Positions 1 through 64,000 of a stretch of 64,000 nt of DNA are shown here, in pieces. Both the position numbers and the translations under genes were made by a program. The stretch is from NCBI GenBank assembly GCA_030706405.1, contig JAUZOO010000010.1, positions 82,127 through 146,126 of the forward strand, in the 5' to 3' direction. The notes under the pieces are model-generated. The model was not told the origin of the DNA. It saw only the letters and a list, made by a program, of their open reading frames with translations, and made no database searches. How positions within the stretch are numbered: position 1 is the stretch's first letter; each line of letters starts with the position of its first letter. Source of the DNA: Bacteroidota bacterium. Lineage in GTDB: Bacteria; Bacteroidota; Bacteroidia; Bacteroidales; JAAUTT01.

Positions 1-1
1 C

Positions 2-199
2 AACAGTGCCGACATGGACGAAGTTGAAAGCCTTATCAATCAATATGCCATTCCGAAACAAAAAGTTTACGTAGCACTCGAAGGGCAAACCCTCGAATCG
101 CAACTCAAACCCGATCTGGTTGACGAGATTGTACGTCGCGGCTGGAACTTTTCGCCCCGCCTACACGTTTTACTGTGGGGAACGAAAAAGGAAAAATAA
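2..199 (+). CDS. queE: 7-carboxy-7-deazaguanine synthase, C-terminal part (gene starts before the window)
   Basis: Frame is open from the window edge; C-terminus FSPRLHVLLWG is typical of QueE; directly upstream of queD and queF. Confidence 0.8.
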   Translation, partial: NSADMDEVESLINQYAIPKQKVYVALEGQTLESQLKPDLVDEIVRRGWNFSPRLHVLLWGTKKEK

Positions 200-283
200 C
201 CATAAATAGATAAAGCGGCAATAAAGCAGATTGCAAATTTCGCCTGGTTTTGAATGAATAACATAATATAGCATAAAACAAGG

Positions 284-314
284 TCTTGAATCTTGGTTCT
301 TGGCTCTTGAATCT
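284..314 (+). repeat. Heptamer tandem array (TCTTGRN)x4
   Basis: TCTTGAA TCTTGGT TCTTGGC TCTTGAA TCT just before the queD ATG. Confidence 0.8.
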
Positions 315-320
315 AAAACA

Positions 321-737
321 ATGAAATACGTAGTTACCAAAGAATTCAGGTTTGAAGCAGCCCATCGGCTGTTAAAACATTATTCGGGCAAATGTACCAA
401 TAACCACGGGCATTCGTGGCTTGTACGCCTGCACCTCGAGGGCGAGAACCTTGACGAGAAGGACATGCTCATCGACTTTCAGGAGCTCAAAGCTTTAAAA
501 GTCTGGATAGACGACCAGCTCGACCATGCTTCGTTGCTTTGGGAACAAGACCCTATGCTTGACTATATTAAAAGCTCGGGGCAACGCTTATATGTGACCG
601 TCAAGAACCCGACTTCGGAGCATATTGCCGAAGTTATCCTGAAGGAAGCAATTCGTTTATTTGAGAACTCGCGCATCCGTGTAAAGTGTATTGAAGTAAA
701 CGAAACATGCACCACAGGAGCGAAGATTTACCCTTAA
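321..737 (+). CDS. queD: 6-carboxy-5,6,7,8-tetrahydropterin synthase
   Basis: FEAAHRL, CxNxHGHSW, LDH, NPTSEHIA and V-x-ET motifs; ATG at 321 preferred to the TTG at 300. Confidence 0.92.
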   Translation: MKYVVTKEFRFEAAHRLLKHYSGKCTNNHGHSWLVRLHLEGENLDEKDMLIDFQELKALKVWIDDQLDHASLLWEQDPMLDYIKSSGQRLYVTVKNPTSEHIAEVILKEAIRLFENSRIRVKCIEVNETCTTGAKIYP

Positions 738-753
738 AAATCAATAACAATAT

Positions 754-1137
754 ATGGCCGATTTTAATTTTTTGGGCAAGAAAGTCAATGCCCCATCCAA
801 ACAGCTTGATACTTTTCCAAAACCTGCCAATGTTCAGGTGGTAAAGTTCGAGAGCAATGAGCTTACTAGCTTTTGTCCGGTGACAAGTCAACCCGATTTT
901 AACACGGTAACCATTGAGTTTGCTCCGGATAAATTGTGTGTGGAAAGTAAAAGCTTAAAGCTTTATCTGTGGTCGTTTCGCGAGGAAGCTATTTTTGCCG
1001 AAGGCTTGGCCAATACCATGGCCGAAGACCTGTACAATGCACTTCAACCGCATTGGGTAAAAATTACGCTGATGCAAAATATACGTGGTGGCTTACAATT
1101 ATCGGTAGTTGCTGAAAAGAAAAAAGGGAGCGAATAA
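754..1137 (+). CDS. queF: preQ1 synthase (NADPH-dependent 7-cyano-7-deazaguanine reductase), unimodular type
   Basis: CPVTSQPDF catalytic Cys/Asp, QueF motif ESKSLKLYL, RGG near the C-terminus. Confidence 0.88.
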   Translation: MADFNFLGKKVNAPSKQLDTFPKPANVQVVKFESNELTSFCPVTSQPDFNTVTIEFAPDKLCVESKSLKLYLWSFREEAIFAEGLANTMAEDLYNALQPHWVKITLMQNIRGGLQLSVVAEKKKGSE

Positions 1138-1152
1138 ATTTCACTCCCTTTT
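1122..1152. terminator. Hairpin between convergent queF and Hpt genes
   Basis: AAAAGGGAGCGAA / TTCACTCCCTTTT inverted repeat overlapping the queF stop. Confidence 0.65.
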
Positions 1153-1176
1153 CCCTTATATTTAAAAGTCAACGTA

Positions 1177-1563
1177 CTAGTTGTTTTTTATTTTTTCATA
1201 TTCCAGCAAAAGGCAAGGTAAGGCAAAATCACAATATTCAATAGCATTCATCACGAGCTCCTGAACTTCCTTTGCTTTTTCCTCATCCGGGATGCGGGAC
1301 AACTCCTCAGAGAATATTTCGATAGTTTTCATATTTTTTACAATGGCCCCAAATCCCATCAGCGGAAGGATGGGTATAAATTTGTGAGAAGCCATCCGTA
1401 ACCCCTTCCAATCTTGTTGTTCAAGAGTTTGTTTCAGTTTGGTCATAACTTCGGGAAGGGTTGCAATGCACTGATCCAGCATTCCTGTGACAAAATCATC
1501 ACCTATACTCGAATAACTCATTAAATATGACAGATCAATCTGCACTTCTTCTATTTGAGCCAT
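1177..1563 (-). CDS. Stand-alone Hpt (histidine phosphotransfer) protein, paralog of 8770-9144
   Basis: IDLSYL start and helical bundle with W...SHKF...G around the phospho-His position. Confidence 0.75.
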   Translation of the reverse strand: MAQIEEVQIDLSYLMSYSSIGDDFVTGMLDQCIATLPEVMTKLKQTLEQQDWKGLRMASHKFIPILPLMGFGAIVKNMKTIEIFSEELSRIPDEEKAKEVQELVMNAIEYCDFALPCLLLEYEKIKNN

Positions 1564-1850
1564 AATAATATATTCTCCTGTAAATTAAACAATAGCATCT
1601 ATAAGTATAAACATTTTTTGCAGATTAAGCGATATTCAATGCCTTAATGAGTAAAACTTAAACGAGGTCTCCCTAAACAAAAAATCATCTGATAATTTAG
1701 CGAAACTAATAATTTAGAATTAATTATAAACCACATACTGAGACAAAATATTCAGGCATTTACAACAAAATTTCAGAGCCGATTACCATTTCAATGCTTC
1801 CTGCCTTGGGAATAGACGATCCCCCTTTCTTCGGAAAATGCAAAAATATA

Positions 1851-3281
1851 TTATGGTTTTTTCCCAAATCCCTTCCGAGTCATTTCCCCCCATTCTTTTT
1901 TTCCTTTAAAAAAATAATCGTAATTACCTTTAAGGCTCCAATAAACACCTAAGGGGTGGAATATAAAGGGTTCGAGCATTGCTGTTAAAATTAATTTCAG
2001 GATATCAGTTTTTCGGGTATATTGATGAAATGAAATTTCTTCAGCAACAATCGCCCACATCGAGAACATCACCGAAAGGCTGTAAACAAAAATGAACAAG
2101 ATGAGGAAAACCATAAAGTTGATATTTCCTCCGATAGCCAGAAACGTAAAATAAATAAGGCCAAAGAACTCGGTAAACGGGGCCAACCATTCGAAAAAAA
2201 ACCAATAAGGAAAGCTTATAAGTCCCAATCGACCGTACTTCGGGTTAGCAAACATTACTTTATGCATGCGTAGCGAATCGATTGTTCCTCTGGCCCATCT
2301 GTTCCTCTGACGGCCCAATATGTTTAGAGAATCAGGAACTTCTGTCCAACATAATGGATCGGGAATGAAGGTTACCAAGTATTTCCCCAGGTTGTGATCG
2401 TGCATATACCGCCGCATGCGAACAACGAGCTCCATATCTTCTCCCACGGTTTTATGGTTGTACCCTCCGGCTTTGACTGCAATTTCACGATCGAACAAAC
2501 CAAAGGCCCCCGAAATAAGCAATAATCCGTTAAGTTTACTCCAGGCCATCCTGCCAAGGATAAAAGCCCTAAAATATTCCAACACTTGAAATCGAGCCCA
2601 AAGGTTTTTTGGTAAGACGACGGTCTTAATTCTTCCGTTTTCGATTTCGCATGAATTGGCAACCCGCACTACTCCTCCGGAGGCTATCACTTTTTTATCT
2701 TTTTCTTCAATAAATGGCTTTACCATTTTCAATAAGCCATCGTATTCAATAATACAGTCAACATCGATGGTGGCAAATAACCGTTTGGAAGAAACGTTGA
2801 TGCCTGCATTGAGGGCATCGGCTTTACCTCCGTTTACCTTGTCAATGAGCGTTAGCTTGCTGAAAGCCGGATTGGGAGATTTATATACACCTCGTATCGG
2901 CTGGCATTCAATTTGGTAGTTAACGGCAAAATCTACCTTCACCATATTATATTCTTCAATCATGCGCTCAAGGGTATCGTCTTTACTTCCGTCGTTGACA
3001 ATAATAACTTCAAAATCAACGTAATGTAACGATAGTAGCGACCGGGCATTTTCCACAATGGTTTTACCTTCGTTATAGGCCGGAGCCAGAATAGAAACGG
3101 AAGGTGCTAGTGGAGACGTCATTATTGGAGAAAGATCGACATATCGGTTTTTTCTCAGATAATGAATCAATGCTATTGCCGATAATATAGCCAAAGTAAA
3201 GTAGATGGTAAATATAACCACGCAGTAGATTAATAAACCAAAATCGAGCAATTTCTGAAGATAGTAAACATAAAGTTCCAT
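1851..3281 (-). CDS. Processive GT2 glycosyltransferase (PgaC/IcaA-like polysaccharide synthase)
   Basis: DGSKD, NGGKADALN, DVD, GED and QRNRW motifs; N-terminal and C-terminal TM helices. Confidence 0.9.
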   Translation of the reverse strand: MELYVYYLQKLLDFGLLIYCVVIFTIYFTLAILSAIALIHYLRKNRYVDLSPIMTSPLAPSVSILAPAYNEGKTIVENARSLLSLHYVDFEVIIVNDGSKDDTLERMIEEYNMVKVDFAVNYQIECQPIRGVYKSPNPAFSKLTLIDKVNGGKADALNAGINVSSKRLFATIDVDCIIEYDGLLKMVKPFIEEKDKKVIASGGVVRVANSCEIENGRIKTVVLPKNLWARFQVLEYFRAFILGRMAWSKLNGLLLISGAFGLFDREIAVKAGGYNHKTVGEDMELVVRMRRYMHDHNLGKYLVTFIPDPLCWTEVPDSLNILGRQRNRWARGTIDSLRMHKVMFANPKYGRLGLISFPYWFFFEWLAPFTEFFGLIYFTFLAIGGNINFMVFLILFIFVYSLSVMFSMWAIVAEEISFHQYTRKTDILKLILTAMLEPFIFHPLGVYWSLKGNYDYFFKGKKEWGEMTRKGFGKKP

Positions 3282-3283
3282 GG

Positions 3284-5008
3284 CTAAATTCGTTTATCAT
3301 TTACATGACGTATCAGGGAACGAAGTTCGTCGTCGGCTTCAACAAATGAAATTTTAATGATGTCTTCGCCAGTACGGTTGGTATTTTGCAACGCTTTTAA
3401 AGCAGCTAACCTTATGGCATAATCATGTTCTTCCTTAATCGTTTTTATTAACCACGGCTGACAGCTTTGAATCGGGAGACGCTGAATTACCTTCAAAATA
3501 TTAATTTTATTCTGGTAGGTTTCGATCTGATAAAAATTCATCAATGGCTCAACAGATTGTGGAAGCGATAACTGACCCAATGCAAAAATAGAAGCTTCTC
3601 TTATTCGAGGGCTACCATGCCGAAGCAACTCAATAATTCGGTCATAATTGTTAACCTGACCTAAATGTCCTGATAACCTTAATGCAAAAATAACTACCGT
3701 ATCATTGGATGATTCGAACAGTGGTTCAAGGTTAATGTTTTGATTTTCATGTTCTATCGCGTTTATAATATGAATGTACTCATATTCCGAAAGCGTATAT
3801 TTGTAAAATTTAAGGAACGATAATGCATCGGGCGAATCATCGAGTCTTATCAGGGCAATTTGAGCTTCCATCCTCAAGACTTCGTTACGGCTACTTATTA
3901 ATTGTTGAATTAGCGTAATAGGGGCTTTGTAATCAAAGCATGCCGCTTCCTGCACTGCCTTAATTTTTTTAGGCCATCGTCCGTATCTAAAAGCTCTTCC
4001 GGCGTCTTCTGTAAGTTTTAGTTTGTAGTACAAATCTTTGGCTATAAATGCGATGTCGCCTGTCAAGTTTTTATGAAGTGTCATTAATTGCCGGGATATT
4101 AAATTTCGCCGGTAGCGGGACTGGCGAGCGTTTCGGCTTAATTTCCGGAGAGCAGTCATGGCTTCTCTAGAATCCGGATCATTATAAACATAATTGATAA
4201 TGTAGTTTTGATACAGATTTTGTAAATGCTTGCTAACAACTGAAATAACAGTTTTTATAATTCTTGATACGATTACAAATCCAAAAAATAAAATTGTATT
4301 AATGTTAAATACAAAAATGCAGTACAAAATAATGTTGAGGCGGACAGACATGGCTCTGGTTTCTGCGAAATAAAGCGAAATAAACTGTTGAACCACGTTA
4401 AAACTATAAATGGCACTAACGACTACCCAACAAATAAGTACAAAAAAAATGAAGTAACTAAAAAGATTAAAATAACCTTGCGCAACAACATTTTGTATTC
4501 TCCGGTGAATAACAGCAATGATGATGATAAAAATAAGGACCCCAAAGGAGAAGTATTTATAAAATGGCAATCCAAACATCAAAATATCAATACTATTTAT
4601 CCTAAAAAACGTTAACGCAAAATACGCTCCCCAAACACCAACAATAATTCCTACTAAAGACAGAATAATTGTTATATGTTTGGTTATAAATGATATAATT
4701 GACGATGTATTATTGCGATAGAGAAATACAAGAGGAACTAGTATGGCAAATAAGAAAGAGATTGTTTTATAGCCAGAATCGAGGAAGCAGACAATATCTG
4801 CTGTATTTACAGGGTGTCTTAAATATAAAACAAAGAGGAGCAACCCTGAAAGACCTATGATAAACAAGTGAATAAAGTAGCTTTTCAATAAATGAATAAA
4901 ATAAGCATATCTTGAACTAACCCTGAAATTAACAATCAGCAGGAATATCACCATTAAAAAAGATGATATTTTATACAAGGCTAAACCGCTGTTAATAAAA
5001 AAAACCAT
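3284..5008 (-). CDS. Multi-pass membrane protein with C-terminal HEAT repeats
   Basis: Hydrophobic N-terminal ~250 aa; HEAT-like units (VLRMEAQIAL, RIREASIFALGQL, AIRLAALKAL); alternative ATG at 4351. Confidence 0.75.
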   Translation of the reverse strand: MVFFINSGLALYKISSFLMVIFLLIVNFRVSSRYAYFIHLLKSYFIHLFIIGLSGLLLFVLYLRHPVNTADIVCFLDSGYKTISFLFAILVPLVFLYRNNTSSIISFITKHITIILSLVGIIVGVWGAYFALTFFRINSIDILMFGLPFYKYFSFGVLIFIIIIAVIHRRIQNVVAQGYFNLFSYFIFFVLICWVVVSAIYSFNVVQQFISLYFAETRAMSVRLNIILYCIFVFNINTILFFGFVIVSRIIKTVISVVSKHLQNLYQNYIINYVYNDPDSREAMTALRKLSRNARQSRYRRNLISRQLMTLHKNLTGDIAFIAKDLYYKLKLTEDAGRAFRYGRWPKKIKAVQEAACFDYKAPITLIQQLISSRNEVLRMEAQIALIRLDDSPDALSFLKFYKYTLSEYEYIHIINAIEHENQNINLEPLFESSNDTVVIFALRLSGHLGQVNNYDRIIELLRHGSPRIREASIFALGQLSLPQSVEPLMNFYQIETYQNKINILKVIQRLPIQSCQPWLIKTIKEEHDYAIRLAALKALQNTNRTGEDIIKISFVEADDELRSLIRHVNDKRI

Positions 5009-5061
5009 TCCTGATTGTGTAGATTTTTACTGTATAACAGACAATTGCAAAACTTTAGGCT

Positions 5062-7095
5062 TTATTTGATTTTTGACCAATTGTGGTACAATGTATCGGG
5101 AATAATATGATTGGTGGAACAAACATAATTGTTGAGCCTTTTAAAATTTTCAAAGTCTTTCTGCAATTCTTTGGTTTGTTCCGTTTTATCAACGGCATCA
5201 ATGGTAAGATTATCGTTAATATTATATAGAACGTTGGAAGATAGAAAGTTCAATCCTTTTATGTAATCGACCATCTCGTTTTTGTTGCGCATCAGGGGGT
5301 AGGCATGTATATTCCTGAAAGTTCTAATAGTATCGAGCCCAATCCCCATCCAATGAGCCAAGCTGGGGAATTTCATGTCGTAATTATTGCTTAGGAATGC
5401 TAATATGCTAGGAGTTATATCAAACTGGACGGAAACAGACGAAAATTTTGCCGGGCGCTTCAACATAGGTGAATAGATCACCAAAGGCACGTGAAACCTG
5501 TCGAGCTGCGTGCTTATCGGAATTTCGGGCATACGATGATCGCCCGTAATCACAAAAATGGTGTTCTTAAAATCCGGTCGTTTGGAATACGCTGAAATGA
5601 AATAGCGCAAAGCATCATCGAAATAAAGCATGGAAGCAAACTGAGGCTTGTAGTTTCTTCGTTCCCTTTTTTCTTGTTCGCTAAGATTTAACGTATTAAG
5701 TTGGGCCTCAAACCTGTTGTTATAATACTCTTGATTGGGGACTCTGAAAGGATCGTGCATGGCAAGGGTAAGCGCAATATCCAGGCGGGGTTTGGTATTT
5801 ACAACGGTGGCGGATTCAAGTATTTTTCTGAAAATTTCCCGATCACCATATCCCCAGGCAAATCCTTTATTATTTGCAGGAAGCTTGGAATAACCCGGAC
5901 CAAACGATTTTGTATCCGTGATTTTATCAATACCCTGAGCATGCATAAATACATCCATCAGGTCGAAATGAGCATCGCCTCCATATATAAAACTGCTTTG
6001 GTAGCCCTGAGATTTTAGCAACCGAATCAGCGAGAGATGACGTGGCATTTTGTCATTCAACTCATTAAAACCCTTATCCCCAAACGGGAGAGACCCAAAG
6101 ACGGATGGTAATACCGCAAATGTCCGACCTCCCGTACTCAAGAAATTCTCCCAATATAAACTTTTTTGCATCAACGAATCAAGGAATGGGGTAAAACTTC
6201 CCAAATAAGCATTTTCGCCACTATACGCCCTGCCCAAACTCTCGACCAAGATGAATACTAAATTGGGCTTTTGACTTTTATTAATCGTAAAAAAATTACC
6301 CAAAACATCCGTCGAATCAACAGTATGCAGAAGTGGGTATTCCTTGTTTACATAATGAAATGAAATTTTCGACGAGCCAACATTCAGTTGGTTAAATGAC
6401 AGACTTTTCCGCTGATTACGTTTATCTTCCTCTTCTTTAAAGTAATTGTATGTTTTGGAAATAAAGAAGCCCAATTTATTACTCGCTAAATACGACTCAT
6501 ATTCTGTCTTAAACCGTCCGGACGAAGGTGAAGAATAATCATTCAACAAAAGACTTATAGCCACTGCTATGTAAAAAAAGTAGAAGACAAGATTCGGAAA
6601 ATTTTTGTTTCGTAAAAGCCACCATAAAAAAGCTACAAAAGCCAGAAATAGTAAAAACGGCATCAATGTTAATACCCTAAGCCCTCCGGATGCGCCAACG
6701 GTATGACTGATTTCGGAAAAAGAATAACCGAACAAATCAGATCCGAGTGGTACCAGGGAGGTGGCAAAATATAACTGCAATACGATGGATGTAATCGTTA
6801 TAAGGATAACACACGCCCCAAAAAACCATTCTGCAACACGTGATTTTAACAAAAATAAAAGACAATAGGGAATTACCAGAAACGCACATATCCTCAAAAA
6901 AACATAACCATCGCACAGTAATCCATAGAATTCGGCCCGAAGGCTGCTTTGAGAAAAATGACAAGTACTGCAAATCGCAAATGCCTCGTAAATACGAAGG
7001 GTTATAATAACCAGAAGAAGAATCGCACAATAAGCGATATAACGCCGTGTCGCGTGCATTAACCGTTCGAGCGACGTGGATGAGGTTTCTTCCAT
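5062..7095 (-). CDS. LTA synthase family / alkaline-phosphatase-superfamily membrane phosphotransferase
   Basis: About 5 N-terminal TM helices, then NLVFILVES, GGRTF (catalytic Thr position), TLAMHDPF, TGDHR. Confidence 0.88.
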   Translation of the reverse strand: MEETSSTSLERLMHATRRYIAYCAILLLVIITLRIYEAFAICSTCHFSQSSLRAEFYGLLCDGYVFLRICAFLVIPYCLLFLLKSRVAEWFFGACVILITITSIVLQLYFATSLVPLGSDLFGYSFSEISHTVGASGGLRVLTLMPFLLFLAFVAFLWWLLRNKNFPNLVFYFFYIAVAISLLLNDYSSPSSGRFKTEYESYLASNKLGFFISKTYNYFKEEEDKRNQRKSLSFNQLNVGSSKISFHYVNKEYPLLHTVDSTDVLGNFFTINKSQKPNLVFILVESLGRAYSGENAYLGSFTPFLDSLMQKSLYWENFLSTGGRTFAVLPSVFGSLPFGDKGFNELNDKMPRHLSLIRLLKSQGYQSSFIYGGDAHFDLMDVFMHAQGIDKITDTKSFGPGYSKLPANNKGFAWGYGDREIFRKILESATVVNTKPRLDIALTLAMHDPFRVPNQEYYNNRFEAQLNTLNLSEQEKRERRNYKPQFASMLYFDDALRYFISAYSKRPDFKNTIFVITGDHRMPEIPISTQLDRFHVPLVIYSPMLKRPAKFSSVSVQFDITPSILAFLSNNYDMKFPSLAHWMGIGLDTIRTFRNIHAYPLMRNKNEMVDYIKGLNFLSSNVLYNINDNLTIDAVDKTEQTKELQKDFENFKRLNNYVCSTNHIIPDTLYHNWSKIK

Positions 7096-7163
7096 AAACG
7101 ATAATTTTCAGATGTCTGATAAAAAAATATACTCGTCTCTTTAAATAGCTACCTTACAATGTA

Positions 7164-8396
7164 CTAAAATATACGCCGAACCGTGATGTCTATCGTAAAT
7201 TTATTACGGAATAATGAAGAATAGTATTCTTCCCGCTCATAGGCTGTACTTAATCCATAGTACCAAAGTCTGGCAAAATGCTGATTATAGCTGATTTTTA
7301 TTTTATCGGATTGTAATCGGATGTTATCGGCAGATTGGAGGTACTTGTGAATATCATCGGGCGAGGAGCCGTGACTGTACTGAATTCCAAGATAGTTTTC
7401 GGCTTCGGCAAAATAACGTCTCACTTGGAAAATGCTGGTAAAAGAAACATTTCCGCCACTTGGTGTGACGAATGGACGATAGCTTAACCAGTAATTCCCA
7501 AGGTATTTACCTACCGAACCTGTATAAATGGCAACATCTGAAGTGGCAAATTTCAGATAACGAAGTCCCAATGATGCCTCAAAACCGGCAGGAAGGTTCT
7601 CGTAGAACTCAGCACCACTGCGGTATTTGGGGAATAAACCGGATGCCGAATATCCCAGGTTGAGGTACATATAATTGTTCATCCCGGTTTTCGGATAAGC
7701 ATCGGCTTCAACCTGCAATCCATTACTTTCGAAACGGTTGGCATAGTTTAACCGGCCAATCATCGTCCCTATCGCCGTTTTTCGGGAATATTGCAGGTAC
7801 GACCAATACCAGGGCTGCCCACTGCTAAAAAAATCGGTTACGTAATTAACGGATAAACTGTTTTTCATATTGGAGACTTCCAATGTCGAGAACAATGACT
7901 TTGCTTTCTCATTGTCCGGATTTACTTTCAGCAGCTTATTGATTTCAACGATGGCCTCATTGTACTTTTTAAGATTTTGAAGTGCCTCTGCTTTTTGGAA
8001 CAGATACTCTTCGTTGGCAGGAGTATTGGCTAAAGCGGCATTGACAATATCAAGAGCTGCCGTTGGATTTCCGGCCCATAATTCAACATTTATGCGGGCG
8101 TTGGTCACTTCTTCGCTGGTTGGCAATTTTCCTGCAACTTGTTTCAGCGCGTTACGGGCATCATCGTACTTCCTGTCCCAAGAATAAAGTAATCCCAAAT
8201 AGAAGCGTACATCATTGTCATCTTTTGCTTTAAGAATATCCCGACATAACTTTTGGGCATCGCCATAATTATTGCTTTTAGCTAATTGCTTAGCCCGAGA
8301 AAATAGCGAATCAGTATTGGAGGTATTTTGAGCCTGCAAACCCCAATGCCCTCCAATTAAAAACAGGAAATTTAAACAGACGATAAACTGCTTCAT
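7164..8396 (-). CDS. TPR repeats plus YaiO-family outer membrane beta-barrel
   Basis: Signal peptide, TPR-like helices (aa 25-175), beta-strands with RLNYANRF and EADAYPK, terminal Phe. Confidence 0.82.
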   Translation of the reverse strand: MKQFIVCLNFLFLIGGHWGLQAQNTSNTDSLFSRAKQLAKSNNYGDAQKLCRDILKAKDDNDVRFYLGLLYSWDRKYDDARNALKQVAGKLPTSEEVTNARINVELWAGNPTAALDIVNAALANTPANEEYLFQKAEALQNLKKYNEAIVEINKLLKVNPDNEKAKSLFSTLEVSNMKNSLSVNYVTDFFSSGQPWYWSYLQYSRKTAIGTMIGRLNYANRFESNGLQVEADAYPKTGMNNYMYLNLGYSASGLFPKYRSGAEFYENLPAGFEASLGLRYLKFATSDVAIYTGSVGKYLGNYWLSYRPFVTPSGGNVSFTSIFQVRRYFAEAENYLGIQYSHGSSPDDIHKYLQSADNIRLQSDKIKISYNQHFARLWYYGLSTAYEREEYYSSLFRNKFTIDITVRRIF

Positions 8397-8761
8397 CTAT
8401 TTTGTTTGATTAATAATTTTTTAATACGCAATAATAACTCATTGGGACTAAATGGTTTGGTAATATAATCATCGGCTCCCATTTCCAGAGCTTTTACTAC
8501 GGTATCTTCCTGCCCAATTGCCGAGAGCATTACCAGGGGGGTACTTCTTTGAAGCGTTATGCGTAAATAGCTAAGTATTTCCAGCCCATTGGCATAAGGC
8601 ATCATAACATCGGAGATGATAAGATCGGGGTTCTGTTCCGTTATCTTCTCCATACCTTCTTTCCCGTCGGCTGCAAGTATTACCTCGTATCCTTCCCGTG
8701 CCAGTTTAAACTCGATGGCTTTAAGTACAATTACTTCATCTTCAATTACTAATATTTTCAT
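8393..8761 (-). CDS. Single-domain response regulator (receiver only)
   Basis: KILVIEDE, DLIISDVMMP, GADDYITKPF; 122 aa with no output domain; 4-bp overlap with the barrel gene. Confidence 0.92.
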   Translation of the reverse strand: MKILVIEDEVIVLKAIEFKLAREGYEVILAADGKEGMEKITEQNPDLIISDVMMPYANGLEILSYLRITLQRSTPLVMLSAIGQEDTVVKALEMGADDYITKPFSPNELLLRIKKLLIKQNR

Positions 8762-8769
8762 TTTGCAAA

Positions 8770-9144
8770 TTATTCCTTAATTTTTCCATATTCCTGTAAA
8801 AGCTCAGTTAATGCAAGTTGACAATATTCGATAGCGTTTAAAACAAGATTGCGGAGCTCTTTCTCTTTTTCCGGATTATACGTTTTAGAAAGCTTCTCTA
8901 TTGCTTGCATATCGCTTAAAATTGCCCCAAAACCGGCAAACGGAATTACAGAAATAAATTTATGGGATTCCTCATACAATTTTTCCCAGTTTTGTTGTTC
9001 GAGGTTAAGCTTAAGCTTAGGGATTACATCCATAACGGATTCGATACATTGTTCCATCATATCGCTCATAAACTTCTTATTGCCATTGGAATAATCAATT
9101 AGATATGATAAATCGATATACTGTAAATCGTTACGTTGTGCCAT
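8770..9144 (-). CDS. Stand-alone Hpt domain protein
   Basis: IDLSYL...W...SHKF...GF; ATG at 9144 matches the MAQ start of the paralog at 1177-1563. Confidence 0.75.
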   Translation of the reverse strand: MAQRNDLQYIDLSYLIDYSNGNKKFMSDMMEQCIESVMDVIPKLKLNLEQQNWEKLYEESHKFISVIPFAGFGAILSDMQAIEKLSKTYNPEKEKELRNLVLNAIEYCQLALTELLQEYGKIKE

Positions 9145-9280
9145 AATCAAAAATATAATTTAAAAATTGTGGTGTAAAATGTAGAGACTTCAATGACATT
9201 GAAGCTTAAGCAACTTTTTAAAATTATAAATAAATTTTACTAAAAGATAAAAAGCTTCCTAATTAATATTTACAGGGCTT

Positions 9281-10303
9281 TTAAGTTGGTTTTACGGACG
9301 ATGCCCGCACTACCAACTGCGATTTCAATACTACCTGCATGGGTACCATTTTTTCACCTTGCTTGCCCTGACGTAAAAAAAGGCGGGCGGCCTCCTGACC
9401 AATCTCATAAGTAGGGTGCATTACATTGGTAAGCTGAGGATCTACAAGGGTAGCATGGAATTCGTCGGTAATTGCTACTAGTGAAATATCGTCAGGAATG
9501 CGTAATCCCTGGCGTTTGATTTCTTTCATGGCGGCAAACGAAACGGTATCGTTAACACTAAAAATTGCATCAGGAGGTTTGGGTAACGACAACAACTGAC
9601 GGGTAGCTTCGGTAGCTTCGCTTTCGGTGAGGTTGGTAAATTTAATCAGAGACTCGTCAGCGGAAAATCCGCAATCGGCCAATCCGCTGAGATAACCTTC
9701 GTAACGATCTTTGGCAATGCTCAACGTTTGTGGCCCGGCAATATGGGCAATACGTCGGGCTCCTCCGTCATAAAAATGAATGGTGAGTTCCCGTGCAATT
9801 TCGCGGTTATCGGTCACAACGCTCGATACTTCAGACGTTCGGCAAATTCTGTCGAAGAATACCAGTGGCATCTCGTTATTGATAATTTTGTCGAAATGAT
9901 TGTAGTCGACCGTATCCCTCGCAAGACATATAATTAAACCTTCCACCCTCGACATCAGGAGGTTTTCGATACATTCCTTTTCTTTTTCGTACGATTCGTT
10001 AGATGAACTGATAATGATGTAATACCCATTTTCTTTGGCCACCTGCTCAATACCACTAATAATAGATGAGTAAAAATACGTTACAAGGTCGGGAACAATA
10101 ACGCCAATGGTTTTGGTTTGCTGGCGCAAAAGTCCCATAGCCAATGGGTTAGGTGAGTAATTCCATTCGCGAGCTAAAGACTGTACTTTGGCCGTAACTT
10201 CCGGGCTGATATCGGGATGGTTTTTCAATGCCCGCGAAACTGTTGATATTGAAACCTGTAAGGCCGAAGCGATATCCTTTAAAGAAACCGGGTGTTTTGT
10301 CAT
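9281..10303 (-). CDS. LacI family transcriptional regulator
   Basis: SLKDIA...VSISTVSRAL HTH, YSPNPLA hinge, sugar-binding domain. Confidence 0.95.
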   Translation of the reverse strand: MTKHPVSLKDIASALQVSISTVSRALKNHPDISPEVTAKVQSLAREWNYSPNPLAMGLLRQQTKTIGVIVPDLVTYFYSSIISGIEQVAKENGYYIIISSSNESYEKEKECIENLLMSRVEGLIICLARDTVDYNHFDKIINNEMPLVFFDRICRTSEVSSVVTDNREIARELTIHFYDGGARRIAHIAGPQTLSIAKDRYEGYLSGLADCGFSADESLIKFTNLTESEATEATRQLLSLPKPPDAIFSVNDTVSFAAMKEIKRQGLRIPDDISLVAITDEFHATLVDPQLTNVMHPTYEIGQEAARLFLRQGKQGEKMVPMQVVLKSQLVVRASSVKPT

Positions 10304-10380
10304 TTGATTTTCAGATATTTATTACCAAATCTAAGCTAAAGATCATTTTAAAGTATGTTTTACAACATAATTTATGTTCC

Positions 10381-10404
10381 GCAAAGCTTTGCGCAAAGCT
10401 TTGC
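10381..10404. promoter_or_regulatory. Putative tandem LacI operator
   Basis: Two abutting perfect palindromes GCAAAGCTTTGC between the divergent lacI-family gene and sugar operon. Confidence 0.65.
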
Positions 10405-10540
10405 AAAAATAATACCAATTTCAGCTATTGCAATCCATGAAATCTTTTAGGAGTTTTGATGTGTTTGTGCAGCAAAATTCTGCATTTAATTTTAACAAAA
10501 ACGGCTTATAACTAAAACTTAACATCATTACTACTATATA

Positions 10541-11587
10541 ATGGAATACAAAGAAATAGGTAAAACCGGGATAAAAGTTCCTCCTATTGTTTTCGGCACA
10601 AGTGCATTAGGAAATTTATACGAAGCCCTGAGTGATGATACCAAACTTAGCATCGTGAGCGAAGCTTTTGCCCACATGCCCAAACCGGTAGTGTTTGACA
10701 GCGCTGGAAAATACGGAGCGGGACTGGCTCTTGAAATGCTGGGCAAATGTCTGCATAAATTAAATATAAGCCCTGAAGATGTTATAATCAGCAATAAACT
10801 GGGCTGGATACGGACTCCGCTAACTACTCCCGAACCCACTTTCGAACAAGGCGTTTGGATGGATCTTAAAAACGATGCTGTCCAAAATATCAGCTACGAC
10901 GGTATCATTACCTGTTGGGAACAGGGCAATGAACTGCTCGGAGGTACCTACAAACCCCAACTGGTTTCGGTTCACGACCCGGACGAGTACCTGAATACCG
11001 CCACTTTCGATGAGGAAAGGAGAATACTTTTTAGCCATATTCTCGACGCTTATAAAGCCCTTTCGGACCTGAAAGCACAGGGAAAAGTAAAAGCTGTGGG
11101 CATTGGCGCTAAAAACTGGAAAGTCATCCAACAGGTTTCGGAACATATCGATCTCGATTGGGTGATGTTCGCCAACAGCATGACTATCATGAACCATCCG
11201 GCTGATCTGCTCGAATTTATGGGCAAACTTCACAAAAAAGGCGTGAGCATCATCAACTCGGCAGTATTTCATGCAGGGTTTCTCACCGGAGGCTCATTTT
11301 TCGATTATAAGCTCATTAAGCCCGATACGGAAGAAAACAAAGCCAAATTCAGATGGAGAGACGACTTTAACGTCATTTGTAAAAAATTCGACATTAAACC
11401 GGCTACGGCATGCGTTCAGTTTGGGATGACTGCTCCCGGCGTGGTTAGCATATCGCTGAACACCTCTGCACCTAAACGGGTAAAAGACAACGTCGCATCG
11501 GTAGTTGCCGAAATTCCAAAAGGTTTTTGGGCAGAGATGATACAAAAAGGACTAATCAGCAAAGATTATCCATATCTTGGGATTTAA
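10541..11587 (+). CDS. Aldo/keto reductase (L-galactose/L-fucose 1-dehydrogenase-like)
   Basis: FGTSALGNLY, DSAGKYGAG, HDPDEY; operon context. Confidence 0.8.
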   Translation: MEYKEIGKTGIKVPPIVFGTSALGNLYEALSDDTKLSIVSEAFAHMPKPVVFDSAGKYGAGLALEMLGKCLHKLNISPEDVIISNKLGWIRTPLTTPEPTFEQGVWMDLKNDAVQNISYDGIITCWEQGNELLGGTYKPQLVSVHDPDEYLNTATFDEERRILFSHILDAYKALSDLKAQGKVKAVGIGAKNWKVIQQVSEHIDLDWVMFANSMTIMNHPADLLEFMGKLHKKGVSIINSAVFHAGFLTGGSFFDYKLIKPDTEENKAKFRWRDDFNVICKKFDIKPATACVQFGMTAPGVVSISLNTSAPKRVKDNVASVVAEIPKGFWAEMIQKGLISKDYPYLGI

Positions 11588-11624
11588 TAACAACCTAATA
11601 CGTAACATTAATAACATTTAATTC

Positions 11625-12863
11625 ATGGAAAAGCACAAACTGACGACCAAAGATTTTTTGGTCCCGTTTATTCTGATTTCTTCTTTATTTTTTTTATGGG
11701 GTATTGCCCACGGTATGCTTGATACGCTAAATAAGCATTTTCAGGATATGCTACACCTGTCGAAAGCACAGTCCGGCATGATCCAGTTTTCGGTCTATAC
11801 CGCTTATTTTTCGATAGCTTTACCTGCCGGCTATTTTATGCGTCGCTTCGGGTATAAAAAAGGTATTATTTTAGGATTATCGCTTTTTGCAAGTGGAGCA
11901 TTCTTAATTGCTGCCACGTGTTCGTTCGAATCATTTTGGTTGTTCCTTGTCTGTTTGTTTATTATGGGATGTGGACTTGCAACCCTCGAAACAGCAGCCA
12001 ACCCCTATACTACTAAACTTGGACCAAAGGAATCGGCCGAACGCCGTATTAACTTTTCTCAGTCGTTTAACGGACTAGCGTGGGTTATCGGGCCACTAAT
12101 CGGATTGTTTATTTATGGAAATCAGAGCAACGTTGCTGGAGAAAAATTAAGCTCCATGATTCTGCCTTACTGTGTTATAGGTACCGTAGTTTTGTTGGTT
12201 GCGCTTCTTTTTCTGAAGGTTAAACTTCCTGAAATTACAGAAGAGACTGAAGAATTTAACCATAATGCAGCCTCCGCTGCCGACGAAGCATTTCATCATA
12301 AACCGCTGATCAAACAACGTCATTTTGTTTTTGGAGTAATCGCACAATTCTCTTACGTTGCCGCTCAAACTGGTATTTTCAGTTACCTCATCAACTTTGT
12401 AACTGACGAAAGCCAAAATCCACATTTCGATGTAGCCAAAGGCCCCATATTCCTGTCTATCGGCTTTGCATTGTTTATGATTGGCCGTATGTCCGGAAGT
12501 TATTTCATGCGTCTTTTCCAACCCAATAAAATGTTGGCCTTATATGCCCTATTATGTTGTGTCCTGTTGCCGGTAGTAAGTGCCAACCTTGGCTGGATTT
12601 CGCTTATCTGCCTCTATTCAACCTTCTTCTTTATGTCCATTATGTTCCCGACAATCTTCGCACTTGGGATTAAAGACTTAGGCCCCAAAACAAAAAAGGC
12701 TGCATCGTTTATTGTGATGGCCATTGTTGGAGGAGCGGTTTTCCCTCCGGTAATGGGTCTCATCGCCGATAAATTTAATATGTCCATCGGATTTTTTGCT
12801 CCTATTCCGTTCTTCTTGTTTATCCTTTATTATGCCTTAAAGGGAAGTGTGATAAAAAAATAG
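11625..12863 (+). CDS. FucP-like MFS sugar:H+ symporter
   Basis: LFFLWG, LETAANPY, RINFSQSFNGL, MSIMFPTIFAL. Confidence 0.88.
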   Translation: MEKHKLTTKDFLVPFILISSLFFLWGIAHGMLDTLNKHFQDMLHLSKAQSGMIQFSVYTAYFSIALPAGYFMRRFGYKKGIILGLSLFASGAFLIAATCSFESFWLFLVCLFIMGCGLATLETAANPYTTKLGPKESAERRINFSQSFNGLAWVIGPLIGLFIYGNQSNVAGEKLSSMILPYCVIGTVVLLVALLFLKVKLPEITEETEEFNHNAASAADEAFHHKPLIKQRHFVFGVIAQFSYVAAQTGIFSYLINFVTDESQNPHFDVAKGPIFLSIGFALFMIGRMSGSYFMRLFQPNKMLALYALLCCVLLPVVSANLGWISLICLYSTFFFMSIMFPTIFALGIKDLGPKTKKAASFIVMAIVGGAVFPPVMGLIADKFNMSIGFFAPIPFFLFILYYALKGSVIKK

Positions 12864-12867
12864 AATA

Positions 12868-13242
12868 ATGGAATACCTCGAAAATACAACTTATACCTCG
12901 TTCAAGCGTTTTTGTAAGACGTTGGAACTGCGTAATAATCCGGATTTGATTGCAGCCTATAAAAAGGCTCACTCAAAAGGCCAGGTCTGGCCCGAGATTA
13001 CCCAGGGCATGCGCGAAGTGGGGATTCTCGATATGGAGATTTACCTCCTTGGAACCAGGCTTTTTATGATTATGGATACTGTTCCGGATTTCGATCACGA
13101 AAAAGCCATGGCAGAGTTGGCCACCAAGCCTCGTCAGGCCGAATGGGAAGCGCACATGGCTCAGTTTCAGGATTCTTCCGCTGAGGCTACGGCCGACGAA
13201 AAATGGCAACTCATGGAGCGTATCTTTAAATTTGGAGAATAG
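12868..13242 (+). CDS. L-rhamnose/L-fucose mutarotase family protein
   Basis: YKKAH...WPEI...GILDMEIY...W pattern. Confidence 0.88.
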   Translation: MEYLENTTYTSFKRFCKTLELRNNPDLIAAYKKAHSKGQVWPEITQGMREVGILDMEIYLLGTRLFMIMDTVPDFDHEKAMAELATKPRQAEWEAHMAQFQDSSAEATADEKWQLMERIFKFGE

Positions 13243-13252
13243 ATTATTAAAG

Positions 13253-13341
13253 TAATTAAGTGATTAAGGAATTAGGTGATTGAGATAAATCTTAATTATA
13301 TAATTACTTAATCACTTAGTTTCTTAATTATTTCATCACTT
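13253..13341. repeat. Inverted pair of octamer tandem arrays
   Basis: TAATTAAG TGATTAAG GAATTAGG TGATTGAG followed by CTTAATTA TATAATTA CTTAATCA CTTAGTTT CTTAATTA. Confidence 0.75.
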
Positions 13342-13347
13342 ATAACA

Positions 13348-14184
13348 ATGAAAATAGATAGTCACCAGCATTTCTGGATTTTTAACGAATACGACTATGG
13401 TTGGATGGGCGATAATATGCAGGTTATAAAGAAAGACCTTTTGCCTTCCGACCTAGCCATTGAATTAAATAAAATTGGGTTCGACGGTTCGGTAGCCGTA
13501 CAAGCCCGCCAGAAGTTAGAGGAAACACGGTGGCTTCTCCGACTGGCCGATCAGAATGACTTTATTAAAGGCGTAGTTGGTTGGGTCGACCTCCGTTCCC
13601 CTGATATTGATGCCCAACTGGCCGAATTTGCCGCACATCCCAAAGCCGTAGGCGTGCGCCATGTGATTCACGACGAACCCGATGACGATTTCATGCTTCG
13701 TCCCAACTTTGTGGCTGGGGTAAAGAAACTCATCAATTATAATTTAACATACGATATTCTTGTTTTTCCAAAACATCTGCCCAACACCGTCGCTTTTGTG
13801 GAACAATTTTCGGAAAATCAAATCTTTGTGATTGACCATATTGCCAAACCGCTTATCAAGGACAAAATCCTATCGCCATGGAAAGAAGATATGGAACGCC
13901 TGGCTAAGTTTCCTAATGTTTATGTAAAACTTTCGGGAATGGTTACCGAGGCCGACTGGGACAACTGGAAACCGACTGATTTTAAACCATATCTCGACAC
14001 GGTTATCGGCGCATTTGGTACCAACCGCGTGATGATTGGCTCCGACTGGCCCGTGTGCCGTGTGGCCGGCGAATATCCACAGATAATGGGCATTGTTATG
14101 GATTACATCAACAGCCTTTCTGAATCCGAAAAAAACAAAATACTGGGAGGAAATGCCATTAAGGCATACAAGTTGAAACAGTAG
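13348..14184 (+). CDS. Amidohydrolase-family sugar lactonase (L-fucono/L-galactono-1,5-lactonase-like)
   Basis: IDSHQHFW, GVVGWVDL, DHIAKP, KLSG, GSDWPVC. Confidence 0.88.
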   Translation: MKIDSHQHFWIFNEYDYGWMGDNMQVIKKDLLPSDLAIELNKIGFDGSVAVQARQKLEETRWLLRLADQNDFIKGVVGWVDLRSPDIDAQLAEFAAHPKAVGVRHVIHDEPDDDFMLRPNFVAGVKKLINYNLTYDILVFPKHLPNTVAFVEQFSENQIFVIDHIAKPLIKDKILSPWKEDMERLAKFPNVYVKLSGMVTEADWDNWKPTDFKPYLDTVIGAFGTNRVMIGSDWPVCRVAGEYPQIMGIVMDYINSLSESEKNKILGGNAIKAYKLKQ

Positions 14185-14233
14185 AGGGTACTTAGTACCA
14201 AGTATTGAGACAGAATAACCTGAGTTTTAAAAA

Positions 14234-14262
14234 AGTCCCCCTTGGGGGGATTTAGGGGGGCT
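14234..14262 (+). repeat. REP-like C-run/G-run element
   Basis: AGTCCCCCTTGGGGGGATTTAGGGGGGCT; near-identical copy at 63355-63381. Confidence 0.8.
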
Positions 14263-14302
14263 TCCCCTCTATTTAAATTCTTCATATAAATTAAAAATCA
14301 AG

Positions 14303-15322
14303 ATGAAAGCTTTTGCAATTAAAGAGAAAGGCGTAGTTGACGCCATTGAAGTTGCCGAACCTAAGATGGGTGCAGGCGATGTTCTTCTGGAAGTTTATTT
14401 TATTGGCCTGTGCGGAAGCGACCTGAACTCCTACCGTGGGCTGATGCCTTTTGTAACCCTTCCCCGTATCCCGGGTCACGAGATTAGCGGTATCATTGTT
14501 GACAAAGGGTCTGAAGTTCCGGACACCATCAAAACCGGCGATTATGCCACCGTTGAGCCATATACCAACTGTGGTGTTTGCCCTTCATGCCGTCAGGGAC
14601 GGGTTAACTGCTGTCAATTTAACCAAACCCTCGGCGTACAACGCGAAGGTGCTTTAACCCAACGCATCGCCGTTCCTTTCCAAAAAGTATTCATAAGCAA
14701 AAAACTCTCGCTGCACGAACTTGCTTTGGTTGAACCACTCAGCGTAGGTTATCACGGGGCTAATCGTGGCAACGTTAGCGAAACCGATACCGTGTTGCTG
14801 CTTGGTTGCGGAACTATCGGCATGGGTGCTTTATGTGCCACTGTTCGTAAAGGAGCTACCGTTATTGCCCTAGATATTGATGATGCCAAACTTGAAGTAG
14901 CCAAAAAGTTCGGAGCAACCTATACCATCAATTCGCTGAAGGAAGATCCCAAAGAAGCTGTGATGCGCTATACCAACAATGAAGGAGCCAGCGTAGCCAT
15001 TGAAGCTGCCGGTACGCCCATCACCTTTAATCTTGCCCTCGAACTTGTTGCTTTTGCCGGCAGGGTAGTAACCATCGGCTATTCGAAAAACGAAACTGGC
15101 ATCAAAACCCAGTTAATCGTAAGCAAAGAACTCAACATCTTCGGGTCGCGTAATGCTTTGCGCGTATTTCCATCGGTAATTAGCATGTTCGAACGCAAGG
15201 AAAAACCGTTCACCGATATGATTACCAAAGTATTTTCCTTCGATCAGACCCCCGAAGCCTTCAAATACTGGAACGAAAACCCCGGAACCGTATCCAAAAT
15301 CCTGATTGACGTTAAAAATTAG
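14303..15322 (+). CDS. Zinc-dependent MDR dehydrogenase (L-galactonate 5-dehydrogenase-like)
   Basis: CGSD, GHE, CxxCxxCx7C, GCGTIG, GSRNA. Confidence 0.85.
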   Translation: MKAFAIKEKGVVDAIEVAEPKMGAGDVLLEVYFIGLCGSDLNSYRGLMPFVTLPRIPGHEISGIIVDKGSEVPDTIKTGDYATVEPYTNCGVCPSCRQGRVNCCQFNQTLGVQREGALTQRIAVPFQKVFISKKLSLHELALVEPLSVGYHGANRGNVSETDTVLLLGCGTIGMGALCATVRKGATVIALDIDDAKLEVAKKFGATYTINSLKEDPKEAVMRYTNNEGASVAIEAAGTPITFNLALELVAFAGRVVTIGYSKNETGIKTQLIVSKELNIFGSRNALRVFPSVISMFERKEKPFTDMITKVFSFDQTPEAFKYWNENPGTVSKILIDVKN

Positions 15323-15358
15323 CCTTTTTATTACGTTTTTGTCCTAAATATCGAAGAC

Positions 15359-15412
15359 CGATTGGAATTTGCCGCGTTTCACACAACAATGGCAAATTCC
15401 AATCGTTTTTTT
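15359..15412 (+). terminator. Intrinsic terminator of the sugar operon
   Basis: CGATTGGAATTTGCC / GGCAAATTCCAATCG 15-bp stem followed by a T-run. Confidence 0.85.
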
Positions 15413-15431
15413 ATGCTTTATAGTCAAATTT

Positions 15432-15640
15432 GGCAGATTCAACATTCAAAGTGCTAAATTGAACTTTAAAACGGCGAAATGAACATTGGGAATGGCAAAA
15501 CTAACATTCAATCTGGCGAAATGAAATTTAAATTCCTTGAAATGAACGTTGGATTCGCCGAAATCAATGTTGAATTTGGCAAAATTGAATATCAGAAGAG
15601 CATTTTGGATATTGAAAGTGCCCCAGTTGACATTGATTTC
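15432..15640. repeat. Degenerate 21-bp-period tandem repeat, about 10 units
   Basis: AACATT-like core recurs at 15441, 15462, 15482, 15503, 15524, 15545, 15566, 15588, 15608, 15629. Confidence 0.7.
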
Positions 15641-15674
15641 CTTTATTTTATCTTTACCGGCACAACCCATCAAC

Positions 15675-16436
15675 ATGAACCTGTTTATTTACGATAAAAC
15701 TTTTGAAGGATTTCTTACTGCGGTGTTTGAGGCGTACGAGTTTAAACAGGTGCCGGATAAAATACTGGGACAGGAAAACCGGCAAACGTTTCTTTTTGCC
15801 GAGGTACACGAGGTAATAACTGATGAAGAGAAGGCTGCACGTGTGTGGACAGGACTGCACAAAAAGCTTTCGGATAGTGCCTGTAAAATTTTATCGGTCG
15901 ATTTTTTGTCGGAACTGCCCGATGTTGAGATGCTGCTTTTTCGATACATACAGAAAGCATTAGCGAGCAAATCCAACTATGAAAATAACTTTGGCGATGC
16001 CGATGTAATGGAGGTCATGCAACTTTTCCGCAAAGTGTCGCGCGAAGCCGAACGCGTGCGCATGTTTGTCCGCTTCCAGAAAACTGTCGATGATATTTAT
16101 TTTGCCAGCTTCGATCCCAAATACAATGTGTTACCATTAACCATTAGCCATTTCGAAGACCGTTTTGCCGACCAGCGCTGGATTATTTACGATACCCATC
16201 GCAAATACGGTTATTATTACGATTTGGAATCGGTAACCGAAATCCGCCTCGACGACAGTAAGATACATCCCGTAACAGGCAAACTCGACGAATCTGCACT
16301 CGACGTTAACGAGAAACTTTTTCAGGAGCTCTGGAAGAAGTACTTTGAAAACATCGCTATTGCAGAACGACGTAATCCAGCACTTCACCAGAAATTGCTC
16401 CCGAAACGGTTCTGGAAATACCTTCCCGAAAAATAG
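15675..16436 (+). CDS. DUF4130 / TIGR03915-type putative DNA metabolism protein
   Basis: YDKTFEGFLTAVF, REAERVRMFVRF, HFEDRFADQRWIIYD, LWKKYF...IAERRN...PKRFWKYLPEK; start reassigned to ATG 15675. Confidence 0.85.
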   Translation: MNLFIYDKTFEGFLTAVFEAYEFKQVPDKILGQENRQTFLFAEVHEVITDEEKAARVWTGLHKKLSDSACKILSVDFLSELPDVEMLLFRYIQKALASKSNYENNFGDADVMEVMQLFRKVSREAERVRMFVRFQKTVDDIYFASFDPKYNVLPLTISHFEDRFADQRWIIYDTHRKYGYYYDLESVTEIRLDDSKIHPVTGKLDESALDVNEKLFQELWKKYFENIAIAERRNPALHQKLLPKRFWKYLPEK

Positions 16437-16437
16437 C

Positions 16438-18870
16438 TTAGTTACTGCTACCTTCTCCCTGACTACTGCCGCCTCCGCCACTTTTAACATCGTCGTTTTG
16501 GATGCCCCGGCGAGCCTTCTTCACATTCAAATTCATCTTTCCAAAATTGTAGGTTACACTAAATCGTACGGTTTGCGCCAGATACGACGTCTCGTTGTGA
16601 ACATAGAACGTAGCATCTTTTGAATCGTAAGTGTATTTCTTTTTGTGCCAGAAGGGGTCGCTTGCCGAAACGCTTAGCATCATTTTACGATTTAAGAGAT
16701 ATTGAGATGCGCCTAAACTGGTATAGAAAAAGGTGGAAGATTTTCCTTGCAACATAATATTGGGCGAATACATGCCACCGTTTACATTTACAGAACCATC
16801 CTTCCAGAGTACCCATCTTAAGCCTAATGAGCCGCGATAATTGAATCCTTCGTTAGTAATGGAGTATCCGTTATTGGCTTCGAGTTTGCTATAATTTGCA
16901 CCTCCGTTAAAATAGACGTTAAACTTGACGGTAGGGCGATACGAAGTGTAAATATTCAATCCGTAGCGTTGATTCTTACCTATGTTTTTGTAAGTAGAGA
17001 AGGTTGCGCCATTAGGTTGAATTGTTGTAATCTGTTCAATGGAATTGTTTACAAAAGAAGCTGTTGATGATACCGATAAATTGAATTTGGGAGTATAAAG
17101 ATTATACCCCAGTTCGAACGCATGCGATACTTCGGACTTTAGCGAAGGGTTTCCCTGGCTGACATTCATCGAATCAACATTGTTTAAGTAAGGGTTTAAG
17201 TACCAAATGCCTGGACGTGATAGGCGCTGCGTGTATGATGCTTTAAAGGTTTGCCCCTGTTTGGGCATATACGAAATGGTAATGTAGGGAACCAGGTTGA
17301 AAAGACGGTTTTTAAAATCGGTATTACTGCCGGAAGATTTGGACACACCGTCATTCCAGGTACGTTCGAGACGTACTCCTGTTTTGGTACTTAATTTTTT
17401 CCATTTAAAAACGTAGCCGGCATAAGCTCCCAATATATATTGATCGTAATCGAGGTCATTTCCATTGGTTTGCTTTACCTCGTCGCGGTAAGTTTCGGAG
17501 TTACTGGTATTCTGGCGAAGGATAAGTTTTGCCCCGCCTTCAATCTGGTGCATCTTGGTTAGCGGGTCGTAATAATCTATCTGTAAAGTTTGTTCCCTGC
17601 CCAATGCATCATTTTTAGAACGTTGGGTATACGACTGATAATTAGTTAACCCTGTAACGACAGTCGAATTGTTGGAAGTATTGGGATTATTATCGAGCTT
17701 ATACGAAAAAGTGAGCGATTTATCTGGTTTCTTATATGTCTTTTGATAGTCGATATTTCCTGAAAGCGAGCCATAGCTGTTTTTACCATTGCGGGTATTA
17801 AAATAACTACGACTTACAACATGGTTAAGGTTTTGATATTCGTTGCTGTTCCATCCTTCATTTTTACTGGAACCTGTATATCCCCAGAATGACATACTGA
17901 TGAGGTTTAGCGAGTCAATATCATAGCTGGCCTCTCCCGAAAAGCTGAATGAGTTTCCTTTGTAAGTTGTTTTCCCGGAATTGGTTAAAAAGTGATAATC
18001 GGTATTATTAAAATATTCACCGCTTCCGGCACTTTCTGCCCCCGGTTGTTTATACTGGTTACCAAAAATACGGGTAGAGAAACTGAATTTGTCAATTTTG
18101 GTTGCCAGATAAGTACTCCCGTTGAAACTTCCGCGCGAATCCATTCCGGCGCTTAAACTTCCGTTATATCCGCTCATCGTTTTTTTGAGGGTAATAATAT
18201 TGATGATTCCGCCAACACCTTCGGCATCATATTTTGAAGACGGGTTGGTTATCACCTCAATATCTTTAATGGTATTGGCCGGGAAGCTTTTTAACACATC
18301 CTTAAGGTTTTTAGACATCATGGACGAACTTTTGCCGTTTACCAATACTTTAAAGTTCGATTGACCATTTAGTGTTATGTTTTCCTCGGCATCCACCGTA
18401 ATGAGTGGAACTTTCCGGAGCATTTCCAAAGCATTGTTCGTCTGCGCCTCAGGGTCGGTCTCCATGCTGTAAACAATCTTGTCTACATCAACTCTTACCA
18501 ATGGTTTCTGTGCAGTTACGGTAACTTCTTTTATTTCAATACCTTCTTCCAAGGTAAGTTTCCCCAGATCGGTATTAGCGTCGGTAACTTTTACAGGCAT
18601 AGTTACCGCTTTATAACCAATAGCAGAAAGCGACAAGTTGTATTTACGGGGAGCCTTAAGATTAAGGGCAAAACGGCCTGACCCGTCGGTAGCCTGAACT
18701 TTTCGTTCTTTAGTGCTGTCGTTGCGTAATGTAACTGTAACGTAGGGAACTCCTTTGCCCGTAAGCTTTTCAACAATCTGGCCACTAACTTTGTAATTAA
18801 TGAACTTGCTTTGCGCTAATAACGAAAATGAAATGGCAAAGCTTAGCAATAACGTTAATGAAAATTTCAT
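16438..18870 (-). CDS. TonB-dependent receptor-like outer membrane beta-barrel protein
   Basis: Signal peptide, carboxypeptidase-regulatory-like domain, plug (IEVITNPSSKYDAEG-GGIINI), GNPSLKSE, YNFG. Confidence 0.9.
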   Translation of the reverse strand: MKFSLTLLLSFAISFSLLAQSKFINYKVSGQIVEKLTGKGVPYVTVTLRNDSTKERKVQATDGSGRFALNLKAPRKYNLSLSAIGYKAVTMPVKVTDANTDLGKLTLEEGIEIKEVTVTAQKPLVRVDVDKIVYSMETDPEAQTNNALEMLRKVPLITVDAEENITLNGQSNFKVLVNGKSSSMMSKNLKDVLKSFPANTIKDIEVITNPSSKYDAEGVGGIINIITLKKTMSGYNGSLSAGMDSRGSFNGSTYLATKIDKFSFSTRIFGNQYKQPGAESAGSGEYFNNTDYHFLTNSGKTTYKGNSFSFSGEASYDIDSLNLISMSFWGYTGSSKNEGWNSNEYQNLNHVVSRSYFNTRNGKNSYGSLSGNIDYQKTYKKPDKSLTFSYKLDNNPNTSNNSTVVTGLTNYQSYTQRSKNDALGREQTLQIDYYDPLTKMHQIEGGAKLILRQNTSNSETYRDEVKQTNGNDLDYDQYILGAYAGYVFKWKKLSTKTGVRLERTWNDGVSKSSGSNTDFKNRLFNLVPYITISYMPKQGQTFKASYTQRLSRPGIWYLNPYLNNVDSMNVSQGNPSLKSEVSHAFELGYNLYTPKFNLSVSSTASFVNNSIEQITTIQPNGATFSTYKNIGKNQRYGLNIYTSYRPTVKFNVYFNGGANYSKLEANNGYSITNEGFNYRGSLGLRWVLWKDGSVNVNGGMYSPNIMLQGKSSTFFYTSLGASQYLLNRKMMLSVSASDPFWHKKKYTYDSKDATFYVHNETSYLAQTVRFSVTYNFGKMNLNVKKARRGIQNDDVKSGGGGSSQGEGSSN

Positions 18871-19029
18871 AATGTAAATTAAGGTTGAGTTTGTTTATTT
18901 ATAGGTTATTAAGAATTAATTTATGATTTTTATCGTGTACTTTATAGATAGCGTTTGTTGTTTAATTGCATTCAAATATATCTAAACATAGTATAATGTC
19001 AAAGTAAGCGGCACAAAATCAATAATAAT

Positions 19030-19064
19030 TTAAGGTCGTAAATTAATCTAATTTACGACCTTAA
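19030..19064. terminator. Hairpin ending the GntR/ABC operon
   Basis: Perfect 16-bp stem TTAAGGTCGTAAATTA / TAATTTACGACCTTAA. Confidence 0.75.
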
Positions 19065-19071
19065 CTATCGT

Positions 19072-19824
19072 CTACTGATATTTATTTAGCTGGGAATCCA
19101 TGTCAACCAGCAGATTGCTAATTGTTGTATTCCCCATAAACTGAACCGATGATGCATTTTTTACATTTCCGGTAAGGATGCCGGGAATTTTATTATTTGC
19201 TCCTATAAAAGCACGAGACCTCTCAAGAATATTGACTTTAGCGTAATGAGCTCCCTTCTCAAGAGTAATATTACTTTCGTGATTGGCAGTAACCTCGATT
19301 GAGTCTACCTCAACATCTGTTTTAAACTCAGAAGAATTGAGGCATTCAACTTTTAAAGACTGTGTTCCGTTCCGAAGATTTAAATTAATATCAACATTAT
19401 TCCAGGCATGTATATTTGCAGGAACCCAATTATAAAAAATTACTTTGTTATGGGATGAAAAATTCTTAGCAGTTTTAATATGAGTTTTTGAACCGTCCTT
19501 ATTCAGTTTTTCTTCGGCCTGCCAATTTCCTTTAATGGTCACAGTATTATCTTTAATTTCAATTTGTAAAGAACTGTCCGCAACGAGGTAAGGCTCCTTT
19601 TTCCCAGCGTTATCATCTTTAATAATTACCCTGATATTTCCATCCACATGCAACTCATTTGAGGTACGAGAAAGAACTTTGTGTAATGTTAATTTGGAAT
19701 CAATTTCTTTACTGCCGGGATTATTTTTGGCGTATACTTCCAAACCTACCCTTGTTGTCAAAACTCCGATAAAGGACAGTACTACTATTCCTATTAATAT
19801 TTTTATACTTGTTTTCATAATCAT
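19072..19824 (-). CDS. Membrane-anchored hypothetical protein, GIN/DUF2807-like beta-rich fold
   Basis: N-terminal TM and repeated S-x-I/V beta-strand pattern; last gene of a YtrA-type operon. Confidence 0.5.
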   Translation of the reverse strand: MIMKTSIKILIGIVVLSFIGVLTTRVGLEVYAKNNPGSKEIDSKLTLHKVLSRTSNELHVDGNIRVIIKDDNAGKKEPYLVADSSLQIEIKDNTVTIKGNWQAEEKLNKDGSKTHIKTAKNFSSHNKVIFYNWVPANIHAWNNVDINLNLRNGTQSLKVECLNSSEFKTDVEVDSIEVTANHESNITLEKGAHYAKVNILERSRAFIGANNKIPGILTGNVKNASSVQFMGNTTISNLLVDMDSQLNKYQ

Positions 19825-19839
19825 TTCATTTAATAATTA

Positions 19840-20211
19840 TTATAACTTTCCGTCGGCCTTAAACGCGTTATAAAGACGGATTAACTCTTCGGGCGAAAGT
19901 TTTAGTAAATCCATGGTACGAAAAATACCCGGAAGCTCCTTGTTGATGAATTCGTCCTTTTTCATTTTAAAAATGATATCGAAAGCCTCAGGAGCCACAA
20001 AAAATCCGATACCTCGTTTATTATACAGAACACCTTTATCCTGCAAAATGGTATAGGTACGCATTGCAGTGTTGGGGTTTACCTCGAGCGAAACAGCCAG
20101 CTCTCTTACTGCCGGGACTCGTTCATCGGCTTTCCATTCGCCCGACAGTACCTTATCCATAAAATAATCGGCTATTTGCAGGTAAATAGCCTGGTTGTCT
20201 TTAAATTCCAT
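19840..20211 (-). CDS. GntR family regulator, YtrA subfamily
   Basis: AIYLQIAD, PAVRELA, VNPNTAMRTY, KRGIGFFV; short 123 aa. Confidence 0.93.
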   Translation of the reverse strand: MEFKDNQAIYLQIADYFMDKVLSGEWKADERVPAVRELAVSLEVNPNTAMRTYTILQDKGVLYNKRGIGFFVAPEAFDIIFKMKKDEFINKELPGIFRTMDLLKLSPEELIRLYNAFKADGKL

Positions 20212-20212
20212 A

Positions 20213-21010
20213 TCACACCTCTTCTTCTTTTAACCTCAGGTAAGTAATTGTCCAAAACAAGGGGGCAAGCAGGGCATAAAAGAATATTTGGGATAACAAT
20301 TGTATTGTTGAAAAGGTATTTTCAGGTAACTGAAATGTATTATTGTTATTTGTAAATAATTCAAAAACAGGGCTGTAATGTGTGTCGGGATAAACAGCAA
20401 AAACATGTTTATGGAACTGATAATCTATCCAAAAAAGAATCATAATAAAAACTATAACTATCAGTCCTGTTTTTATGAAGCTGTTTTTATGAAACCAGGC
20501 AGCCCCGGCTAAAAAGATCGATTGTAAAACAAAATATTGACCAATTAATTTAAAGTTTTTTTCGGTCAGTAAATCGAAGGTTATGGTTACATTACTGTAA
20601 GAGTGTACAATAGCATTTATGCTTGTTTTAAATACATAAAATGTCGGTATATATATAATAACATAGCAAATGGTAGTAATCAGCAACATGGAAAACATCC
20701 GTTCCAGAATTGAAACCGGAAGCGTTAATGCCCATATTTTTCGGTTTTTCGATTGATAATCGTTAGACGTAATACTTGTAAAAATGAATCCAAGTCCAAA
20801 AAGTCCAAATCCAAAAAAGAACTGTAACATCCCTTGAATAGTTTCTTTGATAAAGGGCGCATCGCTGCGATTTCTCAGTAACATATAAACAAAAAATGTC
20901 CCCGCCAGAAAAGCCAAAACAAAACCAATGAGCAAGGTTATATAGTTACGTGTGAGAAATTGTCTTGTATACAGGAACGAGCGCTGCAGATTTAAATAAT
21001 TATTTTTCAT
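20213..21010 (-). CDS. ABC-2-type permease-like membrane protein
   Basis: About 6 TM helices, LTLPVSILER, YLRLKEEEV; coupled to the ABC ATPase. Confidence 0.75.
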   Translation of the reverse strand: MKNNYLNLQRSFLYTRQFLTRNYITLLIGFVLAFLAGTFFVYMLLRNRSDAPFIKETIQGMLQFFFGFGLFGLGFIFTSITSNDYQSKNRKIWALTLPVSILERMFSMLLITTICYVIIYIPTFYVFKTSINAIVHSYSNVTITFDLLTEKNFKLIGQYFVLQSIFLAGAAWFHKNSFIKTGLIVIVFIMILFWIDYQFHKHVFAVYPDTHYSPVFELFTNNNNTFQLPENTFSTIQLLSQIFFYALLAPLFWTITYLRLKEEEV

Positions 21011-21864
21011 GAGTTTGCAGAATTTGATTGGGAATTAAAAATGGGTTCAAACAAGCTAGGATCTGACGTTATTGCGTTAAACAATAATTCGAAATCGACC
21101 TTGGTATCGGCCTCGTCAATATTGTGTACAATGGCATGTTTTCGCCCAAGAGCCTGTTCTGCGTATAAAATGCTATCAGATGAAGCCTGTTCGCTGAGCA
21201 TTCGAAAAGCAAGCCGTGAGGAAATATCGAAAATGGATTGTTTAAAGGTTATCCTACCGCTATCTAACACAATTAGGTGATCGATAAGCGAATCGAGGTC
21301 GCGCACCTGATGGGTTGAAATAATGAAAATACGTTCGTCGGTAAGCTGCGAAGCCACTGTTTTGCGAAATTGGCTTTTCGATGGGATGTCGAGTCCGTTG
21401 GTGGGTTCATCGAAAATGATGATACGCGTATTGGTTGCCAGGGCAAAAGCCACCAGAAACTTTTTTTTCTGCCCAAACGATAGCGACTTAAGATTCTGAT
21501 TTTTATCCACTTCAAACTCTTCCAGAATTTTTTCAAACTGAGATGTGTCGAACTTTGGCCAAAAAGGCGCATATAATTTCAAATAAGCAGGAATCGATAA
21601 CTTGGGAAGATATATTTCTTCGGGGATGAAATACAGGTCTTCATACATTGAAGGTAAACGGTCTGTTGCCGTTTTGCCGGATACGATGCTCTTGCCTTCC
21701 TTCGGATAGCAAAGCCCGGCTAAGATTTTTAATAATGTGGTTTTTCCCGCTCCGTTTTTTCCCAGTAATCCGTAAATACTGCCCGGTTTGATGCTCAGGC
21801 TCAGGTTATCAAACAGCTTCTGTTTTTTTCGGTAACCAAACGATACATTTTGCAACTCGATCAT
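21007..21864 (-). CDS. ABC transporter ATP-binding protein
   Basis: GKNGAGKTT, LSFGQ, FDEPTNGLD, STH. Confidence 0.95.
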   Translation of the reverse strand: MIELQNVSFGYRKKQKLFDNLSLSIKPGSIYGLLGKNGAGKTTLLKILAGLCYPKEGKSIVSGKTATDRLPSMYEDLYFIPEEIYLPKLSIPAYLKLYAPFWPKFDTSQFEKILEEFEVDKNQNLKSLSFGQKKKFLVAFALATNTRIIIFDEPTNGLDIPSKSQFRKTVASQLTDERIFIISTHQVRDLDSLIDHLIVLDSGRITFKQSIFDISSRLAFRMLSEQASSDSILYAEQALGRKHAIVHNIDEADTKVDFELLFNAITSDPSLFEPIFNSQSNSANS

Positions 21865-21878
21865 AATGTAGTTTTATT

Positions 21879-21909
21879 AGTGTATTAGAATAATAATACA
21901 CTGCAAATA
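21879..21909 (-). promoter_or_regulatory. YtrA-type operator abutting a TAnnTTTG promoter
   Basis: Inverted repeat AGTGTATTA-N6-TAATACACT (21879-21902) next to minus-strand TATATTTG. Confidence 0.75.
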
Positions 21910-22010
21910 TATAAATGATTTTAGAAAAACAAAATGGCTTGTAATTCTTTTTATTAAAATGAAATGTAGCGATAGATAAACGCTCGTGAATTTTGAGGAG
22001 CAAATTGAAC

Positions 22011-22165
22011 AAGAAAAGCCGGGGAATCTCTCGACAGCCCGGCTTCATACTATTACTAACCAATCAAACCTAAATCTGAAAAAACTACACTACTAAAAAT
22101 CTACTAACTAACTATGTTTGTATTTTATTGTCTTTTTTGTGGCCAAACTTAATTGGCGTTCTGAT
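22011..22165 (-). ncRNA. Candidate ~150-nt small RNA
   Basis: Minus-strand TATGTTTG promoter element (22170-22177), U/G-rich body, terminator AAGCCGGG/CCCGGCTT plus U-tract; no credible ORF. Confidence 0.55.
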
Positions 22166-22392
22166 GATACAAACATACTTCAAAGTTCCGTTAACGAATT
22201 ATAACGAATGTTAAAGCATGTTAAAATTTTACCCCATCGTTATGCTCTTTTAAATTTAGTTTTAACTATATATCAGAGGTTTACATAGAAAATCATTTTA
22301 TATGAAAGAAAACTCTGTGTCCGGCATCGAAAAATTCATTATGGGCAGTTGTTTTCATTATGACAATCTGAAAAGGAGGTTCCCTACGGGGA

Positions 22393-22941
22393 TTATTCCT
22401 TCTTAGCTTTCGTCTCTGATTTAGCAGCATTCGCTTTTATCCATTCTGCAAGCGTTCCTTTAGCCTTTTGTTTTTGAAGGATATCTAAGATTTTGATGGT
22501 GCAAAAATTTACGACAGATTCATACCCTACGAGCATGGCCTTAATTCCAGCTTCCTGAGTCTCTGGATCTTCGGCCTCATTATTATGTAATTTAACCAAA
22601 ATCATACCAGCCATGTAATCCATCAATAAATCCGTACCATAAATATTGGTTTTATCTTTCATAACTTCATTCGCAATTTCCGGGTTTATTTGAATGTGTG
22701 TATTCGGAGCTCCTGAAATCCAGCTAAGCACAAACTTATTAGCAGCACCCCTAACTTCTCTATCTTTAGTAAGAGGATTACTTACCATCCATTTTGCAAC
22801 TATTTCGACCGAATCTTTGTAAGGTCCATAATCCTCAACTTTTTTTAACTGATAGTTTGATGGAACCTTAACATCCTGACCAAATGAGCTTATTGTCAAT
22901 AATAATGCTCCAATAAAAACTGTTAGTTGTTTCATAATCAT
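22393..22941 (-). CDS. Exported hypothetical protein
   Basis: Signal peptide ending SFG-Q; FVLSWISGAPN segment; no family assigned. Confidence 0.75.
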   Translation of the reverse strand: MIMKQLTVFIGALLLTISSFGQDVKVPSNYQLKKVEDYGPYKDSVEIVAKWMVSNPLTKDREVRGAANKFVLSWISGAPNTHIQINPEIANEVMKDKTNIYGTDLLMDYMAGMILVKLHNNEAEDPETQEAGIKAMLVGYESVVNFCTIKILDILQKQKAKGTLAEWIKANAAKSETKAKKE

Positions 22942-22961
22942 TTAGTTTATTAATTCGGGAA

Positions 22962-23801
22962 CTATCCCATTATATTCAAATTTACTCCACACAAAACAAG
23001 GATAAGAATTACCAATCCTACCACAATACGGTAATAACCAAACAGTTTGAAACCGTACTTGGTGAGGTAGCTGATAAATCCTTTAATGGCCAGCATGGCA
23101 ACGATAAAAGCCACCACATTGCCTGTTAGCAATACCATGATGTTACTGCTGTTGATTGATTTATATGTCTTAAGCATCTCAAGGGCTGATGCTGCAAACA
23201 TGGTAGGCACAGCGAGAAAAAACGAGAATTCTGCGGCACTTTTTCTGTCCAGCTTTTGAGTCAAACCGCCAATGATGGTTGCTGCCGAACGCGACACTCC
23301 CGGAATCATCGATATAACCTGGAAGAAGCCTATTTTAAAGGCCTTCGGATAAGTTACCTGTTGATCGGGCTTCGGCTTTTTAAACCAATTATCAACAAAC
23401 AACAGGATGATACCGCCAAGTACTAGCGAAACGGCAACTACTACTACATTTTCGAGTAAATTATCAATTTGTTTTTTTAATAATAACCCGAAAAAAGCGG
23501 CAGGAAGAAAAGCTACAAAAAGCTTGAGGTAAAAATCAAAAGCCGTGGAAAATTTTTCCCATGCCGGAGCTGACGAGGCTACCTTTTGAGCATAAACCGG
23601 TTCGAGGAACCTTTTCCAGTAAAGAAAAATGACGGATAAAATAGCTCCAAACTGAATATTTACAGTAAAAAGCTTAACAAACTCGGTACTTTGAATTCCC
23701 AACAGTTTTTGGGCAATAATCATGTGCCCGGTAGAGGAGATGGGTAAAAATTCGGAAATGCCTTCTACGATTCCGATAATAATGGCTTGAATAAAATTCA
23801 T
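22962..23801 (-). CDS. uppP: Undecaprenyl-diphosphate phosphatase
   Basis: [38 protein letters not shown]. Confidence 0.96.
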
Positions 23802-23945
23802 ATTTTAAAAATTTAAAGATTATCAACTAAATAAGAGCTTTTATAAGTTTCAAAGTTTGGCAAGGCCCGCAGACATCGGACTTTTGAACCTTTAAACTTA
23901 TGGAAGATAATTTATACAGAACTTAAGAACTCGTTAATTTTCAAG

Positions 23946-26147
23946 TTAAAGAAAAATCCTTAACCCGGCATTGTACACAAACCCGTCCGTTGGTGCCCAG
24001 ATTTCGGGAAACTGGGGATTCTGAATGTTACCTGTGTACATGGGTTGCCAGCGCGACTGACGGGAGTCGAGTATGTTCTCAAAATTCATAAAGAAACTCC
24101 AATGTTTGAAAAGTTTTTCGGCCGAGATGCCCATCAGCCAATAATCGCGCGTTTTTTCGCCACTGGAGAGGCGCTGCGGCGAAACATAAAATACTTCGTA
24201 CCCGATACGAAGATTCTTCTCTATTTCGTACATAGGCGTAAAATAAAGTCGGTTACGGGCTGTAAGGGGTAGTTCGGCACGCTGCCCGCTATTGGAGCCG
24301 TAAGCATCAATAAACGTATAACCGAAGTAAATTGAAAAATCATCAATCCTGAATTTAACATTGGTTTCCCAACCTCGGGAATTAATATTTCCTTCGGCAT
24401 TGACAAAATCGAGCGTATCACGGGCTTCCAGCGCCGGATTGGCAATCAACGGATGGAATAAACGGGTATAGAAAAAGAACTGATTGACACTAAGCGTAAC
24501 TTCATCAGAAAGCATGGCTTTGTAATTAATGTCGAAATTTACACCAGCCGATTTTTCCGGTTTTACGTTACCAAGATTAATCGGCATCACATTACGGAAA
24601 CCTTGCGTTTCGGACTCTTCGTTGAAAATGTCGGGAGCCTTGTACCCCAATCCCCCGCTTAACCGCGAGGTAAAGCGGGGCGAAAATTTATACATCAGCG
24701 AAAGACGTGGCAGAAAAAAGATATGGCTTTGGGTTGTGTACAATGGCGAACGAAGCGAAAGATAATCAAGCCGGACACCCGATTCGACAATGAATGACGG
24801 GGTTATCTTGTAGTTATTCTGAACAAATCCGCCGAGGGTTGCCTGATCGCTATTCCGTTTTTGTACAAATGAAGTAACGGTTTCTTTAAAATTATCAGTC
24901 CATAGATTTACGCCGCCAATCCATTCGCTTCGTTCTTTGGGAATAAGATAACTTAATTCCGAAAAGCTGGAAACCTGCTGCCCTCCAAAATGATAGCCAG
25001 TCATTTCTAAGTTCCTCGAAAAATAAGAAACACTATTTTTTACCGAGAAAACAGATTTGTTGCCAAATATCTTTTCAAACTTCAACTGAGTTGAATAGCG
25101 ATCCGATTTATTTCGTTGAAAATAAGTATGAACGTTGTCGGCGTTGTTGTTTATTACATTCATATCGCCACCCAAGCGGCTTTCAATACTGGTATTTAAC
25201 CCAAAACTCAACGTGGCCGTAGGATTGATATAGTAGAACACCTTTGGGTTAAAATTGTACAGTGTATTTTGCGGAATATCGGAGAAATTGTCGTGGTTGG
25301 GGTCGTACGCAACCTGCGAATTTCGGGAAGCAAAAATCGTTACACCGACATTACCAAACCGTTGTCCAAAGAAGGTATTAAGGTCGACGCCTTTGGCACT
25401 TGTGGTATTAGCCATCAACGAGAAATCCCTTTTGTCAGTCGGCGTTTTGGTGACCAGATTGATCAATCCGGCGATAGCTCCACCGCCATAAAGCGTTGAT
25501 GACGATCCTTTAATAACTTCAACATGTTTGAGGTCGAGAGGTGGAATCTGCATCACGCTTAGCCCTTCCGAAAACCCTGAATATAACGGAAAACCGTCTT
25601 TTAACAATTGAGTATATTTCCCGTCGAGCCCTTGGATTCGGATGCTGGTATTGCCCGAAACTGCCGACGTTTGTTGGGTTTGAATACCAGTGCTTTCGGT
25701 AAGCACCATTTTAATATTGGCCGACTGCATCCCGGCTTTTTCATCCAGCTCTCCGCCGGAAATGGTCTCGATACGCGTTGGAATATCGGCAATAGTACGG
25801 CTGCTACGGGTTGCCGTAACCTGCACTTCCTGCATTTCTTCCGATTCAGGTCTCAAAAAAACTGTCAGATCTTCGACCGACGACAACGGAAATAAAAGTG
25901 TCAGGCTTAGAAGACGGTAACCGATGGATGAAATCTCAAAGACATGCTCGCCGTTGGAAATGTTTTGAAATTCCACGCGACCGTTTGCATCGGCAACCAC
26001 AACCGTTGTTGTTCCCTTGAGGGCAACTGAGGCCCCGGGCAGAGTTTCGCCAGTTTCTTTATCTTTTATAATGGTCGTGAATTTATTTTGGGCATGGATT
26101 GTAACTGAAACAAATACAGCAACAATCACTATGAATATTGTTTTCAT
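23946..26147 (-). CDS. TonB-dependent receptor
   Basis: Signal peptide, CarboxypepD_reg-like domain, plug (IRIQGLDG, VEVIKGSSSTLYGGGAIAGLINL), barrel end. Confidence 0.93.
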   Translation of the reverse strand: MKTIFIVIVAVFVSVTIHAQNKFTTIIKDKETGETLPGASVALKGTTTVVVADANGRVEFQNISNGEHVFEISSIGYRLLSLTLLFPLSSVEDLTVFLRPESEEMQEVQVTATRSSRTIADIPTRIETISGGELDEKAGMQSANIKMVLTESTGIQTQQTSAVSGNTSIRIQGLDGKYTQLLKDGFPLYSGFSEGLSVMQIPPLDLKHVEVIKGSSSTLYGGGAIAGLINLVTKTPTDKRDFSLMANTTSAKGVDLNTFFGQRFGNVGVTIFASRNSQVAYDPNHDNFSDIPQNTLYNFNPKVFYYINPTATLSFGLNTSIESRLGGDMNVINNNADNVHTYFQRNKSDRYSTQLKFEKIFGNKSVFSVKNSVSYFSRNLEMTGYHFGGQQVSSFSELSYLIPKERSEWIGGVNLWTDNFKETVTSFVQKRNSDQATLGGFVQNNYKITPSFIVESGVRLDYLSLRSPLYTTQSHIFFLPRLSLMYKFSPRFTSRLSGGLGYKAPDIFNEESETQGFRNVMPINLGNVKPEKSAGVNFDINYKAMLSDEVTLSVNQFFFYTRLFHPLIANPALEARDTLDFVNAEGNINSRGWETNVKFRIDDFSIYFGYTFIDAYGSNSGQRAELPLTARNRLYFTPMYEIEKNLRIGYEVFYVSPQRLSSGEKTRDYWLMGISAEKLFKHWSFFMNFENILDSRQSRWQPMYTGNIQNPQFPEIWAPTDGFVYNAGLRIFL

Positions 26148-26328
26148 GGTTCAATATGAATTATTTATTGTAAAAGATATTCCGATAAATTAGATTTCGA
26201 TTTAATGTCGGAATAACACATTTGCGTACCTTCTTTTGGAGGAAATCATCCAATCTTGGGAAGAAAAGCCTGATAACCTATATTAGATTCTTAAAGATTT
26301 ATTTTACGACATTGGATGATTATTGTAG

Positions 26329-28056
26329 CTATCGATCAGCAAGAGGACCTTTGCCCTTCGCCAGCGTATCGTAGTTGTTCTTAGAATCTTTCCAGTTTAC
26401 CTTTTGGGAAGGATCAATACCGTTGATATACTTTTCGATATTTGTGTAACCGTCACCATTCAGATCACCATTAGCATCGGATGGATCTTTGGGATTAAGC
26501 CCGTGTTTAATTTCCCACTCATCAGGCATTCCGTCGCCGTCGCTATCTTTGTACGGTTTACCTTTGTATTCGGGGTAACCTCCTACCTGGCTGATGTTGG
26601 TAATAATACCTTGTTTATAGGAATCAGTTGGTAAACGACGGTATTTAAATTGATAATAAGTTTTTGAATCCGCGTCTTTATCATAATAAACTTTACCGGT
26701 GCGCACCTGAGTTATTATATGTTGATCAACGATATCACGCTTTGGCAACGTAGCTCCTGCATTGTCTAGCACAAAGCTGTAAGCCTCTTCAGCTGACATA
26801 ATCGGAAATTCAGACATAAGAAATGGCTTATTAACTCTCATGAAAGGGAAATAGTCTTTTTCAGCTTCTTCCTGGCTGATTTCTTTACCTTTCAGGTCTC
26901 TTATTTGTACCCCGCCAGCCCAATTGTCCTTAGTAACCTTGTCATTTCCTTCAACTACATTTCCTGTTACGTAAAGTCTTCCAAATAGTGCTTTTTCGAG
27001 TTTTTTACGTCCATTTGATTGGGGTTCGATGATACGATGATCTATCAGGGAATTTTTAGGGGTAGTTGGTCCCGGTTTATAATAATTGTTTATAATGTTG
27101 AATAGTGCGGTATAGTCGCCACCATCCACGGAACGGTGTACCCAGTTATAAATAACATTATTAGCAAAATTGAATATCCCATTCCAACCAATTGACGGAT
27201 TGCGACCCGTATTATCAGCCCACAAATTTCTCATGAACGTACAGTTCTCTCCTCCAATAGTACTTCCAAAAGCGTGGTTGTAGGTATCCAAACCCTGCGC
27301 TGAAATAGTATTTTGAATAGTAACGTTTACCGTACCCAATTTATCTTCCGGGCGACCATTCTTCGGATCGAACATATGCCGGTAGAACGATATATTTTCG
27401 TCCAATCCCCATGAACAAGAGCAGTGATCAATCATAATATTTCCTATAGGATTTCCGCCAAAAGCATCATCCCTTCGCCCAACATTAGTTTCTCCACGTC
27501 GAAAGCGCATGAAACGCACCACCACATCATGCGTATTTGCCCATACCGATTCACCAGCAATGCAGACTCCGTCGCCAGGAGCAGTCTGTCCGGCAATAGT
27601 AATGTAGGGCGCCCGAATGATAACAGGTGTTTTTAAATGAATGATGCCTGCAACATTAAACACAACAATACGAGCACCTCCAGTTTCGCAAGCTTCGCGG
27701 AAAGTCCCGGGTCCGTTATCAGCTAAACTGGTAACAGTAATCACCTTTCCTCCGCGGCCTCCAAACGAATATTCGCCACCACCCATGGCTCCCGGGAAAG
27801 CCGGAATCTCTGCTTGTGGCAAATCGGTTGGACGGGCAGCCCAGTCAATATAAGGTTTGCCTTCTCTTGCTTCTTTTTGAATAATAGGCAACGCCTTTTC
27901 CCATGCAATGTCAGAAAGTCGTTGGTTCTCCTGCATCATTAAATCCGTAGCTTTTTGAATACTATCGGGCACTTGGGGATACTGGGCTTTACTTATTTGG
28001 CAGGTGGCTCCCCATAAAGAGGCAGTTATAATTAAAGAAATAATATATTTTTTCAT
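26329..28056 (-). CDS. Pectate lyase, polysaccharide lyase family 1
   Basis: AFPGAxGxG...GGRGG, TIAGQTAPGDG, IDHCSCSWGLDE, RNP; C-terminal DxDGDG Ca-binding repeats. Confidence 0.9.
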   Translation of the reverse strand: MKKYIISLIITASLWGATCQISKAQYPQVPDSIQKATDLMMQENQRLSDIAWEKALPIIQKEAREGKPYIDWAARPTDLPQAEIPAFPGAMGGGEYSFGGRGGKVITVTSLADNGPGTFREACETGGARIVVFNVAGIIHLKTPVIIRAPYITIAGQTAPGDGVCIAGESVWANTHDVVVRFMRFRRGETNVGRRDDAFGGNPIGNIMIDHCSCSWGLDENISFYRHMFDPKNGRPEDKLGTVNVTIQNTISAQGLDTYNHAFGSTIGGENCTFMRNLWADNTGRNPSIGWNGIFNFANNVIYNWVHRSVDGGDYTALFNIINNYYKPGPTTPKNSLIDHRIIEPQSNGRKKLEKALFGRLYVTGNVVEGNDKVTKDNWAGGVQIRDLKGKEISQEEAEKDYFPFMRVNKPFLMSEFPIMSAEEAYSFVLDNAGATLPKRDIVDQHIITQVRTGKVYYDKDADSKTYYQFKYRRLPTDSYKQGIITNISQVGGYPEYKGKPYKDSDGDGMPDEWEIKHGLNPKDPSDANGDLNGDGYTNIEKYINGIDPSQKVNWKDSKNNYDTLAKGKGPLADR

Positions 28057-28189
28057 CGTCGAATCATTTTTTGTAAAACGTAATAAATCAATTTATAATG
28101 TGCCCAATGCATTCCTAAATTGCAGGTACAACAATATACCTGTCATTCGGGGAGTCCGGACATCTTTACATTAAGGAATCAACGATGAT

Positions 28190-28498
28190 TTAAATGAGCA
28201 AAATACGGTTGGAAAGGTATAAAGGAGGTTGAAGGCCACGAGTTTCTTGCGTTTGGCCTGTTTGGGCGAATAGAATATAAGTGTCTACCGGAGCTGGCAA
28301 AAGGATTGTTTCGAATTGAATATCGTCGGCAAGGAAGTCTATTGCCACATCGGCCAGATGACTGTTATCGGGCTGAACATAAACATCGTAATCGTCATCG
28401 AACGTATTGGAAAAATACGATGTGCTTATTTCACATGCCGAAAGCAGGAAAAAGAAGCCAACGATGGGAACGATTATGTATCTAAACCATTTCTTCAT
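28190..28498 (-). CDS. Small hypothetical (lipo)protein ending PPLYLxxxILLI
   Basis: Signal peptide with LSAC lipobox-like motif, acidic stretch; upstream minus-strand TAnnTTTG-like element. Confidence 0.6.
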   Translation of the reverse strand: MKKWFRYIIVPIVGFFFLLSACEISTSYFSNTFDDDYDVYVQPDNSHLADVAIDFLADDIQFETILLPAPVDTYILFAQTGQTQETRGLQPPLYLSNRILLI

Positions 28499-28601
28499 CC
28501 GAAATTACATCGATTTTAGAATGTGCAAATATCAAAAATTATACCAAAAAAAGTCTAAAACAAACTAACTAATCATAAGGGGGGTAATCCCATCTTTACC
28601 T

Positions 28602-29984
28602 TTAAAACGCAATATGAGCCCGGACTCCAAAAGCGCTGACCGGTCCACGATCCCTATTGTACGCCGGGTTAATAATAAACTGGTAATCGGGACTCAGCCA
28701 GAAATTATACCGGGGCAGTTTGAACGAATAATACATTTCGGCAATTAGCTCGGAACCATAATTAAGGTTACCATCGCCAATGATAAATCCATAGCCACCG
28801 CCTTTAAGATAATCCCTGTGCTCCGTTGACAATCCATTGGCTATTAAAGCAATGCCCAGGTTGTCATCTGTCCGTTTCCAGAACTTGCCACCAAGCTGAA
28901 TACCTGTGCTTAGGCACCTGTCTATCTCGGTAAATGCCCAGGTTTCGTTGAGTCCGTCGTTCCATCCTGCCCGCACGAACATACCAACATTTTTCGAGAG
29001 GTTTTGTTCGATATTAACTCCAAATCCATACTTTGTTCGTCCCAGGGCAGATACGCTATCGATAACTGGAGCGGTATTATGAGCTGTTCCCCAAGCTATC
29101 GCCTTTTGATAATTGCCCATGCGAGCTTCCGTTAAAAAGGTCATTAGCCGGATTGTACCATATTGGTTCCCAATGCTATATTTATGCTCAAATTCCAAGG
29201 CTTCGGAGTGCGACCGTAAAAATTTTGAATCCATAACAGCCTCATTGGCACGTACTGGCACCATTACCATAGCAAAACGGAGTGCCCATTGAGGTTTTAC
29301 AAGTTCGGCAATAATGCCATAAGTATATCCCTTTGTATTGGCCGGATAATCCCAAGCCCCGTTTCCCATTAGCGCCCAATTATAAAATTGCGTACGCGGA
29401 TCGTGGCTATATTGATTATTATCAAAAAAATCCATCATACTAAACTTCCCGGCAGTAATCGAAAGATAGGATGCTGGAGCCTTCGTTGCCAGTTGATTAA
29501 CATCATCAGTAATGTGTTGGGATTCATCGGATAAAGCAAATATCTGGTGGAGGTATAAACGAGCCGTATAAATTTTGGGAGCGGCATCGCTTACCCGGTA
29601 AACTTCGCCATTAGGGAAGCCGGCAACTCCGCGGGTTTGAGAAAAGCCATTGCCTCCCGAAATTTCCGGGTTGTAATATATTGATGCTCCTTTCCATAAT
29701 TTTGCCCCTAAATAAAACGTCCCGGTAATGGAAGTGGTAGCTTCTTTGGCATTTAAAAGACTGTTTTCTCCGCTATATTTTGCGTAAAATCCGGGATGAT
29801 ACTGGTAAATTATGGTATTTTGAAAGTGAAAATTCCATTTTTGATCCGTTGAAATCGAATCTTTAGTATTTGTAGTTTGAGCATAACCTGACGGTACAAT
29901 CAGAATCCAGAGCAGCATTCCTTCGGCAAAGCGAAAAACTATTCTAATTGGGATGTCTCTATAAAATTTAAAGAATAAATTCAT
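28602..29984 (-). CDS. OprB-family carbohydrate porin, MnoP (Mn2+ porin)-like
   Basis: WNFHFQNT, AGFPNGE, DFFDNNQYSHDPRTQF, GAWDYPA, PDYQFIINPAYNRDRGPV, terminal Phe. Confidence 0.82.
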   Translation of the reverse strand: MNLFFKFYRDIPIRIVFRFAEGMLLWILIVPSGYAQTTNTKDSISTDQKWNFHFQNTIIYQYHPGFYAKYSGENSLLNAKEATTSITGTFYLGAKLWKGASIYYNPEISGGNGFSQTRGVAGFPNGEVYRVSDAAPKIYTARLYLHQIFALSDESQHITDDVNQLATKAPASYLSITAGKFSMMDFFDNNQYSHDPRTQFYNWALMGNGAWDYPANTKGYTYGIIAELVKPQWALRFAMVMVPVRANEAVMDSKFLRSHSEALEFEHKYSIGNQYGTIRLMTFLTEARMGNYQKAIAWGTAHNTAPVIDSVSALGRTKYGFGVNIEQNLSKNVGMFVRAGWNDGLNETWAFTEIDRCLSTGIQLGGKFWKRTDDNLGIALIANGLSTEHRDYLKGGGYGFIIGDGNLNYGSELIAEMYYSFKLPRYNFWLSPDYQFIINPAYNRDRGPVSAFGVRAHIAF

Positions 29985-30190
29985 ACGTAATACCTTACTT
30001 TTGATACAGAAGGGTTACGTAACCTGCACAGGTATTGCGTTTACCTTTCCATACTAACGGTTAATAATCTGGTTGCAGGGCCTTCGTCCATTTTTGAATC
30101 GATATTGATTTGCGCCGCAAAAGTATAAACTTTTCTTAGCCGGATGGTTTTCGACTATTAATTTTAGGTTAAATCAGATAAAATTAGCAA

Positions 30191-30232
30191 TTTCTAATTG
30201 GTTTCTAATCTCTTTTTAAATCTGGCTTAATT
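30191..30232. promoter_or_regulatory. 11-bp-spaced direct repeats, putative OmpR-family binding site
   Basis: YTAAW cores at 30194, 30205, 30216, 30227 upstream of the efflux operon. Confidence 0.5.
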
Positions 30233-30277
30233 TGGTAACTTTAGTTTTGTCCAATATTTTAACTCAAAACTGAAGTT

Positions 30278-31573
30278 ATGTTCCGGGGAAAACGAATCAT
30301 TCTTTCACTAATTACCGCGTTTTGCGGAAGTTTATTTTTATTCGGACAGAATTCTAAAGAAATCCGCAATATCACCATACAACAGGCAGATAGCCTGTTT
30401 GTAGCGAGAAATCTCGACCTGTTGGCCGAAAAATACAATGTTGATGCTGTCAAAGCTCAGATAATTCAGGCAAAACTATTTAACAATCCTACCATCAGCA
30501 TTAATCAAAATGTTGTAAATTCTGAATATCAAACCAACGGAGGCCGAAAATGGTTCGACTTTACGGATAAGGGCGAAACTTCCGTCCAGCTTCAAAAGCT
30601 TTTTTTGCTTGCCGGAAAACGAAACAAACGCATTAACCTCGCTGAGGTGACGGCGTTACGAGAAGAACAAAATTATTTCGACATGCTGCGAACCCTTAAA
30701 TTTTCGCTGCGTAGTGGTTTCTATACCGTTTATTATTTGCAAAAAACGCTTAACGTTTACGATAAGGAAATAACCTCGCTATCCAATATTATTAAGGTTT
30801 TCGAAAATCAGCAGGAAAAAGGATATGCTTCGAAAAAGGATGTATTACGTTTAAAGGCAAGCCTGTTCTCTCTTGAAAACGAAAAACTGGGATACTCGTC
30901 TCAACTTATAAGTAATATGGCCGATTTTAACGTTTTAATGCATACTTCCAATGTGTATTATATTCCTCAGGCCGACACCGTTAAACTGGCCGCCATTTCT
31001 CCTGAATCTGTTAAATTACAAGAAGTTATTGATACTGCCATGAAATATAGGTACGACCTGAAAATGGCACAATCCGATTTAGCCTTCAACCAAATGAATT
31101 TAAACTATCAGAAAGCTTTAGGCGTTCCCGACTTAACCCTTTCGGCAGGATGGGACCGCAATGGTAGTTTTATCCATAATTACAACTATGTAGGAGTACA
31201 GATTGACCTGCCCTTCTTCAACCGTAACCAGGGAAATATAAAAACCGCCCAATTTACTATCGAAAGCAGCAAAGCCAAGTTACAAAGTGCCGAAGATCAG
31301 GTAAAGTCCGATGTTTTTCAGTCGTATTCCAATGCACTTGAAACGAATGATGTTTACAAACACTTTGATGAGAAATTCGCAAAAGACTTAACTGGTTTAA
31401 TCGACGAAATCATTAAAAATTATGAGAAACGGAATATCAGCCTTCTTGAATTTATGGACTTCTACGATGCTTACAAACAAAACATGATTCAATATAATAC
31501 CCTTCAGAACAGTCGCATAAATGCATTTGAGAATTTAAATTTCAGCGTTGGTAAAGACATCATTAACAAGTAA
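30278..31573 (+). CDS. TolC/CzcC-family outer membrane efflux protein
   Basis: AGKRNKR, LPFFNRNQGNI; first gene of an RND operon. Confidence 0.92.
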   Translation: MFRGKRIILSLITAFCGSLFLFGQNSKEIRNITIQQADSLFVARNLDLLAEKYNVDAVKAQIIQAKLFNNPTISINQNVVNSEYQTNGGRKWFDFTDKGETSVQLQKLFLLAGKRNKRINLAEVTALREEQNYFDMLRTLKFSLRSGFYTVYYLQKTLNVYDKEITSLSNIIKVFENQQEKGYASKKDVLRLKASLFSLENEKLGYSSQLISNMADFNVLMHTSNVYYIPQADTVKLAAISPESVKLQEVIDTAMKYRYDLKMAQSDLAFNQMNLNYQKALGVPDLTLSAGWDRNGSFIHNYNYVGVQIDLPFFNRNQGNIKTAQFTIESSKAKLQSAEDQVKSDVFQSYSNALETNDVYKHFDEKFAKDLTGLIDEIIKNYEKRNISLLEFMDFYDAYKQNMIQYNTLQNSRINAFENLNFSVGKDIINK

Positions 31574-31587
31574 TAAATTAAGCAATT

Positions 31588-32673
31588 ATGAAACATATTT
31601 TTGTTGTAGTCCTGACCATCCTTTCGCTCGTTGGATGCACGTCAAAAAACAATAATCAGCTAGTCAAAACTCCGGACAAATTTTGTATTCCCGATAGCCT
31701 GATGAAGCAAATACAACTTGACACCGTATCTTTTCAGTCGGTTGTAAGCGAACATAAGCTGATTGGGAAAATATCATACGACCAGGACAAAGTAGCCAAA
31801 ATTTATCCCATGGTGAGTGGCAATGCAACCGAGGTAAGAGTTGCCCTGGGAGATTATGTCAAAAAAGGACAAGTGCTGGCTATTTTAAAAAGCTCCGAAG
31901 TGGCTGGGGTTACCAACGACCTTGTTTCTGCCAGTTCCAACCTGGCAGTTGCCGAAAAAAACTTAGCTGCTACCGCTGATATGTATAAAAGTGGCATTGC
32001 TTCGGAAAAAGAATATATCGCTGCCCAAAAAGAAACTGAAAAAGCACGGTCGGAACTCAACCGGGTAAAAACTGTTCACGCTATCTATGGATCCGGGGCA
32101 CAATCGGAATATGTGGTAAAATCGCCAATATCGGGTTATGTAGTCGAAAAAAACATAAACCCTAACATGCAAATCCGCCCCGATAATAATACCAACCTGT
32201 TTACGATATCCGATCTGAAAACCGTATGGGTGCTGGCCAATGTTTATGAATCGGACATTGCACGCATCAAACTAAACCAAAAGGTAAATGTCACCACTAT
32301 TTCTTATCCCGACAAGGTTTTTACCGGCAACATCGACAAGATATACAGTGTTCTTGACCCAGATAGCAAAACTATGAAAATACGGGTGCAACTGGGGAAT
32401 GAACAAAACCTGTTAAAACCGGAAATGTTTGCCAACGTTTTGGTTCATCAGGTTACCGACAGTACTCAGCTTGCTATTCCTGCCAAAGCCGTCATTTTTG
32501 ACCGTAATCAATATTGGGTGATGGTGTACAACTCCAAATGTGATGTGCAAACCCGCAAAATTGACATTCAAAGCTCCAATAGCACCACTACGTACATACG
32601 CTCAGGGGTCAAACCCGGCGAAAAAGTGATTACAAACCTGCAGTTGCTTATTTATAATGCACTAAACCAGTAG
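31588..32673 (+). CDS. RND periplasmic adaptor (CzcB-like lipoprotein)
   Basis: LVGC lipobox, GDYVKKGQ, SPISG, VWVLANVYE, LKPEMFA. Confidence 0.92.
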   Translation: MKHIFVVVLTILSLVGCTSKNNNQLVKTPDKFCIPDSLMKQIQLDTVSFQSVVSEHKLIGKISYDQDKVAKIYPMVSGNATEVRVALGDYVKKGQVLAILKSSEVAGVTNDLVSASSNLAVAEKNLAATADMYKSGIASEKEYIAAQKETEKARSELNRVKTVHAIYGSGAQSEYVVKSPISGYVVEKNINPNMQIRPDNNTNLFTISDLKTVWVLANVYESDIARIKLNQKVNVTTISYPDKVFTGNIDKIYSVLDPDSKTMKIRVQLGNEQNLLKPEMFANVLVHQVTDSTQLAIPAKAVIFDRNQYWVMVYNSKCDVQTRKIDIQSSNSTTTYIRSGVKPGEKVITNLQLLIYNALNQ

Positions 32674-32683
32674 ATTATTCAAA

Positions 32684-35600
32684 ATGAATACGTTTATTAA
32701 GAGCATCATAGCATTTTCGCTGAAGAACCGTTTTGTTATATTCTTCAGCATTGCGCTTATCATAATCTGGGGTATTGTGAGTTATTTAAAAACCCCGGTC
32801 GAAGCTTTCCCGGATACTACCAATACTCAAATTACCATTATAACCCAATGGCCTGGTCGAAGCGCCGAAGAAATAGAGCGATACGTAACTATGCCTATCG
32901 AGCTTGAAATGAATTCGGTACAAAAGAAAACCGATATTCGTTCGTCTACACTTTTCGGATTGTCGGTGGTGAAGATAATTTTTGATGATGATGTTGACGA
33001 TGCTTTTGCTAGGCAACAGGTTAATAACCTCCTGTCCAATGTTGATCTTCCGGAAGGGGTAAAACCCGAAGTTGAACCGCCTTATGGCCCAACAGGCGAA
33101 ATTTTTCGATTCACATTAAAGAGTAAAAACAGGACTGTTCGGGAACTCAAAACTTTTGAAGATTGGGTGGTTGAAAAGCAAATTCGTTCCATTTCGGGCG
33201 TTGCCGATGTAGTTAGTTTTGGAGGAGAGGTAAAAACCTACGAAATACAAATAGATCCACATCTTTTATCCAAATATAACATTACCCCGTTAGAAGTTTA
33301 CCAGGCAGTAAACCGAAGCAACATCAACGTGGGCGGAGATGTAATTGAACATAATACCCAGGCTTATGTAGTTAGGGGTATCGGGGTACTCGACCATTTT
33401 TCGGAAATCGGAGATATCATTGTTAAAAATATAAATGGGACCCCAATTCTTGTAAAAAATGTTGGCACGGTAAAAGAATCGGCACTTCCCCGAATGGGAC
33501 AGGTGGGGCGTGATAATCAGTCCGATGTGGTAGAAGGCATTGTGGTAATGCGCCGTGGACAAGACCCCAGCGAAGTTATCAAGTTGGTAAAAGATAAGAT
33601 AGAAGAGTTAAATACAAAAATACTTCCGTCCGATGTAAAAATCGACACCTTCTATAACCGCGAAGAGTTAATTCATCTGTCCACCCATACCGTACTCCAC
33701 AATCTCATCGAAGGAATCATCTTCGTAACATTGATTGTATTTCTTTTTATGGCCGAATGGCGTACCACCCTTATAGTTTCGCTCATTATTCCGCTCGCAT
33801 TGCTCTTTGCCTTTATATGCCTGCGCTTAAAAGGTATGTCGGCAAACCTGCTTTCGATGGGGGCTATTGACTTCGGGATTATTGTTGACGGGGCGCTGGT
33901 AATGGTAGAAGGAATTTTTGTAGCCCTCGACCATAAAGCCAAAGAAGTTGGAATGGAAAAATTTAACAAGTTGTCTAAACTTGGGCTTATCAAAGAAACC
34001 GGGAAAGAGATGGGAAAAGCCATCTTCATTGCAAAGCTTATCATTATCACGGCTTTACTACCTATTTTTTCGTTCCAGAAAGTGGAAGGCAAAATGTTTT
34101 CTCCTTTGGCCTATACCCTTGGGTTTGCCTTGCTTGGAGCATTAATCTTTGCCCTTACATTTGCCCCGTTAATGGCTTCGATCCTGTTTAAAAAGGATGT
34201 CAGGGAAAAACATAATCCATTTCTTAATTTCATCACACGGCAGTCTATTTCTTTTTTTGAACGATGCTACAGGAATAAACGGCTCAGTCTTATTATTGCA
34301 GGTACGGTGCTGGCTTTAAGTATCTTTTCATTTCGTTTTCTGGGTACTGAATTTTTACCCGAACTAAACGAAGGCGCTATTTACGTCAGGGCATCTCTGC
34401 CAATGAGTGTATCGCTCAACGAGGCTGTAAAACTTTCGGAAGATATGAGGCATATCATTAAATCATTCCCCGAAGTTAAACAGGTTATGTCGCAAACCGG
34501 GAGGCCCAACGACGGTACCGATGCTACAGGCTTTTATAATATTGAATTTCATGTGGATATTTATCACACCCCTGAAATGGAACATAAAGAAAAAAGAGAA
34601 GACCTTATTGCCCGGATGACAAAGAAACTGTCAAAATATCCGGGAGTATCGTTTAACTTTTCGCAGCCTATTATGGACAATGTAGAAGAAGCCGTATCCG
34701 GGGTAAAAGGATCACTGGCAATTAAAATTTATGGCGAAGATCTTTCTTTTATGGAAACCAAGGCCGACAGTGTTTATAACATAATGAAAGACATTCCCGG
34801 AGTTGAAGATCTGGGGGTTATTAAAAATATGGGACAACCGGAGTACCGTATTGAACTCGACAACGAGAAAATGGGTATTTACGGGGTATCGACCGCCGAC
34901 TGCAATGCAGTTATTGAAATGGCCATTGGAGGAAAAGCTGCTTCTACCTTCTACGAAGGATATAAAAAATTCGACATCCGTATCCGTTATCTCCCCGGAT
35001 TTCGTACTACGGATGAAGAGATTGGTAATCTGATGGTTCCGACCTTAAACGGATCTCAAATTCCTGTAAAGGAAATTGCGAAAATTTCAAAAGTTACCGG
35101 ACCAATCCTTATATTCAGAGACAAAAACATGCGCTATACCGCTCTGAAGTTTTCGGTTCGTGGCCGCGATATGGGTTCAACCATTGCCGAAGCCCAAAAG
35201 AAAGTTAACGCAGCCATAAAGCTCCCCAAAGGATATTCCATGTCGTGGGAAGGAGACTTTGAAAATCAGCAGCGTGCATCCAAACAGTTAAGCATTGTAG
35301 TTCCCATAAGTCTCATACTTATATTCTTTATCTTATTTGTATTGTTTGGAAATGTAACCGATGCCGGGTTAATCTTGTTAAACGTACCGTTTGCCATCAT
35401 TGGAGGAATACTGGCTTTGCACCTCACCGGCACCAATTTCTGTATCTCGGCAGGGATAGGCTTTATAGCCCTGTTCGGCATTTGTATTCAGAATAATGTA
35501 ATCCTTCTTTCGAAGTTCAAGAAAAACCTTCATGAACGAATGCACCTTGATGAAGCAATCCGCAACGGCGTAATTGCCCGTATTCGTCCGGTAATAATGA

Positions 35601-35785
35601 CAGCAACACTTGCTGCTATCGGTTTATTACCGGCAGCTGTCTCAATAGGCATTGGTTCGGAAACCTCTAAACCCCTGGCTATAGTAGTTATTGGAGGATT
35701 AGTTTCCGCTACAATTTTGACATTGTTTATTTTCCCGATTATCTTTAAAGCGATATATCGTTTTAAAGTGAAAAAATTAGAATGA
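32684..35785 (+). CDS. CusA/CzcA-family heavy-metal RND efflux transporter
   Basis: EAFPD, GAIDFGIIVDGALVMVE, EGKMFSPLA, RIRPVIMTA. Confidence 0.95.
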   Translation: MNTFIKSIIAFSLKNRFVIFFSIALIIIWGIVSYLKTPVEAFPDTTNTQITIITQWPGRSAEEIERYVTMPIELEMNSVQKKTDIRSSTLFGLSVVKIIFDDDVDDAFARQQVNNLLSNVDLPEGVKPEVEPPYGPTGEIFRFTLKSKNRTVRELKTFEDWVVEKQIRSISGVADVVSFGGEVKTYEIQIDPHLLSKYNITPLEVYQAVNRSNINVGGDVIEHNTQAYVVRGIGVLDHFSEIGDIIVKNINGTPILVKNVGTVKESALPRMGQVGRDNQSDVVEGIVVMRRGQDPSEVIKLVKDKIEELNTKILPSDVKIDTFYNREELIHLSTHTVLHNLIEGIIFVTLIVFLFMAEWRTTLIVSLIIPLALLFAFICLRLKGMSANLLSMGAIDFGIIVDGALVMVEGIFVALDHKAKEVGMEKFNKLSKLGLIKETGKEMGKAIFIAKLIIITALLPIFSFQKVEGKMFSPLAYTLGFALLGALIFALTFAPLMASILFKKDVREKHNPFLNFITRQSISFFERCYRNKRLSLIIAGTVLALSIFSFRFLGTEFLPELNEGAIYVRASLPMSVSLNEAVKLSEDMRHIIKSFPEVKQVMSQTGRPNDGTDATGFYNIEFHVDIYHTPEMEHKEKREDLIARMTKKLSKYPGVSFNFSQPIMDNVEEAVSGVKGSLAIKIYGEDLSFMETKADSVYNIMKDIPGVEDLGVIKNMGQPEYRIELDNEKMGIYGVSTADCNAVIEMAIGGKAASTFYEGYKKFDIRIRYLPGFRTTDEEIGNLMVPTLNGSQIPVKEIAKISKVTGPILIFRDKNMRYTALKFSVRGRDMGSTIAEAQKKVNAAIKLPKGYSMSWEGDFENQQRASKQLSIVVPISLILIFFILFVLFGNVTDAGLILLNVPFAIIGGILALHLTGTNFCISAGIGFIALFGICIQNNVILLSKFKKNLHERMHLDEAIRNGVIARIRPVIMTATLAAIGLLPAAVSIGIGSETSKPLAIVVIGGLVSATILTLFIFPIIFKAIYRFKVKKLE

Positions 35786-35853
35786 TAAAGCTTGTAAATC
35801 GCCCTGTAGATATTTAAATAGAATATCTTCGGGGTATTCAAAATCCAATCACC

Positions 35854-36534
35854 ATGCCCAAAATCCTGATCGTTGAAGACGAGGTCAATGTTTCTTCTTT
35901 CATTCAAAAAGGACTGGAAGAAGAAGGATATTTTGTGGACGTAGCTTACGATGGAGCTCTGGGTCTGCGCTTTGCCCTTACCCGCGAATACGACCTGATT
36001 GTACTCGACGTGGTGTTGCCCCAGATGAACGGGCTTGAAGTTTGTCGCCGTTACCGCGAACAATCGGGCTATTCGGTGCCGGTACTGATGCTTACAGCTC
36101 TGGGCTCGACCGACGACATTGTGGTGGGACTCGATTCCGGTGCCGATGATTACCTGGTAAAGCCGTTCCGTTTTAAGGAACTAAACGCCCGAATCAATGC
36201 CATGCTGCGCCGCAAATCCAATGCTCACACCACACCGGAACTCAAGTTTGCAGACCTCGTACTTAACCTCGATACCATAACCGTAACCCGGTCGGGACGA
36301 GAAATTTTACTGACATCAAAGGAATTCCGGTTACTCGAATTTTTTATGAATAATCCGCGCAGGGTCTTGTCCCGAACCTCCATCTTCGAAAACGTGTGGG
36401 ACGCGAATTATGATATGAACACCAACATTGTGGATGTGTACATCAAATACTTACGTGATAAAATCGATAAAGATTTTAACTCCAAACTTATCCATACCGT
36501 AATAGGTATGGGCTATGTCTTAAAAGAAGAATAA
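35854..36534 (+). CDS. OmpR-family response regulator
   Basis: Receiver plus winged helix (LTSKEFRLL, VDVYIKYLRDKID, TVIGMGY). Confidence 0.95.
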   Translation: MPKILIVEDEVNVSSFIQKGLEEEGYFVDVAYDGALGLRFALTREYDLIVLDVVLPQMNGLEVCRRYREQSGYSVPVLMLTALGSTDDIVVGLDSGADDYLVKPFRFKELNARINAMLRRKSNAHTTPELKFADLVLNLDTITVTRSGREILLTSKEFRLLEFFMNNPRRVLSRTSIFENVWDANYDMNTNIVDVYIKYLRDKIDKDFNSKLIHTVIGMGYVLKEE

Positions 36535-36535
36535 C

Positions 36536-37888
36536 ATGAAAATACGGCGAAAGATATCCCTCATATTTACAGCACTTTCTACCATCGTGTTGTTTTTCGC
36601 TTTCGCCTTTATTTATTACCTGTCGGCCAGGAACACGCAAACCGATTTTTATACCCGGCTTCAGGAAAAGGCAACCCTCACCGCTTGGAAATATTTTGAA
36701 AAAGATGAACTGAGCAATCCTGCCTATAACGATGTCATTGATAAATATGAGAAGAACCTGCCTGATGCTACGGAAATAATTCTCCGCGCCGACAACTCCG
36801 GCTATGAACGTGATTCGCTTAAAAAGATTATTCCCGTCGATCTCATTCCGCTCTTGCAAAGGAACGGAGAAATACACTTTCGGGCTAAAAACCGGCAGTG
36901 GGTAGGATTATATTATCGAGACAATCAGGGGAATTTTATTATCATTATTTCTGCCACCGACAAATTCGGTATTAAACGGCAACAGCATCTTCTCCGCATC
37001 CTTGGGCTCATCTTTCTGGGAAGTATTTTTTTTATATACATGATGGGACAGTTTTATGCCCGCCGGGTTTTGTCGCCGGTAACAAATATTATGCGTAATG
37101 TACGCAATATTAACGCTACAAACCTGAGCCTGCGGCTTAAAGAACGAAAAGGAGATGATGAACTGACTGAACTGACCCGAATGTTCAACCAGATGCTCGA
37201 ACGTCTCGAAGGATCTTTTACCATGCAGAAAAATTTCATCAGCCATGCCTCGCACGAGCTTAAGAACCCGCTGACGGCCATCCTCGGTGAAACCGAAGTA
37301 ACCCTGGCCCGAAACCGAAAACCGGAAGAATATATTGATGCACTCAACAAAATTATGAGCGAAGCCGAACGTCTCGAAATGCTTACCAAGAACCTATTGG
37401 CACTAGCCCAGACAGATTACGATTTATTGGCTTCCAATCCGGATATAATTCGTATTGATCAGCTTTTAAAGGTGCTTGCAGATCATTTTAATAAAACCGA
37501 TTATCAGGGAAGGATTGTTTTTCACGGGCTATCGAACGACGCCTCGTTTAGCACTAAAGGCTCTGAGAACTTACTGCGCATCGCTTTTTCCAACCTCATC
37601 GACAATGCCTGTAAATTTTCGGGTAACCAGCCTGTCGATGTAACTGTTAAAGGCGGCAAAAGCGACATTTCCATAAGTATCGCCGACCGCGGAATTGGCA
37701 TACCTTCCGACGAGTTACAAAATCTTTTCCAGCCATTTTCCAGAGCCGGAAATGCCATTACGTTTAAAGGGTCGGGTGTGGGATTGTCGTTGGTAAAAAA
37801 AATTATCGACATCCATAACGGCGAAATTCGAATTTCGTCCGAAGTTGGAAAAGGAACGATTATGGAAGTAAGGCTTCCTTTGGTCTAA
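36536..37888 (+). CDS. HAMP-domain sensor histidine kinase
   Basis: Two TMs, HAMP, ASHELKNPL H-box, NLIDNACKF, DRGIG, GSGVGL. Confidence 0.95.
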   Translation: MKIRRKISLIFTALSTIVLFFAFAFIYYLSARNTQTDFYTRLQEKATLTAWKYFEKDELSNPAYNDVIDKYEKNLPDATEIILRADNSGYERDSLKKIIPVDLIPLLQRNGEIHFRAKNRQWVGLYYRDNQGNFIIIISATDKFGIKRQQHLLRILGLIFLGSIFFIYMMGQFYARRVLSPVTNIMRNVRNINATNLSLRLKERKGDDELTELTRMFNQMLERLEGSFTMQKNFISHASHELKNPLTAILGETEVTLARNRKPEEYIDALNKIMSEAERLEMLTKNLLALAQTDYDLLASNPDIIRIDQLLKVLADHFNKTDYQGRIVFHGLSNDASFSTKGSENLLRIAFSNLIDNACKFSGNQPVDVTVKGGKSDISISIADRGIGIPSDELQNLFQPFSRAGNAITFKGSGVGLSLVKKIIDIHNGEIRISSEVGKGTIMEVRLPLV

Positions 37889-37894
37889 AACGAA

Positions 37895-37932
37895 AAAATC
37901 CCAACGCAGACTGATGCTTCCGTTGGGATTTT
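37895..37932. terminator. Bidirectional terminator between kinase and clpX
   Basis: AAAATCCCAACG / CGTTGGGATTTT. Confidence 0.8.
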
Positions 37933-37950
37933 GTACTCTAAGAAATTCGG

Positions 37951-39168
37951 TTATGCAGCTTTCAGCCTTTTGGCGGTTTCGCCTTCCAGCTTTTTACGGG
38001 CATATTCAAGTGTAATCAGGAGTTCCTTATCTTCGGGCATATCGAACATCACGTCCATCATAATCGATTCGCAGATAGAACGTAACCCACGGGCGCCAAG
38101 CTTAAATTCGATAGCTTTGTCCACAATGTACTCGAGCACTTCCGGCGCAAATTCCAGGTTAATGTCGTCCATTTTAAACAGTTTTTTGTACTGTTTGATG
38201 ATGGCATTTTTAGGATCGGTAAGGATAGCGCGCAATGCATTACGGTCAAGCGGATTAAGATACGTAAGTACCGGTAAACGTCCGATAATTTCCGGGATAA
38301 GACCGAATGATTTTAAATCCTGTGGAGCAATGTATTGCAGATAATTGTTACGGTCGATGGTTTCGGTTTGCTTCGAAGCCGTGTAACCTACCACCTTGGT
38401 ATTTAACCGTTGTGCAATTTTCTTCTCAATTCCGTCGAAAGCTCCACCGCAAACAAACAGGATGTTCTTAGTATCCACCTGAATCATTTTTTGGTCGGGG
38501 TGTTTACGCCCACCTTGTGGGGGAACGTTAACTATCGAACCTTCGAGCAATTTTAACAGGCCTTGCTGAACGCCTTCGCCTGAGACATCGCGGGTGATAG
38601 ACGGGTTATCGCCTTTGCGGGCAATCTTGTCAATCTCATCGATAAATACAATACCTTTTTCGGCGGCAGCTACGTTATAATCGGCAACCTGCAACAGGCG
38701 GGAAAGGATGCTTTCTACATCTTCGCCAACGTAGCCGGCTTCGGTAAGTACGGTAGCATCAACAATGGTAAAAGGAACGTGCAACAGACGGGCAATGGTA
38801 CGGGCCAGCAAGGTTTTGCCAGTTCCGGTAGCACCTACCAAAATGATGTTCGACTTCTCAATTTCAACATCATCGTCGCCGTTTTTACCCTGCAACAACC
38901 GTTTATAATGATTATAAACCGATACGGAAAGATATTTCTTGGCCGTATCCTGTCCAATCACGTACTGGCCGAGCAATTTTTTTATTTCTACGGGTTTTAA
39001 CAAGGATATCTTGTTAACATCAAAATCGCCGCGTTTTTTTAATTCCTCAGCAACAATAGCGTTTGCCTGTTCCACACAGGAGTCGCATATATGCCCGGTT
39101 TGGCCGGCAATTAAAAGGTTAACCTGATTCTTTGTTCTCCCGCAAAAGGAGCATTTATCAACTGGCAT
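37951..39168 (-). CDS. clpX: ATP-dependent Clp protease ATPase subunit
   Basis: CSFC zinc finger, [29 protein letters not shown]. Confidence 0.98.
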
Positions 39169-39177
39169 GCTTAATTT

Positions 39178-39855
39178 TTATTTTTTTTGACGAACCAAAA
39201 CTTCATCGATAATACCGTAAGCTTTTGCTTCTTCGGAGGTCATCCAGTAGTCGCGGTCGGAGTCTTTTTCTACTTTTTCGAAAGGATTTTCGCTATGGTT
39301 AGCGATGATGCTATACAATTCCTGTCTCAACTTAAGTATTTCTTTCACTGTAATTTCAAGGTCGGTAGAAGTACCCTGGGCACCACCACTTGGTTGATGG
39401 ATCATCACACGCGAATGTTTCAATGCCGAACGTTTTCCTTTGGTTCCGGCGCAAAGCAACACGGCAGCCATCGAAGCGGCCATACCGGTACAGATAGTAG
39501 CTACATCGGGGTTAATCCACTGCATGGTGTCGTAAATACCTAAACCGGCATAAACCGAACCTCCGGGACTATTGAAATAAATCTGAATGTCTTTATGAGG
39601 ATCAACCGAGTCGAGGAATAGCAGCTGGGCTTGGATGATGTTGGCTACATCGTCGTCGATAGGCGCACCAAGAAAAATGATCCGGTCCATCATCAACCGC
39701 GAGAAAACATCCATGGATGCAATGTTTAACTGACGTTCTTCGATAATTGTCGGAGAGATATAACTGTTGGTTGCTGCCTGAAACCGATGCAGATTAAGAC
39801 TACTGATTCCGAGATGTTTATTGGCGTATTTCTGAAATTCGTTATTCTGGCTCAT
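39178..39855 (-). CDS. clpP: Clp protease proteolytic subunit
   Basis: DVFSRLMMDRIIFL, NSPGG, AASM, MIHQP, DRD. Confidence 0.98.
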   Translation of the reverse strand: MSQNNEFQKYANKHLGISSLNLHRFQAATNSYISPTIIEERQLNIASMDVFSRLMMDRIIFLGAPIDDDVANIIQAQLLFLDSVDPHKDIQIYFNSPGGSVYAGLGIYDTMQWINPDVATICTGMAASMAAVLLCAGTKGKRSALKHSRVMIHQPSGGAQGTSTDLEITVKEILKLRQELYSIIANHSENPFEKVEKDSDRDYWMTSEEAKAYGIIDEVLVRQKK

Positions 39856-39947
39856 AGCTTTTTATGTTATGGTTAAAAATATTACAGGTTACGAATATAG
39901 GAAATTTTGCTCCTATACCCGTAACCTGTAAACAATAACGAATCAAA

Positions 39948-41309
39948 TTAGTTATTTTCTTCGAATAATTTATCGAATTCCTCTGAACTAACTTCTTTAC
40001 TTTCAATCGAAACAGTTTCGCGTACATAGTCGAGAACTTTGTCTTCGAACTTACGTTCTACCATACGGCGACGGTCTTCTTCGCGTTTGAGCGATTCGGC
40101 TGCGTAGCTTTCGATGTGTTCGTCCGGAACGTTGAATAAACCGTATTGCTCAAATTGAAGGCGGGTTTGAGCTTTGGCGAATTCAATCATTTCTTCTTCA
40201 GAAATTGTCAGGTTATTATTTTTGATAAGCTTATTTTGAATAAGCTGCCATTTCATATCGTTTTCGAACTTTCCAAATTCCTGTTCGATTTGTTCTACGG
40301 TGAATTTACCTTCGTTTGAAGTGAAGATCCAACGTTTGAGGAATTCAACCGGCAGGTTAAACTGAGCCTTGCCTAATAAAGCGGCTTTGGCATCGAGGCG
40401 GAATTTATATTCGCTTTCGCGCGACAGATTGGCCTGAATTTCTTCTTCAATCTTGGCTTGGAATTGTTCGTTTGTAGTTACGTTTCCTTCGCCATAAATT
40501 TTATCGAAAAGTTCCTGGTTAATTTCGGCTTTTTCGAATTTAGAGATGGTAGCGATGGTGAGCTGGAAATCGGCATCAATGCTGCCAACTTCTTCTTTCT
40601 TCAAGTGAAGGATAGAAGCCAGTTCTACATCGTTAGGATATGCTTTGCGAAGGTTGAAGGAAAGAACAGCATCTTTTTGGAGGCCCATAAATTGCTTTTT
40701 GATCTCTTCGTCCTTAACAAATTCAAGGTAAAGAGTTGATTCAGCAGCAAAGATTCCGCCTTCTTTTATAGCACCATTTTCGAGTTCAACGATTGCACCT
40801 TTAAGCATTTCCTTGCCATCGACAATCGATTCGCAGTTAACAAATGCGCCGTAACGACGGGCATAGTTGTCCGAATAGGTCTCGATAAGTTTGGCGTCGG
40901 GCTTAATGGTATAGCTGGTCAGTTTATCGTCTTTCGAAAGGCTGAGTTCAAATTCGGGAGAGAGTCCGAGGTCGAAAGCGAATTCGAATTCAGTAGCATT
41001 TTCCCAGTCGATTTCTTTTTGTTCTTTTTCGCTTGGGATAGGATCGCCTAAAATATTTAATTGTTCTTCCTTAATATACTTCATCAAATTCTCCGAGAGG
41101 AGTTTGTTGATTTCTTCAACCATCGCGGTTTTTCCGTAGAGTTTATTGATCATTCCGGCCGGAACTTTACCGGGACGGAAGCCGTCGATACGGGCTTTTT
41201 TCTGATAGTCGCCAAGTACCTTTTTTACTTTCGGCTCATAATCTTCTTTGCTGATTTGAACTTTCAAGACTGCGTTTAATTCGTCTTTCAACTCTTTCGT
41301 AATGTTCAT
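39948..41309 (-). CDS. tig: Trigger factor
   Basis: GFRPGKVP ribosome-binding loop; upstream of clpP; ATG at 41309. Confidence 0.95.
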   Translation of the reverse strand: MNITKELKDELNAVLKVQISKEDYEPKVKKVLGDYQKKARIDGFRPGKVPAGMINKLYGKTAMVEEINKLLSENLMKYIKEEQLNILGDPIPSEKEQKEIDWENATEFEFAFDLGLSPEFELSLSKDDKLTSYTIKPDAKLIETYSDNYARRYGAFVNCESIVDGKEMLKGAIVELENGAIKEGGIFAAESTLYLEFVKDEEIKKQFMGLQKDAVLSFNLRKAYPNDVELASILHLKKEEVGSIDADFQLTIATISKFEKAEINQELFDKIYGEGNVTTNEQFQAKIEEEIQANLSRESEYKFRLDAKAALLGKAQFNLPVEFLKRWIFTSNEGKFTVEQIEQEFGKFENDMKWQLIQNKLIKNNNLTISEEEMIEFAKAQTRLQFEQYGLFNVPDEHIESYAAESLKREEDRRRMVERKFEDKVLDYVRETVSIESKEVSSEEFDKLFEENN

Positions 41310-41401
41310 CACTCAGATTTTAATATATGTTAATCATTTTACAAAAAAAGCCTTAACTGTCCGATTGTTAAATCGGTAGTTGAGGCGCTTGTGCAAATAA
41401 G

Positions 41402-41483
41402 TGCGGATGAAGGGACTCGAACCCCCACTCCTTACGGAACCAGATCCTAAGTCTGGCGCGGCTACCAATTACGCCACATCCGC
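41402..41483 (-). tRNA. tRNA-Leu, anticodon TAG
   Basis: GCGGATG acceptor stem, CCAGA-CTTAGGA-TCTGG anticodon arm, long variable arm, GGTTCGAGTCC T-loop; TACCTTTG promoter element upstream. Confidence 0.97.
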
Positions 41484-41923
41484 ATTCTCTAAAAACCGGT
41501 GCAAAGGTATTCATTTTTTGTTTTTTAAGAAATTTCGAACGAAAAAAAGTCTTTTTTTCTTTGCATCGAAACCAAATGGCTTATATTCAACCTCAAACCA
41601 GCAATTTATGAACCGATAATTCGCTTATAAAGTTTTTTGGGTGTTAATCCCGAAGAACTTTGAACCGCTTGTTAATATAAAATAGATGCTTAAACCTGGT
41701 TTTGGAAGGGAGGCGTAAAAATGATTTTATGCCGCTAAACATCCTTAGTACAATACGATCAAGATAGCTGCATTTCTTTTTTTGATCTGAATTGAATGCT
41801 TTCCGATCGGGGCGAAGGCATCCAGCTTTCGTTCCGGTTAATTTTTATGGAGGTTTATAACAAACAGAAAGTCAATGGCCGGATAACTTGTGCAGGAAAT
41901 TACTTAACTGACCCAAAAACTAT

Positions 41924-42235
41924 AATCCTGCTATTGGGATTTAAGATAATTTTGAAAGAAACTCATTTCCCAAGTTTGGGATTTTAGATAAATTTAAAAT
42001 GAACACTTATCCCAAATAGCGAATTCGAGTTTTTTCTTTGTGGAACGATAATCCCAAATGTCGGATAAGTGTTTTTTCAAAGTTTTTGTAAAATCCCAAC
42101 TGGCGGATTGGGCAAAATTCATCAGAAAACCATAATCCCAAATGGCGGATAAGTGCTTTTTGTTTGTTAATCTGAAATCCGACACTTGGGATAATCGATT
42201 TTTTATGCATAATGTCTTATCCCAAACGGGCAATC
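41924..42235. repeat. Array of eight 18-bp quasi-palindromes (WATCC-N8-GGATW) at an exact 42-bp period
   Basis: Cores start at 41924, 41966, 42008, 42050, 42092, 42134, 42176, 42218, separated by 24-bp AT-rich spacers. Confidence 0.85.
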
Positions 42236-42562
42236 GGTCTATTAATATCCAGCTGGCTATAAAAACGATCCGGATTGTGTTCCCTTCAAACTAAAACATC
42301 GGCATACCCGCGAGGTTTGTCATTTCTCACCTTCACATTGTTCGTTCGTCAGAATTTGGTTAGTTTAAACGTGTTAATAATTGGCATAACCTTACTGTTT
42401 TCAATAATAGTCTCCTCCGACCAATAAAGTTTAGCGAAAGATTTTACAAAAAAAATCTTTTTCCCGATAGGGTAAATCCTTCTTAAGAAATCATAATAAC
42501 AGAAGCAGAAATACAGATTCTGTTCAACCCCGGGATACGCATTAAACTTAAAAACTTAAGCC

Positions 42563-43840
42563 ATGAAAACACATAATAACATTTTCGCACTAATAGCTGC
42601 TTGCTTGATGGTGGCTCTCTTTACAGCATATTTTAATCCGGTTATGGCAGGCGACGACCAATTCTCTGTAATACGCGGAAAACTGGTTGATCAGGCAAAC
42701 AAAAAACCACTGATGTTTGCCAATATCTATCTCGATAATACCGGCATCGGAACAGTATCGAACGGCGAAGGGGAATTTATTCTCAAAGTGCCCGTCGATG
42801 AGCAAAACCATCCGATAAAAGTCTCCTACATGGGGTATCGGTCGCAGTCTTTCAACTTTAACGACCTCTCCCGCGATTACAACGTTATTCCAATGGAGCT
42901 GGAGGCAATTAATATTAAAGAAGTAATTGTACGGACGAACGACCCGATTTCGCTGATACGTGGAGTTATTAAAAATATTCCCGAAAATTATGGACGGACA
43001 CCTTATGTAGGCACAGCATTTTATCGCGAATCGGCCATGCAAAACCGCCAATACGTGGGCGTTGCCGAGGCTATCCTTTCCATTTACAAATCGGATTATG
43101 GCAACGAAATGGCCGAAGATCGTATCAAAGTATTTAAAGGTCGCAAAAGTCAGGATGTAAAACGAATGGATACGCTCGTGTTTAAACTTCAGGGAGGGCA
43201 TTACGTAGCTACACTGCTTGACTTAGCCAAAAGTCCCGAAACGTTTATGCTCGAAAAATTCTTCCACGTTTACAACTATCAACCCGTTACCACCACTAAC
43301 ATTGAAGGCCGCGAAACCTATGTAATCGATTTTGCTCAACGTAAAGAAATAGACGATGCTTTTTATACCGGGCGGTTATATATCGATGTAAATACACTGG
43401 CAATCAAGAAAGCAGAATTCTCTATCAGTCCGTACGGGTTAAAATTTGCCGACCAATACCTGGTAAAGAAAAGGCCGATAGGATATTCTGTTAAAACAAC
43501 AAGCGGCCATTACATGGTTGATTACCGCGAAATAAACGGAAAATGGATGTTAAACCACGTGCGATACGAAGTAAAATTTAAGGTCGATAAAAAACGACTG
43601 TTTTCGTTCAGCAAAACATATACTTCAACCGTCGATTTGGCTATGACCGACAAAGATACCGTGAACGTTGCCAAATTTAAACTCCGTGAAAGCGTAAAAC
43701 CCAATGATGTATTCATCGACCATGTGAGCAGTTTTTACGACGAAGATTTTTGGGGCAGCTATAATATTATTAAACCCGAGGAACCTATTGAAGCAGCCAT
43801 TGAACGGATAGGCAAACGCCTGCAGAAATATCAGAAATAA
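42563..43840 (+). CDS. Exported protein with carboxypeptidase-like regulatory domain
   Basis: Signal peptide, GTVSNGEGEF, SYMGY, AFYRE, YDEDFWGSYNII. Confidence 0.85.
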   Translation: MKTHNNIFALIAACLMVALFTAYFNPVMAGDDQFSVIRGKLVDQANKKPLMFANIYLDNTGIGTVSNGEGEFILKVPVDEQNHPIKVSYMGYRSQSFNFNDLSRDYNVIPMELEAINIKEVIVRTNDPISLIRGVIKNIPENYGRTPYVGTAFYRESAMQNRQYVGVAEAILSIYKSDYGNEMAEDRIKVFKGRKSQDVKRMDTLVFKLQGGHYVATLLDLAKSPETFMLEKFFHVYNYQPVTTTNIEGRETYVIDFAQRKEIDDAFYTGRLYIDVNTLAIKKAEFSISPYGLKFADQYLVKKRPIGYSVKTTSGHYMVDYREINGKWMLNHVRYEVKFKVDKKRLFSFSKTYTSTVDLAMTDKDTVNVAKFKLRESVKPNDVFIDHVSSFYDEDFWGSYNIIKPEEPIEAAIERIGKRLQKYQK

Positions 43841-43883
43841 TTTTTTTCATAGTTCGTTAGTTTTGTGAGGTTAGTAGATTAGC

Positions 43884-43916
43884 AAAACACCGGGATTGGG
43901 GTCCCGGTGTTTTTTT
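43884..43916. terminator. Bidirectional terminator
   Basis: AAAACACCGGGA / TCCCGGTGTTTT plus T-run. Confidence 0.85.
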
Positions 43917-43918
43917 AT

Positions 43919-44644
43919 TTAGCTTCTTAATTCGAAATTCTTTCCAAGATAAACCCTTCGTACCTGCTCGTCTTCGGCGAGGTCCTGGGCAGTTCCGGCT
44001 TTTAGAATGTCCCCTTCGAACAACAGGTAAGCCCGGTCGGTTATCGAAAGCGTTTCATGTACATTATGGTCGGTAATCAAAATACCAATATTCTTTTCCT
44101 TCAGTTTGCCAACAATCGACTGAATATCCTCAACGGCGATAGGGTCAACACCAGCAAAGGGCTCATCGAGTAATATAAATTTGGGATTAATGGCCAATGC
44201 ACGGGCAATCTCGGTACGTCGGCGTTCTCCACCCGATAATTGGTAGCCAAAGCTTTTGCGAATTTTATTCAGACCAAATTCCTGTAACAACGATTCAACA
44301 CGCTCGTGCTGTTCTTGTTTGCTAAGGGTTGTCATTTCCAAAACCGAAAGGATATTATCCTCTACCGAAAGCTTACGGAATACACTGGCTTCCTGAGCCA
44401 GATATCCAATGCCTTTTTGAGCGCGACGATAAACAGGTTCTTTCGTAATATCTTCGTCGTCAAGATAAATGTGCCCCTCGTTTGGAGTGATAAGCCCTAC
44501 AATCATATAAAACGAAGTTGTTTTACCGGCACCGTTAGGACCAAGCAATCCAACAATTTCTCCCTGATTAACCTCTACGGAAACTCCTTTTACAACAACT
44601 CTGGAACGGTAACGTTTTACAAGATTTTCGGTACGTAGCTTCAC
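43919..44644 (-). CDS. lptB: LPS export ABC ATPase
   Basis: [49 protein letters not shown]. Confidence 0.96.
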
Positions 44645-44806
44645 GGCAATAAATTTAAATGATTACTTGGCGTTACGTTTGCTAACTATAAAATGCTTAT
44701 TTTAAGCATACAAACGTCTTTGTTATTATTTTATTTTCAAGGCACAAATATAACGATTAACCATAAAGTTATTCGGAATAAAATGACCTTAAGATTTAAC
44801 TTCCTT

Positions 44807-45619
44807 TTAATTCTTCTGTGCGTTTCTTCTGCGTGTTACAATCGCTGAAATGACGATACTTACCTCATAGAGCAATATCAATGGGATGCTCACTAAAATT
44901 TGGCTAAATACGTCGGGTGGGGTAATAACCGCAGCCACTACAAGGATAACAATTATGGCATGACGACGGTACTTTCGCATAAACTGTGGCGACATTATTC
45001 CAATCTTACTAAGAAAATACGCCAGAATTGGCAGCTCAAATATCAGTCCACTGGCCAGGGTTACCGAAGCTATGGTCGAGAAATAAGAGGTTAGGTTTAT
45101 CTGATTTTCAATTTGAGAGCTAACTGCGTAGGAACCGAGAAAATGTACCGAAAATGGCACAATCATGTAATAACCAAACAAAATTCCCAACAAAAACAGT
45201 GATGAAATGGCAAATACGGCACCGCGTGCATGATTCCGCTCATTACTGTGCAGGGCCGGAGCAACAAAGCTCCAGAACTCCCGGATTACAAATGGCGAAG
45301 CAATAATTAAACCGGCAATCACCGACACCATCATGTCGGTGGAGAACTGACCCGACATATCAATATTTATCAGTTTGAGCGGCTTAGAGTTTATGCACAG
45401 GCTCGATGTATGAAGCAATCCACCAAGTTTGCAAAGCAACCGGTTACTAATAAAGTCGGGGTTTTTGGGAGTAAGTAAAATATAGTCGAATATATACCTG
45501 CTATAAACAAAAGCCAAGGTTGCAAACACTACAATTGCCAAGGCTGAACGTATGATATGCCACCTCAGTTCTTCGAGATGCTCAAGAAACGTCATCTCCG
45601 ACGCAGAATCCTTCTTCAT
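44807..45619 (-). CDS. tatC: Twin-arginine translocase subunit
   Basis: MTFLEHLEELR, PAL, FELP, AAVITPPD, LYE. Confidence 0.96.
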   Translation of the reverse strand: MKKDSASEMTFLEHLEELRWHIIRSALAIVVFATLAFVYSRYIFDYILLTPKNPDFISNRLLCKLGGLLHTSSLCINSKPLKLINIDMSGQFSTDMMVSVIAGLIIASPFVIREFWSFVAPALHSNERNHARGAVFAISSLFLLGILFGYYMIVPFSVHFLGSYAVSSQIENQINLTSYFSTIASVTLASGLIFELPILAYFLSKIGIMSPQFMRKYRRHAIIVILVVAAVITPPDVFSQILVSIPLILLYEVSIVISAIVTRRRNAQKN

Positions 45620-45917
45620 AAGAAAATTTTAAAAAATCTTGTTTATCCGCCAAATTTTAACATACTTTGAATTCCCTAAAAACTCCTAAAGTCAGATTGT
45701 CCGTTTGTTTTTGGTAACAAAATTATTTTTGAGCTTAGAGCCTGCCAATTCAAAAAATTGTATAAATTTAAGTGCAAATGTATTTAAATTTTGTTCCCAA
45801 TCTTGGCAAATATTCAAACTAAACATTTAGAAAATCAAATTAACTATATTTGCATTGACCGCGAACAAAGAGCTTAATTCAAGCCTTTAGTTAAAATAAC
45901 GTAAGAATAATAATTAA

Positions 45918-48110
45918 ATGAGATCTGGGATAGATATTTCATTAACTGAACATCTTAAAAAGCATTTTGGATTCACTTCATTTAAAGGAAACCAGGAAGC
46001 CATTATCAATAATGTTTTGGCCGGAAATGACGGCTTTGTTTTGATGCCTACCGGAGGAGGAAAATCACTTTGTTACCAGTTGCCGGCCTTAATCATGGAA
46101 GGTACGGCAATTATTATATCTCCCCTGATAGCCCTGATGAAAAATCAGGTGGATGCTATGCGTAGCTTCAGTACCGACGACATGGTTGCTCATTTTCTTA
46201 ACTCTTCGCTTTCTAAAGCTCAAATTACCAAAGTTAAAGAAGATGTGATGGATGGCCGTACCAAGATGCTCTACGTTGCCCCCGAATCGCTCACAAAAGA
46301 GGAAAATATACAATTTCTTAAACAGATTAAAATTTCGTTTTATGCCGTAGACGAAGCTCACTGCATCTCAGAATGGGGGCACGACTTTCGTCCTGAATAC
46401 CGTCGTATTCGTCCTATCATCAACGAGATAGGCTCGGCGCCCATTATTGCGTTAACGGCCACGGCTACACCCAAGGTTCAGCACGATATTCAGAAAAATT
46501 TGAATATGCTTGAAGCTACTGTTTTCAAGTCGTCATTCAACAGACATAACCTGTATTACGAGGTACGCCCGAAGATTAACGCCACCAAGGAAATTATCAA
46601 ATACATCAAAAATAACTGTGGGAAATCAGGTATTATCTATTGCCTGAGTCGTAAAAAAGTAGAAGAACTAGCCGAAATACTGCGTGTTAATGGCATTAAA
46701 GCCCTTGCTTACCATGCCGGAATGGACGCCAATACCAGAGCCGACAACCAGGATAAATTCCTTATGGAAGACTGCGATGTAATCGTTGCTACAATTGCTT
46801 TCGGGATGGGTATCGACAAGCCCGATGTTCGCTACGTTATCCATTACGACATGCCTAAAAGCCTTGAAGGTTATTACCAGGAAACTGGCCGTGCCGGTCG
46901 CGATGGTGGCGAAGGTAACTGCATTGCATTTTACAGTTACAAGGACATTCAGAAACTCGAGAAGTTTATGCAGGGTAAACCAGTTGCCGAGCAGGAAATC
47001 GGACGCCACCTGTTGCTCGAAACTACTGCCTATGCAGAATCGGCTCTGTGTCGCCGTAGAACGCTTCTGCACTATTTCGGAGAAGATTATCCGGATGTAA
47101 ATTGTGAAACTTGCGATAACTGTCGTTTCCCGAAAACACAGTTCGAGGGTCAGGAATATGTGGAACAGGTTCTTGATGCTATTCTTGCTGTAAAAGAAAA
47201 ATTTAAATCAGACCATATCGCCAATATTCTGGCCGGAAACCTTGACAGTGCTATCAAGTCGTACAAACATCATAAGCTTGAAATTTTCGGCACGGGAAGC
47301 GAAAAAGATAACAAATTTTGGAATTCGGTAATTCGCCAGGCATTGGTGGCTCACTTTATTCAAAAAGACATTGAAAATTATGGATTATTGGGATTAACAC
47401 CCCTGGGGCACGAATATCTGGAACATCCCCATCCCATTACACTTTACGAAGATCACCATTATGCCGATGAAGAGGATGAAGAAGGCGGAATGGGAGGAGG
47501 AAAAACCAGCACGGTTGACACCGAGTTGTTTAATATCCTGAAAGATTTGCGTAAAAAAATGTCGAAGCAGAAAAGTCTTCCGCCATTTGTTATTTTTCAG
47601 GATCCGTCGCTTGAGGATATGTCTATCCAGTACCCTATTACCATGGAGGAACTCCAGAATATCGTTGGGGTAGGAGCTGGGAAAGCTCAGCGGTATGGCA
47701 AGGAATTCCTTGAGTTGATTAAGGCTTATGTCGAGGAAAAGGAGATTATCCGTCCGCAGGACATGGTCGTAAAATCAGTGGTGAATAAGTCGGGGATGAA
47801 AGTATATATCATTCAGGCTATTGACCGTAAAATGTCGCTCGACGATATTTGCAATGCGAAAAATCTGTCGATGGGCGACTTGCTTAACGAAATCGAAGCA
47901 ATCGTAAACTCCGGGACCAAGCTTAACCTCGATTATTATATTGATGAAGTTTTAGATGAGGAACATCAAGACGAAGTGTTCGATTACTTCCGCGAAGAAG
48001 CCGAATCCGAATCAATAGAAGAAGCTTTAAAGGTTCTTGGCGACGACGAATACAGCGAAGAAGAAATTCGCTTAATGCGTATAAAGTTTATCTCCGAAAT
48101 GGGGAATTAA
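45918..48110 (+). CDS. recQ: ATP-dependent DNA helicase RecQ
   Basis: MPTGGGKSLCYQ, DEAHCISEWGHDFRP, QETGRAGRDG, Zn/RQC and HRDC regions. Confidence 0.97.
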   Translation: MRSGIDISLTEHLKKHFGFTSFKGNQEAIINNVLAGNDGFVLMPTGGGKSLCYQLPALIMEGTAIIISPLIALMKNQVDAMRSFSTDDMVAHFLNSSLSKAQITKVKEDVMDGRTKMLYVAPESLTKEENIQFLKQIKISFYAVDEAHCISEWGHDFRPEYRRIRPIINEIGSAPIIALTATATPKVQHDIQKNLNMLEATVFKSSFNRHNLYYEVRPKINATKEIIKYIKNNCGKSGIIYCLSRKKVEELAEILRVNGIKALAYHAGMDANTRADNQDKFLMEDCDVIVATIAFGMGIDKPDVRYVIHYDMPKSLEGYYQETGRAGRDGGEGNCIAFYSYKDIQKLEKFMQGKPVAEQEIGRHLLLETTAYAESALCRRRTLLHYFGEDYPDVNCETCDNCRFPKTQFEGQEYVEQVLDAILAVKEKFKSDHIANILAGNLDSAIKSYKHHKLEIFGTGSEKDNKFWNSVIRQALVAHFIQKDIENYGLLGLTPLGHEYLEHPHPITLYEDHHYADEEDEEGGMGGGKTSTVDTELFNILKDLRKKMSKQKSLPPFVIFQDPSLEDMSIQYPITMEELQNIVGVGAGKAQRYGKEFLELIKAYVEEKEIIRPQDMVVKSVVNKSGMKVYIIQAIDRKMSLDDICNAKNLSMGDLLNEIEAIVNSGTKLNLDYYIDEVLDEEHQDEVFDYFREEAESESIEEALKVLGDDEYSEEEIRLMRIKFISEMGN

Positions 48111-48138
48111 TCTTCTTCTGATAAAGCACGAATTGAAC

Positions 48139-48190
48139 GAATACCAATGTCTAAATCACAAAAAAGCGTTGGTATTCTTTTTTTTGTGAT
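48139..48190. terminator. Terminator between convergent recQ and permease genes
   Basis: GAATACCAATG / CGTTGGTATTC plus T8. Confidence 0.7.
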
Positions 48191-48209
48191 AAATCAATGA
48201 TTGACCTTT

Positions 48210-49400
48210 CTATTCCATCTTTGTGTCAAATCCATCTCTAAGTCCATTGCCCAGAAAGTTAAATGCCAAGACCATCAGCATTATGGCAAAGCCGGGAAGA
48301 ATGGCTAAATATGCCTGGTCAAGAATGATATAGCCATAATGGTCTTTAATCATATTTCCCCATGAAGGTACCGGTGGCTGAACTCCAACTCCAAGAAAGC
48401 TTAACCCAGCCTCCATCAATATAGCTGATGCAAAATTTGCTGCTGAAATAATTACCACTGGCCCTATTATATTCGGCAGTATATGCCTGAAGATGATACG
48501 GAAATCGCCAAAACCCAATGCCCGGGCTGCTTCTACAAATTCCTTTTCCCGAAAGCTGAGAACCTGGCCTCTAACCACACGAGCCACTTCCACCCACATG
48601 GTGAGCCCCACGGCAACAAATACCTGCCAAAAGCCTTTCCCCAATACCAATGTAATTGACAATACCATTAATAATGTAGGGATTGACCAAACAACGTTTA
48701 TAAGCCATGAGATAAATACATCCGTTCGGTCACGGTAATAACCAGCCACAACGCCAAGCCATATACCGATTATAAGTGAAATGAAAACTGAAATAAACCC
48801 TACGGAGAACGAAACTCGGGTTCCGATTATCAGGCGGCTGAACATATCGCGACCAAACCGGTCGGTACCTAAAAGAAATGTCCGGGTTACAATCTGTTTA
48901 TCAACAATGGTTTTTATAAGTTCCGCTTTGGAAATAGTGATTATACGACCTTCCGCGTCCTTAAACCTAAAATTGTCTTTGGTGGTTTTTACAACAGGCA
49001 CAGACTTATCCACAGGGAATACAACATCTACAAGGTGAAATCGGGATTCAAAAGGTTCGTCGCCCTTTCCCGATGAATATTCGTTTAAAATTAGAGAATC
49101 GCCCTGAATTTTGAATGAATCTATAGGAATACATTGATATTGAGTTTCTCTACCCAGTAACATGGTATGAAAAAAGGACGAACTTTCAATATTCTGATGT
49201 TTTCGAATAAGTGCAATCTTTGCCTTAAACATTGGTGGCTTGGCTGCAATGGAAAGCATTTGATTGTTCGAAAATGGCGTAGAGTCAGGGGTTATAAGAT
49301 ATCCCAACAGGGCTATAAAAAATGATAGCAAGATAAAAATGGCCCCGGCAATCGAAAGCTTATTATGCTTAAACCTGTTCCAAAAAAGAGAATTTTCCAT
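48210..49400 (-). CDS. Peptide ABC transporter permease (OppC/DppC-like)
   Basis: LGTDRFGRD, EFVEAARALG, RHILPN, EAGLSFLGVG, PSWG. Confidence 0.92.
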   Translation of the reverse strand: MENSLFWNRFKHNKLSIAGAIFILLSFFIALLGYLITPDSTPFSNNQMLSIAAKPPMFKAKIALIRKHQNIESSSFFHTMLLGRETQYQCIPIDSFKIQGDSLILNEYSSGKGDEPFESRFHLVDVVFPVDKSVPVVKTTKDNFRFKDAEGRIITISKAELIKTIVDKQIVTRTFLLGTDRFGRDMFSRLIIGTRVSFSVGFISVFISLIIGIWLGVVAGYYRDRTDVFISWLINVVWSIPTLLMVLSITLVLGKGFWQVFVAVGLTMWVEVARVVRGQVLSFREKEFVEAARALGFGDFRIIFRHILPNIIGPVVIISAANFASAILMEAGLSFLGVGVQPPVPSWGNMIKDHYGYIILDQAYLAILPGFAIMLMVLAFNFLGNGLRDGFDTKME

Positions 49401-49411
49401 TTACGCTTGAA

Positions 49412-50722
49412 TTACCCGATAATCATCCCCATTAAACACGCCGAAAGCAACGATACCAATGTGCCGGCTATCAACGCTTTAAATCCGAGCTCCGAAACCA
49501 TGTTTCGTTTACCCGGTGCCAGGGAGCCAATACATCCGATTTGGATGCCGATGGAGGCAAAATTAGCAAAACCCGACAAAAAGTAAGTAGCCATAATCAC
49601 CGATTTCTGCTGCGTAAAAGCCCCGGCAGCCTTCAATGACGAGAGGTTTATGTATCCGATAAATTCGGTAAGCATTACTTTTTCGCCCAGCAAACGCCCG
49701 GTAGTAACCATATCGGCGGGACAGATACCAATAACCCACATAACCGGGGCAAAGCAGTATCCGAGAATAAATTGCAACGATAACTCCTGGTAACGGCCTC
49801 CGGTAATTGAAGCAATATAACTATTCAGATGTGTCCAGTAACCGATTTTAAGGGCGATAAAATTGAACATCGCCACAAAAGCAACAAATACAATGAGCAT
49901 GGCCCCCACATTAATGGTAAGCTTTAATCCATCGCCGGTTCCGTTGAAAATAGCCCCAAGGACATTGGTTTCGCTCCGGGATTTTTCGAGATAAAGTTCA
50001 CGGTCAAACTCTCCCGTATGCGGAATAAGAATTTTAGCAATCACAATTGCTCCGGGAGCAGCCATTACAGATGCCGCAATAAGATGCTTGGCGAAAATTA
50101 ATTGCTGTACAGGGTCATTTCCTCCCAAAAAGCCGATATAGGCGGCGAGTACCGTGCCAGCAAGCATCGACATTCCCGCAACCATAACCTGGAATATTTC
50201 GGGGCGCGACATTTTTTCGAGGTAAGACTTGATGAGAAGTGGAGATTCACTCTGTCCGAGAAATATATTAGCCGAAGTAGCCAGGCTTTCAGGGCCCGAG
50301 ATGGACATTAGTCGCTGCAACAGCCTTGCCAGTAATTTAACGACCCACTGAATAATACCATAATAATATAATGCACCTGTAAGTGCCCCAATAAAAATAA
50401 TAGCCGGAAGTATCTGAAATGCAAAGATGATGCCTACTTTATCGCTGTTTACAAGTTCGCCGAACAGAAAGCGGGAACCTTCTTTAGAGAAATTGATGAC
50501 ACTGATAAACAACCGGCCTATGAACTCAAATAATTTATAGAATGCCGGAACATAAATTACCCCTAACCCTAACATTAACTGAGCCGCCAACCCTGTAAAG
50601 ACAACTCTCCACGATATAGCTTTCCGATTTTCGCTCAACAAATAGCATATGCCAATAATAAAAGCAATGCCAACCGTGCCCCGCAGGACACCCAATACCG
50701 GTAAGTATTCGGCCTGTGCCAT
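49412..50722 (-). CDS. Concentrative nucleoside transporter (NupC/CNT family)
   Basis: FAFQILPAIIF, ANIFLGQSESPL, SVMAAPG, GFANFASIGIQIG. Confidence 0.93.
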   Translation of the reverse strand: MAQAEYLPVLGVLRGTVGIAFIIGICYLLSENRKAISWRVVFTGLAAQLMLGLGVIYVPAFYKLFEFIGRLFISVINFSKEGSRFLFGELVNSDKVGIIFAFQILPAIIFIGALTGALYYYGIIQWVVKLLARLLQRLMSISGPESLATSANIFLGQSESPLLIKSYLEKMSRPEIFQVMVAGMSMLAGTVLAAYIGFLGGNDPVQQLIFAKHLIAASVMAAPGAIVIAKILIPHTGEFDRELYLEKSRSETNVLGAIFNGTGDGLKLTINVGAMLIVFVAFVAMFNFIALKIGYWTHLNSYIASITGGRYQELSLQFILGYCFAPVMWVIGICPADMVTTGRLLGEKVMLTEFIGYINLSSLKAAGAFTQQKSVIMATYFLSGFANFASIGIQIGCIGSLAPGKRNMVSELGFKALIAGTLVSLLSACLMGMIIG

Positions 50723-51321
50723 TATTTGGCCCGGCGGTTTATTTCATCACGGATTATTGAGGCCCGTTCATAGTTTTCTTTCGAAATAGCTTCGCTTAAA
50801 AGATCCTTTAGTTCATCTATATCAAGCTCTTTCAATTCGTCGTTCTCGGGCTGAACAATCTCGGGTTTGGCCTCATCTCCTTCGGCTTTGTGTCCATGAA
50901 CGTCATTCTCAAAATCAATAACAATGCCAGCTTTGGCAATAATATCTTCGGTAGTGAAAATAGGACATTTAAAACGTAAGGCAAGCGCTATGGAATCAGA
51001 CGTGCGAGCATCAATAGAAATACGGGTCTGGCCATTATCACATATTAATTTTGAAAAGAATACGCCTTCTTCCAGTTTATAAATGTTAACCTCGATAAGG
51101 GTGATTTTAAATGCTGTGGCAAAGTTCACAAATAAATCATGAGTCAGGGGGCGGGGTGGTTTTAGTCCTTCCAATTGAATTGCAATAGCTTGAGCTTCAA
51201 ATCCTCCAACAATAATAGGTACTCTTCGTTGCCCGTTTTCTTCGCTTAAAACCAAGGCATAAGCTCCCGATTGGGTTTGACTATATGAAATACCTAAAAC
51301 ATTAAGCCTAATCTTATTCAC
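50722..51321 (-). CDS. Bifunctional nuclease (DUF151) family protein with UVR domain
   Basis: PIIVGGFEAQAI, PRPLTHDL, DARTSDSIALA, ENYERASIIRDE. Confidence 0.92.
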   Translation of the reverse strand: MNKIRLNVLGISYSQTQSGAYALVLSEENGQRRVPIIVGGFEAQAIAIQLEGLKPPRPLTHDLFVNFATAFKITLIEVNIYKLEEGVFFSKLICDNGQTRISIDARTSDSIALALRFKCPIFTTEDIIAKAGIVIDFENDVHGHKAEGDEAKPEIVQPENDELKELDIDELKDLLSEAISKENYERASIIRDEINRRAK

Positions 51322-51574
51322 GCGAGAATTTCATTTAGAATTTATATCGAACACAAATATAATGAAATCAACAAAACTTTTAGTAAATATAATATAATGT
51401 CGTTTTGACAAAAACGACGGAGTGCATTTACATTCGAAGAAACCTCTCCGGCACAAAAAAGTTTAAATCACATTGAAATACAATTCCTAATAAAATTCAT
51501 TATAAAATGTTTGTACTTGATTGAAAGTTTTATATTTTTGCAGTCCATTTTGTAAATAAAGAAAAACAAATAAA

Positions 51575-51886
51575 ATGTACGCAATAGTTGACATCGCAGG
51601 CCAACAATTTAAGGTAGAAAAAGACCAGAAAGTTTTTGTTCACCGCTTGGAAGCCGAAGAAGGAGCAAATGTATCGTTTAACCAAGTTCTGTTGGTTGAT
51701 AACGACGGAGACGTTAAAGTTGGCGTTCCCACAGTAGACGGGGCTATTATCTCCGCTAAAGTACTGGCCCACGTTCGTGGTGACAAAGTATTGGTTTTCA
51801 AAAAGAAAAGAAGAAAAGGTTATCAAAAACTGAGCGGTCACCGTCAGGATTTAACCCAGATTCAAGTAGAAGATATCAAAGCTTAA
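51575..51886 (+). CDS. rplU: 50S ribosomal protein L21
   Basis: [26 protein letters not shown]. Confidence 0.98.
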
Positions 51887-51917
51887 GGTTCAACGGATTT
51901 TTTAAAAATATTCAAAC

Positions 51918-52184
51918 ATGGCACACAAAAAAGGTGCGGGTAGTTCCCGTAACGGTAGAGAGTCGGAAAGTAAACGACTTGGTATCAAATTATTCGGCGG
52001 TCAGGGTGCTAAAGCCGGAGCTATTATCGTACGTCAAAGAGGTACTGTACACAATCCGGGCTTAAATGTAGGTATTGGCAAAGACCACACCTTATTTGCA
52101 CTGGTTAACGGCACTGTAGAATTCAGAAGAAAAACTAACAACAAATCGTACGTTTCGGTTGTTCCTTTTGCAGTTGCAGAATAA
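51918..52184 (+). CDS. rpmA: 50S ribosomal protein L27
   Basis: [29 protein letters not shown]. Confidence 0.98.
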
Positions 52185-52208
52185 CAGAACACGGTTTTTT
52201 TGATATTG

Positions 52209-52264
52209 TCTCCTGTACAATTACTATCTTTAGGTGGTAAATGGTACAGGAGATTTTTATTTTT
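52209..52264 (+). terminator. Hairpin after rpmA
   Basis: TCTCCTGTAC / GTACAGGAGA outer stem followed by a T-rich tract. Confidence 0.65.
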
Positions 52265-52322
52265 GCGATTTAACGAACCTGAGTCGGGAACTTTACCATC
52301 CTGATTCGAACAACCTAAAAAT

Positions 52323-53597
52323 ATGCTTACGGTTAAATTCATCGAAGAAAACACAGATTACGTTATTGAACGGTTAGCTGTAAAACGGTTCAATGGCACA
52401 GAAATCATCGGTCAAATTCTTGATCTCGACAAAAAACGCCGGCAATTACAAAACCGCAACGACAATATTTTGGCGGAAATGAACAGCATTGCCAAAGAAA
52501 TCGGGATACTTTACAAATCGGGGAAAGCTCAGGAAGCCGAGGCTGCCAAGCAAAGAACCGCATTGTTGAAAGAAGAAACGAAACAACATAGTGCCGAACT
52601 TGACGAAACCGAAAAGCAGGTAAAAGAACTATTGGTACAGGTTCCTAACCTTCCACATATTTCCGTGCCCAGGGGTAACGGGGCCGAAGACAACGAAACT
52701 GTTCGTACCGGAGGCCAGATGCCAGAGCTCAGTGCCGATGCCGTTCCTCACTGGGATTTAGCTAAGAAATACGACATAATCGACTTCGAACTTGGCAACA
52801 AAATCACCGGAGCCGGATTTCCTGTTTATAAGGGGAAAGGATCAAAGCTTCAGCGTGCGCTTATAAACTTCTTCCTTGATGAAGGCGAAAAGGCCGGCTA
52901 CAAAGAATACATGCCTCCGCTTATGGTCAACGAAGACTCGGGCTATGGCACGGGTCAGCTTCCCGATAAGGAAGGCCAGATGTATCATGCTACACTCGAT
53001 AATTATTACCTGATACCAACCGCCGAAGTGCCGGTAACCAATATTTGGCGCGATGTTATCGTTAATGCATCTGAATTCCCTATTAAAGCTACGGCTTACA
53101 CGCCATGTTTCCGCCGCGAAGCAGGTTCGTATGGTAAAGATGTTCGCGGGTTGAACCGTCTTCACCAGTTTGATAAAGTAGAAATTGTTCAGATTCAGCA
53201 TCCATCCAAATCGTACGAGACTCTTGAAGAAATGGTAGCCCACGTGGAAGGCCTCGTGAAAAAACTTGAACTTCCATACCGCATTTTGCGCCTCTGCGGT
53301 GGTGATATGAGTTTTACCTCGGCCCTCACTTTCGACTTTGAAGTATATGCCGCCGCTCAGCAACGCTGGTTGGAAGTAAGCTCGGTTTCGAACTTCGAAT
53401 CGTTCCAGGCTAACCGTCTTAAACTCAGATACCGCGACGAGGTGGAAAAGAAAACCAACCTTGCCCACACCCTTAACGGTAGTGCATTGGCATTGCCTCG
53501 CATAGTTGCTGCTCTGCTCGAAAATAATCAAACCGAAAAAGGTATTAAAATTCCTGCGGCTTTGGTTCCTTATACCAGATTTGAATATATCGACTAA
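52323..53597 (+). CDS. serS: Serine--tRNA ligase
   Basis: LIPTAEVP, FRREAG, GLNRLHQFDKVE, EVSSVSN, HTLNGSALA. Confidence 0.98.
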   Translation: MLTVKFIEENTDYVIERLAVKRFNGTEIIGQILDLDKKRRQLQNRNDNILAEMNSIAKEIGILYKSGKAQEAEAAKQRTALLKEETKQHSAELDETEKQVKELLVQVPNLPHISVPRGNGAEDNETVRTGGQMPELSADAVPHWDLAKKYDIIDFELGNKITGAGFPVYKGKGSKLQRALINFFLDEGEKAGYKEYMPPLMVNEDSGYGTGQLPDKEGQMYHATLDNYYLIPTAEVPVTNIWRDVIVNASEFPIKATAYTPCFRREAGSYGKDVRGLNRLHQFDKVEIVQIQHPSKSYETLEEMVAHVEGLVKKLELPYRILRLCGGDMSFTSALTFDFEVYAAAQQRWLEVSSVSNFESFQANRLKLRYRDEVEKKTNLAHTLNGSALALPRIVAALLENNQTEKGIKIPAALVPYTRFEYID

Positions 53598-53616
53598 TCA
53601 ATCAATTATTTATATT

Positions 53617-53646
53617 AAAAAGCTCCTGAAAAATCAGGGGCTTTTT
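53617..53646 (+). terminator. serS terminator
   Basis: AAAAAGCTCCTGA / TCAGGGGCTTTTT. Confidence 0.8.
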
Positions 53647-53792
53647 GTTTTTAGCCCTTTCCTGATAATTTTTTAAAAATTTAAATTTGGCATATTTGTT
53701 GTTTTAGAAGGGCTTTCATTTAACTCCGTTATAGATTCGATTACGGTAATTGAGTGTTGAAAATCAGTGTAAAACATTTTAAAAACTAAACT

Positions 53793-54275
53793 ATGAAAAA
53801 GCAAAGAGTATTTTTATTGCTGGTATTATCTTTCTTTACCGGCAAATTATTTTCTCAAACAATAGAAAGTTTTGAAGAAACAGCTAAAAAGAGCAATGCT
53901 ATATTGTTCGAAGATACGGCCCTTAAGGTGAAACCAAAATTGGCTGATAGAAAGGTTTATGACAAGTGGATTAAGGATAATAACAAGAAGTATCAGGATT
54001 TTTCGCAGATTGCCATGGGCGAGCCCATTTCTGTTACTGTAGCAATTCTTCTTGATGAGCAGGGAAATATTGTTGCTTCAGCAATATCAAAGAGTGTAGG
54101 TTTTGGGTTTGACGAAGAAGCCTTGCGTCTGATAAAAGAAAATCCTAATAGATGGAATCCCGGAATGCTAAAAGGGAAGCCTGTTCCTGTTGAACTTCGG
54201 TATCAGATTGATTTTATAAATAATAGCAATTTTTTTGCCACAAAAAATAATAAAAAGATTTTCAAACAATATTAG
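53793..54275 (+). CDS. Exported TonB C-terminal-domain protein
   Basis: Signal peptide; DEQGNI, GFDEEALRLI, WNPG, GKPV. Confidence 0.75.
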   Translation: MKKQRVFLLLVLSFFTGKLFSQTIESFEETAKKSNAILFEDTALKVKPKLADRKVYDKWIKDNNKKYQDFSQIAMGEPISVTVAILLDEQGNIVASAISKSVGFGFDEEALRLIKENPNRWNPGMLKGKPVPVELRYQIDFINNSNFFATKNNKKIFKQY

Positions 54276-54398
54276 TCATCTTCTATAAAGAAGGGAGCAA
54301 ATGAGGAGACGTATCTTATTTTTTATTTAACGAACCTCTTGTTTTTTTAAAAATTAATTTCTTCTTTTGCTGACATAAATCATTTTCGAAACAAACAA

Positions 54399-54470
54399 AT
54401 GAACAATATATCTCTGAATAGAAATTGGTGGTGGCGTCTACTTTATTCCATAAGCCGGAATGAGGAGTAG
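54399..54470 (+). CDS. trpL: trp operon leader peptide MNNISLNRNWWWRLLYSISRNEE
   Basis: 23-codon ORF with three tandem TGG codons upstream of trpE; not in the ORF track. Confidence 0.85.
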   Translation: MNNISLNRNWWWRLLYSISRNEE

Positions 54471-54505
54471 CCCCGTGTTTCTATCCCAGAAAAGATAAAA
54501 TACAG

Positions 54506-54540
54506 AAGCTCGCCGATACCGGCGGGCTTTTTTTGTTTTT
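54506..54540 (+). terminator. trp attenuator terminator
   Basis: AAGCTCGCCG-ATAC-CGGCGGGCTT plus T-tract between the leader and trpE. Confidence 0.85.
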
Positions 54541-54575
54541 GCACTAAAAATTTAATAACGATAATAATTTGCATT

Positions 54576-55979
54576 ATGGCGTTCAAATTTAAAACCAACA
54601 CTAAAAAGGTACTTGCCGACACCCTTACTCCGGTGAGCATCTATCTGAAATTACGCGATATGTATCCCGGAGCCTTTTTACTCGAAAGCTCCGACTATCA
54701 TGGCAATGAAAACAGCTTTTCGTTCGTTTGCCTTAATCCGATTGCTTCCATTGTAGTTGACAATTATCAGGTTACATGTTCTTATCCTGATAATTCAACC
54801 ACTAGCCAAGCCATCGCCAAACCCGCCGATTTCTCGGCAGCCATGAAGACCTTCATGCAAAGTTTCGACACCTGCGAGAATGGCGAGAAACTTCCTGTAA
54901 ACGGTTTGTTTGGCTATTCTTCATACGATGCCGTTAAATACTTCGAAACCCTTAAACTTTCGGCTCCGCAAAACGAAGCTTACAAGATTCCCGATGTCTG
55001 TTATCAGTACTTTAAGTATGTGATTGCCATCAACCACTTTAAGAACGTTATGTACATTATCGAAAATCTTACTGAAGGAGAAAATAGCGAGTGCGACCGC
55101 ATTGAGCGACTGCTTTATACCATGAATCTTACGACAGGTCGTTTTTCGTGTGCTGACACCGAAACGTCCAACATCACCGATGAGGAATATCGGCAGATGG
55201 TAACCTGCGGAAAAGAAGCCTGCTATCGTGGTAATGTTTTTCAGATTGTGCTGGCCCGTCAGTTTGCTCGTCAATACAATGGCGATGACTTTAATGTGTA
55301 TCGGGCTTTACGCTCTATAAATCCTTCTCCATACTTGTTTTATTTCGATTTTAAAGATTACCGTATCTTTGGTTCTTCGCCAGAGGTTCAGATAAAGATT
55401 AAAGACGGGAAAGCTAATATTAACCCTATTGCCGGAACTGCCAAACGCACCGGCGATGACGAAAAGGACAAGGAATTGGCCCGTCAGCTTGCCGCCGATC
55501 CCAAGGAAAACGCAGAACACGTGATGCTCGTCGATTTGGCCCGTAACGATCTGAGCCGCTATGGAACAGGGGTTAGCGTCGAGAGTTTCCGCGAAGTGCA
55601 GTTTTATTCGCACGTCCTTCACCTGGTATCGACCGTATCGGCAAAACTTAACGATCAGTCGGGGGCGGTGGATATGTACATGGCAACATTCCCGGCTGGT
55701 ACACTTTCGGGGGCACCTAAGTATAAAGCCATGGAACTGATTGACGGCATCGAAAACCAATCGCGTGGATATTATGGTGGAGCCATCGGATACATCGGAT
55801 TCGACGGGACTTTGAACCATGCCATCATGATACGCACGTTCCTAAGCAAGAACCACACGCTTTATTGTCAGGCCGGAGCAGGGATTGTGGCTGCATCAAA
55901 CGAAGAGAGCGAACTTCAGGAGGTAAATAACAAACTCGGAGCTTTGAAAAAAGCTTTTGAACTGGCTAAAGAGCTTTAA
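54576..55979 (+). CDS. trpE: Anthranilate synthase component I
   Basis: FLLES, NPSPY, GSSPE, PIAGT, KENAEHVMLVDLARND, FPAGTLSGAPK. Confidence 0.97.
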   Translation: MAFKFKTNTKKVLADTLTPVSIYLKLRDMYPGAFLLESSDYHGNENSFSFVCLNPIASIVVDNYQVTCSYPDNSTTSQAIAKPADFSAAMKTFMQSFDTCENGEKLPVNGLFGYSSYDAVKYFETLKLSAPQNEAYKIPDVCYQYFKYVIAINHFKNVMYIIENLTEGENSECDRIERLLYTMNLTTGRFSCADTETSNITDEEYRQMVTCGKEACYRGNVFQIVLARQFARQYNGDDFNVYRALRSINPSPYLFYFDFKDYRIFGSSPEVQIKIKDGKANINPIAGTAKRTGDDEKDKELARQLAADPKENAEHVMLVDLARNDLSRYGTGVSVESFREVQFYSHVLHLVSTVSAKLNDQSGAVDMYMATFPAGTLSGAPKYKAMELIDGIENQSRGYYGGAIGYIGFDGTLNHAIMIRTFLSKNHTLYCQAGAGIVAASNEESELQEVNNKLGALKKAFELAKEL

Positions 55980-56029
55980 TTAGACGACGGTCTGCGGTCT
56001 ATCGACTCAAAACATTAAAACAAAACATC

Positions 56030-56605
56030 ATGAAAAATAAGATATTAGTCATCGACAATTACGATTCGTTTGTATATAACCTTGTTCATTATATTGAAAA
56101 AATTACGGGCGAGAGACCCGATGTTTACCGCAATGACGAGATAAGCATCGAAGATGTTGGCAAGTACGATAAAATTCTGTTATCGCCCGGTCCCGGTGTG
56201 CCTTCGGAAGCAGGAATTATTCTCGATGTAATTCGAAAATATTCCCCAACGCACAGTATCTTTGGTGTTTGTCTCGGTCATCAGGCTATTGGCGAAGCTT
56301 TCGGCGGACAGCTGACAAACCTTGATACGGTTTATCACGGAATCGCTTCCAAAATACAGGTGTTGACTCCCGGCGACCCGCTCTATAAAGGTATTCCTGC
56401 AGAGTTCAACGTGGGGCGTTACCATTCGTGGGTTGTGTCGCGTGAAGGTTTACCCGATTGCTTTACCATCACCACCGAAGACGAAAGCGGTATGATTATG
56501 GGCATTAGTCATAAACAATACAACGTCCGCGGGGTGCAGTTTCATCCCGAATCAGTTCTCACCGAACATGGAATGAAGATGGTTGAAAACTGGTTAGCAA
56601 TTTGA
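56030..56605 (+). CDS. trpG: Anthranilate synthase component II
   Basis: IDNYDSF, SPGPG, GVCLGHQ, RYHS, QFHPES. Confidence 0.96.
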   Translation: MKNKILVIDNYDSFVYNLVHYIEKITGERPDVYRNDEISIEDVGKYDKILLSPGPGVPSEAGIILDVIRKYSPTHSIFGVCLGHQAIGEAFGGQLTNLDTVYHGIASKIQVLTPGDPLYKGIPAEFNVGRYHSWVVSREGLPDCFTITTEDESGMIMGISHKQYNVRGVQFHPESVLTEHGMKMVENWLAI

Positions 56606-56684
56606 TAGTTTGCCAATAAATTAATGTGACAATTTGCCAATGGGCAATGAGTTATTTGGAGTCAGTCTTGGCTCTAGGTTCTAA
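56593..56684. repeat. Octamer plus heptamer tandem arrays in the trpG-trpD gap
   Basis: TTTGATAG TTTGCCAA TAAATTAA TGTGACAA TTTGCCAA; then TCTTGGC TCTAGGT TCTAA. Confidence 0.6.
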
Positions 56685-56696
56685 TTAATTAAAACA

Positions 56697-57686
56697 ATGA
56701 AAGAAACCCTTTCTTATTTATTTGAAGGCAATATTTTGTCTCAACAAAACGCTAAAGATGTGCTTACCGATATTGCCTCCGGCAAATTCTCGGAAGCTGA
56801 AATTGCTTCATTTTTTACCGTTTACCGAATGCGTAAGATTACGGCGCAGGAAATACTTGGTTTCCGTGAGGCCATGATTAGCGTTGCGGTTCCCGTTGAG
56901 ATGGACGGATTCACAACTATCGACCTTTGCGGTACTGGTGGCGATGGGAAGAACACGTTTAACATCTCTACCCTTTCGTCTTTTGTGTTGGCCGGGGCTG
57001 GTGCAAAAGTGGTGAAACACGGCAACTACGGGCTTTCATCACCTTGTGGGTCGTCCAATATTATGGAATATTTCGGGTATCAATTTAGCACCGATAACAA
57101 TAAGTTAAGGAAGGAAATGGAAGAATGCGGCATCTGCTACCTTCATGCACCTATCTTCCATCCGGCTATGAAGTATGTGGCTCCGGTACGCAAAGCTTTA
57201 AAGGTGAAAACTTTTTTTAATATGCTGGGACCCATGACTAATCCGGCCCGTCCGCAGGCGCAGTTTGTGGGTGTTTTCAGCACCGAGGTACAAAAAATGT
57301 ATGCCGAAGTATTGCAACTCGCTGGCATTCGCCATGGGATAGTACATAGCTTGGATGGTTATGATGAGATTTCGTTAACCGGAGAATTTTGTGTTGCCGG
57401 TCATGGCAAGGAGACAACGTACACTCCCGAATCGCTGGGATTAATACGCGTGAATCCGGGGGAACTTCACGGAGGTGATACTATCGACGAAGCTGCTGAC
57501 ATTTTTCTTTCCGTACTCGAAGGCAAGGGAACTAAAGTGCAAACGGAAGTTGTGGTTGCCAATTCGGCCTTTGCCCTGTCGTGCTATTTCCCCGATAAAT
57601 CTATCCCCGACTGCATTGCCATGGCCCGGGAATCATTATCTAGTGGTAAAGCGTTGCAAGTGTTTAAAAAATTATTGAATAAGTAA
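56697..57686 (+). CDS. trpD: Anthranilate phosphoribosyltransferase
   Basis: DLCGTGGDG, NIST, KHGN, TFFNMLGP, DGYDE. Confidence 0.97.
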   Translation: MKETLSYLFEGNILSQQNAKDVLTDIASGKFSEAEIASFFTVYRMRKITAQEILGFREAMISVAVPVEMDGFTTIDLCGTGGDGKNTFNISTLSSFVLAGAGAKVVKHGNYGLSSPCGSSNIMEYFGYQFSTDNNKLRKEMEECGICYLHAPIFHPAMKYVAPVRKALKVKTFFNMLGPMTNPARPQAQFVGVFSTEVQKMYAEVLQLAGIRHGIVHSLDGYDEISLTGEFCVAGHGKETTYTPESLGLIRVNPGELHGGDTIDEAADIFLSVLEGKGTKVQTEVVVANSAFALSCYFPDKSIPDCIAMARESLSSGKALQVFKKLLNK

Positions 57687-57689
57687 GCC

Positions 57690-58472
57690 ATGACTATTCT
57701 CGACAAAATTATTGCCGAAAAATATAACGAAGTAAAAGTCCAAAAGGCGATTGTTTCAATTTCAGAACTTGAAAAGAAAGACGCATTTAAGCGTACCTGC
57801 ATTTCGCTGAAAGAATCGCTTACGCATCCCGGCTCGTCGGGCATCATTGCGGAGTTTAAACGTAAATCGCCGTCCAAAGGCTTTATCAACAGTAATGTTG
57901 CTGTTGAAGATGTGACCTCCGGTTACGCCAAAGCTGGTGCTGCCGGGCTTTCCGTACTTACCGACCGTCAGTTTTTTGGGGGCTCTTTGGTTGATTTGGT
58001 CGCAGCCCGTGGTGTTAACTCCATTCCAATTTTGCGTAAAGATTTTATGGTTGACGAATACCAGATTATCGAGGCTAAAGCCATGGGTGCCGACGTCATC
58101 CTGCTCATTGCCGCCTCGCTCGACCTTCCGTTGATTAAAAGGCTGGCATCTTGCGCTAAATCGCTTGGATTGGAAATTCTCTTCGAAATTCACGCTCAGG
58201 AAGAACTCGAAAAAATCGTGGATGAGGTGGACATGGTGGGTGTAAATAACCGTAATCTCAAGGATTTCCATGTCGATTTGGAGCATTCGTTAAAATTGGC
58301 GGCACAGCTTCCCGATAAATTCGTGAAAGTGTCGGAAAGCGGCATCGACAATCCCGACACCATTAAATACCTGCGTTCGTTCGGGTTTAAAGGTTTTCTG
58401 ATCGGCGAAAACTTTATGAAACAACCTAACCCGGGCTATGCCTGCGGGGAGTTTATAAAACAGATGATTTAG
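57690..58472 (+). CDS. trpC: Indole-3-glycerol phosphate synthase
   Basis: IIAEFKRKSPSKG, LSVLTD, LRKDF, GVNNRNL, SESGI. Confidence 0.97.
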   Translation: MTILDKIIAEKYNEVKVQKAIVSISELEKKDAFKRTCISLKESLTHPGSSGIIAEFKRKSPSKGFINSNVAVEDVTSGYAKAGAAGLSVLTDRQFFGGSLVDLVAARGVNSIPILRKDFMVDEYQIIEAKAMGADVILLIAASLDLPLIKRLASCAKSLGLEILFEIHAQEELEKIVDEVDMVGVNNRNLKDFHVDLEHSLKLAAQLPDKFVKVSESGIDNPDTIKYLRSFGFKGFLIGENFMKQPNPGYACGEFIKQMI

Positions 58473-58534
58473 CTGTAAACCGTTAGCCTTTGGCTATTAG
58501 CGAAAGACCAACGGCTTACAGCCAATAGCTTATA
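58469..58534. repeat. Inverted pair of heptamer arrays in the trpC-trpF gap
   Basis: TTAGCTG TAAACCG TTAGCCT TTGGCTA TTAGC / ACCAACG GCTTACA GCCAATA GCTTATA. Confidence 0.7.
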
Positions 58535-58536
58535 CC

Positions 58537-59145
58537 ATGCTTATAAAAGTTTGCGGAATGCGCGATAGCGCTAATATACAACAGGTAGCCGCCTTGCAGC
58601 CCGACTGGATGGGTTTTATCTTTTATCCCAAATCGAAGCGTTATGTGGGAAAGGAATTTGTTCATCCATGTGTGCCCGGCATAAAAACTGTGGCGGTATT
58701 TGTGGACGAAGAGCCCGGCAAAGTTCGCGACATTATTAACGATAACAGGTTCGACTTTGCCCAGCTGCACGGCGACGAGTCTCCGGTTTATTGTCAAAAA
58801 ATAAAAGAATACGGAATCCATGTCATTAAAGCCTTTGGAATTCATGAAGGATTTAACTGGCAAAAATTGAAACAATATCAGGATGTTTGCGATTATTTTC
58901 TGTTCGACACCAGTACTGCTGATTATGGTGGGAGTGGGCAGAAGTTTGACTGGAGTATCCTCGGAAATTACAGGTTATCGAAACCTTTCCTGCTAAGCGG
59001 AGGTATTGGTCCCGATGATGCGGCTGAAATTCAAACCATAAAACATTCTGCTTTGGCCGGAATTGATCTGAACAGCAAGTTCGAAACTGCCCCGGCATTA
59101 AAAGATGTAGAGAAATTGAGAATATTTTTAACAGAGTTGAGATAG
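58537..59145 (+). CDS. trpF: Phosphoribosylanthranilate isomerase
   Basis: IKVCG, GFIFYPKSKR, QLHGDE, GGSG, LSGG, DLNSKFE. Confidence 0.96.
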   Translation: MLIKVCGMRDSANIQQVAALQPDWMGFIFYPKSKRYVGKEFVHPCVPGIKTVAVFVDEEPGKVRDIINDNRFDFAQLHGDESPVYCQKIKEYGIHVIKAFGIHEGFNWQKLKQYQDVCDYFLFDTSTADYGGSGQKFDWSILGNYRLSKPFLLSGGIGPDDAAEIQTIKHSALAGIDLNSKFETAPALKDVEKLRIFLTELR

Positions 59146-59176
59146 CTAATTCCCAACGCCCAATTACACATAAGAT

Positions 59177-60358
59177 ATGAAACATTCACCTGACGAAAGA
59201 GGTTTTTTCGGAAAGTTCGGCGGAGCTTACATCCCCGAAATGCTTCAGGCTAATATTGAAGAGCTGAGAGAAAACTATCTCCGGATAATGAACAGCGAAA
59301 ACTTTCAGCAACAGTTTCACAAACTGATGAAAGATTACGTGGGACGGCCTTCGCCCCTGTATTATGCTTCGCGTCTTTCGCAACATTACGGAACCAATAT
59401 TTACCTAAAACGAGAAGACCTGAACCATACCGGTTCGCATAAAGTTAACAACACCATCGGACAGATTTTGCTGGCCAAGGAACTGGGCAAGAGCCGCATC
59501 ATTGCCGAAACCGGCGCCGGGCAACATGGTGTGGCAACCGCTACCGTTTGTGCACTGATGGGCCTGCAATGTGTGGTTTACATGGGCGAAACCGATGTGA
59601 AACGTCAGATGCCCAATGTACTTCGCATGCAAATGCTTGGAGCTACCGTTGTACCTGCCATGAGCGGTAACCGTACCCTCAAGGATGCCGGTAACGAAGC
59701 GCTTCGCGATTGGATCAGCAACCCGGTTGACACCTATTACCTGATAGGTTCGGTGGTTGGCCCGCATCCGTTCCCCGACATGGTGGCGCGTTTCCAGTCC
59801 ATCATTTCCGAAGAGATACGTTGGCAGTTAAAAGAGCAGACCGGCAACGGACTGCCCGATTATGTGCTGGCTTGTATTGGCGGCGGAAGCAATGCTATGG
59901 GCGCTTTCTATCATTTTATTGAAGACCCTTCTGTTAAATTGGTGGCTGTTGAAGCGGCTGGTTTAGGCGTAGATTCCGGCGAAACTGCGGCATCCATTGC
60001 CAAGGGTACCGAGGGGGTTATTCAGGGAGCCCGTACCATGCTCATGCAAACCGACGATGGACAAATTATTGAGCCGTATTCCATTTCAGCTGGTCTCGAC
60101 TATCCCGGCATTGGCCCTGCACACGCCCATTTGCACGATATTGGACGCGAAATTGTGATTGACGCTACCGATAAGGAAGCGCTCGATGCGGCCTTTCAGC
60201 TTACCCGCCTCGAAGGCATTATCCCGGCACTCGAATCGGCTCACGCACTGGCCGGATTGGCTAAAATGAAGTTTAAATCCGACGATGTGGTGGTGGTCAA
60301 TATATCCGGCCGCGGCGACAAGGATATGGACACTTATATTAAGTATATGAGTAAATAG
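59177..60358 (+). CDS. trpB: Tryptophan synthase beta chain
   Basis: KREDLNHTGSHK, AETGAGQHG, GGGSN, SAGLDYPG, SGRGDKD. Confidence 0.98.
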   Translation: MKHSPDERGFFGKFGGAYIPEMLQANIEELRENYLRIMNSENFQQQFHKLMKDYVGRPSPLYYASRLSQHYGTNIYLKREDLNHTGSHKVNNTIGQILLAKELGKSRIIAETGAGQHGVATATVCALMGLQCVVYMGETDVKRQMPNVLRMQMLGATVVPAMSGNRTLKDAGNEALRDWISNPVDTYYLIGSVVGPHPFPDMVARFQSIISEEIRWQLKEQTGNGLPDYVLACIGGGSNAMGAFYHFIEDPSVKLVAVEAAGLGVDSGETAASIAKGTEGVIQGARTMLMQTDDGQIIEPYSISAGLDYPGIGPAHAHLHDIGREIVIDATDKEALDAAFQLTRLEGIIPALESAHALAGLAKMKFKSDDVVVVNISGRGDKDMDTYIKYMSK

Positions 60359-60413
60359 AACCAAGTATTAAGAACCTAGAGCAAGATTGCCTTGAATTTA
60401 AAAAAAGAAAACA

Positions 60414-61187
60414 ATGAACCGCATAGATACATTATTTCAGCAGAAGAAAAATAACGTCCTGTCCGTTTACTTTACGGCAGGACATCCGGAGCTGAACAGC
60501 ACGGCTTCTATTTTGGGCGAACTGGAAGCTTCGGGCGTGGAGATGGTCGAAATAGGGATGCCTTTTTCCGATCCTTTGGCCGATGGTCCGGTAATTCAGG
60601 ATAGCAGCTCTAAAGCATTAAAAAATGGGATGACCCTCAAACTGCTGTTCGACCAGTTAAAAGATATTCGCAAAGATGTTAAGATCCCGTTACTGCTCAT
60701 GGGGTATATTAACCCGGTGCTTCAGTACGGTGTCGAAAACTTTTGTAAGAAATGTCGCGAAACCGGCATCGATGGCGTAATACTTCCCGACCTTCCGATG
60801 GATATTTATGAAGAATCGTTCCGTAAATGTTTTGAGGACAACGGCGTTCACTTCATCTTTTTAATAACCCCGCAAACCAGCGACGAGCGCATCCGAATGA
60901 TCGACAGCATCAGCGGAGGATTTATCTACATGGTATCGTCGGCAGCAACAACCGGGGCGAAGAGCACCATTGCCGAAAAGCAGATCGAATATTTTAACCG
61001 GGTTAAAGCCCTTAACCTGAAAAATCCGTTGGTGATCGGTTTTGGCATCTCTAATCACGAGACTTTTGCCAGTGCCTGTCGGTATGCCAACGGCGCCATC
61101 ATTGGCAGTGCTTTTGTAAAAATGCTCGATAAAGCCACCGATATGAAATCGGATATCCGGAAATTTGTGAAGGAAGTTTTGGGATAA
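60414..61187 (+). CDS. trpA: Tryptophan synthase alpha chain
   Basis: EIGMPFSDPLADGPVIQ, MGYINP, PDLP, GFGIS, GSA. Confidence 0.98.
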   Translation: MNRIDTLFQQKKNNVLSVYFTAGHPELNSTASILGELEASGVEMVEIGMPFSDPLADGPVIQDSSSKALKNGMTLKLLFDQLKDIRKDVKIPLLLMGYINPVLQYGVENFCKKCRETGIDGVILPDLPMDIYEESFRKCFEDNGVHFIFLITPQTSDERIRMIDSISGGFIYMVSSAATTGAKSTIAEKQIEYFNRVKALNLKNPLVIGFGISNHETFASACRYANGAIIGSAFVKMLDKATDMKSDIRKFVKEVLG

Positions 61188-61266
61188 AAATGGCTGTTAA
61201 TACCCTCCTTTTTAATGAGGGGGTGGTTTCTTTATCAATTTGATACTATTTCAATAATCTTCTAAG

Positions 61267-61293
61267 TTCGGCGGAGGCTTTGTCTCCGCCGAA
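61267..61293. terminator. GC-rich hairpin between convergent trpA and DMT genes
   Basis: TTCGGCGGAGGC / GTCTCCGCCGAA. Confidence 0.7.
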
Positions 61294-61307
61294 ATATTTA
61301 TAGGCGG

Positions 61308-62246
61308 TTATATCCGGTATCCTTCCTTAATTTTTTTAAATGAAGGAAATGAAAATTGAAACGAAATGTTTTGGGTAACAATGTAAACTCCGGAGAACAC
61401 GAGCGCTACAGCAATTCCTTTCATAACCCCGAAAGTATCCATTCCCCAGATGAGGGAAAGCACCGAAGCTACTACCGGTTGAAGGTAATTGTACATACTC
61501 ACTTCGGTTGGGCGAAGGTTACGCTGACCTATCGGGATTAACAAATAACCCAGGAAAGTGCCGGCCAGCACGATAAAGGCAATGTCAAAATAAACAGGGG
61601 TTGGCAACAACGAATAATTAATTGTTGTGAGCTGATTGAACGATAGCGGCAAACAGAATAACGAAGCAAAGGTAAACATCCATTTCATCAGCGTTACCGG
61701 CGAATATTTACCGATAAGTCCCTTAAACCATACCAGATAAATGGTAAAGCTAAACTGTGCTAATAAGCAAAGAAGGTCGCCCCAAACACTGCTGGACCTT
61801 GAACCCGAATGATGCCCGCTTACAATTAACAGCAATGCCCCCGAAGCCCCAAAGGTTATACCGACAATCTTTTTCCATGTGATGGCTTCTTTAAGGTAGA
61901 AGGCTGAGACAATCATGGTGATGATCGGCAGAGTAGTGGTGATGATGGACGCATCGATGGGGGATGTGAGGGAAACTCCTTTAATGAACGATACCTGATT
62001 GAAAACAATGGCAAAGATTGATGCCAAGGCAAGCATTAACATGTCGCGGCGTTCAACGGACTCTCGTTTTACAAACAGCGAAGCAATCCAGAAGGTGATG
62101 GCTCCCCCGGTAATCCGGAAGGTGGTGAGCGCCAAAGGACTTACATCGCTGTTTAACAATACTGCTTTGGAAAGGGGCGACAGAAAACCCCACGCAAAAT
62201 TAGCCACCAGCATCGCTACGTGGCCTCGATATGTTTCTTTTTTCAT
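61308..62246 (-). CDS. DMT/EamA family transporter
   Basis: About 10 TM helices, duplicated EamA pattern, YNYLQPVVA. Confidence 0.9.
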   Translation of the reverse strand: MKKETYRGHVAMLVANFAWGFLSPLSKAVLLNSDVSPLALTTFRITGGAITFWIASLFVKRESVERRDMLMLALASIFAIVFNQVSFIKGVSLTSPIDASIITTTLPIITMIVSAFYLKEAITWKKIVGITFGASGALLLIVSGHHSGSRSSSVWGDLLCLLAQFSFTIYLVWFKGLIGKYSPVTLMKWMFTFASLFCLPLSFNQLTTINYSLLPTPVYFDIAFIVLAGTFLGYLLIPIGQRNLRPTEVSMYNYLQPVVASVLSLIWGMDTFGVMKGIAVALVFSGVYIVTQNISFQFSFPSFKKIKEGYRI

Positions 62247-62357
62247 TGCTAACTAAACTAAAACCGGCGCAAAAGTACAGCATTATATCTAACGGAAACC
62301 GGAAATATTTGTTCAATTTAGTTGTAGGGAATTGGCCTTTAGCTATTAGATATCTTT

Positions 62358-62392
62358 CTCCCTCCCCGAAAGGGGAGGGACGGGGTGGGGCT
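62358..62392 (+). repeat. REP-like C-run/G-run hairpin with G-tail
   Basis: CTCCCTCCCC-GAAA-GGGGAGGGA-CGGGGTGGGG. Confidence 0.7.
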
Positions 62393-63246
62393 TACTCTTC
62401 CGGCTCGTAATGAACCTGCACCTCGCAACGCGGCACCTTCTTACAAATTTCCCGCTCCACCATGTCCGATATGGCGTGTGCCTGCCGCAGACTGATTTCC
62501 GGGTCGAGGTGGATGGTGACGTTTACAAACGTGTCGGCACCGGAGTTGCGCACTTTTAAATCGTGAAAATATTTGACTTCGGGAATGTCGTTCAGTGTCG
62601 AAGCAATCTGGTTGATGAGGGATGCCGGAGCCCTGTCGAGTAGTACATCAACAGCACGGCGTCCGAGTTTATACGACACAAACAGCACGATAAGGGCCAC
62701 GCCAAGGGCAGCCACCGAGTCGGCAAAGTACCAACCAAAATTGGCACATACAAGTCCGAACAGAACAACGGTGGAACTCCAGATATCGGTCGAAAAATGC
62801 AGAGCATCGGCCTCTAATGCCTGGCTGTTATGCTTTATGGCAACTTTGTACAGTGCCCGCGAGCGTGTAAAATCGACTACAATGGATGTGACAACCACCA
62901 CATAACTCCAAACTGACACTTCAATATGGGTATGCCCGGAGGTAAGGCGGCCAATGGCTTCGGAGATAATCCACACGCAGGTTATGAGCAACAGGATGGT
63001 TTCGACCAGTGCCGAGAAATTCTCGATTTTCCCGTGTCCGAAATTATGGTCGCTGTCAGCCGGTTTATCGGATATGCGTACCGAGAAATAGGTGATAACC
63101 GCCGCCACCAGGTCGAGACCGGAATGCAGCGCTTCGGCCAGAATACCCAAACTGCTCGTCAACAGTCCAATGATGAGTTTAAAGCTGGTTAGAAATATGG
63201 CTGCCAGCACCGAAAAACCGGCAACTTTTCTCTTTTCTTTCGACAT
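62392..63246 (-). CDS. Cation diffusion facilitator (FieF-like)
   Basis: EALHSGLD, DHNFGHGKIE, ADALHFSTD, AHAISD, VHYEP. Confidence 0.93.
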   Translation of the reverse strand: MSKEKRKVAGFSVLAAIFLTSFKLIIGLLTSSLGILAEALHSGLDLVAAVITYFSVRISDKPADSDHNFGHGKIENFSALVETILLLITCVWIISEAIGRLTSGHTHIEVSVWSYVVVVTSIVVDFTRSRALYKVAIKHNSQALEADALHFSTDIWSSTVVLFGLVCANFGWYFADSVAALGVALIVLFVSYKLGRRAVDVLLDRAPASLINQIASTLNDIPEVKYFHDLKVRNSGADTFVNVTIHLDPEISLRQAHAISDMVEREICKKVPRCEVQVHYEPEE

Positions 63247-63283
63247 GAATTTGTGAATTTAAAGATTCAAAGATTCCGTATTT

Positions 63284-63381
63284 AACCTCCCCAACCCCTC
63301 CTTGAAAAGGAGGGGATTCTCCCCTTCTCAAGGGGAGACGCAGAGGGGTTTTAGAGTCCCCCTTGGGGGATTTAGGGGGCT
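63284..63381. repeat. Cluster of REP-like C-run/G-run hairpins
   Basis: CCCCTCCTT-GAA-AAGGAGGGG, TCTCCCCTT-CTC-AAGGGGAGA and a copy of the 14234 element. Confidence 0.78.
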
Positions 63382-63385
63382 GGTA

Positions 63386-63874
63386 TTAAATCGCCAGTTT
63401 ATTAATGCTCCCCTCGTGTTCCAACAGCCATTGTTTACGCCAGAGCCCACCGGCATAACCCGTCAGGTCGCCATTGTTTCCAACCACGCGGTGGCAGGGA
63501 ATGATAATCCAGAGCGGGTTGCGTCCGTTGGCTGTACCCACAGCCCGTACCGAAAGCTTTGAGCCAAGACGTATCGCCAACTGAAGGTACGAAATAGTGG
63601 TTCCGTAAGGTATTTTTAAAAGTTCCTCCCAAACTTTATGCTGGAAGCCCGTTCCTTCAAAATCCAGCGGCAGATCAAACTGTTTTCGCTGTTTGGCAAA
63701 GTATTCCGTGAGTTGACGCTTGGCCTCGGCAACAAGCGGATTATCTTCAGATTGGCCGGGAATATCGGCAGTTTCCTCCAGAATGGTTACAGACACTAAC
63801 CCCTTATTAGAAGCATTAATTTCGACATTTCCGAGAGGGCTTTGAAGATATCCGGTATAAATAGAATCGGTCAT
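63386..63874 (-). CDS. ogt: Methylated-DNA--protein-cysteine methyltransferase
   Basis: GTGFQHKVW, IPYG, RAVGTANGRNP, PCHRV, GYAGG. Confidence 0.95.
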   Translation of the reverse strand: MTDSIYTGYLQSPLGNVEINASNKGLVSVTILEETADIPGQSEDNPLVAEAKRQLTEYFAKQRKQFDLPLDFEGTGFQHKVWEELLKIPYGTTISYLQLAIRLGSKLSVRAVGTANGRNPLWIIIPCHRVVGNNGDLTGYAGGLWRKQWLLEHEGSINKLAI

Positions 63875-64000
63875 AGGAATCGGGGATTTTGTGTATAATT
63901 ACAAAATGTTTGAGGCTCGGGAGCTTTTTAATGAAGGTATTAATGTAGTATTTTCGTCCCAATAATAAACAATAATCAATCATAAATAATCAATTATCCA

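What the first reader, a model, noticed from the sequence alone, without database searches (positions are those of the whole stretch)
1177..9144. Candidate undescribed exopolysaccharide system: processive GT2, HEAT membrane partner, LtaS-like modifier and TPR-barrel exporter wired to a phosphorelay
Seen: six tightly packed co-oriented genes (gaps 8, -4, 68, 53 and 2 bp) plus a trailing Hpt gene. The GT2 has the D,D,D,QxxRW processive signature (QRNRW), and the TPR plus beta-barrel protein has the layout of PgaA/BcsC. Established: synthase-dependent systems (Bcs, Pga, Alg, Pel) pair a synthase, an inner-membrane partner, a modifier and a TPR/porin, and are usually switched on by c-di-GMP. No PilZ, GGDEF or deacetylase is recognisable here. 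Inference: a Bacteroidota pathway for a modified, possibly GlcNAc-based polymer, activated post-translationally by a phosphorylated receiver binding the HEAT repeats instead of by c-di-GMP.
Basis: partly seen in the sequence, partly recalled or inferred. Interest (0 to 1): 0.82.

Follow-up and report, generated by a model that had tools for sequence, protein, structure and literature searches.

The report
Phosphorelay-linked polysaccharide synthase operon of Bacteroidota
This operon looks like an undescribed sugar-polymer synthesis and export machine that is widespread in Bacteroidota and seems to be switched by a phosphorylated receiver protein rather than by the usual messenger c-di-GMP.

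Summary
On the minus strand, 9144 to 1177, lie Hpt, a single-domain receiver (REC), a TPR + YaiO-type barrel, an LtaS/OpgB-like transferase, a 7-TM HEAT protein and a processive GT2 (QRNRW). The gaps are as stated, and a paralogous Hpt follows.

It is not a chance cluster. In 80 loci picked by GT2 similarity alone, a HEAT gene sits directly upstream of the GT2 in 79. Of the 59 loci with at least 5 kb upstream, 55 have a single-domain REC, 52 a TPR-YaiO gene and 20 an LtaS-like gene. Natural GT2-LtaS fusions exist. Hybrid kinases ending in Hpt sit beside the REC in other genomes.

A complex prediction of REC with the HEAT cytoplasmic domain passed: 0.71 against 0.23 for the best control. The genome has no GGDEF, EAL or PilZ match.

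My reading is a Bacteroidota-wide synthase-dependent polysaccharide system, undescribed in the literature I searched and regulated through a phosphorelay. The polymer's identity and the activation step are not shown. The LtaS-like enzyme and the stand-alone Hpt are accessory parts. This copy appears to be a xenologue that replaced the genus-typical locus.

The parts
8770..9144 (-). HptA: stand-alone histidine phosphotransfer protein (124 aa from ATG 9144), the likely phosphodonor to the REC
   Evidence: Pfam Hpt 21.1 bits, below the 24.6 cut-off. H61 is invariant in 15 homologues. The profile hits BarA Hpt 3iqt at E 5.3e-10. In other genomes a stand-alone Hpt or a kinase-borne Hpt lies directly upstream of the REC.
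8393..8761 (-). Single-domain receiver (REC, 122 aa) with OmpR/PhoB-like sequence and no output domain; proposed regulator that docks on the HEAT subunit
   Evidence: Response_reg 102.7 bits. E7, D8, D51 and K102 are invariant in 33 cluster-linked RECs. A single-domain REC is present in 55 of 59 and 37 of 48 loci. The complex prediction with the HEAT domain scored 0.71 against 0.23 for the best control.
7164..8396 (-). Outer-membrane protein: signal peptide, about five TPRs (28-176) and a YaiO-type beta-barrel (179-409); proposed exporter
   Evidence: PF19413 205.9 bits and TIGR04390 168.9 bits. AF2 model pLDDT 90.6 with 14 strands. Foldseek top hits are BcsC 9b8a (E 3e-11) and PelBC 9h80 (E 7.7e-9); the barrel alone resembles OmpG. 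Present in 52 of 59 loci.
5062..7095 (-). LtaS/OpgB-like alkaline-phosphatase-superfamily enzyme: five N-terminal hydrophobic segments and an extracytoplasmic catalytic domain. Proposed to decorate the polymer with a lipid-derived phospho-head-group. Accessory part.
   Evidence: Sulfatase PF00884 114.7 bits; best NCBIfam hit is OpgB PRK12363 at 47.3 bits, far below its cut-off. Best PDB sequence hits are 3lxq (E 9.1e-23) and LtaP 4uop (E 2.6e-7), with ESL, Thr and GDH motifs aligned. Hydropathy. Fused to the GT2 in 6 of 48 and 5 of 80 loci.
3284..5008 (-). Membrane HEAT protein: about 7 TM helices (1-259) and a cytoplasmic alpha-solenoid (about 260-574); proposed obligatory partner of the synthase and docking site for the REC
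   Evidence: HEAT_2 54.5 bits. Hydropathy. AF2 model has pLDDT above 90 from about residue 240. Only generic solenoid matches were found in the PDB. The family has 671 representatives at E<=1e-10, and its conserved core is residues about 220-574. It lies directly upstream of the GT2 in 79 of 80 loci.
1851..3281 (-). Processive family-2 glycosyltransferase (476 aa) with N- and C-terminal TM segments; the synthase
   Evidence: Pfam GT2 families. PgaC_IcaA TIGR03937 122.8 bits against a cut-off of 422.3. Motifs NDGS96, DVD173, GED280 and QRNRW325 are invariant in 36 homologues.
1177..1563 (-). HptB: second stand-alone Hpt, 50% identical to HptA, 287 bp downstream of the GT2
   Evidence: BLASTP 50% identity, E 5e-41. 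The His is conserved. No trailing Hpt was seen in the related loci examined.
1116..1150 (.). Hairpin (7-bp stem AAGGGAG/CTCCCTT, 13-nt loop) followed by a T-run, between the convergent HptB and queF; a likely bidirectional terminator that closes the unit
   Evidence: Read directly from the sequence.

Best explanation
The region encodes a synthase-dependent machine for making and exporting a polysaccharide. It belongs to a family that is widespread in Bacteroidota and was not described in the literature I searched.

Proposed mechanism:
- The GT2 polymerises a nucleotide-sugar at the inner membrane and translocates the chain. This is inferred from its D, DxD, GED and QRNRW motifs and its transmembrane segments.
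- The GT2 works with an obligatory membrane-anchored partner whose cytoplasmic alpha-solenoid (HEAT) domain is the family's hallmark.
- The chain leaves through a small TPR + 14-strand YaiO-type barrel.
- In about a third of the systems, including this one, an LtaS/OpgB-like enzyme decorates the chain in the periplasm. The donor is probably phosphoglycerol or another phospho-head-group taken from a membrane lipid, by analogy with OpgB, LtaS and BcsG. This enzyme is sometimes fused to the synthase.
- Output is set by a phosphorelay: sensor hybrid kinase, then Hpt (here two stand-alone paralogues), then Asp51 of a single-domain receiver.
- The receiver is predicted to dock by its active-site face on the stalk helix and N-terminal cap of the HEAT domain, next to the membrane, and so to switch the synthase post-translationally. 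This is the role c-di-GMP receptors play in the Bcs, Pga, Alg and Pel systems.

Shown here: gene content, motifs, conservation, fusions, fold similarity, a passed complex prediction, and no match to c-di-GMP domains in this genome.

Inferred: that a polymer is made, what it is, that it is exported, and the direction and phospho-dependence of the switch.
For: Anatomy and motifs.

Conservation, set A: 80 loci chosen only by similarity to the GT2.
- HEAT lies directly upstream of the GT2 in 79 of 80. The exception is cut by the contig end.
- Of the 59 loci with at least 5 kb upstream: single-domain REC in 55, TPR-YaiO in 52, LtaS-like in 20, stand-alone Hpt in 9, large REC-containing proteins in 17.

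Conservation, set B: 48 loci chosen by HEAT match.
- GT2 in 46, HEAT adjacent to the GT2 in 43, single REC in 37, TPR-YaiO in 34, LtaS-like in 22.

GT2-LtaS single polypeptides occur in 6 of 48 and 5 of 80 loci. One of them carries both Pfam GT2 and Sulfatase domains.

Hybrid kinases with HisKA-HATPase-REC-Hpt lie next to the single REC in L013, L054 and L061.

The REC has invariant D8, D51 and K102. The Hpt has an invariant His and matches solved Hpt domains.

REC with HEAT residues 256-574:
- ipSAE 0.71, 0.69 and 0.71; best of 3 controls 0.23.
- The mark was reached by 58 of 80 solved complexes and 2 of 110 mismatched pairs. My own alignments were used, so these counts hold only roughly.
- The runs agree in at least 97% of contacts, and the partner's pLDDT is at least 87.
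- The interface on the HEAT chain includes 310-317, which holds the family's only invariant residue, G317.

Exporter: model pLDDT 90.6 with best PDB matches BcsC and PelBC.

c-di-GMP:
- No GGDEF, PilZ or EAL match in this 99.7%-complete genome, while the control genomes ring.
- GGDEF was found in none of the 32 same-class genomes that carry the HEAT family.

Natural experiment: at the genus-typical locus of this genome the unnamed ~390-aa single-TM protein ('U390'), HEAT and GT2 are missing together, while Hpt-REC and both flanks remain.

Precedent for a single-domain REC~P activating a polysaccharide enzyme by direct contact: EpsW-EpsZ in Myxococcus (PMC12802240; abstract and outline read).
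Against: - Nothing here is experimental. No polymer, no export and no phosphorylation has been shown.
- The GT2 is far below every equivalog cut-off (PgaC 122.8 against 422.3, CelA 32.2 against 699.1, NodC 40 against 550), so the sugar is unknown.
- The REC surface in the predicted complex (alpha1, the beta4-alpha4 loop and the beta5-alpha5 loop) is, as I recall, the face receivers use for Hpt or DHp helices. The pass could therefore partly be the model's memory of REC-helical-bundle complexes.
- The contacted motif around G317 is also kept in most of the loci where no single REC was found, so it does not track the REC.
- In other classes of the phylum the system coexists with GGDEF genes.
- No kinase is encoded in the window's cluster.
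- A 14-strand barrel is smaller than the known exporters, which have 16-18 strands as I recall.
- The LtaS-like protein's nearest named relatives are OpgB enzymes of periplasmic glucans, which fits a non-exported product as well.
- ORF calling was crude (longest ATG ORFs), the HMMs were built here, and sets A and B may share genomes.
Confidence: 0.6

Rival explanations
1. The biosynthetic machine is the same, but the receiver is not a direct allosteric switch of the synthase. It could be a phosphate sink or a branch point of a relay whose real output is transcriptional, for example the 229-235-aa receiver-containing regulator (output domain not checked) found upstream in same-genus loci. Its adjacency would then reflect co-regulation only.
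For: - The predicted interface uses the REC's phosphotransfer face, so it may be an artefact of the model's memory.
- The G317 motif is also conserved in loci without a single REC.
- Same-genus loci carry a 229-235-aa REC-containing protein two genes upstream.
- This genome keeps an orphan Hpt-REC pair with no synthase beside it.
Against: - The REC lies inside the operon, directly before the HEAT gene or the exporter gene, in 55 of 59 loci spanning many lineages of the phylum by their record titles.
- The complex passed with both kinds of control low: 0.00 and 0.23 with the partner replaced, 0.00 with the HEAT chain replaced.
- The REC has no output domain.
Confidence: 0.2
2. The product is not a secreted exopolysaccharide. 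It is a periplasmic or envelope-retained glycan, such as an osmoregulated-periplasmic-glucan-like oligomer decorated with phosphoglycerol (an OpgH/OpgB-like logic), and the barrel protein does some other job.
For: - The LtaS-like protein's best named NCBIfam hits are phosphoglycerol transferase I, OpgB (PRK12363 at 47.3 bits, PRK03776 at 36.8 bits).
- The genus-typical variant has no TPR-YaiO gene in the locus (L014, L015, L017, L019, L020).
- Control by a two-component system would suit an envelope-stress or osmotic response.
Against: - A TPR + barrel gene is in 52 of 59 loci, and its model matches the exporters BcsC and PelB best.
- No OpgH-named or OpgG-named family was listed for any cluster protein.
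- Some variants carry a DUF4838/GH20b-like putative hydrolase instead of the LtaS-like enzyme, as matrix-polysaccharide operons do.
Confidence: 0.12
3. This is a teichoic-acid-like pathway. The GT2 makes a glycolipid anchor, and the LtaS-like enzyme polymerises glycerol-phosphate on it.
For: The LtaS-like catalytic domain aligns with the Listeria LTA primase LtaP (4uop, E 2.6e-7), with the Thr and GDH motifs in place.
Against: - The LtaS-like gene is missing from about two thirds of the loci, so it cannot be the core polymerase.
- The GT2 has the QxxRW processive signature and C-terminal TM segments.
- The hit to LtaP is weak.
Confidence: 0.05

Closest known systems
Pga system (PgaABCD) for poly-beta-1,6-GlcNAc
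   Same: PgaC_IcaA is the GT2's best named NCBIfam hit. The logic is the same: an inner-membrane GT2, a small membrane partner needed for activity, and a TPR + barrel exporter.
   Different: - The scores are far below the equivalog cut-offs: PgaC 122.8 against 422.3, PgaA 24.3 against 366.65.
- There is no PgaB-type deacetylase.
- The partner is a HEAT solenoid protein, not PgaD.
- No c-di-GMP system was found in the genome.
- The modelled barrel has 14 strands.
E. coli type II cellulose system (BcsA/B/C with the pEtN transferase BcsG)
   Same: The exporter model's best PDB match is BcsC. A membrane alkaline-phosphatase-superfamily enzyme sits beside the synthase, as BcsG does for pEtN-cellulose (PMC11379886; only the search listing and the start of the abstract were seen).
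   Different: - BcsA scores 32.2 bits against a cut-off of 699.1.
- There is no PilZ and no BcsB.
- The modifier is Pfam Sulfatase (LtaS/OpgB-like), and no BcsG family was listed.
- Here the modifier can be fused to the synthase.
E. coli K-12 yaiS-yaiP-yaiX-yaiO cryptic operon
   Same: A YaiO barrel is encoded with a membrane GT2 (YaiP) and polymer-modifying enzymes. The window's barrel is a member of the YaiO family. YaiP carries an RWRRW motif at the matching place.
   Different: - YaiO has no TPR domain.
- YaiP is only 24% identical over 235 residues.
- The partners are a deacetylase and an acyltransferase broken by an insertion sequence.
- There is no HEAT, REC or Hpt.
- No product was described in the 30 of 65 'YaiO' papers listed, judging from titles and abstract starts.
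Myxococcus xanthus EpsW~P activating the phosphoglycosyl transferase EpsZ
   Same: A phosphorylated single-domain receiver switches polysaccharide synthesis post-translationally by direct contact with a membrane enzyme (PMC12802240; abstract read).
   Different: That is a Wzx/Wzy pathway, and the target is the initiating PGT itself. Here the pathway is synthase-dependent, and the predicted target is a separate HEAT subunit.
Pel system exporter PelB/PelC
   Same: A TPR + barrel exporter, and the second-best structural match (9h80).
   Different: Pel uses a GT4 (PelF) and the c-di-GMP receptor PelD (recalled). Neither is present here.
OpgH/OpgB osmoregulated periplasmic glucan pathway
   Same: A membrane GT2 together with a phosphoglycerol-transferase-like enzyme. 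The OpgB models are the LtaS-like protein's best named NCBIfam hits.
   Different: The scores are far below the cut-offs (47.3 against 572). No OpgG/D is present. An outer-membrane TPR-barrel gene is conserved in the cluster.

Membership tests
Synthase-dependent exopolysaccharide secretion systems (general kind) | Processive membrane-embedded GT2 with D, DxD, (T/G)ED and QxxRW motifs | tested here: met
   NDGS96, DVD173, GED280 and QRNRW325, invariant in 36 homologues. Hydrophobic segments at both ends.
Synthase-dependent exopolysaccharide secretion systems (general kind) | Outer-membrane TPR + beta-barrel exporter encoded with the synthase | tested here: met
   Model pLDDT 90.6 with TPR helices and 14 strands. 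Best PDB matches are BcsC and PelBC. Present in 52 of 59 loci.
Synthase-dependent exopolysaccharide secretion systems (general kind) | c-di-GMP receptor (PilZ, degenerate GGDEF or the PgaCD site) controlling the synthase | tested here: not met
   No such family in the cluster. No GGDEF, PilZ or EAL match in the genome.
Synthase-dependent exopolysaccharide secretion systems (general kind) | A secreted polymer depends on the synthase | not testable with these tools
   Needs genetics and chemistry.
PgaC/IcaA PNAG synthase (TIGR03937 equivalog) | Score at or above the curated cut-off | tested here: not met
   122.8 bits against 422.3.
Pga system | PgaB-type deacetylase and PgaA porin equivalog | tested here: not met
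   No deacetylase family in the cluster. PgaA TIGR03939 scored 24.3 bits against 366.65.
Bcs cellulose synthase (TIGR03030 CelA) | Score at or above the cut-off, and a C-terminal PilZ domain | tested here: not met
   32.2 bits against 699.1, and no PilZ.
YaiO outer-membrane barrel family (PF19413 / TIGR04390) | Score at or above the curated cut-offs | tested here: met
   205.9 bits against 23.9, and 168.9 bits against 32.
LtaS/OpgB-type phospho-head-group transferases (alkaline phosphatase superfamily, PF00884) | Sulfatase-fold domain with a metal-binding Glu, a nucleophilic Thr and a Asp-His pair, after an N-terminal multi-TM anchor | tested here: met
   PF00884 114.7 bits. ESL285, GGRT322 and GDH518 align with LtaP and 3lxq. 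Five hydrophobic segments. The motif roles are recalled from LtaS work.
OpgB phosphoglycerol transferase I (PRK12363 equivalog) | Score at or above the cut-off | tested here: not met
   47.3 bits against 572.
Hpt phosphotransfer domain (PF01627) | Four-helix-bundle domain with a conserved phospho-accepting His | tested here: inconclusive
   The Pfam scores of 21.1 and 17.7 are below the 24.6 cut-off. Against that, the His is invariant in 15 homologues, and the profile hits BarA and YPD1 Hpt structures. The fold itself was not modelled.
Response regulator receiver (PF00072) | Acidic pocket, phospho-acceptor Asp and conserved Lys | tested here: met
   102.7 bits. E7, D8, D51 and K102 are invariant in 33 sequences.

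The most novel reading that the evidence does not exclude
This is a further, Bacteroidota-wide family of synthase-dependent polysaccharide secretion systems. A phospho-receiver, fed by a hybrid-kinase/Hpt relay, replaces c-di-GMP as the allosteric switch. It acts by docking on a dedicated HEAT-solenoid subunit of the synthase. The nascent chain can be decorated with a lipid-derived phospho-head-group by an LtaS-like enzyme that in some species is fused to the synthase. If true, it would be the answer of a c-di-GMP-free bacterial class to the problem of gating matrix production.
Probability: 0.35. Interest if true: 0.85.

Novelty: new variant of a known kind. Interest (0 to 1): 0.72.

Why it matters
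The synthase-dependent systems I know of as characterised (cellulose, PNAG, alginate, Pel and relatives) are gated by c-di-GMP (recalled). GGDEF genes were found in only 3 of the sampled genomes of the window's class or order (one of them a weak match), and in none of the 32 same-class genomes that carry this system. How such bacteria control matrix polysaccharide output post-translationally is therefore open.

A conserved REC-HEAT-GT2 module gives a concrete, testable answer. It also gives the first functional context for three things:
- a large family now annotated only as 'HEAT repeat domain-containing' or 'hypothetical';
- YaiO-type barrels;
- synthase-fused LtaS-like enzymes.

Carriers include marine, soil and gut-associated lineages, judging from the record titles. 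The polymer could therefore matter for biofilms and particle colonisation by a dominant heterotrophic phylum.

Tried and rejected
- The protein-atlas search did not hold the HEAT protein or its homologue P0009, so it gave nothing.
- The search for related loci with the HEAT alignment A1 failed because no stretch was conserved enough. I used the genome search with A1 instead, and later search for related loci with the GT2 alignment A3.
- The word-based homologue search found only 7 HEAT relatives. The exhaustive search was needed.
- The fold search of the HEAT model returned only designed alphaRep/armadillo proteins and importins, which gives no functional lead.
- The PDB sequence search with the GT2 gave only N-terminal GT-A hits, the best being chondroitin synthase at E 2.9e-10.
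- The sigma-70 promoter scan was not enriched (26 found against 28.3 expected), and it listed no intergenic terminator.
- The recalled Bacteroidetes -7 motif TAnnTTTG was not enriched (80 against 71.7 expected). Copies sit just upstream of HptA (9148-9155) and just downstream of the GT2 stop (1841-1848), but I draw nothing from them.
- I tested whether the REC-contact motif of the HEAT protein is lost in loci without a REC. It is mostly kept, so the test does not discriminate.
- RNA evidence: no RNA holder was listed. Only two soil-metagenome DNA runs held small shares of the words. I did not lay reads.
- The ~390-aa single-TM protein was searched for in the window's genome with one query and not found.
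- The listing of cluster members gave almost no names or taxa.
- I considered the LacI gene at 9281-10303 as part of the system. I rejected this because it faces a divergent sugar-catabolism cluster and is not found beside the system elsewhere.
- Supplementary files of the papers were not consulted. The EpsW paper's genomic survey may list related REC-enzyme pairs that I did not see.

Full report
**What is there**

On the minus strand between 9144 and 1177 lie seven co-oriented genes:
- an Hpt-like protein (8770-9144);
- a 122-aa single-domain receiver, REC (8393-8761);
- a TPR + YaiO-barrel protein (7164-8396);
- a sulfatase-superfamily LtaS/OpgB-like membrane enzyme (5062-7095);
- a 574-aa protein with about seven hydrophobic segments followed by HEAT repeats (3284-5008);
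- a 476-aa family-2 glycosyltransferase, GT2 (1851-3281);
- after 287 bp, a second Hpt-like protein (1177-1563).

Pfam and NCBIfam confirm every domain call. The one caveat is that both Hpt hits fall just under Pfam's cut-off. The two Hpt proteins are 50% identical paralogues. Their family has an invariant histidine, and its profile matches solved Hpt domains such as BarA and YPD1.

The GT2 carries NDGS, DVD, GED and QRNRW, and these positions are invariant across 36 homologues. The LtaS-like enzyme keeps the ESL, Thr and GDH motifs, which align with the Listeria LTA primase and with 3lxq.

The flanks are unrelated. Upstream lie a LacI regulator and a divergent sugar-catabolism cluster. Downstream lie queD and queF. 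A hairpin with a T-run between HptB and queF probably ends the unit.

**Is it more than chance?**

Yes. I sampled neighbourhoods in two ways.

Set B is 48 loci found through the HEAT protein or its profile, in relatives and across the phylum. HMMs built here gave these counts:
- a GT2 in 46;
- HEAT and GT2 adjacent on one strand in 43;
- a single-domain REC in 37;
- TPR-YaiO in 34;
- an LtaS-like gene in 22.

By their record titles these come from Bacteroidales, Sphingobacteriales, Chitinophagales, Cytophagales and Flavobacteriales. That assignment rests on my knowledge of the names. In set A a HEAT gene sits directly upstream of the GT2 in 79 of 80, and the exception is cut by the contig end. 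Among the 59 loci with at least 5 kb upstream:
- 55 have a single-domain REC;
- 52 have TPR-YaiO;
- 20 have an LtaS-like gene;
- 9 have a stand-alone Hpt;
- 17 have a large REC-containing protein.

Both sets come from species-representative genomes and may overlap. Set A is biased towards the window's closest relatives. ORFs were called crudely as longest ATG frames.

The HEAT family itself is large. It has 1741 representatives at E<=0.001 and 671 at E<=1e-10 among clusters at 50% identity. Its conserved core is residues about 220-574, that is, the last transmembrane helix plus the solenoid. The number of N-terminal helices varies. In 401 sampled Bacteroidota genomes, 72 matched the profile at E<=1e-10. 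Of the 78 places listed, 55, lying in 51 genomes, begin at profile position 186 or earlier and so include the family-specific N-terminal part of the cytoplasmic domain. The rest match only generic HEAT repeats or fragments.

**Functional coupling**

Four observations go beyond mere neighbourhood.

1. The GT2 and the LtaS-like enzyme occur as one polypeptide in 6 of 48 and 5 of 80 loci. One of these was confirmed by Pfam to carry GT2 and Sulfatase domains. The modifier therefore works with the synthase. It is accessory, though, because about two thirds of loci lack it. Some loci instead carry a DUF4838/GH20b-like putative hydrolase.

2. Where the window has a stand-alone Hpt, other genomes have a hybrid kinase directly upstream of the single REC. 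These kinases have the order HisKA-HATPase-REC-Hpt, often with PAS and GAF sensor domains (L013, L054, L061). The relay kinase, then Hpt, then REC is thus encoded in cis elsewhere. The REC keeps D8, D51 and K102 in all 33 cluster-linked copies aligned.

3. A two-chain complex prediction of the REC with HEAT residues 256-574 passed.
   - ipSAE was 0.71, 0.69 and 0.71 against 0.23 for the best of three controls.
   - The mark was reached by 58 of 80 solved complexes and 2 of 110 mismatched pairs in the tool's calibration. I used my own alignments, so those counts hold only roughly.
   - The runs agree in at least 97% of contacts, and the partner's pLDDT is at least 87.
   - The contact involves REC residues 9-22, 82-83 and 102-107. 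On the HEAT chain it involves the stalk helix just after the last TM (263-275) and residues 307-320.
   - The 307-320 segment holds G317, the only invariant residue of the 57-sequence family alignment.

4. This genome offers a natural experiment. The genus-typical locus, as seen in relative L019, reads regulator, an unnamed ~390-aa single-TM protein ('U390'), Hpt, REC, HEAT, GT2, then two flanking genes. It is present on another contig, but there exactly U390, HEAT and GT2 are missing. The Hpt-REC pair (REC 83% identical to L019's) and both flanks remain. The window's GT2 is only 56-58% identical to the same-genus GT2s, which are 75-96% identical to one another. It is 67% and 62% identical to those of two other Bacteroidota records, and one of these (L093) shares the window's gene order. 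The cluster's G+C is 38.1% against 41.0% for the genome. The window's copy therefore looks like a xenologue that replaced the native synthase.

**The parts in more detail**

The HEAT protein's model is confident from about residue 240 onward (pLDDT above 90) and is an alpha-solenoid. Its transmembrane part is poorly defined. The PDB holds only generic solenoid look-alikes.

The barrel protein's model (pLDDT 90.6) has a signal peptide, nine TPR-type helices (about four to five TPRs) and 14 strands. Its best PDB matches are BcsC (E 3e-11) and PelBC (E 7.7e-9). The barrel alone is nearest the 14-strand OmpG. So the layout is that of the known exporters, in miniature.

E. coli K-12's own yaiO lies in an operon with a membrane GT2 (yaiP), a broken acyltransferase and a putative deacetylase. 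This suggests that YaiO-type barrels serve GT2 synthases more widely. YaiP is only 24% identical to the window's GT2.

**c-di-GMP**

The window's genome is 99.7% complete and gave no GGDEF, PilZ or EAL match, while the same searches rang in control genomes.

Across 401 Bacteroidota genomes, GGDEF was found in 215. Only 3 of these are in the window's class or order, and one of the three is a weak match. None of the three is among the 32 same-class genomes that carry the HEAT family. Other classes of the phylum carry both the system and GGDEF genes. The receiver-linked design is therefore not merely a substitute that arose where c-di-GMP is absent.

**Most likely mechanism, and its limits**

I read this as a synthase-dependent polysaccharide system. 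The GT2 polymerises and translocates the chain. The HEAT protein is its obligatory membrane-anchored cytoplasmic partner. The TPR-YaiO protein exports the chain. The LtaS-like enzyme adds a lipid-derived phospho-head-group in the periplasm. The REC, phosphorylated through Hpt, docks on the HEAT subunit beside the membrane to switch synthesis.

A documented precedent for a single-domain REC~P activating a polysaccharide enzyme by direct contact is EpsW-EpsZ in a Wzx/Wzy pathway (PMC12802240; abstract read).

The weak points are these:
- There are no experimental data.
- The sugar is unknown, because every equivalog cut-off is missed by a wide margin.
- The REC face in the model is the same one receivers use for Hpt or DHp helices (recalled), so the pass could partly be the model's memory.
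- The contacted motif is also kept in most loci that lack a REC.
- An OpgH/OpgB-like periplasmic product cannot be excluded.

**Novelty**

Seven full-text searches found no description of this system. The terms combined YaiO, HEAT repeat, glycosyltransferase, response regulator, synthase-dependent, Flavobacterium, PgaC, Bacteroidetes/Bacteroidota and BcsG.

The main text of the systematic survey of synthase-dependent operons (PMC7112194) contains none of the words 'Bacteroidetes', 'response regulator' or 'HEAT'. Database names for the HEAT protein are 'HEAT repeat domain-containing protein' or 'hypothetical protein'.

I rate it a new variant of a known kind. It is a synthase-dependent system with a new partner subunit, a new class of exporter barrel and a phosphorelay input.

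Noticed in passing
L173 (G000:C12:260702-264040) and its surroundings on that contig: The genus-typical locus survives in this genome as regulator (235 aa), Hpt and REC, followed directly by the two downstream flanking genes. The ~390-aa single-TM protein, HEAT and GT2 that relatives have there are missing together. This leaves an orphan Hpt-REC pair, with the REC 83% identical to a relative's.
   Followed up: partly
L014:7671-8816, L055:8324-9475, L077:10570-11751 and others: A conserved ~380-400-aa protein with one N-terminal TM segment and no Pfam match accompanies the system in 18 of 48 and 14 of 80 loci. It was not found in the window's genome with one query. It is probably a further subunit of unknown role.
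   Followed up: partly
L057:5837-19168 (also L070, L071, L073, L082, L069): A second flavour of the system carries a 729-744-aa DUF4838 protein with a GH20b-like N-terminus in place of, or besides, the LtaS-like enzyme. In L057 the two flavours sit in tandem. A GH20-like hydrolase would fit a HexNAc polymer, but that is only a hint.
   Followed up: partly
L057:8787-11177 and similar ~780-810-aa genes in L142, L147, L152, L164, L166, L168, L170: Longer LtaS-like proteins carry C-terminal TPRs. In L057, Pfam gives Sulfatase plus TPR_19 at residues 730-791. These may bridge to the exporter's TPRs.
   Followed up: partly
L053:7760-10363, L054:8448-10529, L056:9640-12027: In some genomes the HEAT domain is at the N-terminus of a 693-867-aa protein with a long extra C-terminal part, which in L053 holds a second HEAT hit near residue 730.
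   Followed up: no
G000 contig C1, about 309.7-326.3 kb, and contig C17, 2675-6031 (outside the window): The genome holds another LtaS-like gene (811 aa, 598.6 bits to my LtaS model) near a 422-aa GT2. A weaker LtaS-like gene (635 aa) lies nearby. A 1118-aa GT2-containing ORF lies on another contig. These may be further glycan systems.
   Followed up: no
L091:4070-8617 (E. coli K-12 yaiO-yaiX-yaiP-yaiS): E. coli's yaiO barrel gene lies in an operon with a membrane GT2, an acyltransferase broken by an insertion sequence and a putative deacetylase. This looks like a cryptic synthase-type polysaccharide locus. The 30 of 65 'YaiO' papers listed mostly use the gene as a PCR marker, judging from titles and abstract starts.
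   Followed up: partly
whole phylum sample: GGDEF genes are almost universal in some Bacteroidota classes (for example family f52 86 of 87, f55 17 of 17). In the window's class they were found in only 3 sampled genomes.
   Followed up: partly
window 9281-15322: A LacI-family regulator faces a divergent cluster of aldo-keto reductase, MFS transporter, rhamnose-mutarotase-like protein, amidohydrolase and Zn-dehydrogenase. This is probably a deoxy-sugar catabolic operon unrelated to the finding.
   Followed up: no
window 300-1137: queD-like (PTPS) and queF genes of queuosine synthesis lie convergent with HptB.
   Followed up: no

Follow-up and report, generated by a model that had tools for sequence, protein, structure and literature searches.

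A phased array of eight 42-bp quasi-palindromic units in a Bacteroidota genome, a candidate one-face DNA platform, and its relation to a class of 21/42-bp arrays upstream of two gene families

The window in which the array lies is the whole stretch of DNA that was analysed, 64,000 nucleotides in length (G000:C2:82127-146126, on contig C2 of genome G000). To the left of the array, the minus strand encodes clpX, clpP, tig and tRNA-Leu, and to its right is the gene for a secreted protein of 425 residues. The eight neighbouring genes (histidine kinase, clpX, clpP, tig, CarboxypepD_reg-like, ABC ATPase, tatC and recQ) include no recombinase, par, rep or cas gene. The features of the locus are as follows, the core starts on the plus strand (41924, 41966, 42008, 42050, 42092, 42134, 42176 and 42218) being the first coordinates of the core lines.

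41401..41483, minus strand: tRNA-Leu(tag), a neighbouring gene outside the element
41550..42460, no strand: approximate lineage-specific insert with the array (~880 bp), placed by congener spacing
41805..41839, plus strand: terminator-like hairpin, 15 pairs and then a T-run
41924..42235, no strand: array of eight 42-bp units, each an 18-nt quasi-palindromic core and a 24-nt A+T-rich spacer
41924..41941, minus strand: core 1, with the strong half TTGGGAT on the right of the plus strand
41966..41983, no strand: core 2, nearly symmetric, TTCCCAA-GT-TTGGGAT
42008..42025, plus strand: core 3, ATCCCAA on the left, right half degenerate
42050..42067, plus strand: core 4, ATCCCAA...CGGAT
42092..42109, plus strand: core 5, ATCCCAA...CGGAT
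42134..42151, plus strand: core 6, ATCCCAA...CGGAT
42176..42193, minus strand: core 7, flipped, ATCCG...TTGGGAT
42218..42235, plus strand: core 8, ATCCCAA on the left, right half degenerate
42563..43840, plus strand: downstream gene for the 425-aa secreted protein, with a CarboxypepD_reg-like N-terminal domain

The tRNA-Leu gene has an upstream element, TACCTTTG at 41502-41509, which we take to be its -7 box of the Bacteroidota type. An earlier note on this DNA described the array as upstream of tRNA-Leu. This is correct as a position but goes no further, as the tRNA has its own promoter box and four congeners keep the tRNA without the array. In these congeners (G003, G004, G008 and G002) the gap between tig and the downstream gene is 436-474 bp, versus 1250 bp here, and the promoter box of the tRNA is retained, as is the sequence just upstream of the right-hand gene. 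Therefore, the ~880-bp segment that carries the array is a lineage-specific insert. Congeners that lack the array have orthologues of the CarboxypepD_reg-like gene in the same position. No DNA similar to the array was found in 40 relatives, and a search of 12 congeners for the paired-core pattern returned two matches with 2 mismatches, neither of them array-like. The absence of the array from the 12 searched congeners indicates that it is dispensable for the downstream gene. Control matches to the paired cores in G006, a member of the same genus, were rejected as long (TAGGGGC)n heptamer tracts, which are present in that genome at no fewer than five loci (C1:99691, C3:201709, C7:95519, C7:473002 and C7:490608), one of them upstream of tig. 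A short A+T-rich tract with 8/16/24-bp periodicity (TRF) is located at 13250-13342 of the window.

Read in a common orientation, the cores follow the pattern W-ATCCG-NNAN-TTGGGAT-W, with a strong half TTGGGAT (ATCCCAA on the other strand) and a weak half ATCCG. Their dyad layout is 5-6-5, of the form ATCC(S)-N6-(S)GGAT. The eight cores at an exact 42-bp period proposed by the earlier note are all present, with 18 nt followed by exactly 24 nt and no indel. Its assignment of units 1 and 7 as reversed also holds: they point the opposite way to units 3-6 and 8, with unit 2 being almost symmetric. Likewise, spacer 2 was correctly recognised as an inverted relative of spacer 4 (42 nt at 79% complementarity), and unit blocks including their spacers recur inverted at 70-79% complementarity with the phase kept. 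The stem in the focal cores, as read from the sequence, is limited to 4 bp, position 5 pairing C with C or G with G. The mean information content, pooled over 16 units from this array and a second one on contig C19, amounts to 1.02 bits for each column of the 18-nt core and to 0.42 for those of the flanks. With at most one mismatch, ATCCS-N6-SGGAT matches 494 sites in the 4.93-Mb genome. The distances between pairs of sites up to 260 bp apart concentrate at 42 (9 pairs), 84 (7), 126 (5), 168 (3) and 210 bp (2), and any other distance occurs at most twice. The phased eight-site array is far beyond chance.

A metagenomic relative provided insights into how the array changes. A contig from soil-metagenome run X1 (2966 nt, depth ~9) aligns to 41808-42700 at ~90% identity, with 80 differences and 8 gaps, and is unlike the window to the left of 41808. 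Pieces matching the same sequence were found in run X2. None of the 8 gaps is located within the 312-bp array (P = 0.014, with gaps taken as uniform over 755 non-coding bases). The substitutions listed for 41924-42175, which are those covered by the test and leave 58 further differences outside it, comprise 6 across the 108 bases of the cores and 22 across the 144 bases of the spacers (Fisher p = 0.016). All but one of the 6 core changes go toward the consensus, among them both changes in core 3 (42018 and 42022). The order and orientation of the units are the same in the relative, and no joints were seen in the run contigs, which come from two to four runs and drop rare variants. From these substitutions and gaps, the cores and their spacing look constrained and the spacers appear to drift. 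The terminator-like hairpin at 41805-41839 sits where the homology of the relative begins (41808), and no plus-strand gene lies upstream of it.

The second array is located on contig C19 at 108178-108490. It has eight 42-bp unit positions, the outermost two of which are degenerate, and shares with the C2 array the core, part of the spacers and a stretch of 18 identical nucleotides. Both arrays keep an exact period of 42 bp without indels. Their flanks share nothing above chance, with no common leader or tail. The C19 array is preceded by tRNA-Ala, at a distance of ~290 bp, and followed 40 bp later by a DUF6261 gene. In this genome the focal core is carried by these two arrays only. The earlier note had allowed that the region might prove unique; the C19 paralogue and the 48 arrays of the class described below show otherwise. 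On C19 the cumulative GC skew has a local maximum at ~105-115 kb, close to the array (108.3 kb).

Wider searches returned mostly other kinds of repeat. A scan of genome contigs for three ATCCCAA at 42-bp spacing found more than 119 loci, 80 of which were examined. These were mostly 7-mer, 21-mer or coding repeats; a minority were 21-bp palindromic arrays from several phyla, and their flanking genes share nothing. Intergenic tandem 21-bp units of the form WATCCCAA-N4/5-TTGGGATW are present in L051, L065, L066, L121, L084, L100, L102 and L078, in metagenome-assembled genomes of Tannerellaceae, Saprospiraceae, Prevotellaceae, Verrucomicrobia, Hallerella and Planctomycetaceae, next to unrelated genes. 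Metagenome contigs scanned for the array pattern gave two loci, both unrelated.

The genome was also scanned for self-matching at lags of 8 to 129 in 168-bp windows, with a self-match of at least 52% required at each lag. The numbers of regions were 28 at lag 21, 39 at 42, 23 at 63, 26 at 84, 13 at 105, 16 at 126 and 8 at 41, and every other lag had 0-5. When merged, these regions give 48 arrays of period 21, 41 or 42, and no open frame spans 42 of them. The arrays fall into several sequence families, each with 2-6 dispersed copies in unique flanks, and many have a short palindrome in each unit. An array on contig C16 is among the members of the class. With crude ORF calls, 21 arrays were placed between tandem, 12 between divergent and 7 between convergent gene pairs (40 classified); the remaining arrays are inside long open frames (5) or at contig ends (3). 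Since 7 of the 40 classified arrays lie between convergent genes, not all arrays can be promoter elements. One array at C12:373271-373860 (590 bp, ~25 units of 21 bp, core TTCCAATTGGAA) separates a divergent cold-shock-domain gene from the gene for a DEAD-box helicase; its core recurs at C1:72986 in an array of 540 bp, between the gene for a LuxR-type regulator and a gene of a ~205-aa family. Two long arrays of period 77, at C3:194144-196036 and C8:17-3069 (~25 and 40 copies), have a common ~47-nt repeat, are at or near contig ends and resemble CRISPR arrays of the long-repeat type.

Pfam searches and an all-against-all comparison of the 93 ORFs flanking arrays link the class to gene families. 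The genome has exactly 5 DUF6261 genes, and each of the 5 is preceded by a 41/42-bp array that ends 40-130 bp before the ATG. DUF6261 itself is sporadic, being present in 6/60 genomes of the order and in 5/400 of a sample of the phylum. In ten other genomes, the top lag within 1300 bp upstream of DUF6261 genes is 41, 42 or 83 at 14 of 19 loci (9/12 and 5/7, with a partial match, L248, left out), and none of 22 downstream controls has such a lag. Each DUF6261-linked array has its own sequence. The focal array resembles these arrays in its 41/42-bp unit and is homologous to one of them (C19), and it differs in position, not being located 40-130 bp upstream of a DUF6261 start. No DUF6261 gene or remnant was found beside it, as tblastn gave no match better than E = 0.55. 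By its gene context, the focal array is an orphan copy without a DUF6261 gene, upstream of a CarboxypepD_reg-like gene of outer-membrane type.

The second family consists of proteins of ~205 residues with a helical N-terminus, an FN3-like C-terminus and no Pfam match; related clusters in the ESM Atlas are labelled FN3-containing. Of its 6 copies in this genome, 5 are preceded by an array (at C1:72986, C12:236619, C12:330341, C12:532825 and C20:77680). The sixth copy, near a contig end on C20, has 455 bp of upstream sequence, and no array lies within it. In ten other genomes of the order, 21/42-bp arrays precede 19 of 22 loci among the matches with a returned locus, scored on at least 400 bp of upstream sequence (which four loci were too short to provide) for a top lag of 21, 42, 63 or 84 with a self-match of at least 50%. 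The downstream controls gave 0/26. Several copies adjoin defence-type genes (Mrr_cat, SLATT_5, AAA_21 ATPase). Two further small families are each found twice downstream of arrays.

The class thus keeps its unit length and its position, before DUF6261 and ~205-aa genes in this Bacteroidota order, and its sequence turns over. The statement in the earlier note that no adjacent gene explains the array is valid for the focal copy, but the paralogous array and the class as a whole are tied to DUF6261 and to a second gene family. The class is previously undescribed: a search of the published literature found no description of such arrays and no functional study of DUF6261.

We considered whether the DUF6261 protein could bind the arrays. 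It is predicted to fold as a bundle made up of helices alone (pLDDT 90.5). A Foldseek search gave no match at E <= 0.001, and the top VIA match, a four-helix bundle with Z 10.0, is under the level that is meaningful for helical proteins. The DUF6261 profile matched no PDB sequence below E = 0.13, and there was no match in PHROGs or NCBIfam. Judging from the model, a helical bundle of a generic kind that matches no particular structure and shows no evident fold for binding DNA, DUF6261 is not an obvious binder candidate.

Two minus-strand frames are open throughout the C2 array, which could suggest a protein with a 14-aa repeat, an outcome that the earlier note had named as counting against its readings. 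However, none of the six frames of the homologous C19 array is free of stops, the longest open stretch being 52 aa, and this rules out a coding repeat. The open frames of the C2 array are explained by the repetition of a stop-free core. Judged by its frames and those of its homologue, the focal array is non-coding. At the RNA level, Rfam found only the tRNA at the locus, plus one sub-threshold microRNA match. Coverage by RNA run X8 is limited to 41300-41468, and RNA runs reach the tRNA side alone. A Bacteroidota-type -7 box (TAATTTTG) is located in spacer 1 at 41947-41954 on the plus strand, the single such match in the array; with 5 matches found against 3.7 expected, it is no more than chance would give. 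For many of the DUF6261-linked arrays, folding is much stronger than that of shuffled sequence (z as low as -8.6), and the sense strand is the more stable one in 9 of 19. Sense-strand folding shows no excess in 4 of the 19, indicating that not all arrays of the class have a palindrome in each unit.

We propose, with a probability of about one half, that the focal array is a one-face platform that acts at the DNA level, in protein binding or in DNA architecture. This reading is favoured by the strict four-turn phase, the conserved half-sites with drifting spacers, the absence of indels relative to the ~90% identical relative, and the lack of strand bias in the folding of related arrays. The populated lags are confined to multiples of 21 bp, each of them a whole number of 10.5-bp turns, as alignment on one face of the helix requires. 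The whole-turn lags, the absence of a strand preference in folding and the 4-bp core stems favour a role of the DNA rather than of a transcript. Eight imperfect dyad sites four helical turns apart would all face one side of the helix, regardless of the orientation of each site. The conserved half-sites and the 5-6-5 dyad layout suggest a dimeric, sequence-specific binder common to the C2 and C19 arrays. Such a protein may occupy the sites cooperatively and form, upstream of the neighbouring promoter, a nucleoprotein structure that is one-sided or wrapped, and the same putative protein would also bind the C19 array before the DUF6261 gene. The earlier note offered three options for the array, and the phased protein-loading platform among them fits best; the other two, taken up below, are unsupported.

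The array sequences differ between loci, and a platform therefore needs either many binders or one binder that reads shape. Extending the proposal to the whole class, we suggest more tentatively a gene-plus-array module in one Bacteroidota order, with outliers in the phylum, in which DUF6261 and ~205-aa genes are obligatorily preceded by arrays and the geometry (21 or 41/42 bp), not the sequence, is read. The reader of this geometry could be a shape-reading or oligomerising architectural protein, or intrinsic curvature could take its place. Orphan copies such as the focal array might then bring new genes under the same control.

The main rival to the platform is a neutral or selfish minisatellite. 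Dispersed arrays of this kind would arise by slippage and by template switching at palindromes, would persist or spread with no host function and would owe their 21/42-bp quantum to the generating mechanism. Several observations are consistent with this: the focal array is lineage-specific, being absent from the syntenic site in all four syntenic congeners and, in a similarity search, from 40 relatives; the several families have 2-6 dispersed copies each with unique flanks; some arrays elsewhere are 88-96% identical between units and thus young; and arrays occupy every class of intergenic region. A minisatellite does not readily account for cores that are conserved beside spacers near saturation, for core changes in the relative that go toward the consensus, or for the absence of indels in A+T-rich spacers with T-runs. 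The strong and repeated association with two gene families, upstream only and across families of the order, also argues against it, as do the lack of a Y1/RAYT transposase and of a common leader or tail among copies. We therefore regard a minisatellite as unlikely, though it deserves to be weighed seriously.

Improbable in our view is an element that acts as RNA, either a transcribed leader or a non-coding RNA of small hairpins that is bound by protein or cut to unit size. The strong folding of many DUF6261-linked arrays and the -7 box in spacer 1 could be taken to favour an element of this kind, but folding is without strand preference, the box is at chance level and Rfam recognises the tRNA only. 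In addition, the focal cores give stems of 4 bp, and units in mixed orientation would yield different RNAs. The non-CRISPR repeat-spacer RNA array suggested by the earlier note is not supported, given the same short stems and the spacers, which are interrelated by duplication and inversion.

The other unsupported option was a set of recombination sites shuffled by inversion. A site-specific recombination array, shufflon- or integron-like, would have segments that invert, and its sites would resemble the inverted arms around a directional centre seen here; unit blocks with their spacers indeed occur in both orientations with the phase kept. However, none of the eight neighbouring genes is a recombinase, and the inverted blocks are only 70-79% complementary, so that any such events are old. 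The ~90% identical relative has the same order and orientation, with no joints seen in contigs, from which rare variants could be missed. Segments of 42 bp are generally too short to synapse. Active shuffling is thus very unlikely. Marginally less credible still is a replication origin, an iteron set or a partition centromere of the sopC type: the anatomy does match sopC of the F plasmid, but the array is chromosomal, lies between housekeeping genes without adjacent par or rep genes, and has a paralogous copy and 48 arrays in its class. An oriC or iteron origin in particular is rejected, as cumulative GC skew along C2 does not turn (has no minimum) at the array, dnaA is on contig C12 and no rep gene is nearby. 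A CRISPR array, which would have repeats of at least ~23 nt, unrelated spacers, and cas genes or a leader, is not supported, given the 18-nt flipping core, the related spacers and the absence of neighbouring cas genes.

Plasmid centromeres, iterons and a few operators have helically phased arrays of binding sites, in which the sequence and its binder co-evolve. Here, 48 arrays are present in one 4.9-Mb genome, and in many genomes two families without an assigned function carry them upstream at most of their loci. If the proposed module is correct, it would offer a way into DUF6261 and the FN3-like family, and an example in Bacteroidota in which regulation by DNA geometry could be put to the test. 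Further arrays could in that case be found genome-wide by a simple signature, their lag spectrum at 21/42 bp.

No known system that we compared combines mixed orientation, a strict 42-bp phase, sequence turnover and a link to gene families, but several have some of these properties. REP elements and BIMEs are likewise extragenic imperfect palindromes, clustered and in both orientations. To our knowledge, BIMEs do not keep a strict 42-bp phase. The Y1 (RAYT) transposase, PF01797, has 0 matches in this genome, which is 99.7% complete, and control genomes were positive. As far as the cited account describes them, REP elements carry a GTAG or CGTC tag and number tens to hundreds of copies (PMC3733652), whereas the focal cores have neither tag and their family consists of two arrays. 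The absent Y1 transposase, the missing tag and the presence of only two arrays count against a REP/BIME-RAYT system.

BrickBuilt of Porphyromonas gingivalis is, in the description cited, an always-intergenic minisatellite/MITE with tandem short units, many copies per genome and promoter activity (PMC4596501). The likeness is that of a Bacteroidota intergenic element with tandem short units and many copies per genome. BrickBuilt units, as described there, are 23 nt long without spacers, and the copies share leader and tail subunits with inverted-repeat ends. In contrast, the flanks of the focal array and its paralogue share nothing, each 42-bp period combines a conserved core with a variable spacer, and the class is tied to gene families.

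Archaeal Lrp-like regulators, according to the cited account, bind sites two or three turns apart and wrap DNA (PMC2995911). Operators of this type and the iterons of plasmids and phages place their sites on one helix face at whole turns, and the two-turn spacing in that account matches the 21-bp arrays of our class. The arrays described here differ in having no linked Rep or Lrp gene, 8-25 units instead of 2-7, and a sequence that varies by locus. The closest parallel in anatomy is sopC of the F plasmid, which in the cited description consists of 12 directly repeated 43-bp units that each contain an inverted repeat of 16 bp to which SopB binds (PMC3177203). As described, it shares with the focal array tandem units of about four turns (43 vs 42 bp), an inverted repeat that is a possible dimer site, here 16 bp long, and a unit number of about ten. 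The sopC repeats, in that description, are direct and lie beside sopAB on a plasmid, whereas the focal array is chromosomal, has units in mixed orientation with diverged spacers, lacks adjacent par genes (parA/parB) and is accompanied by many unrelated sister arrays.
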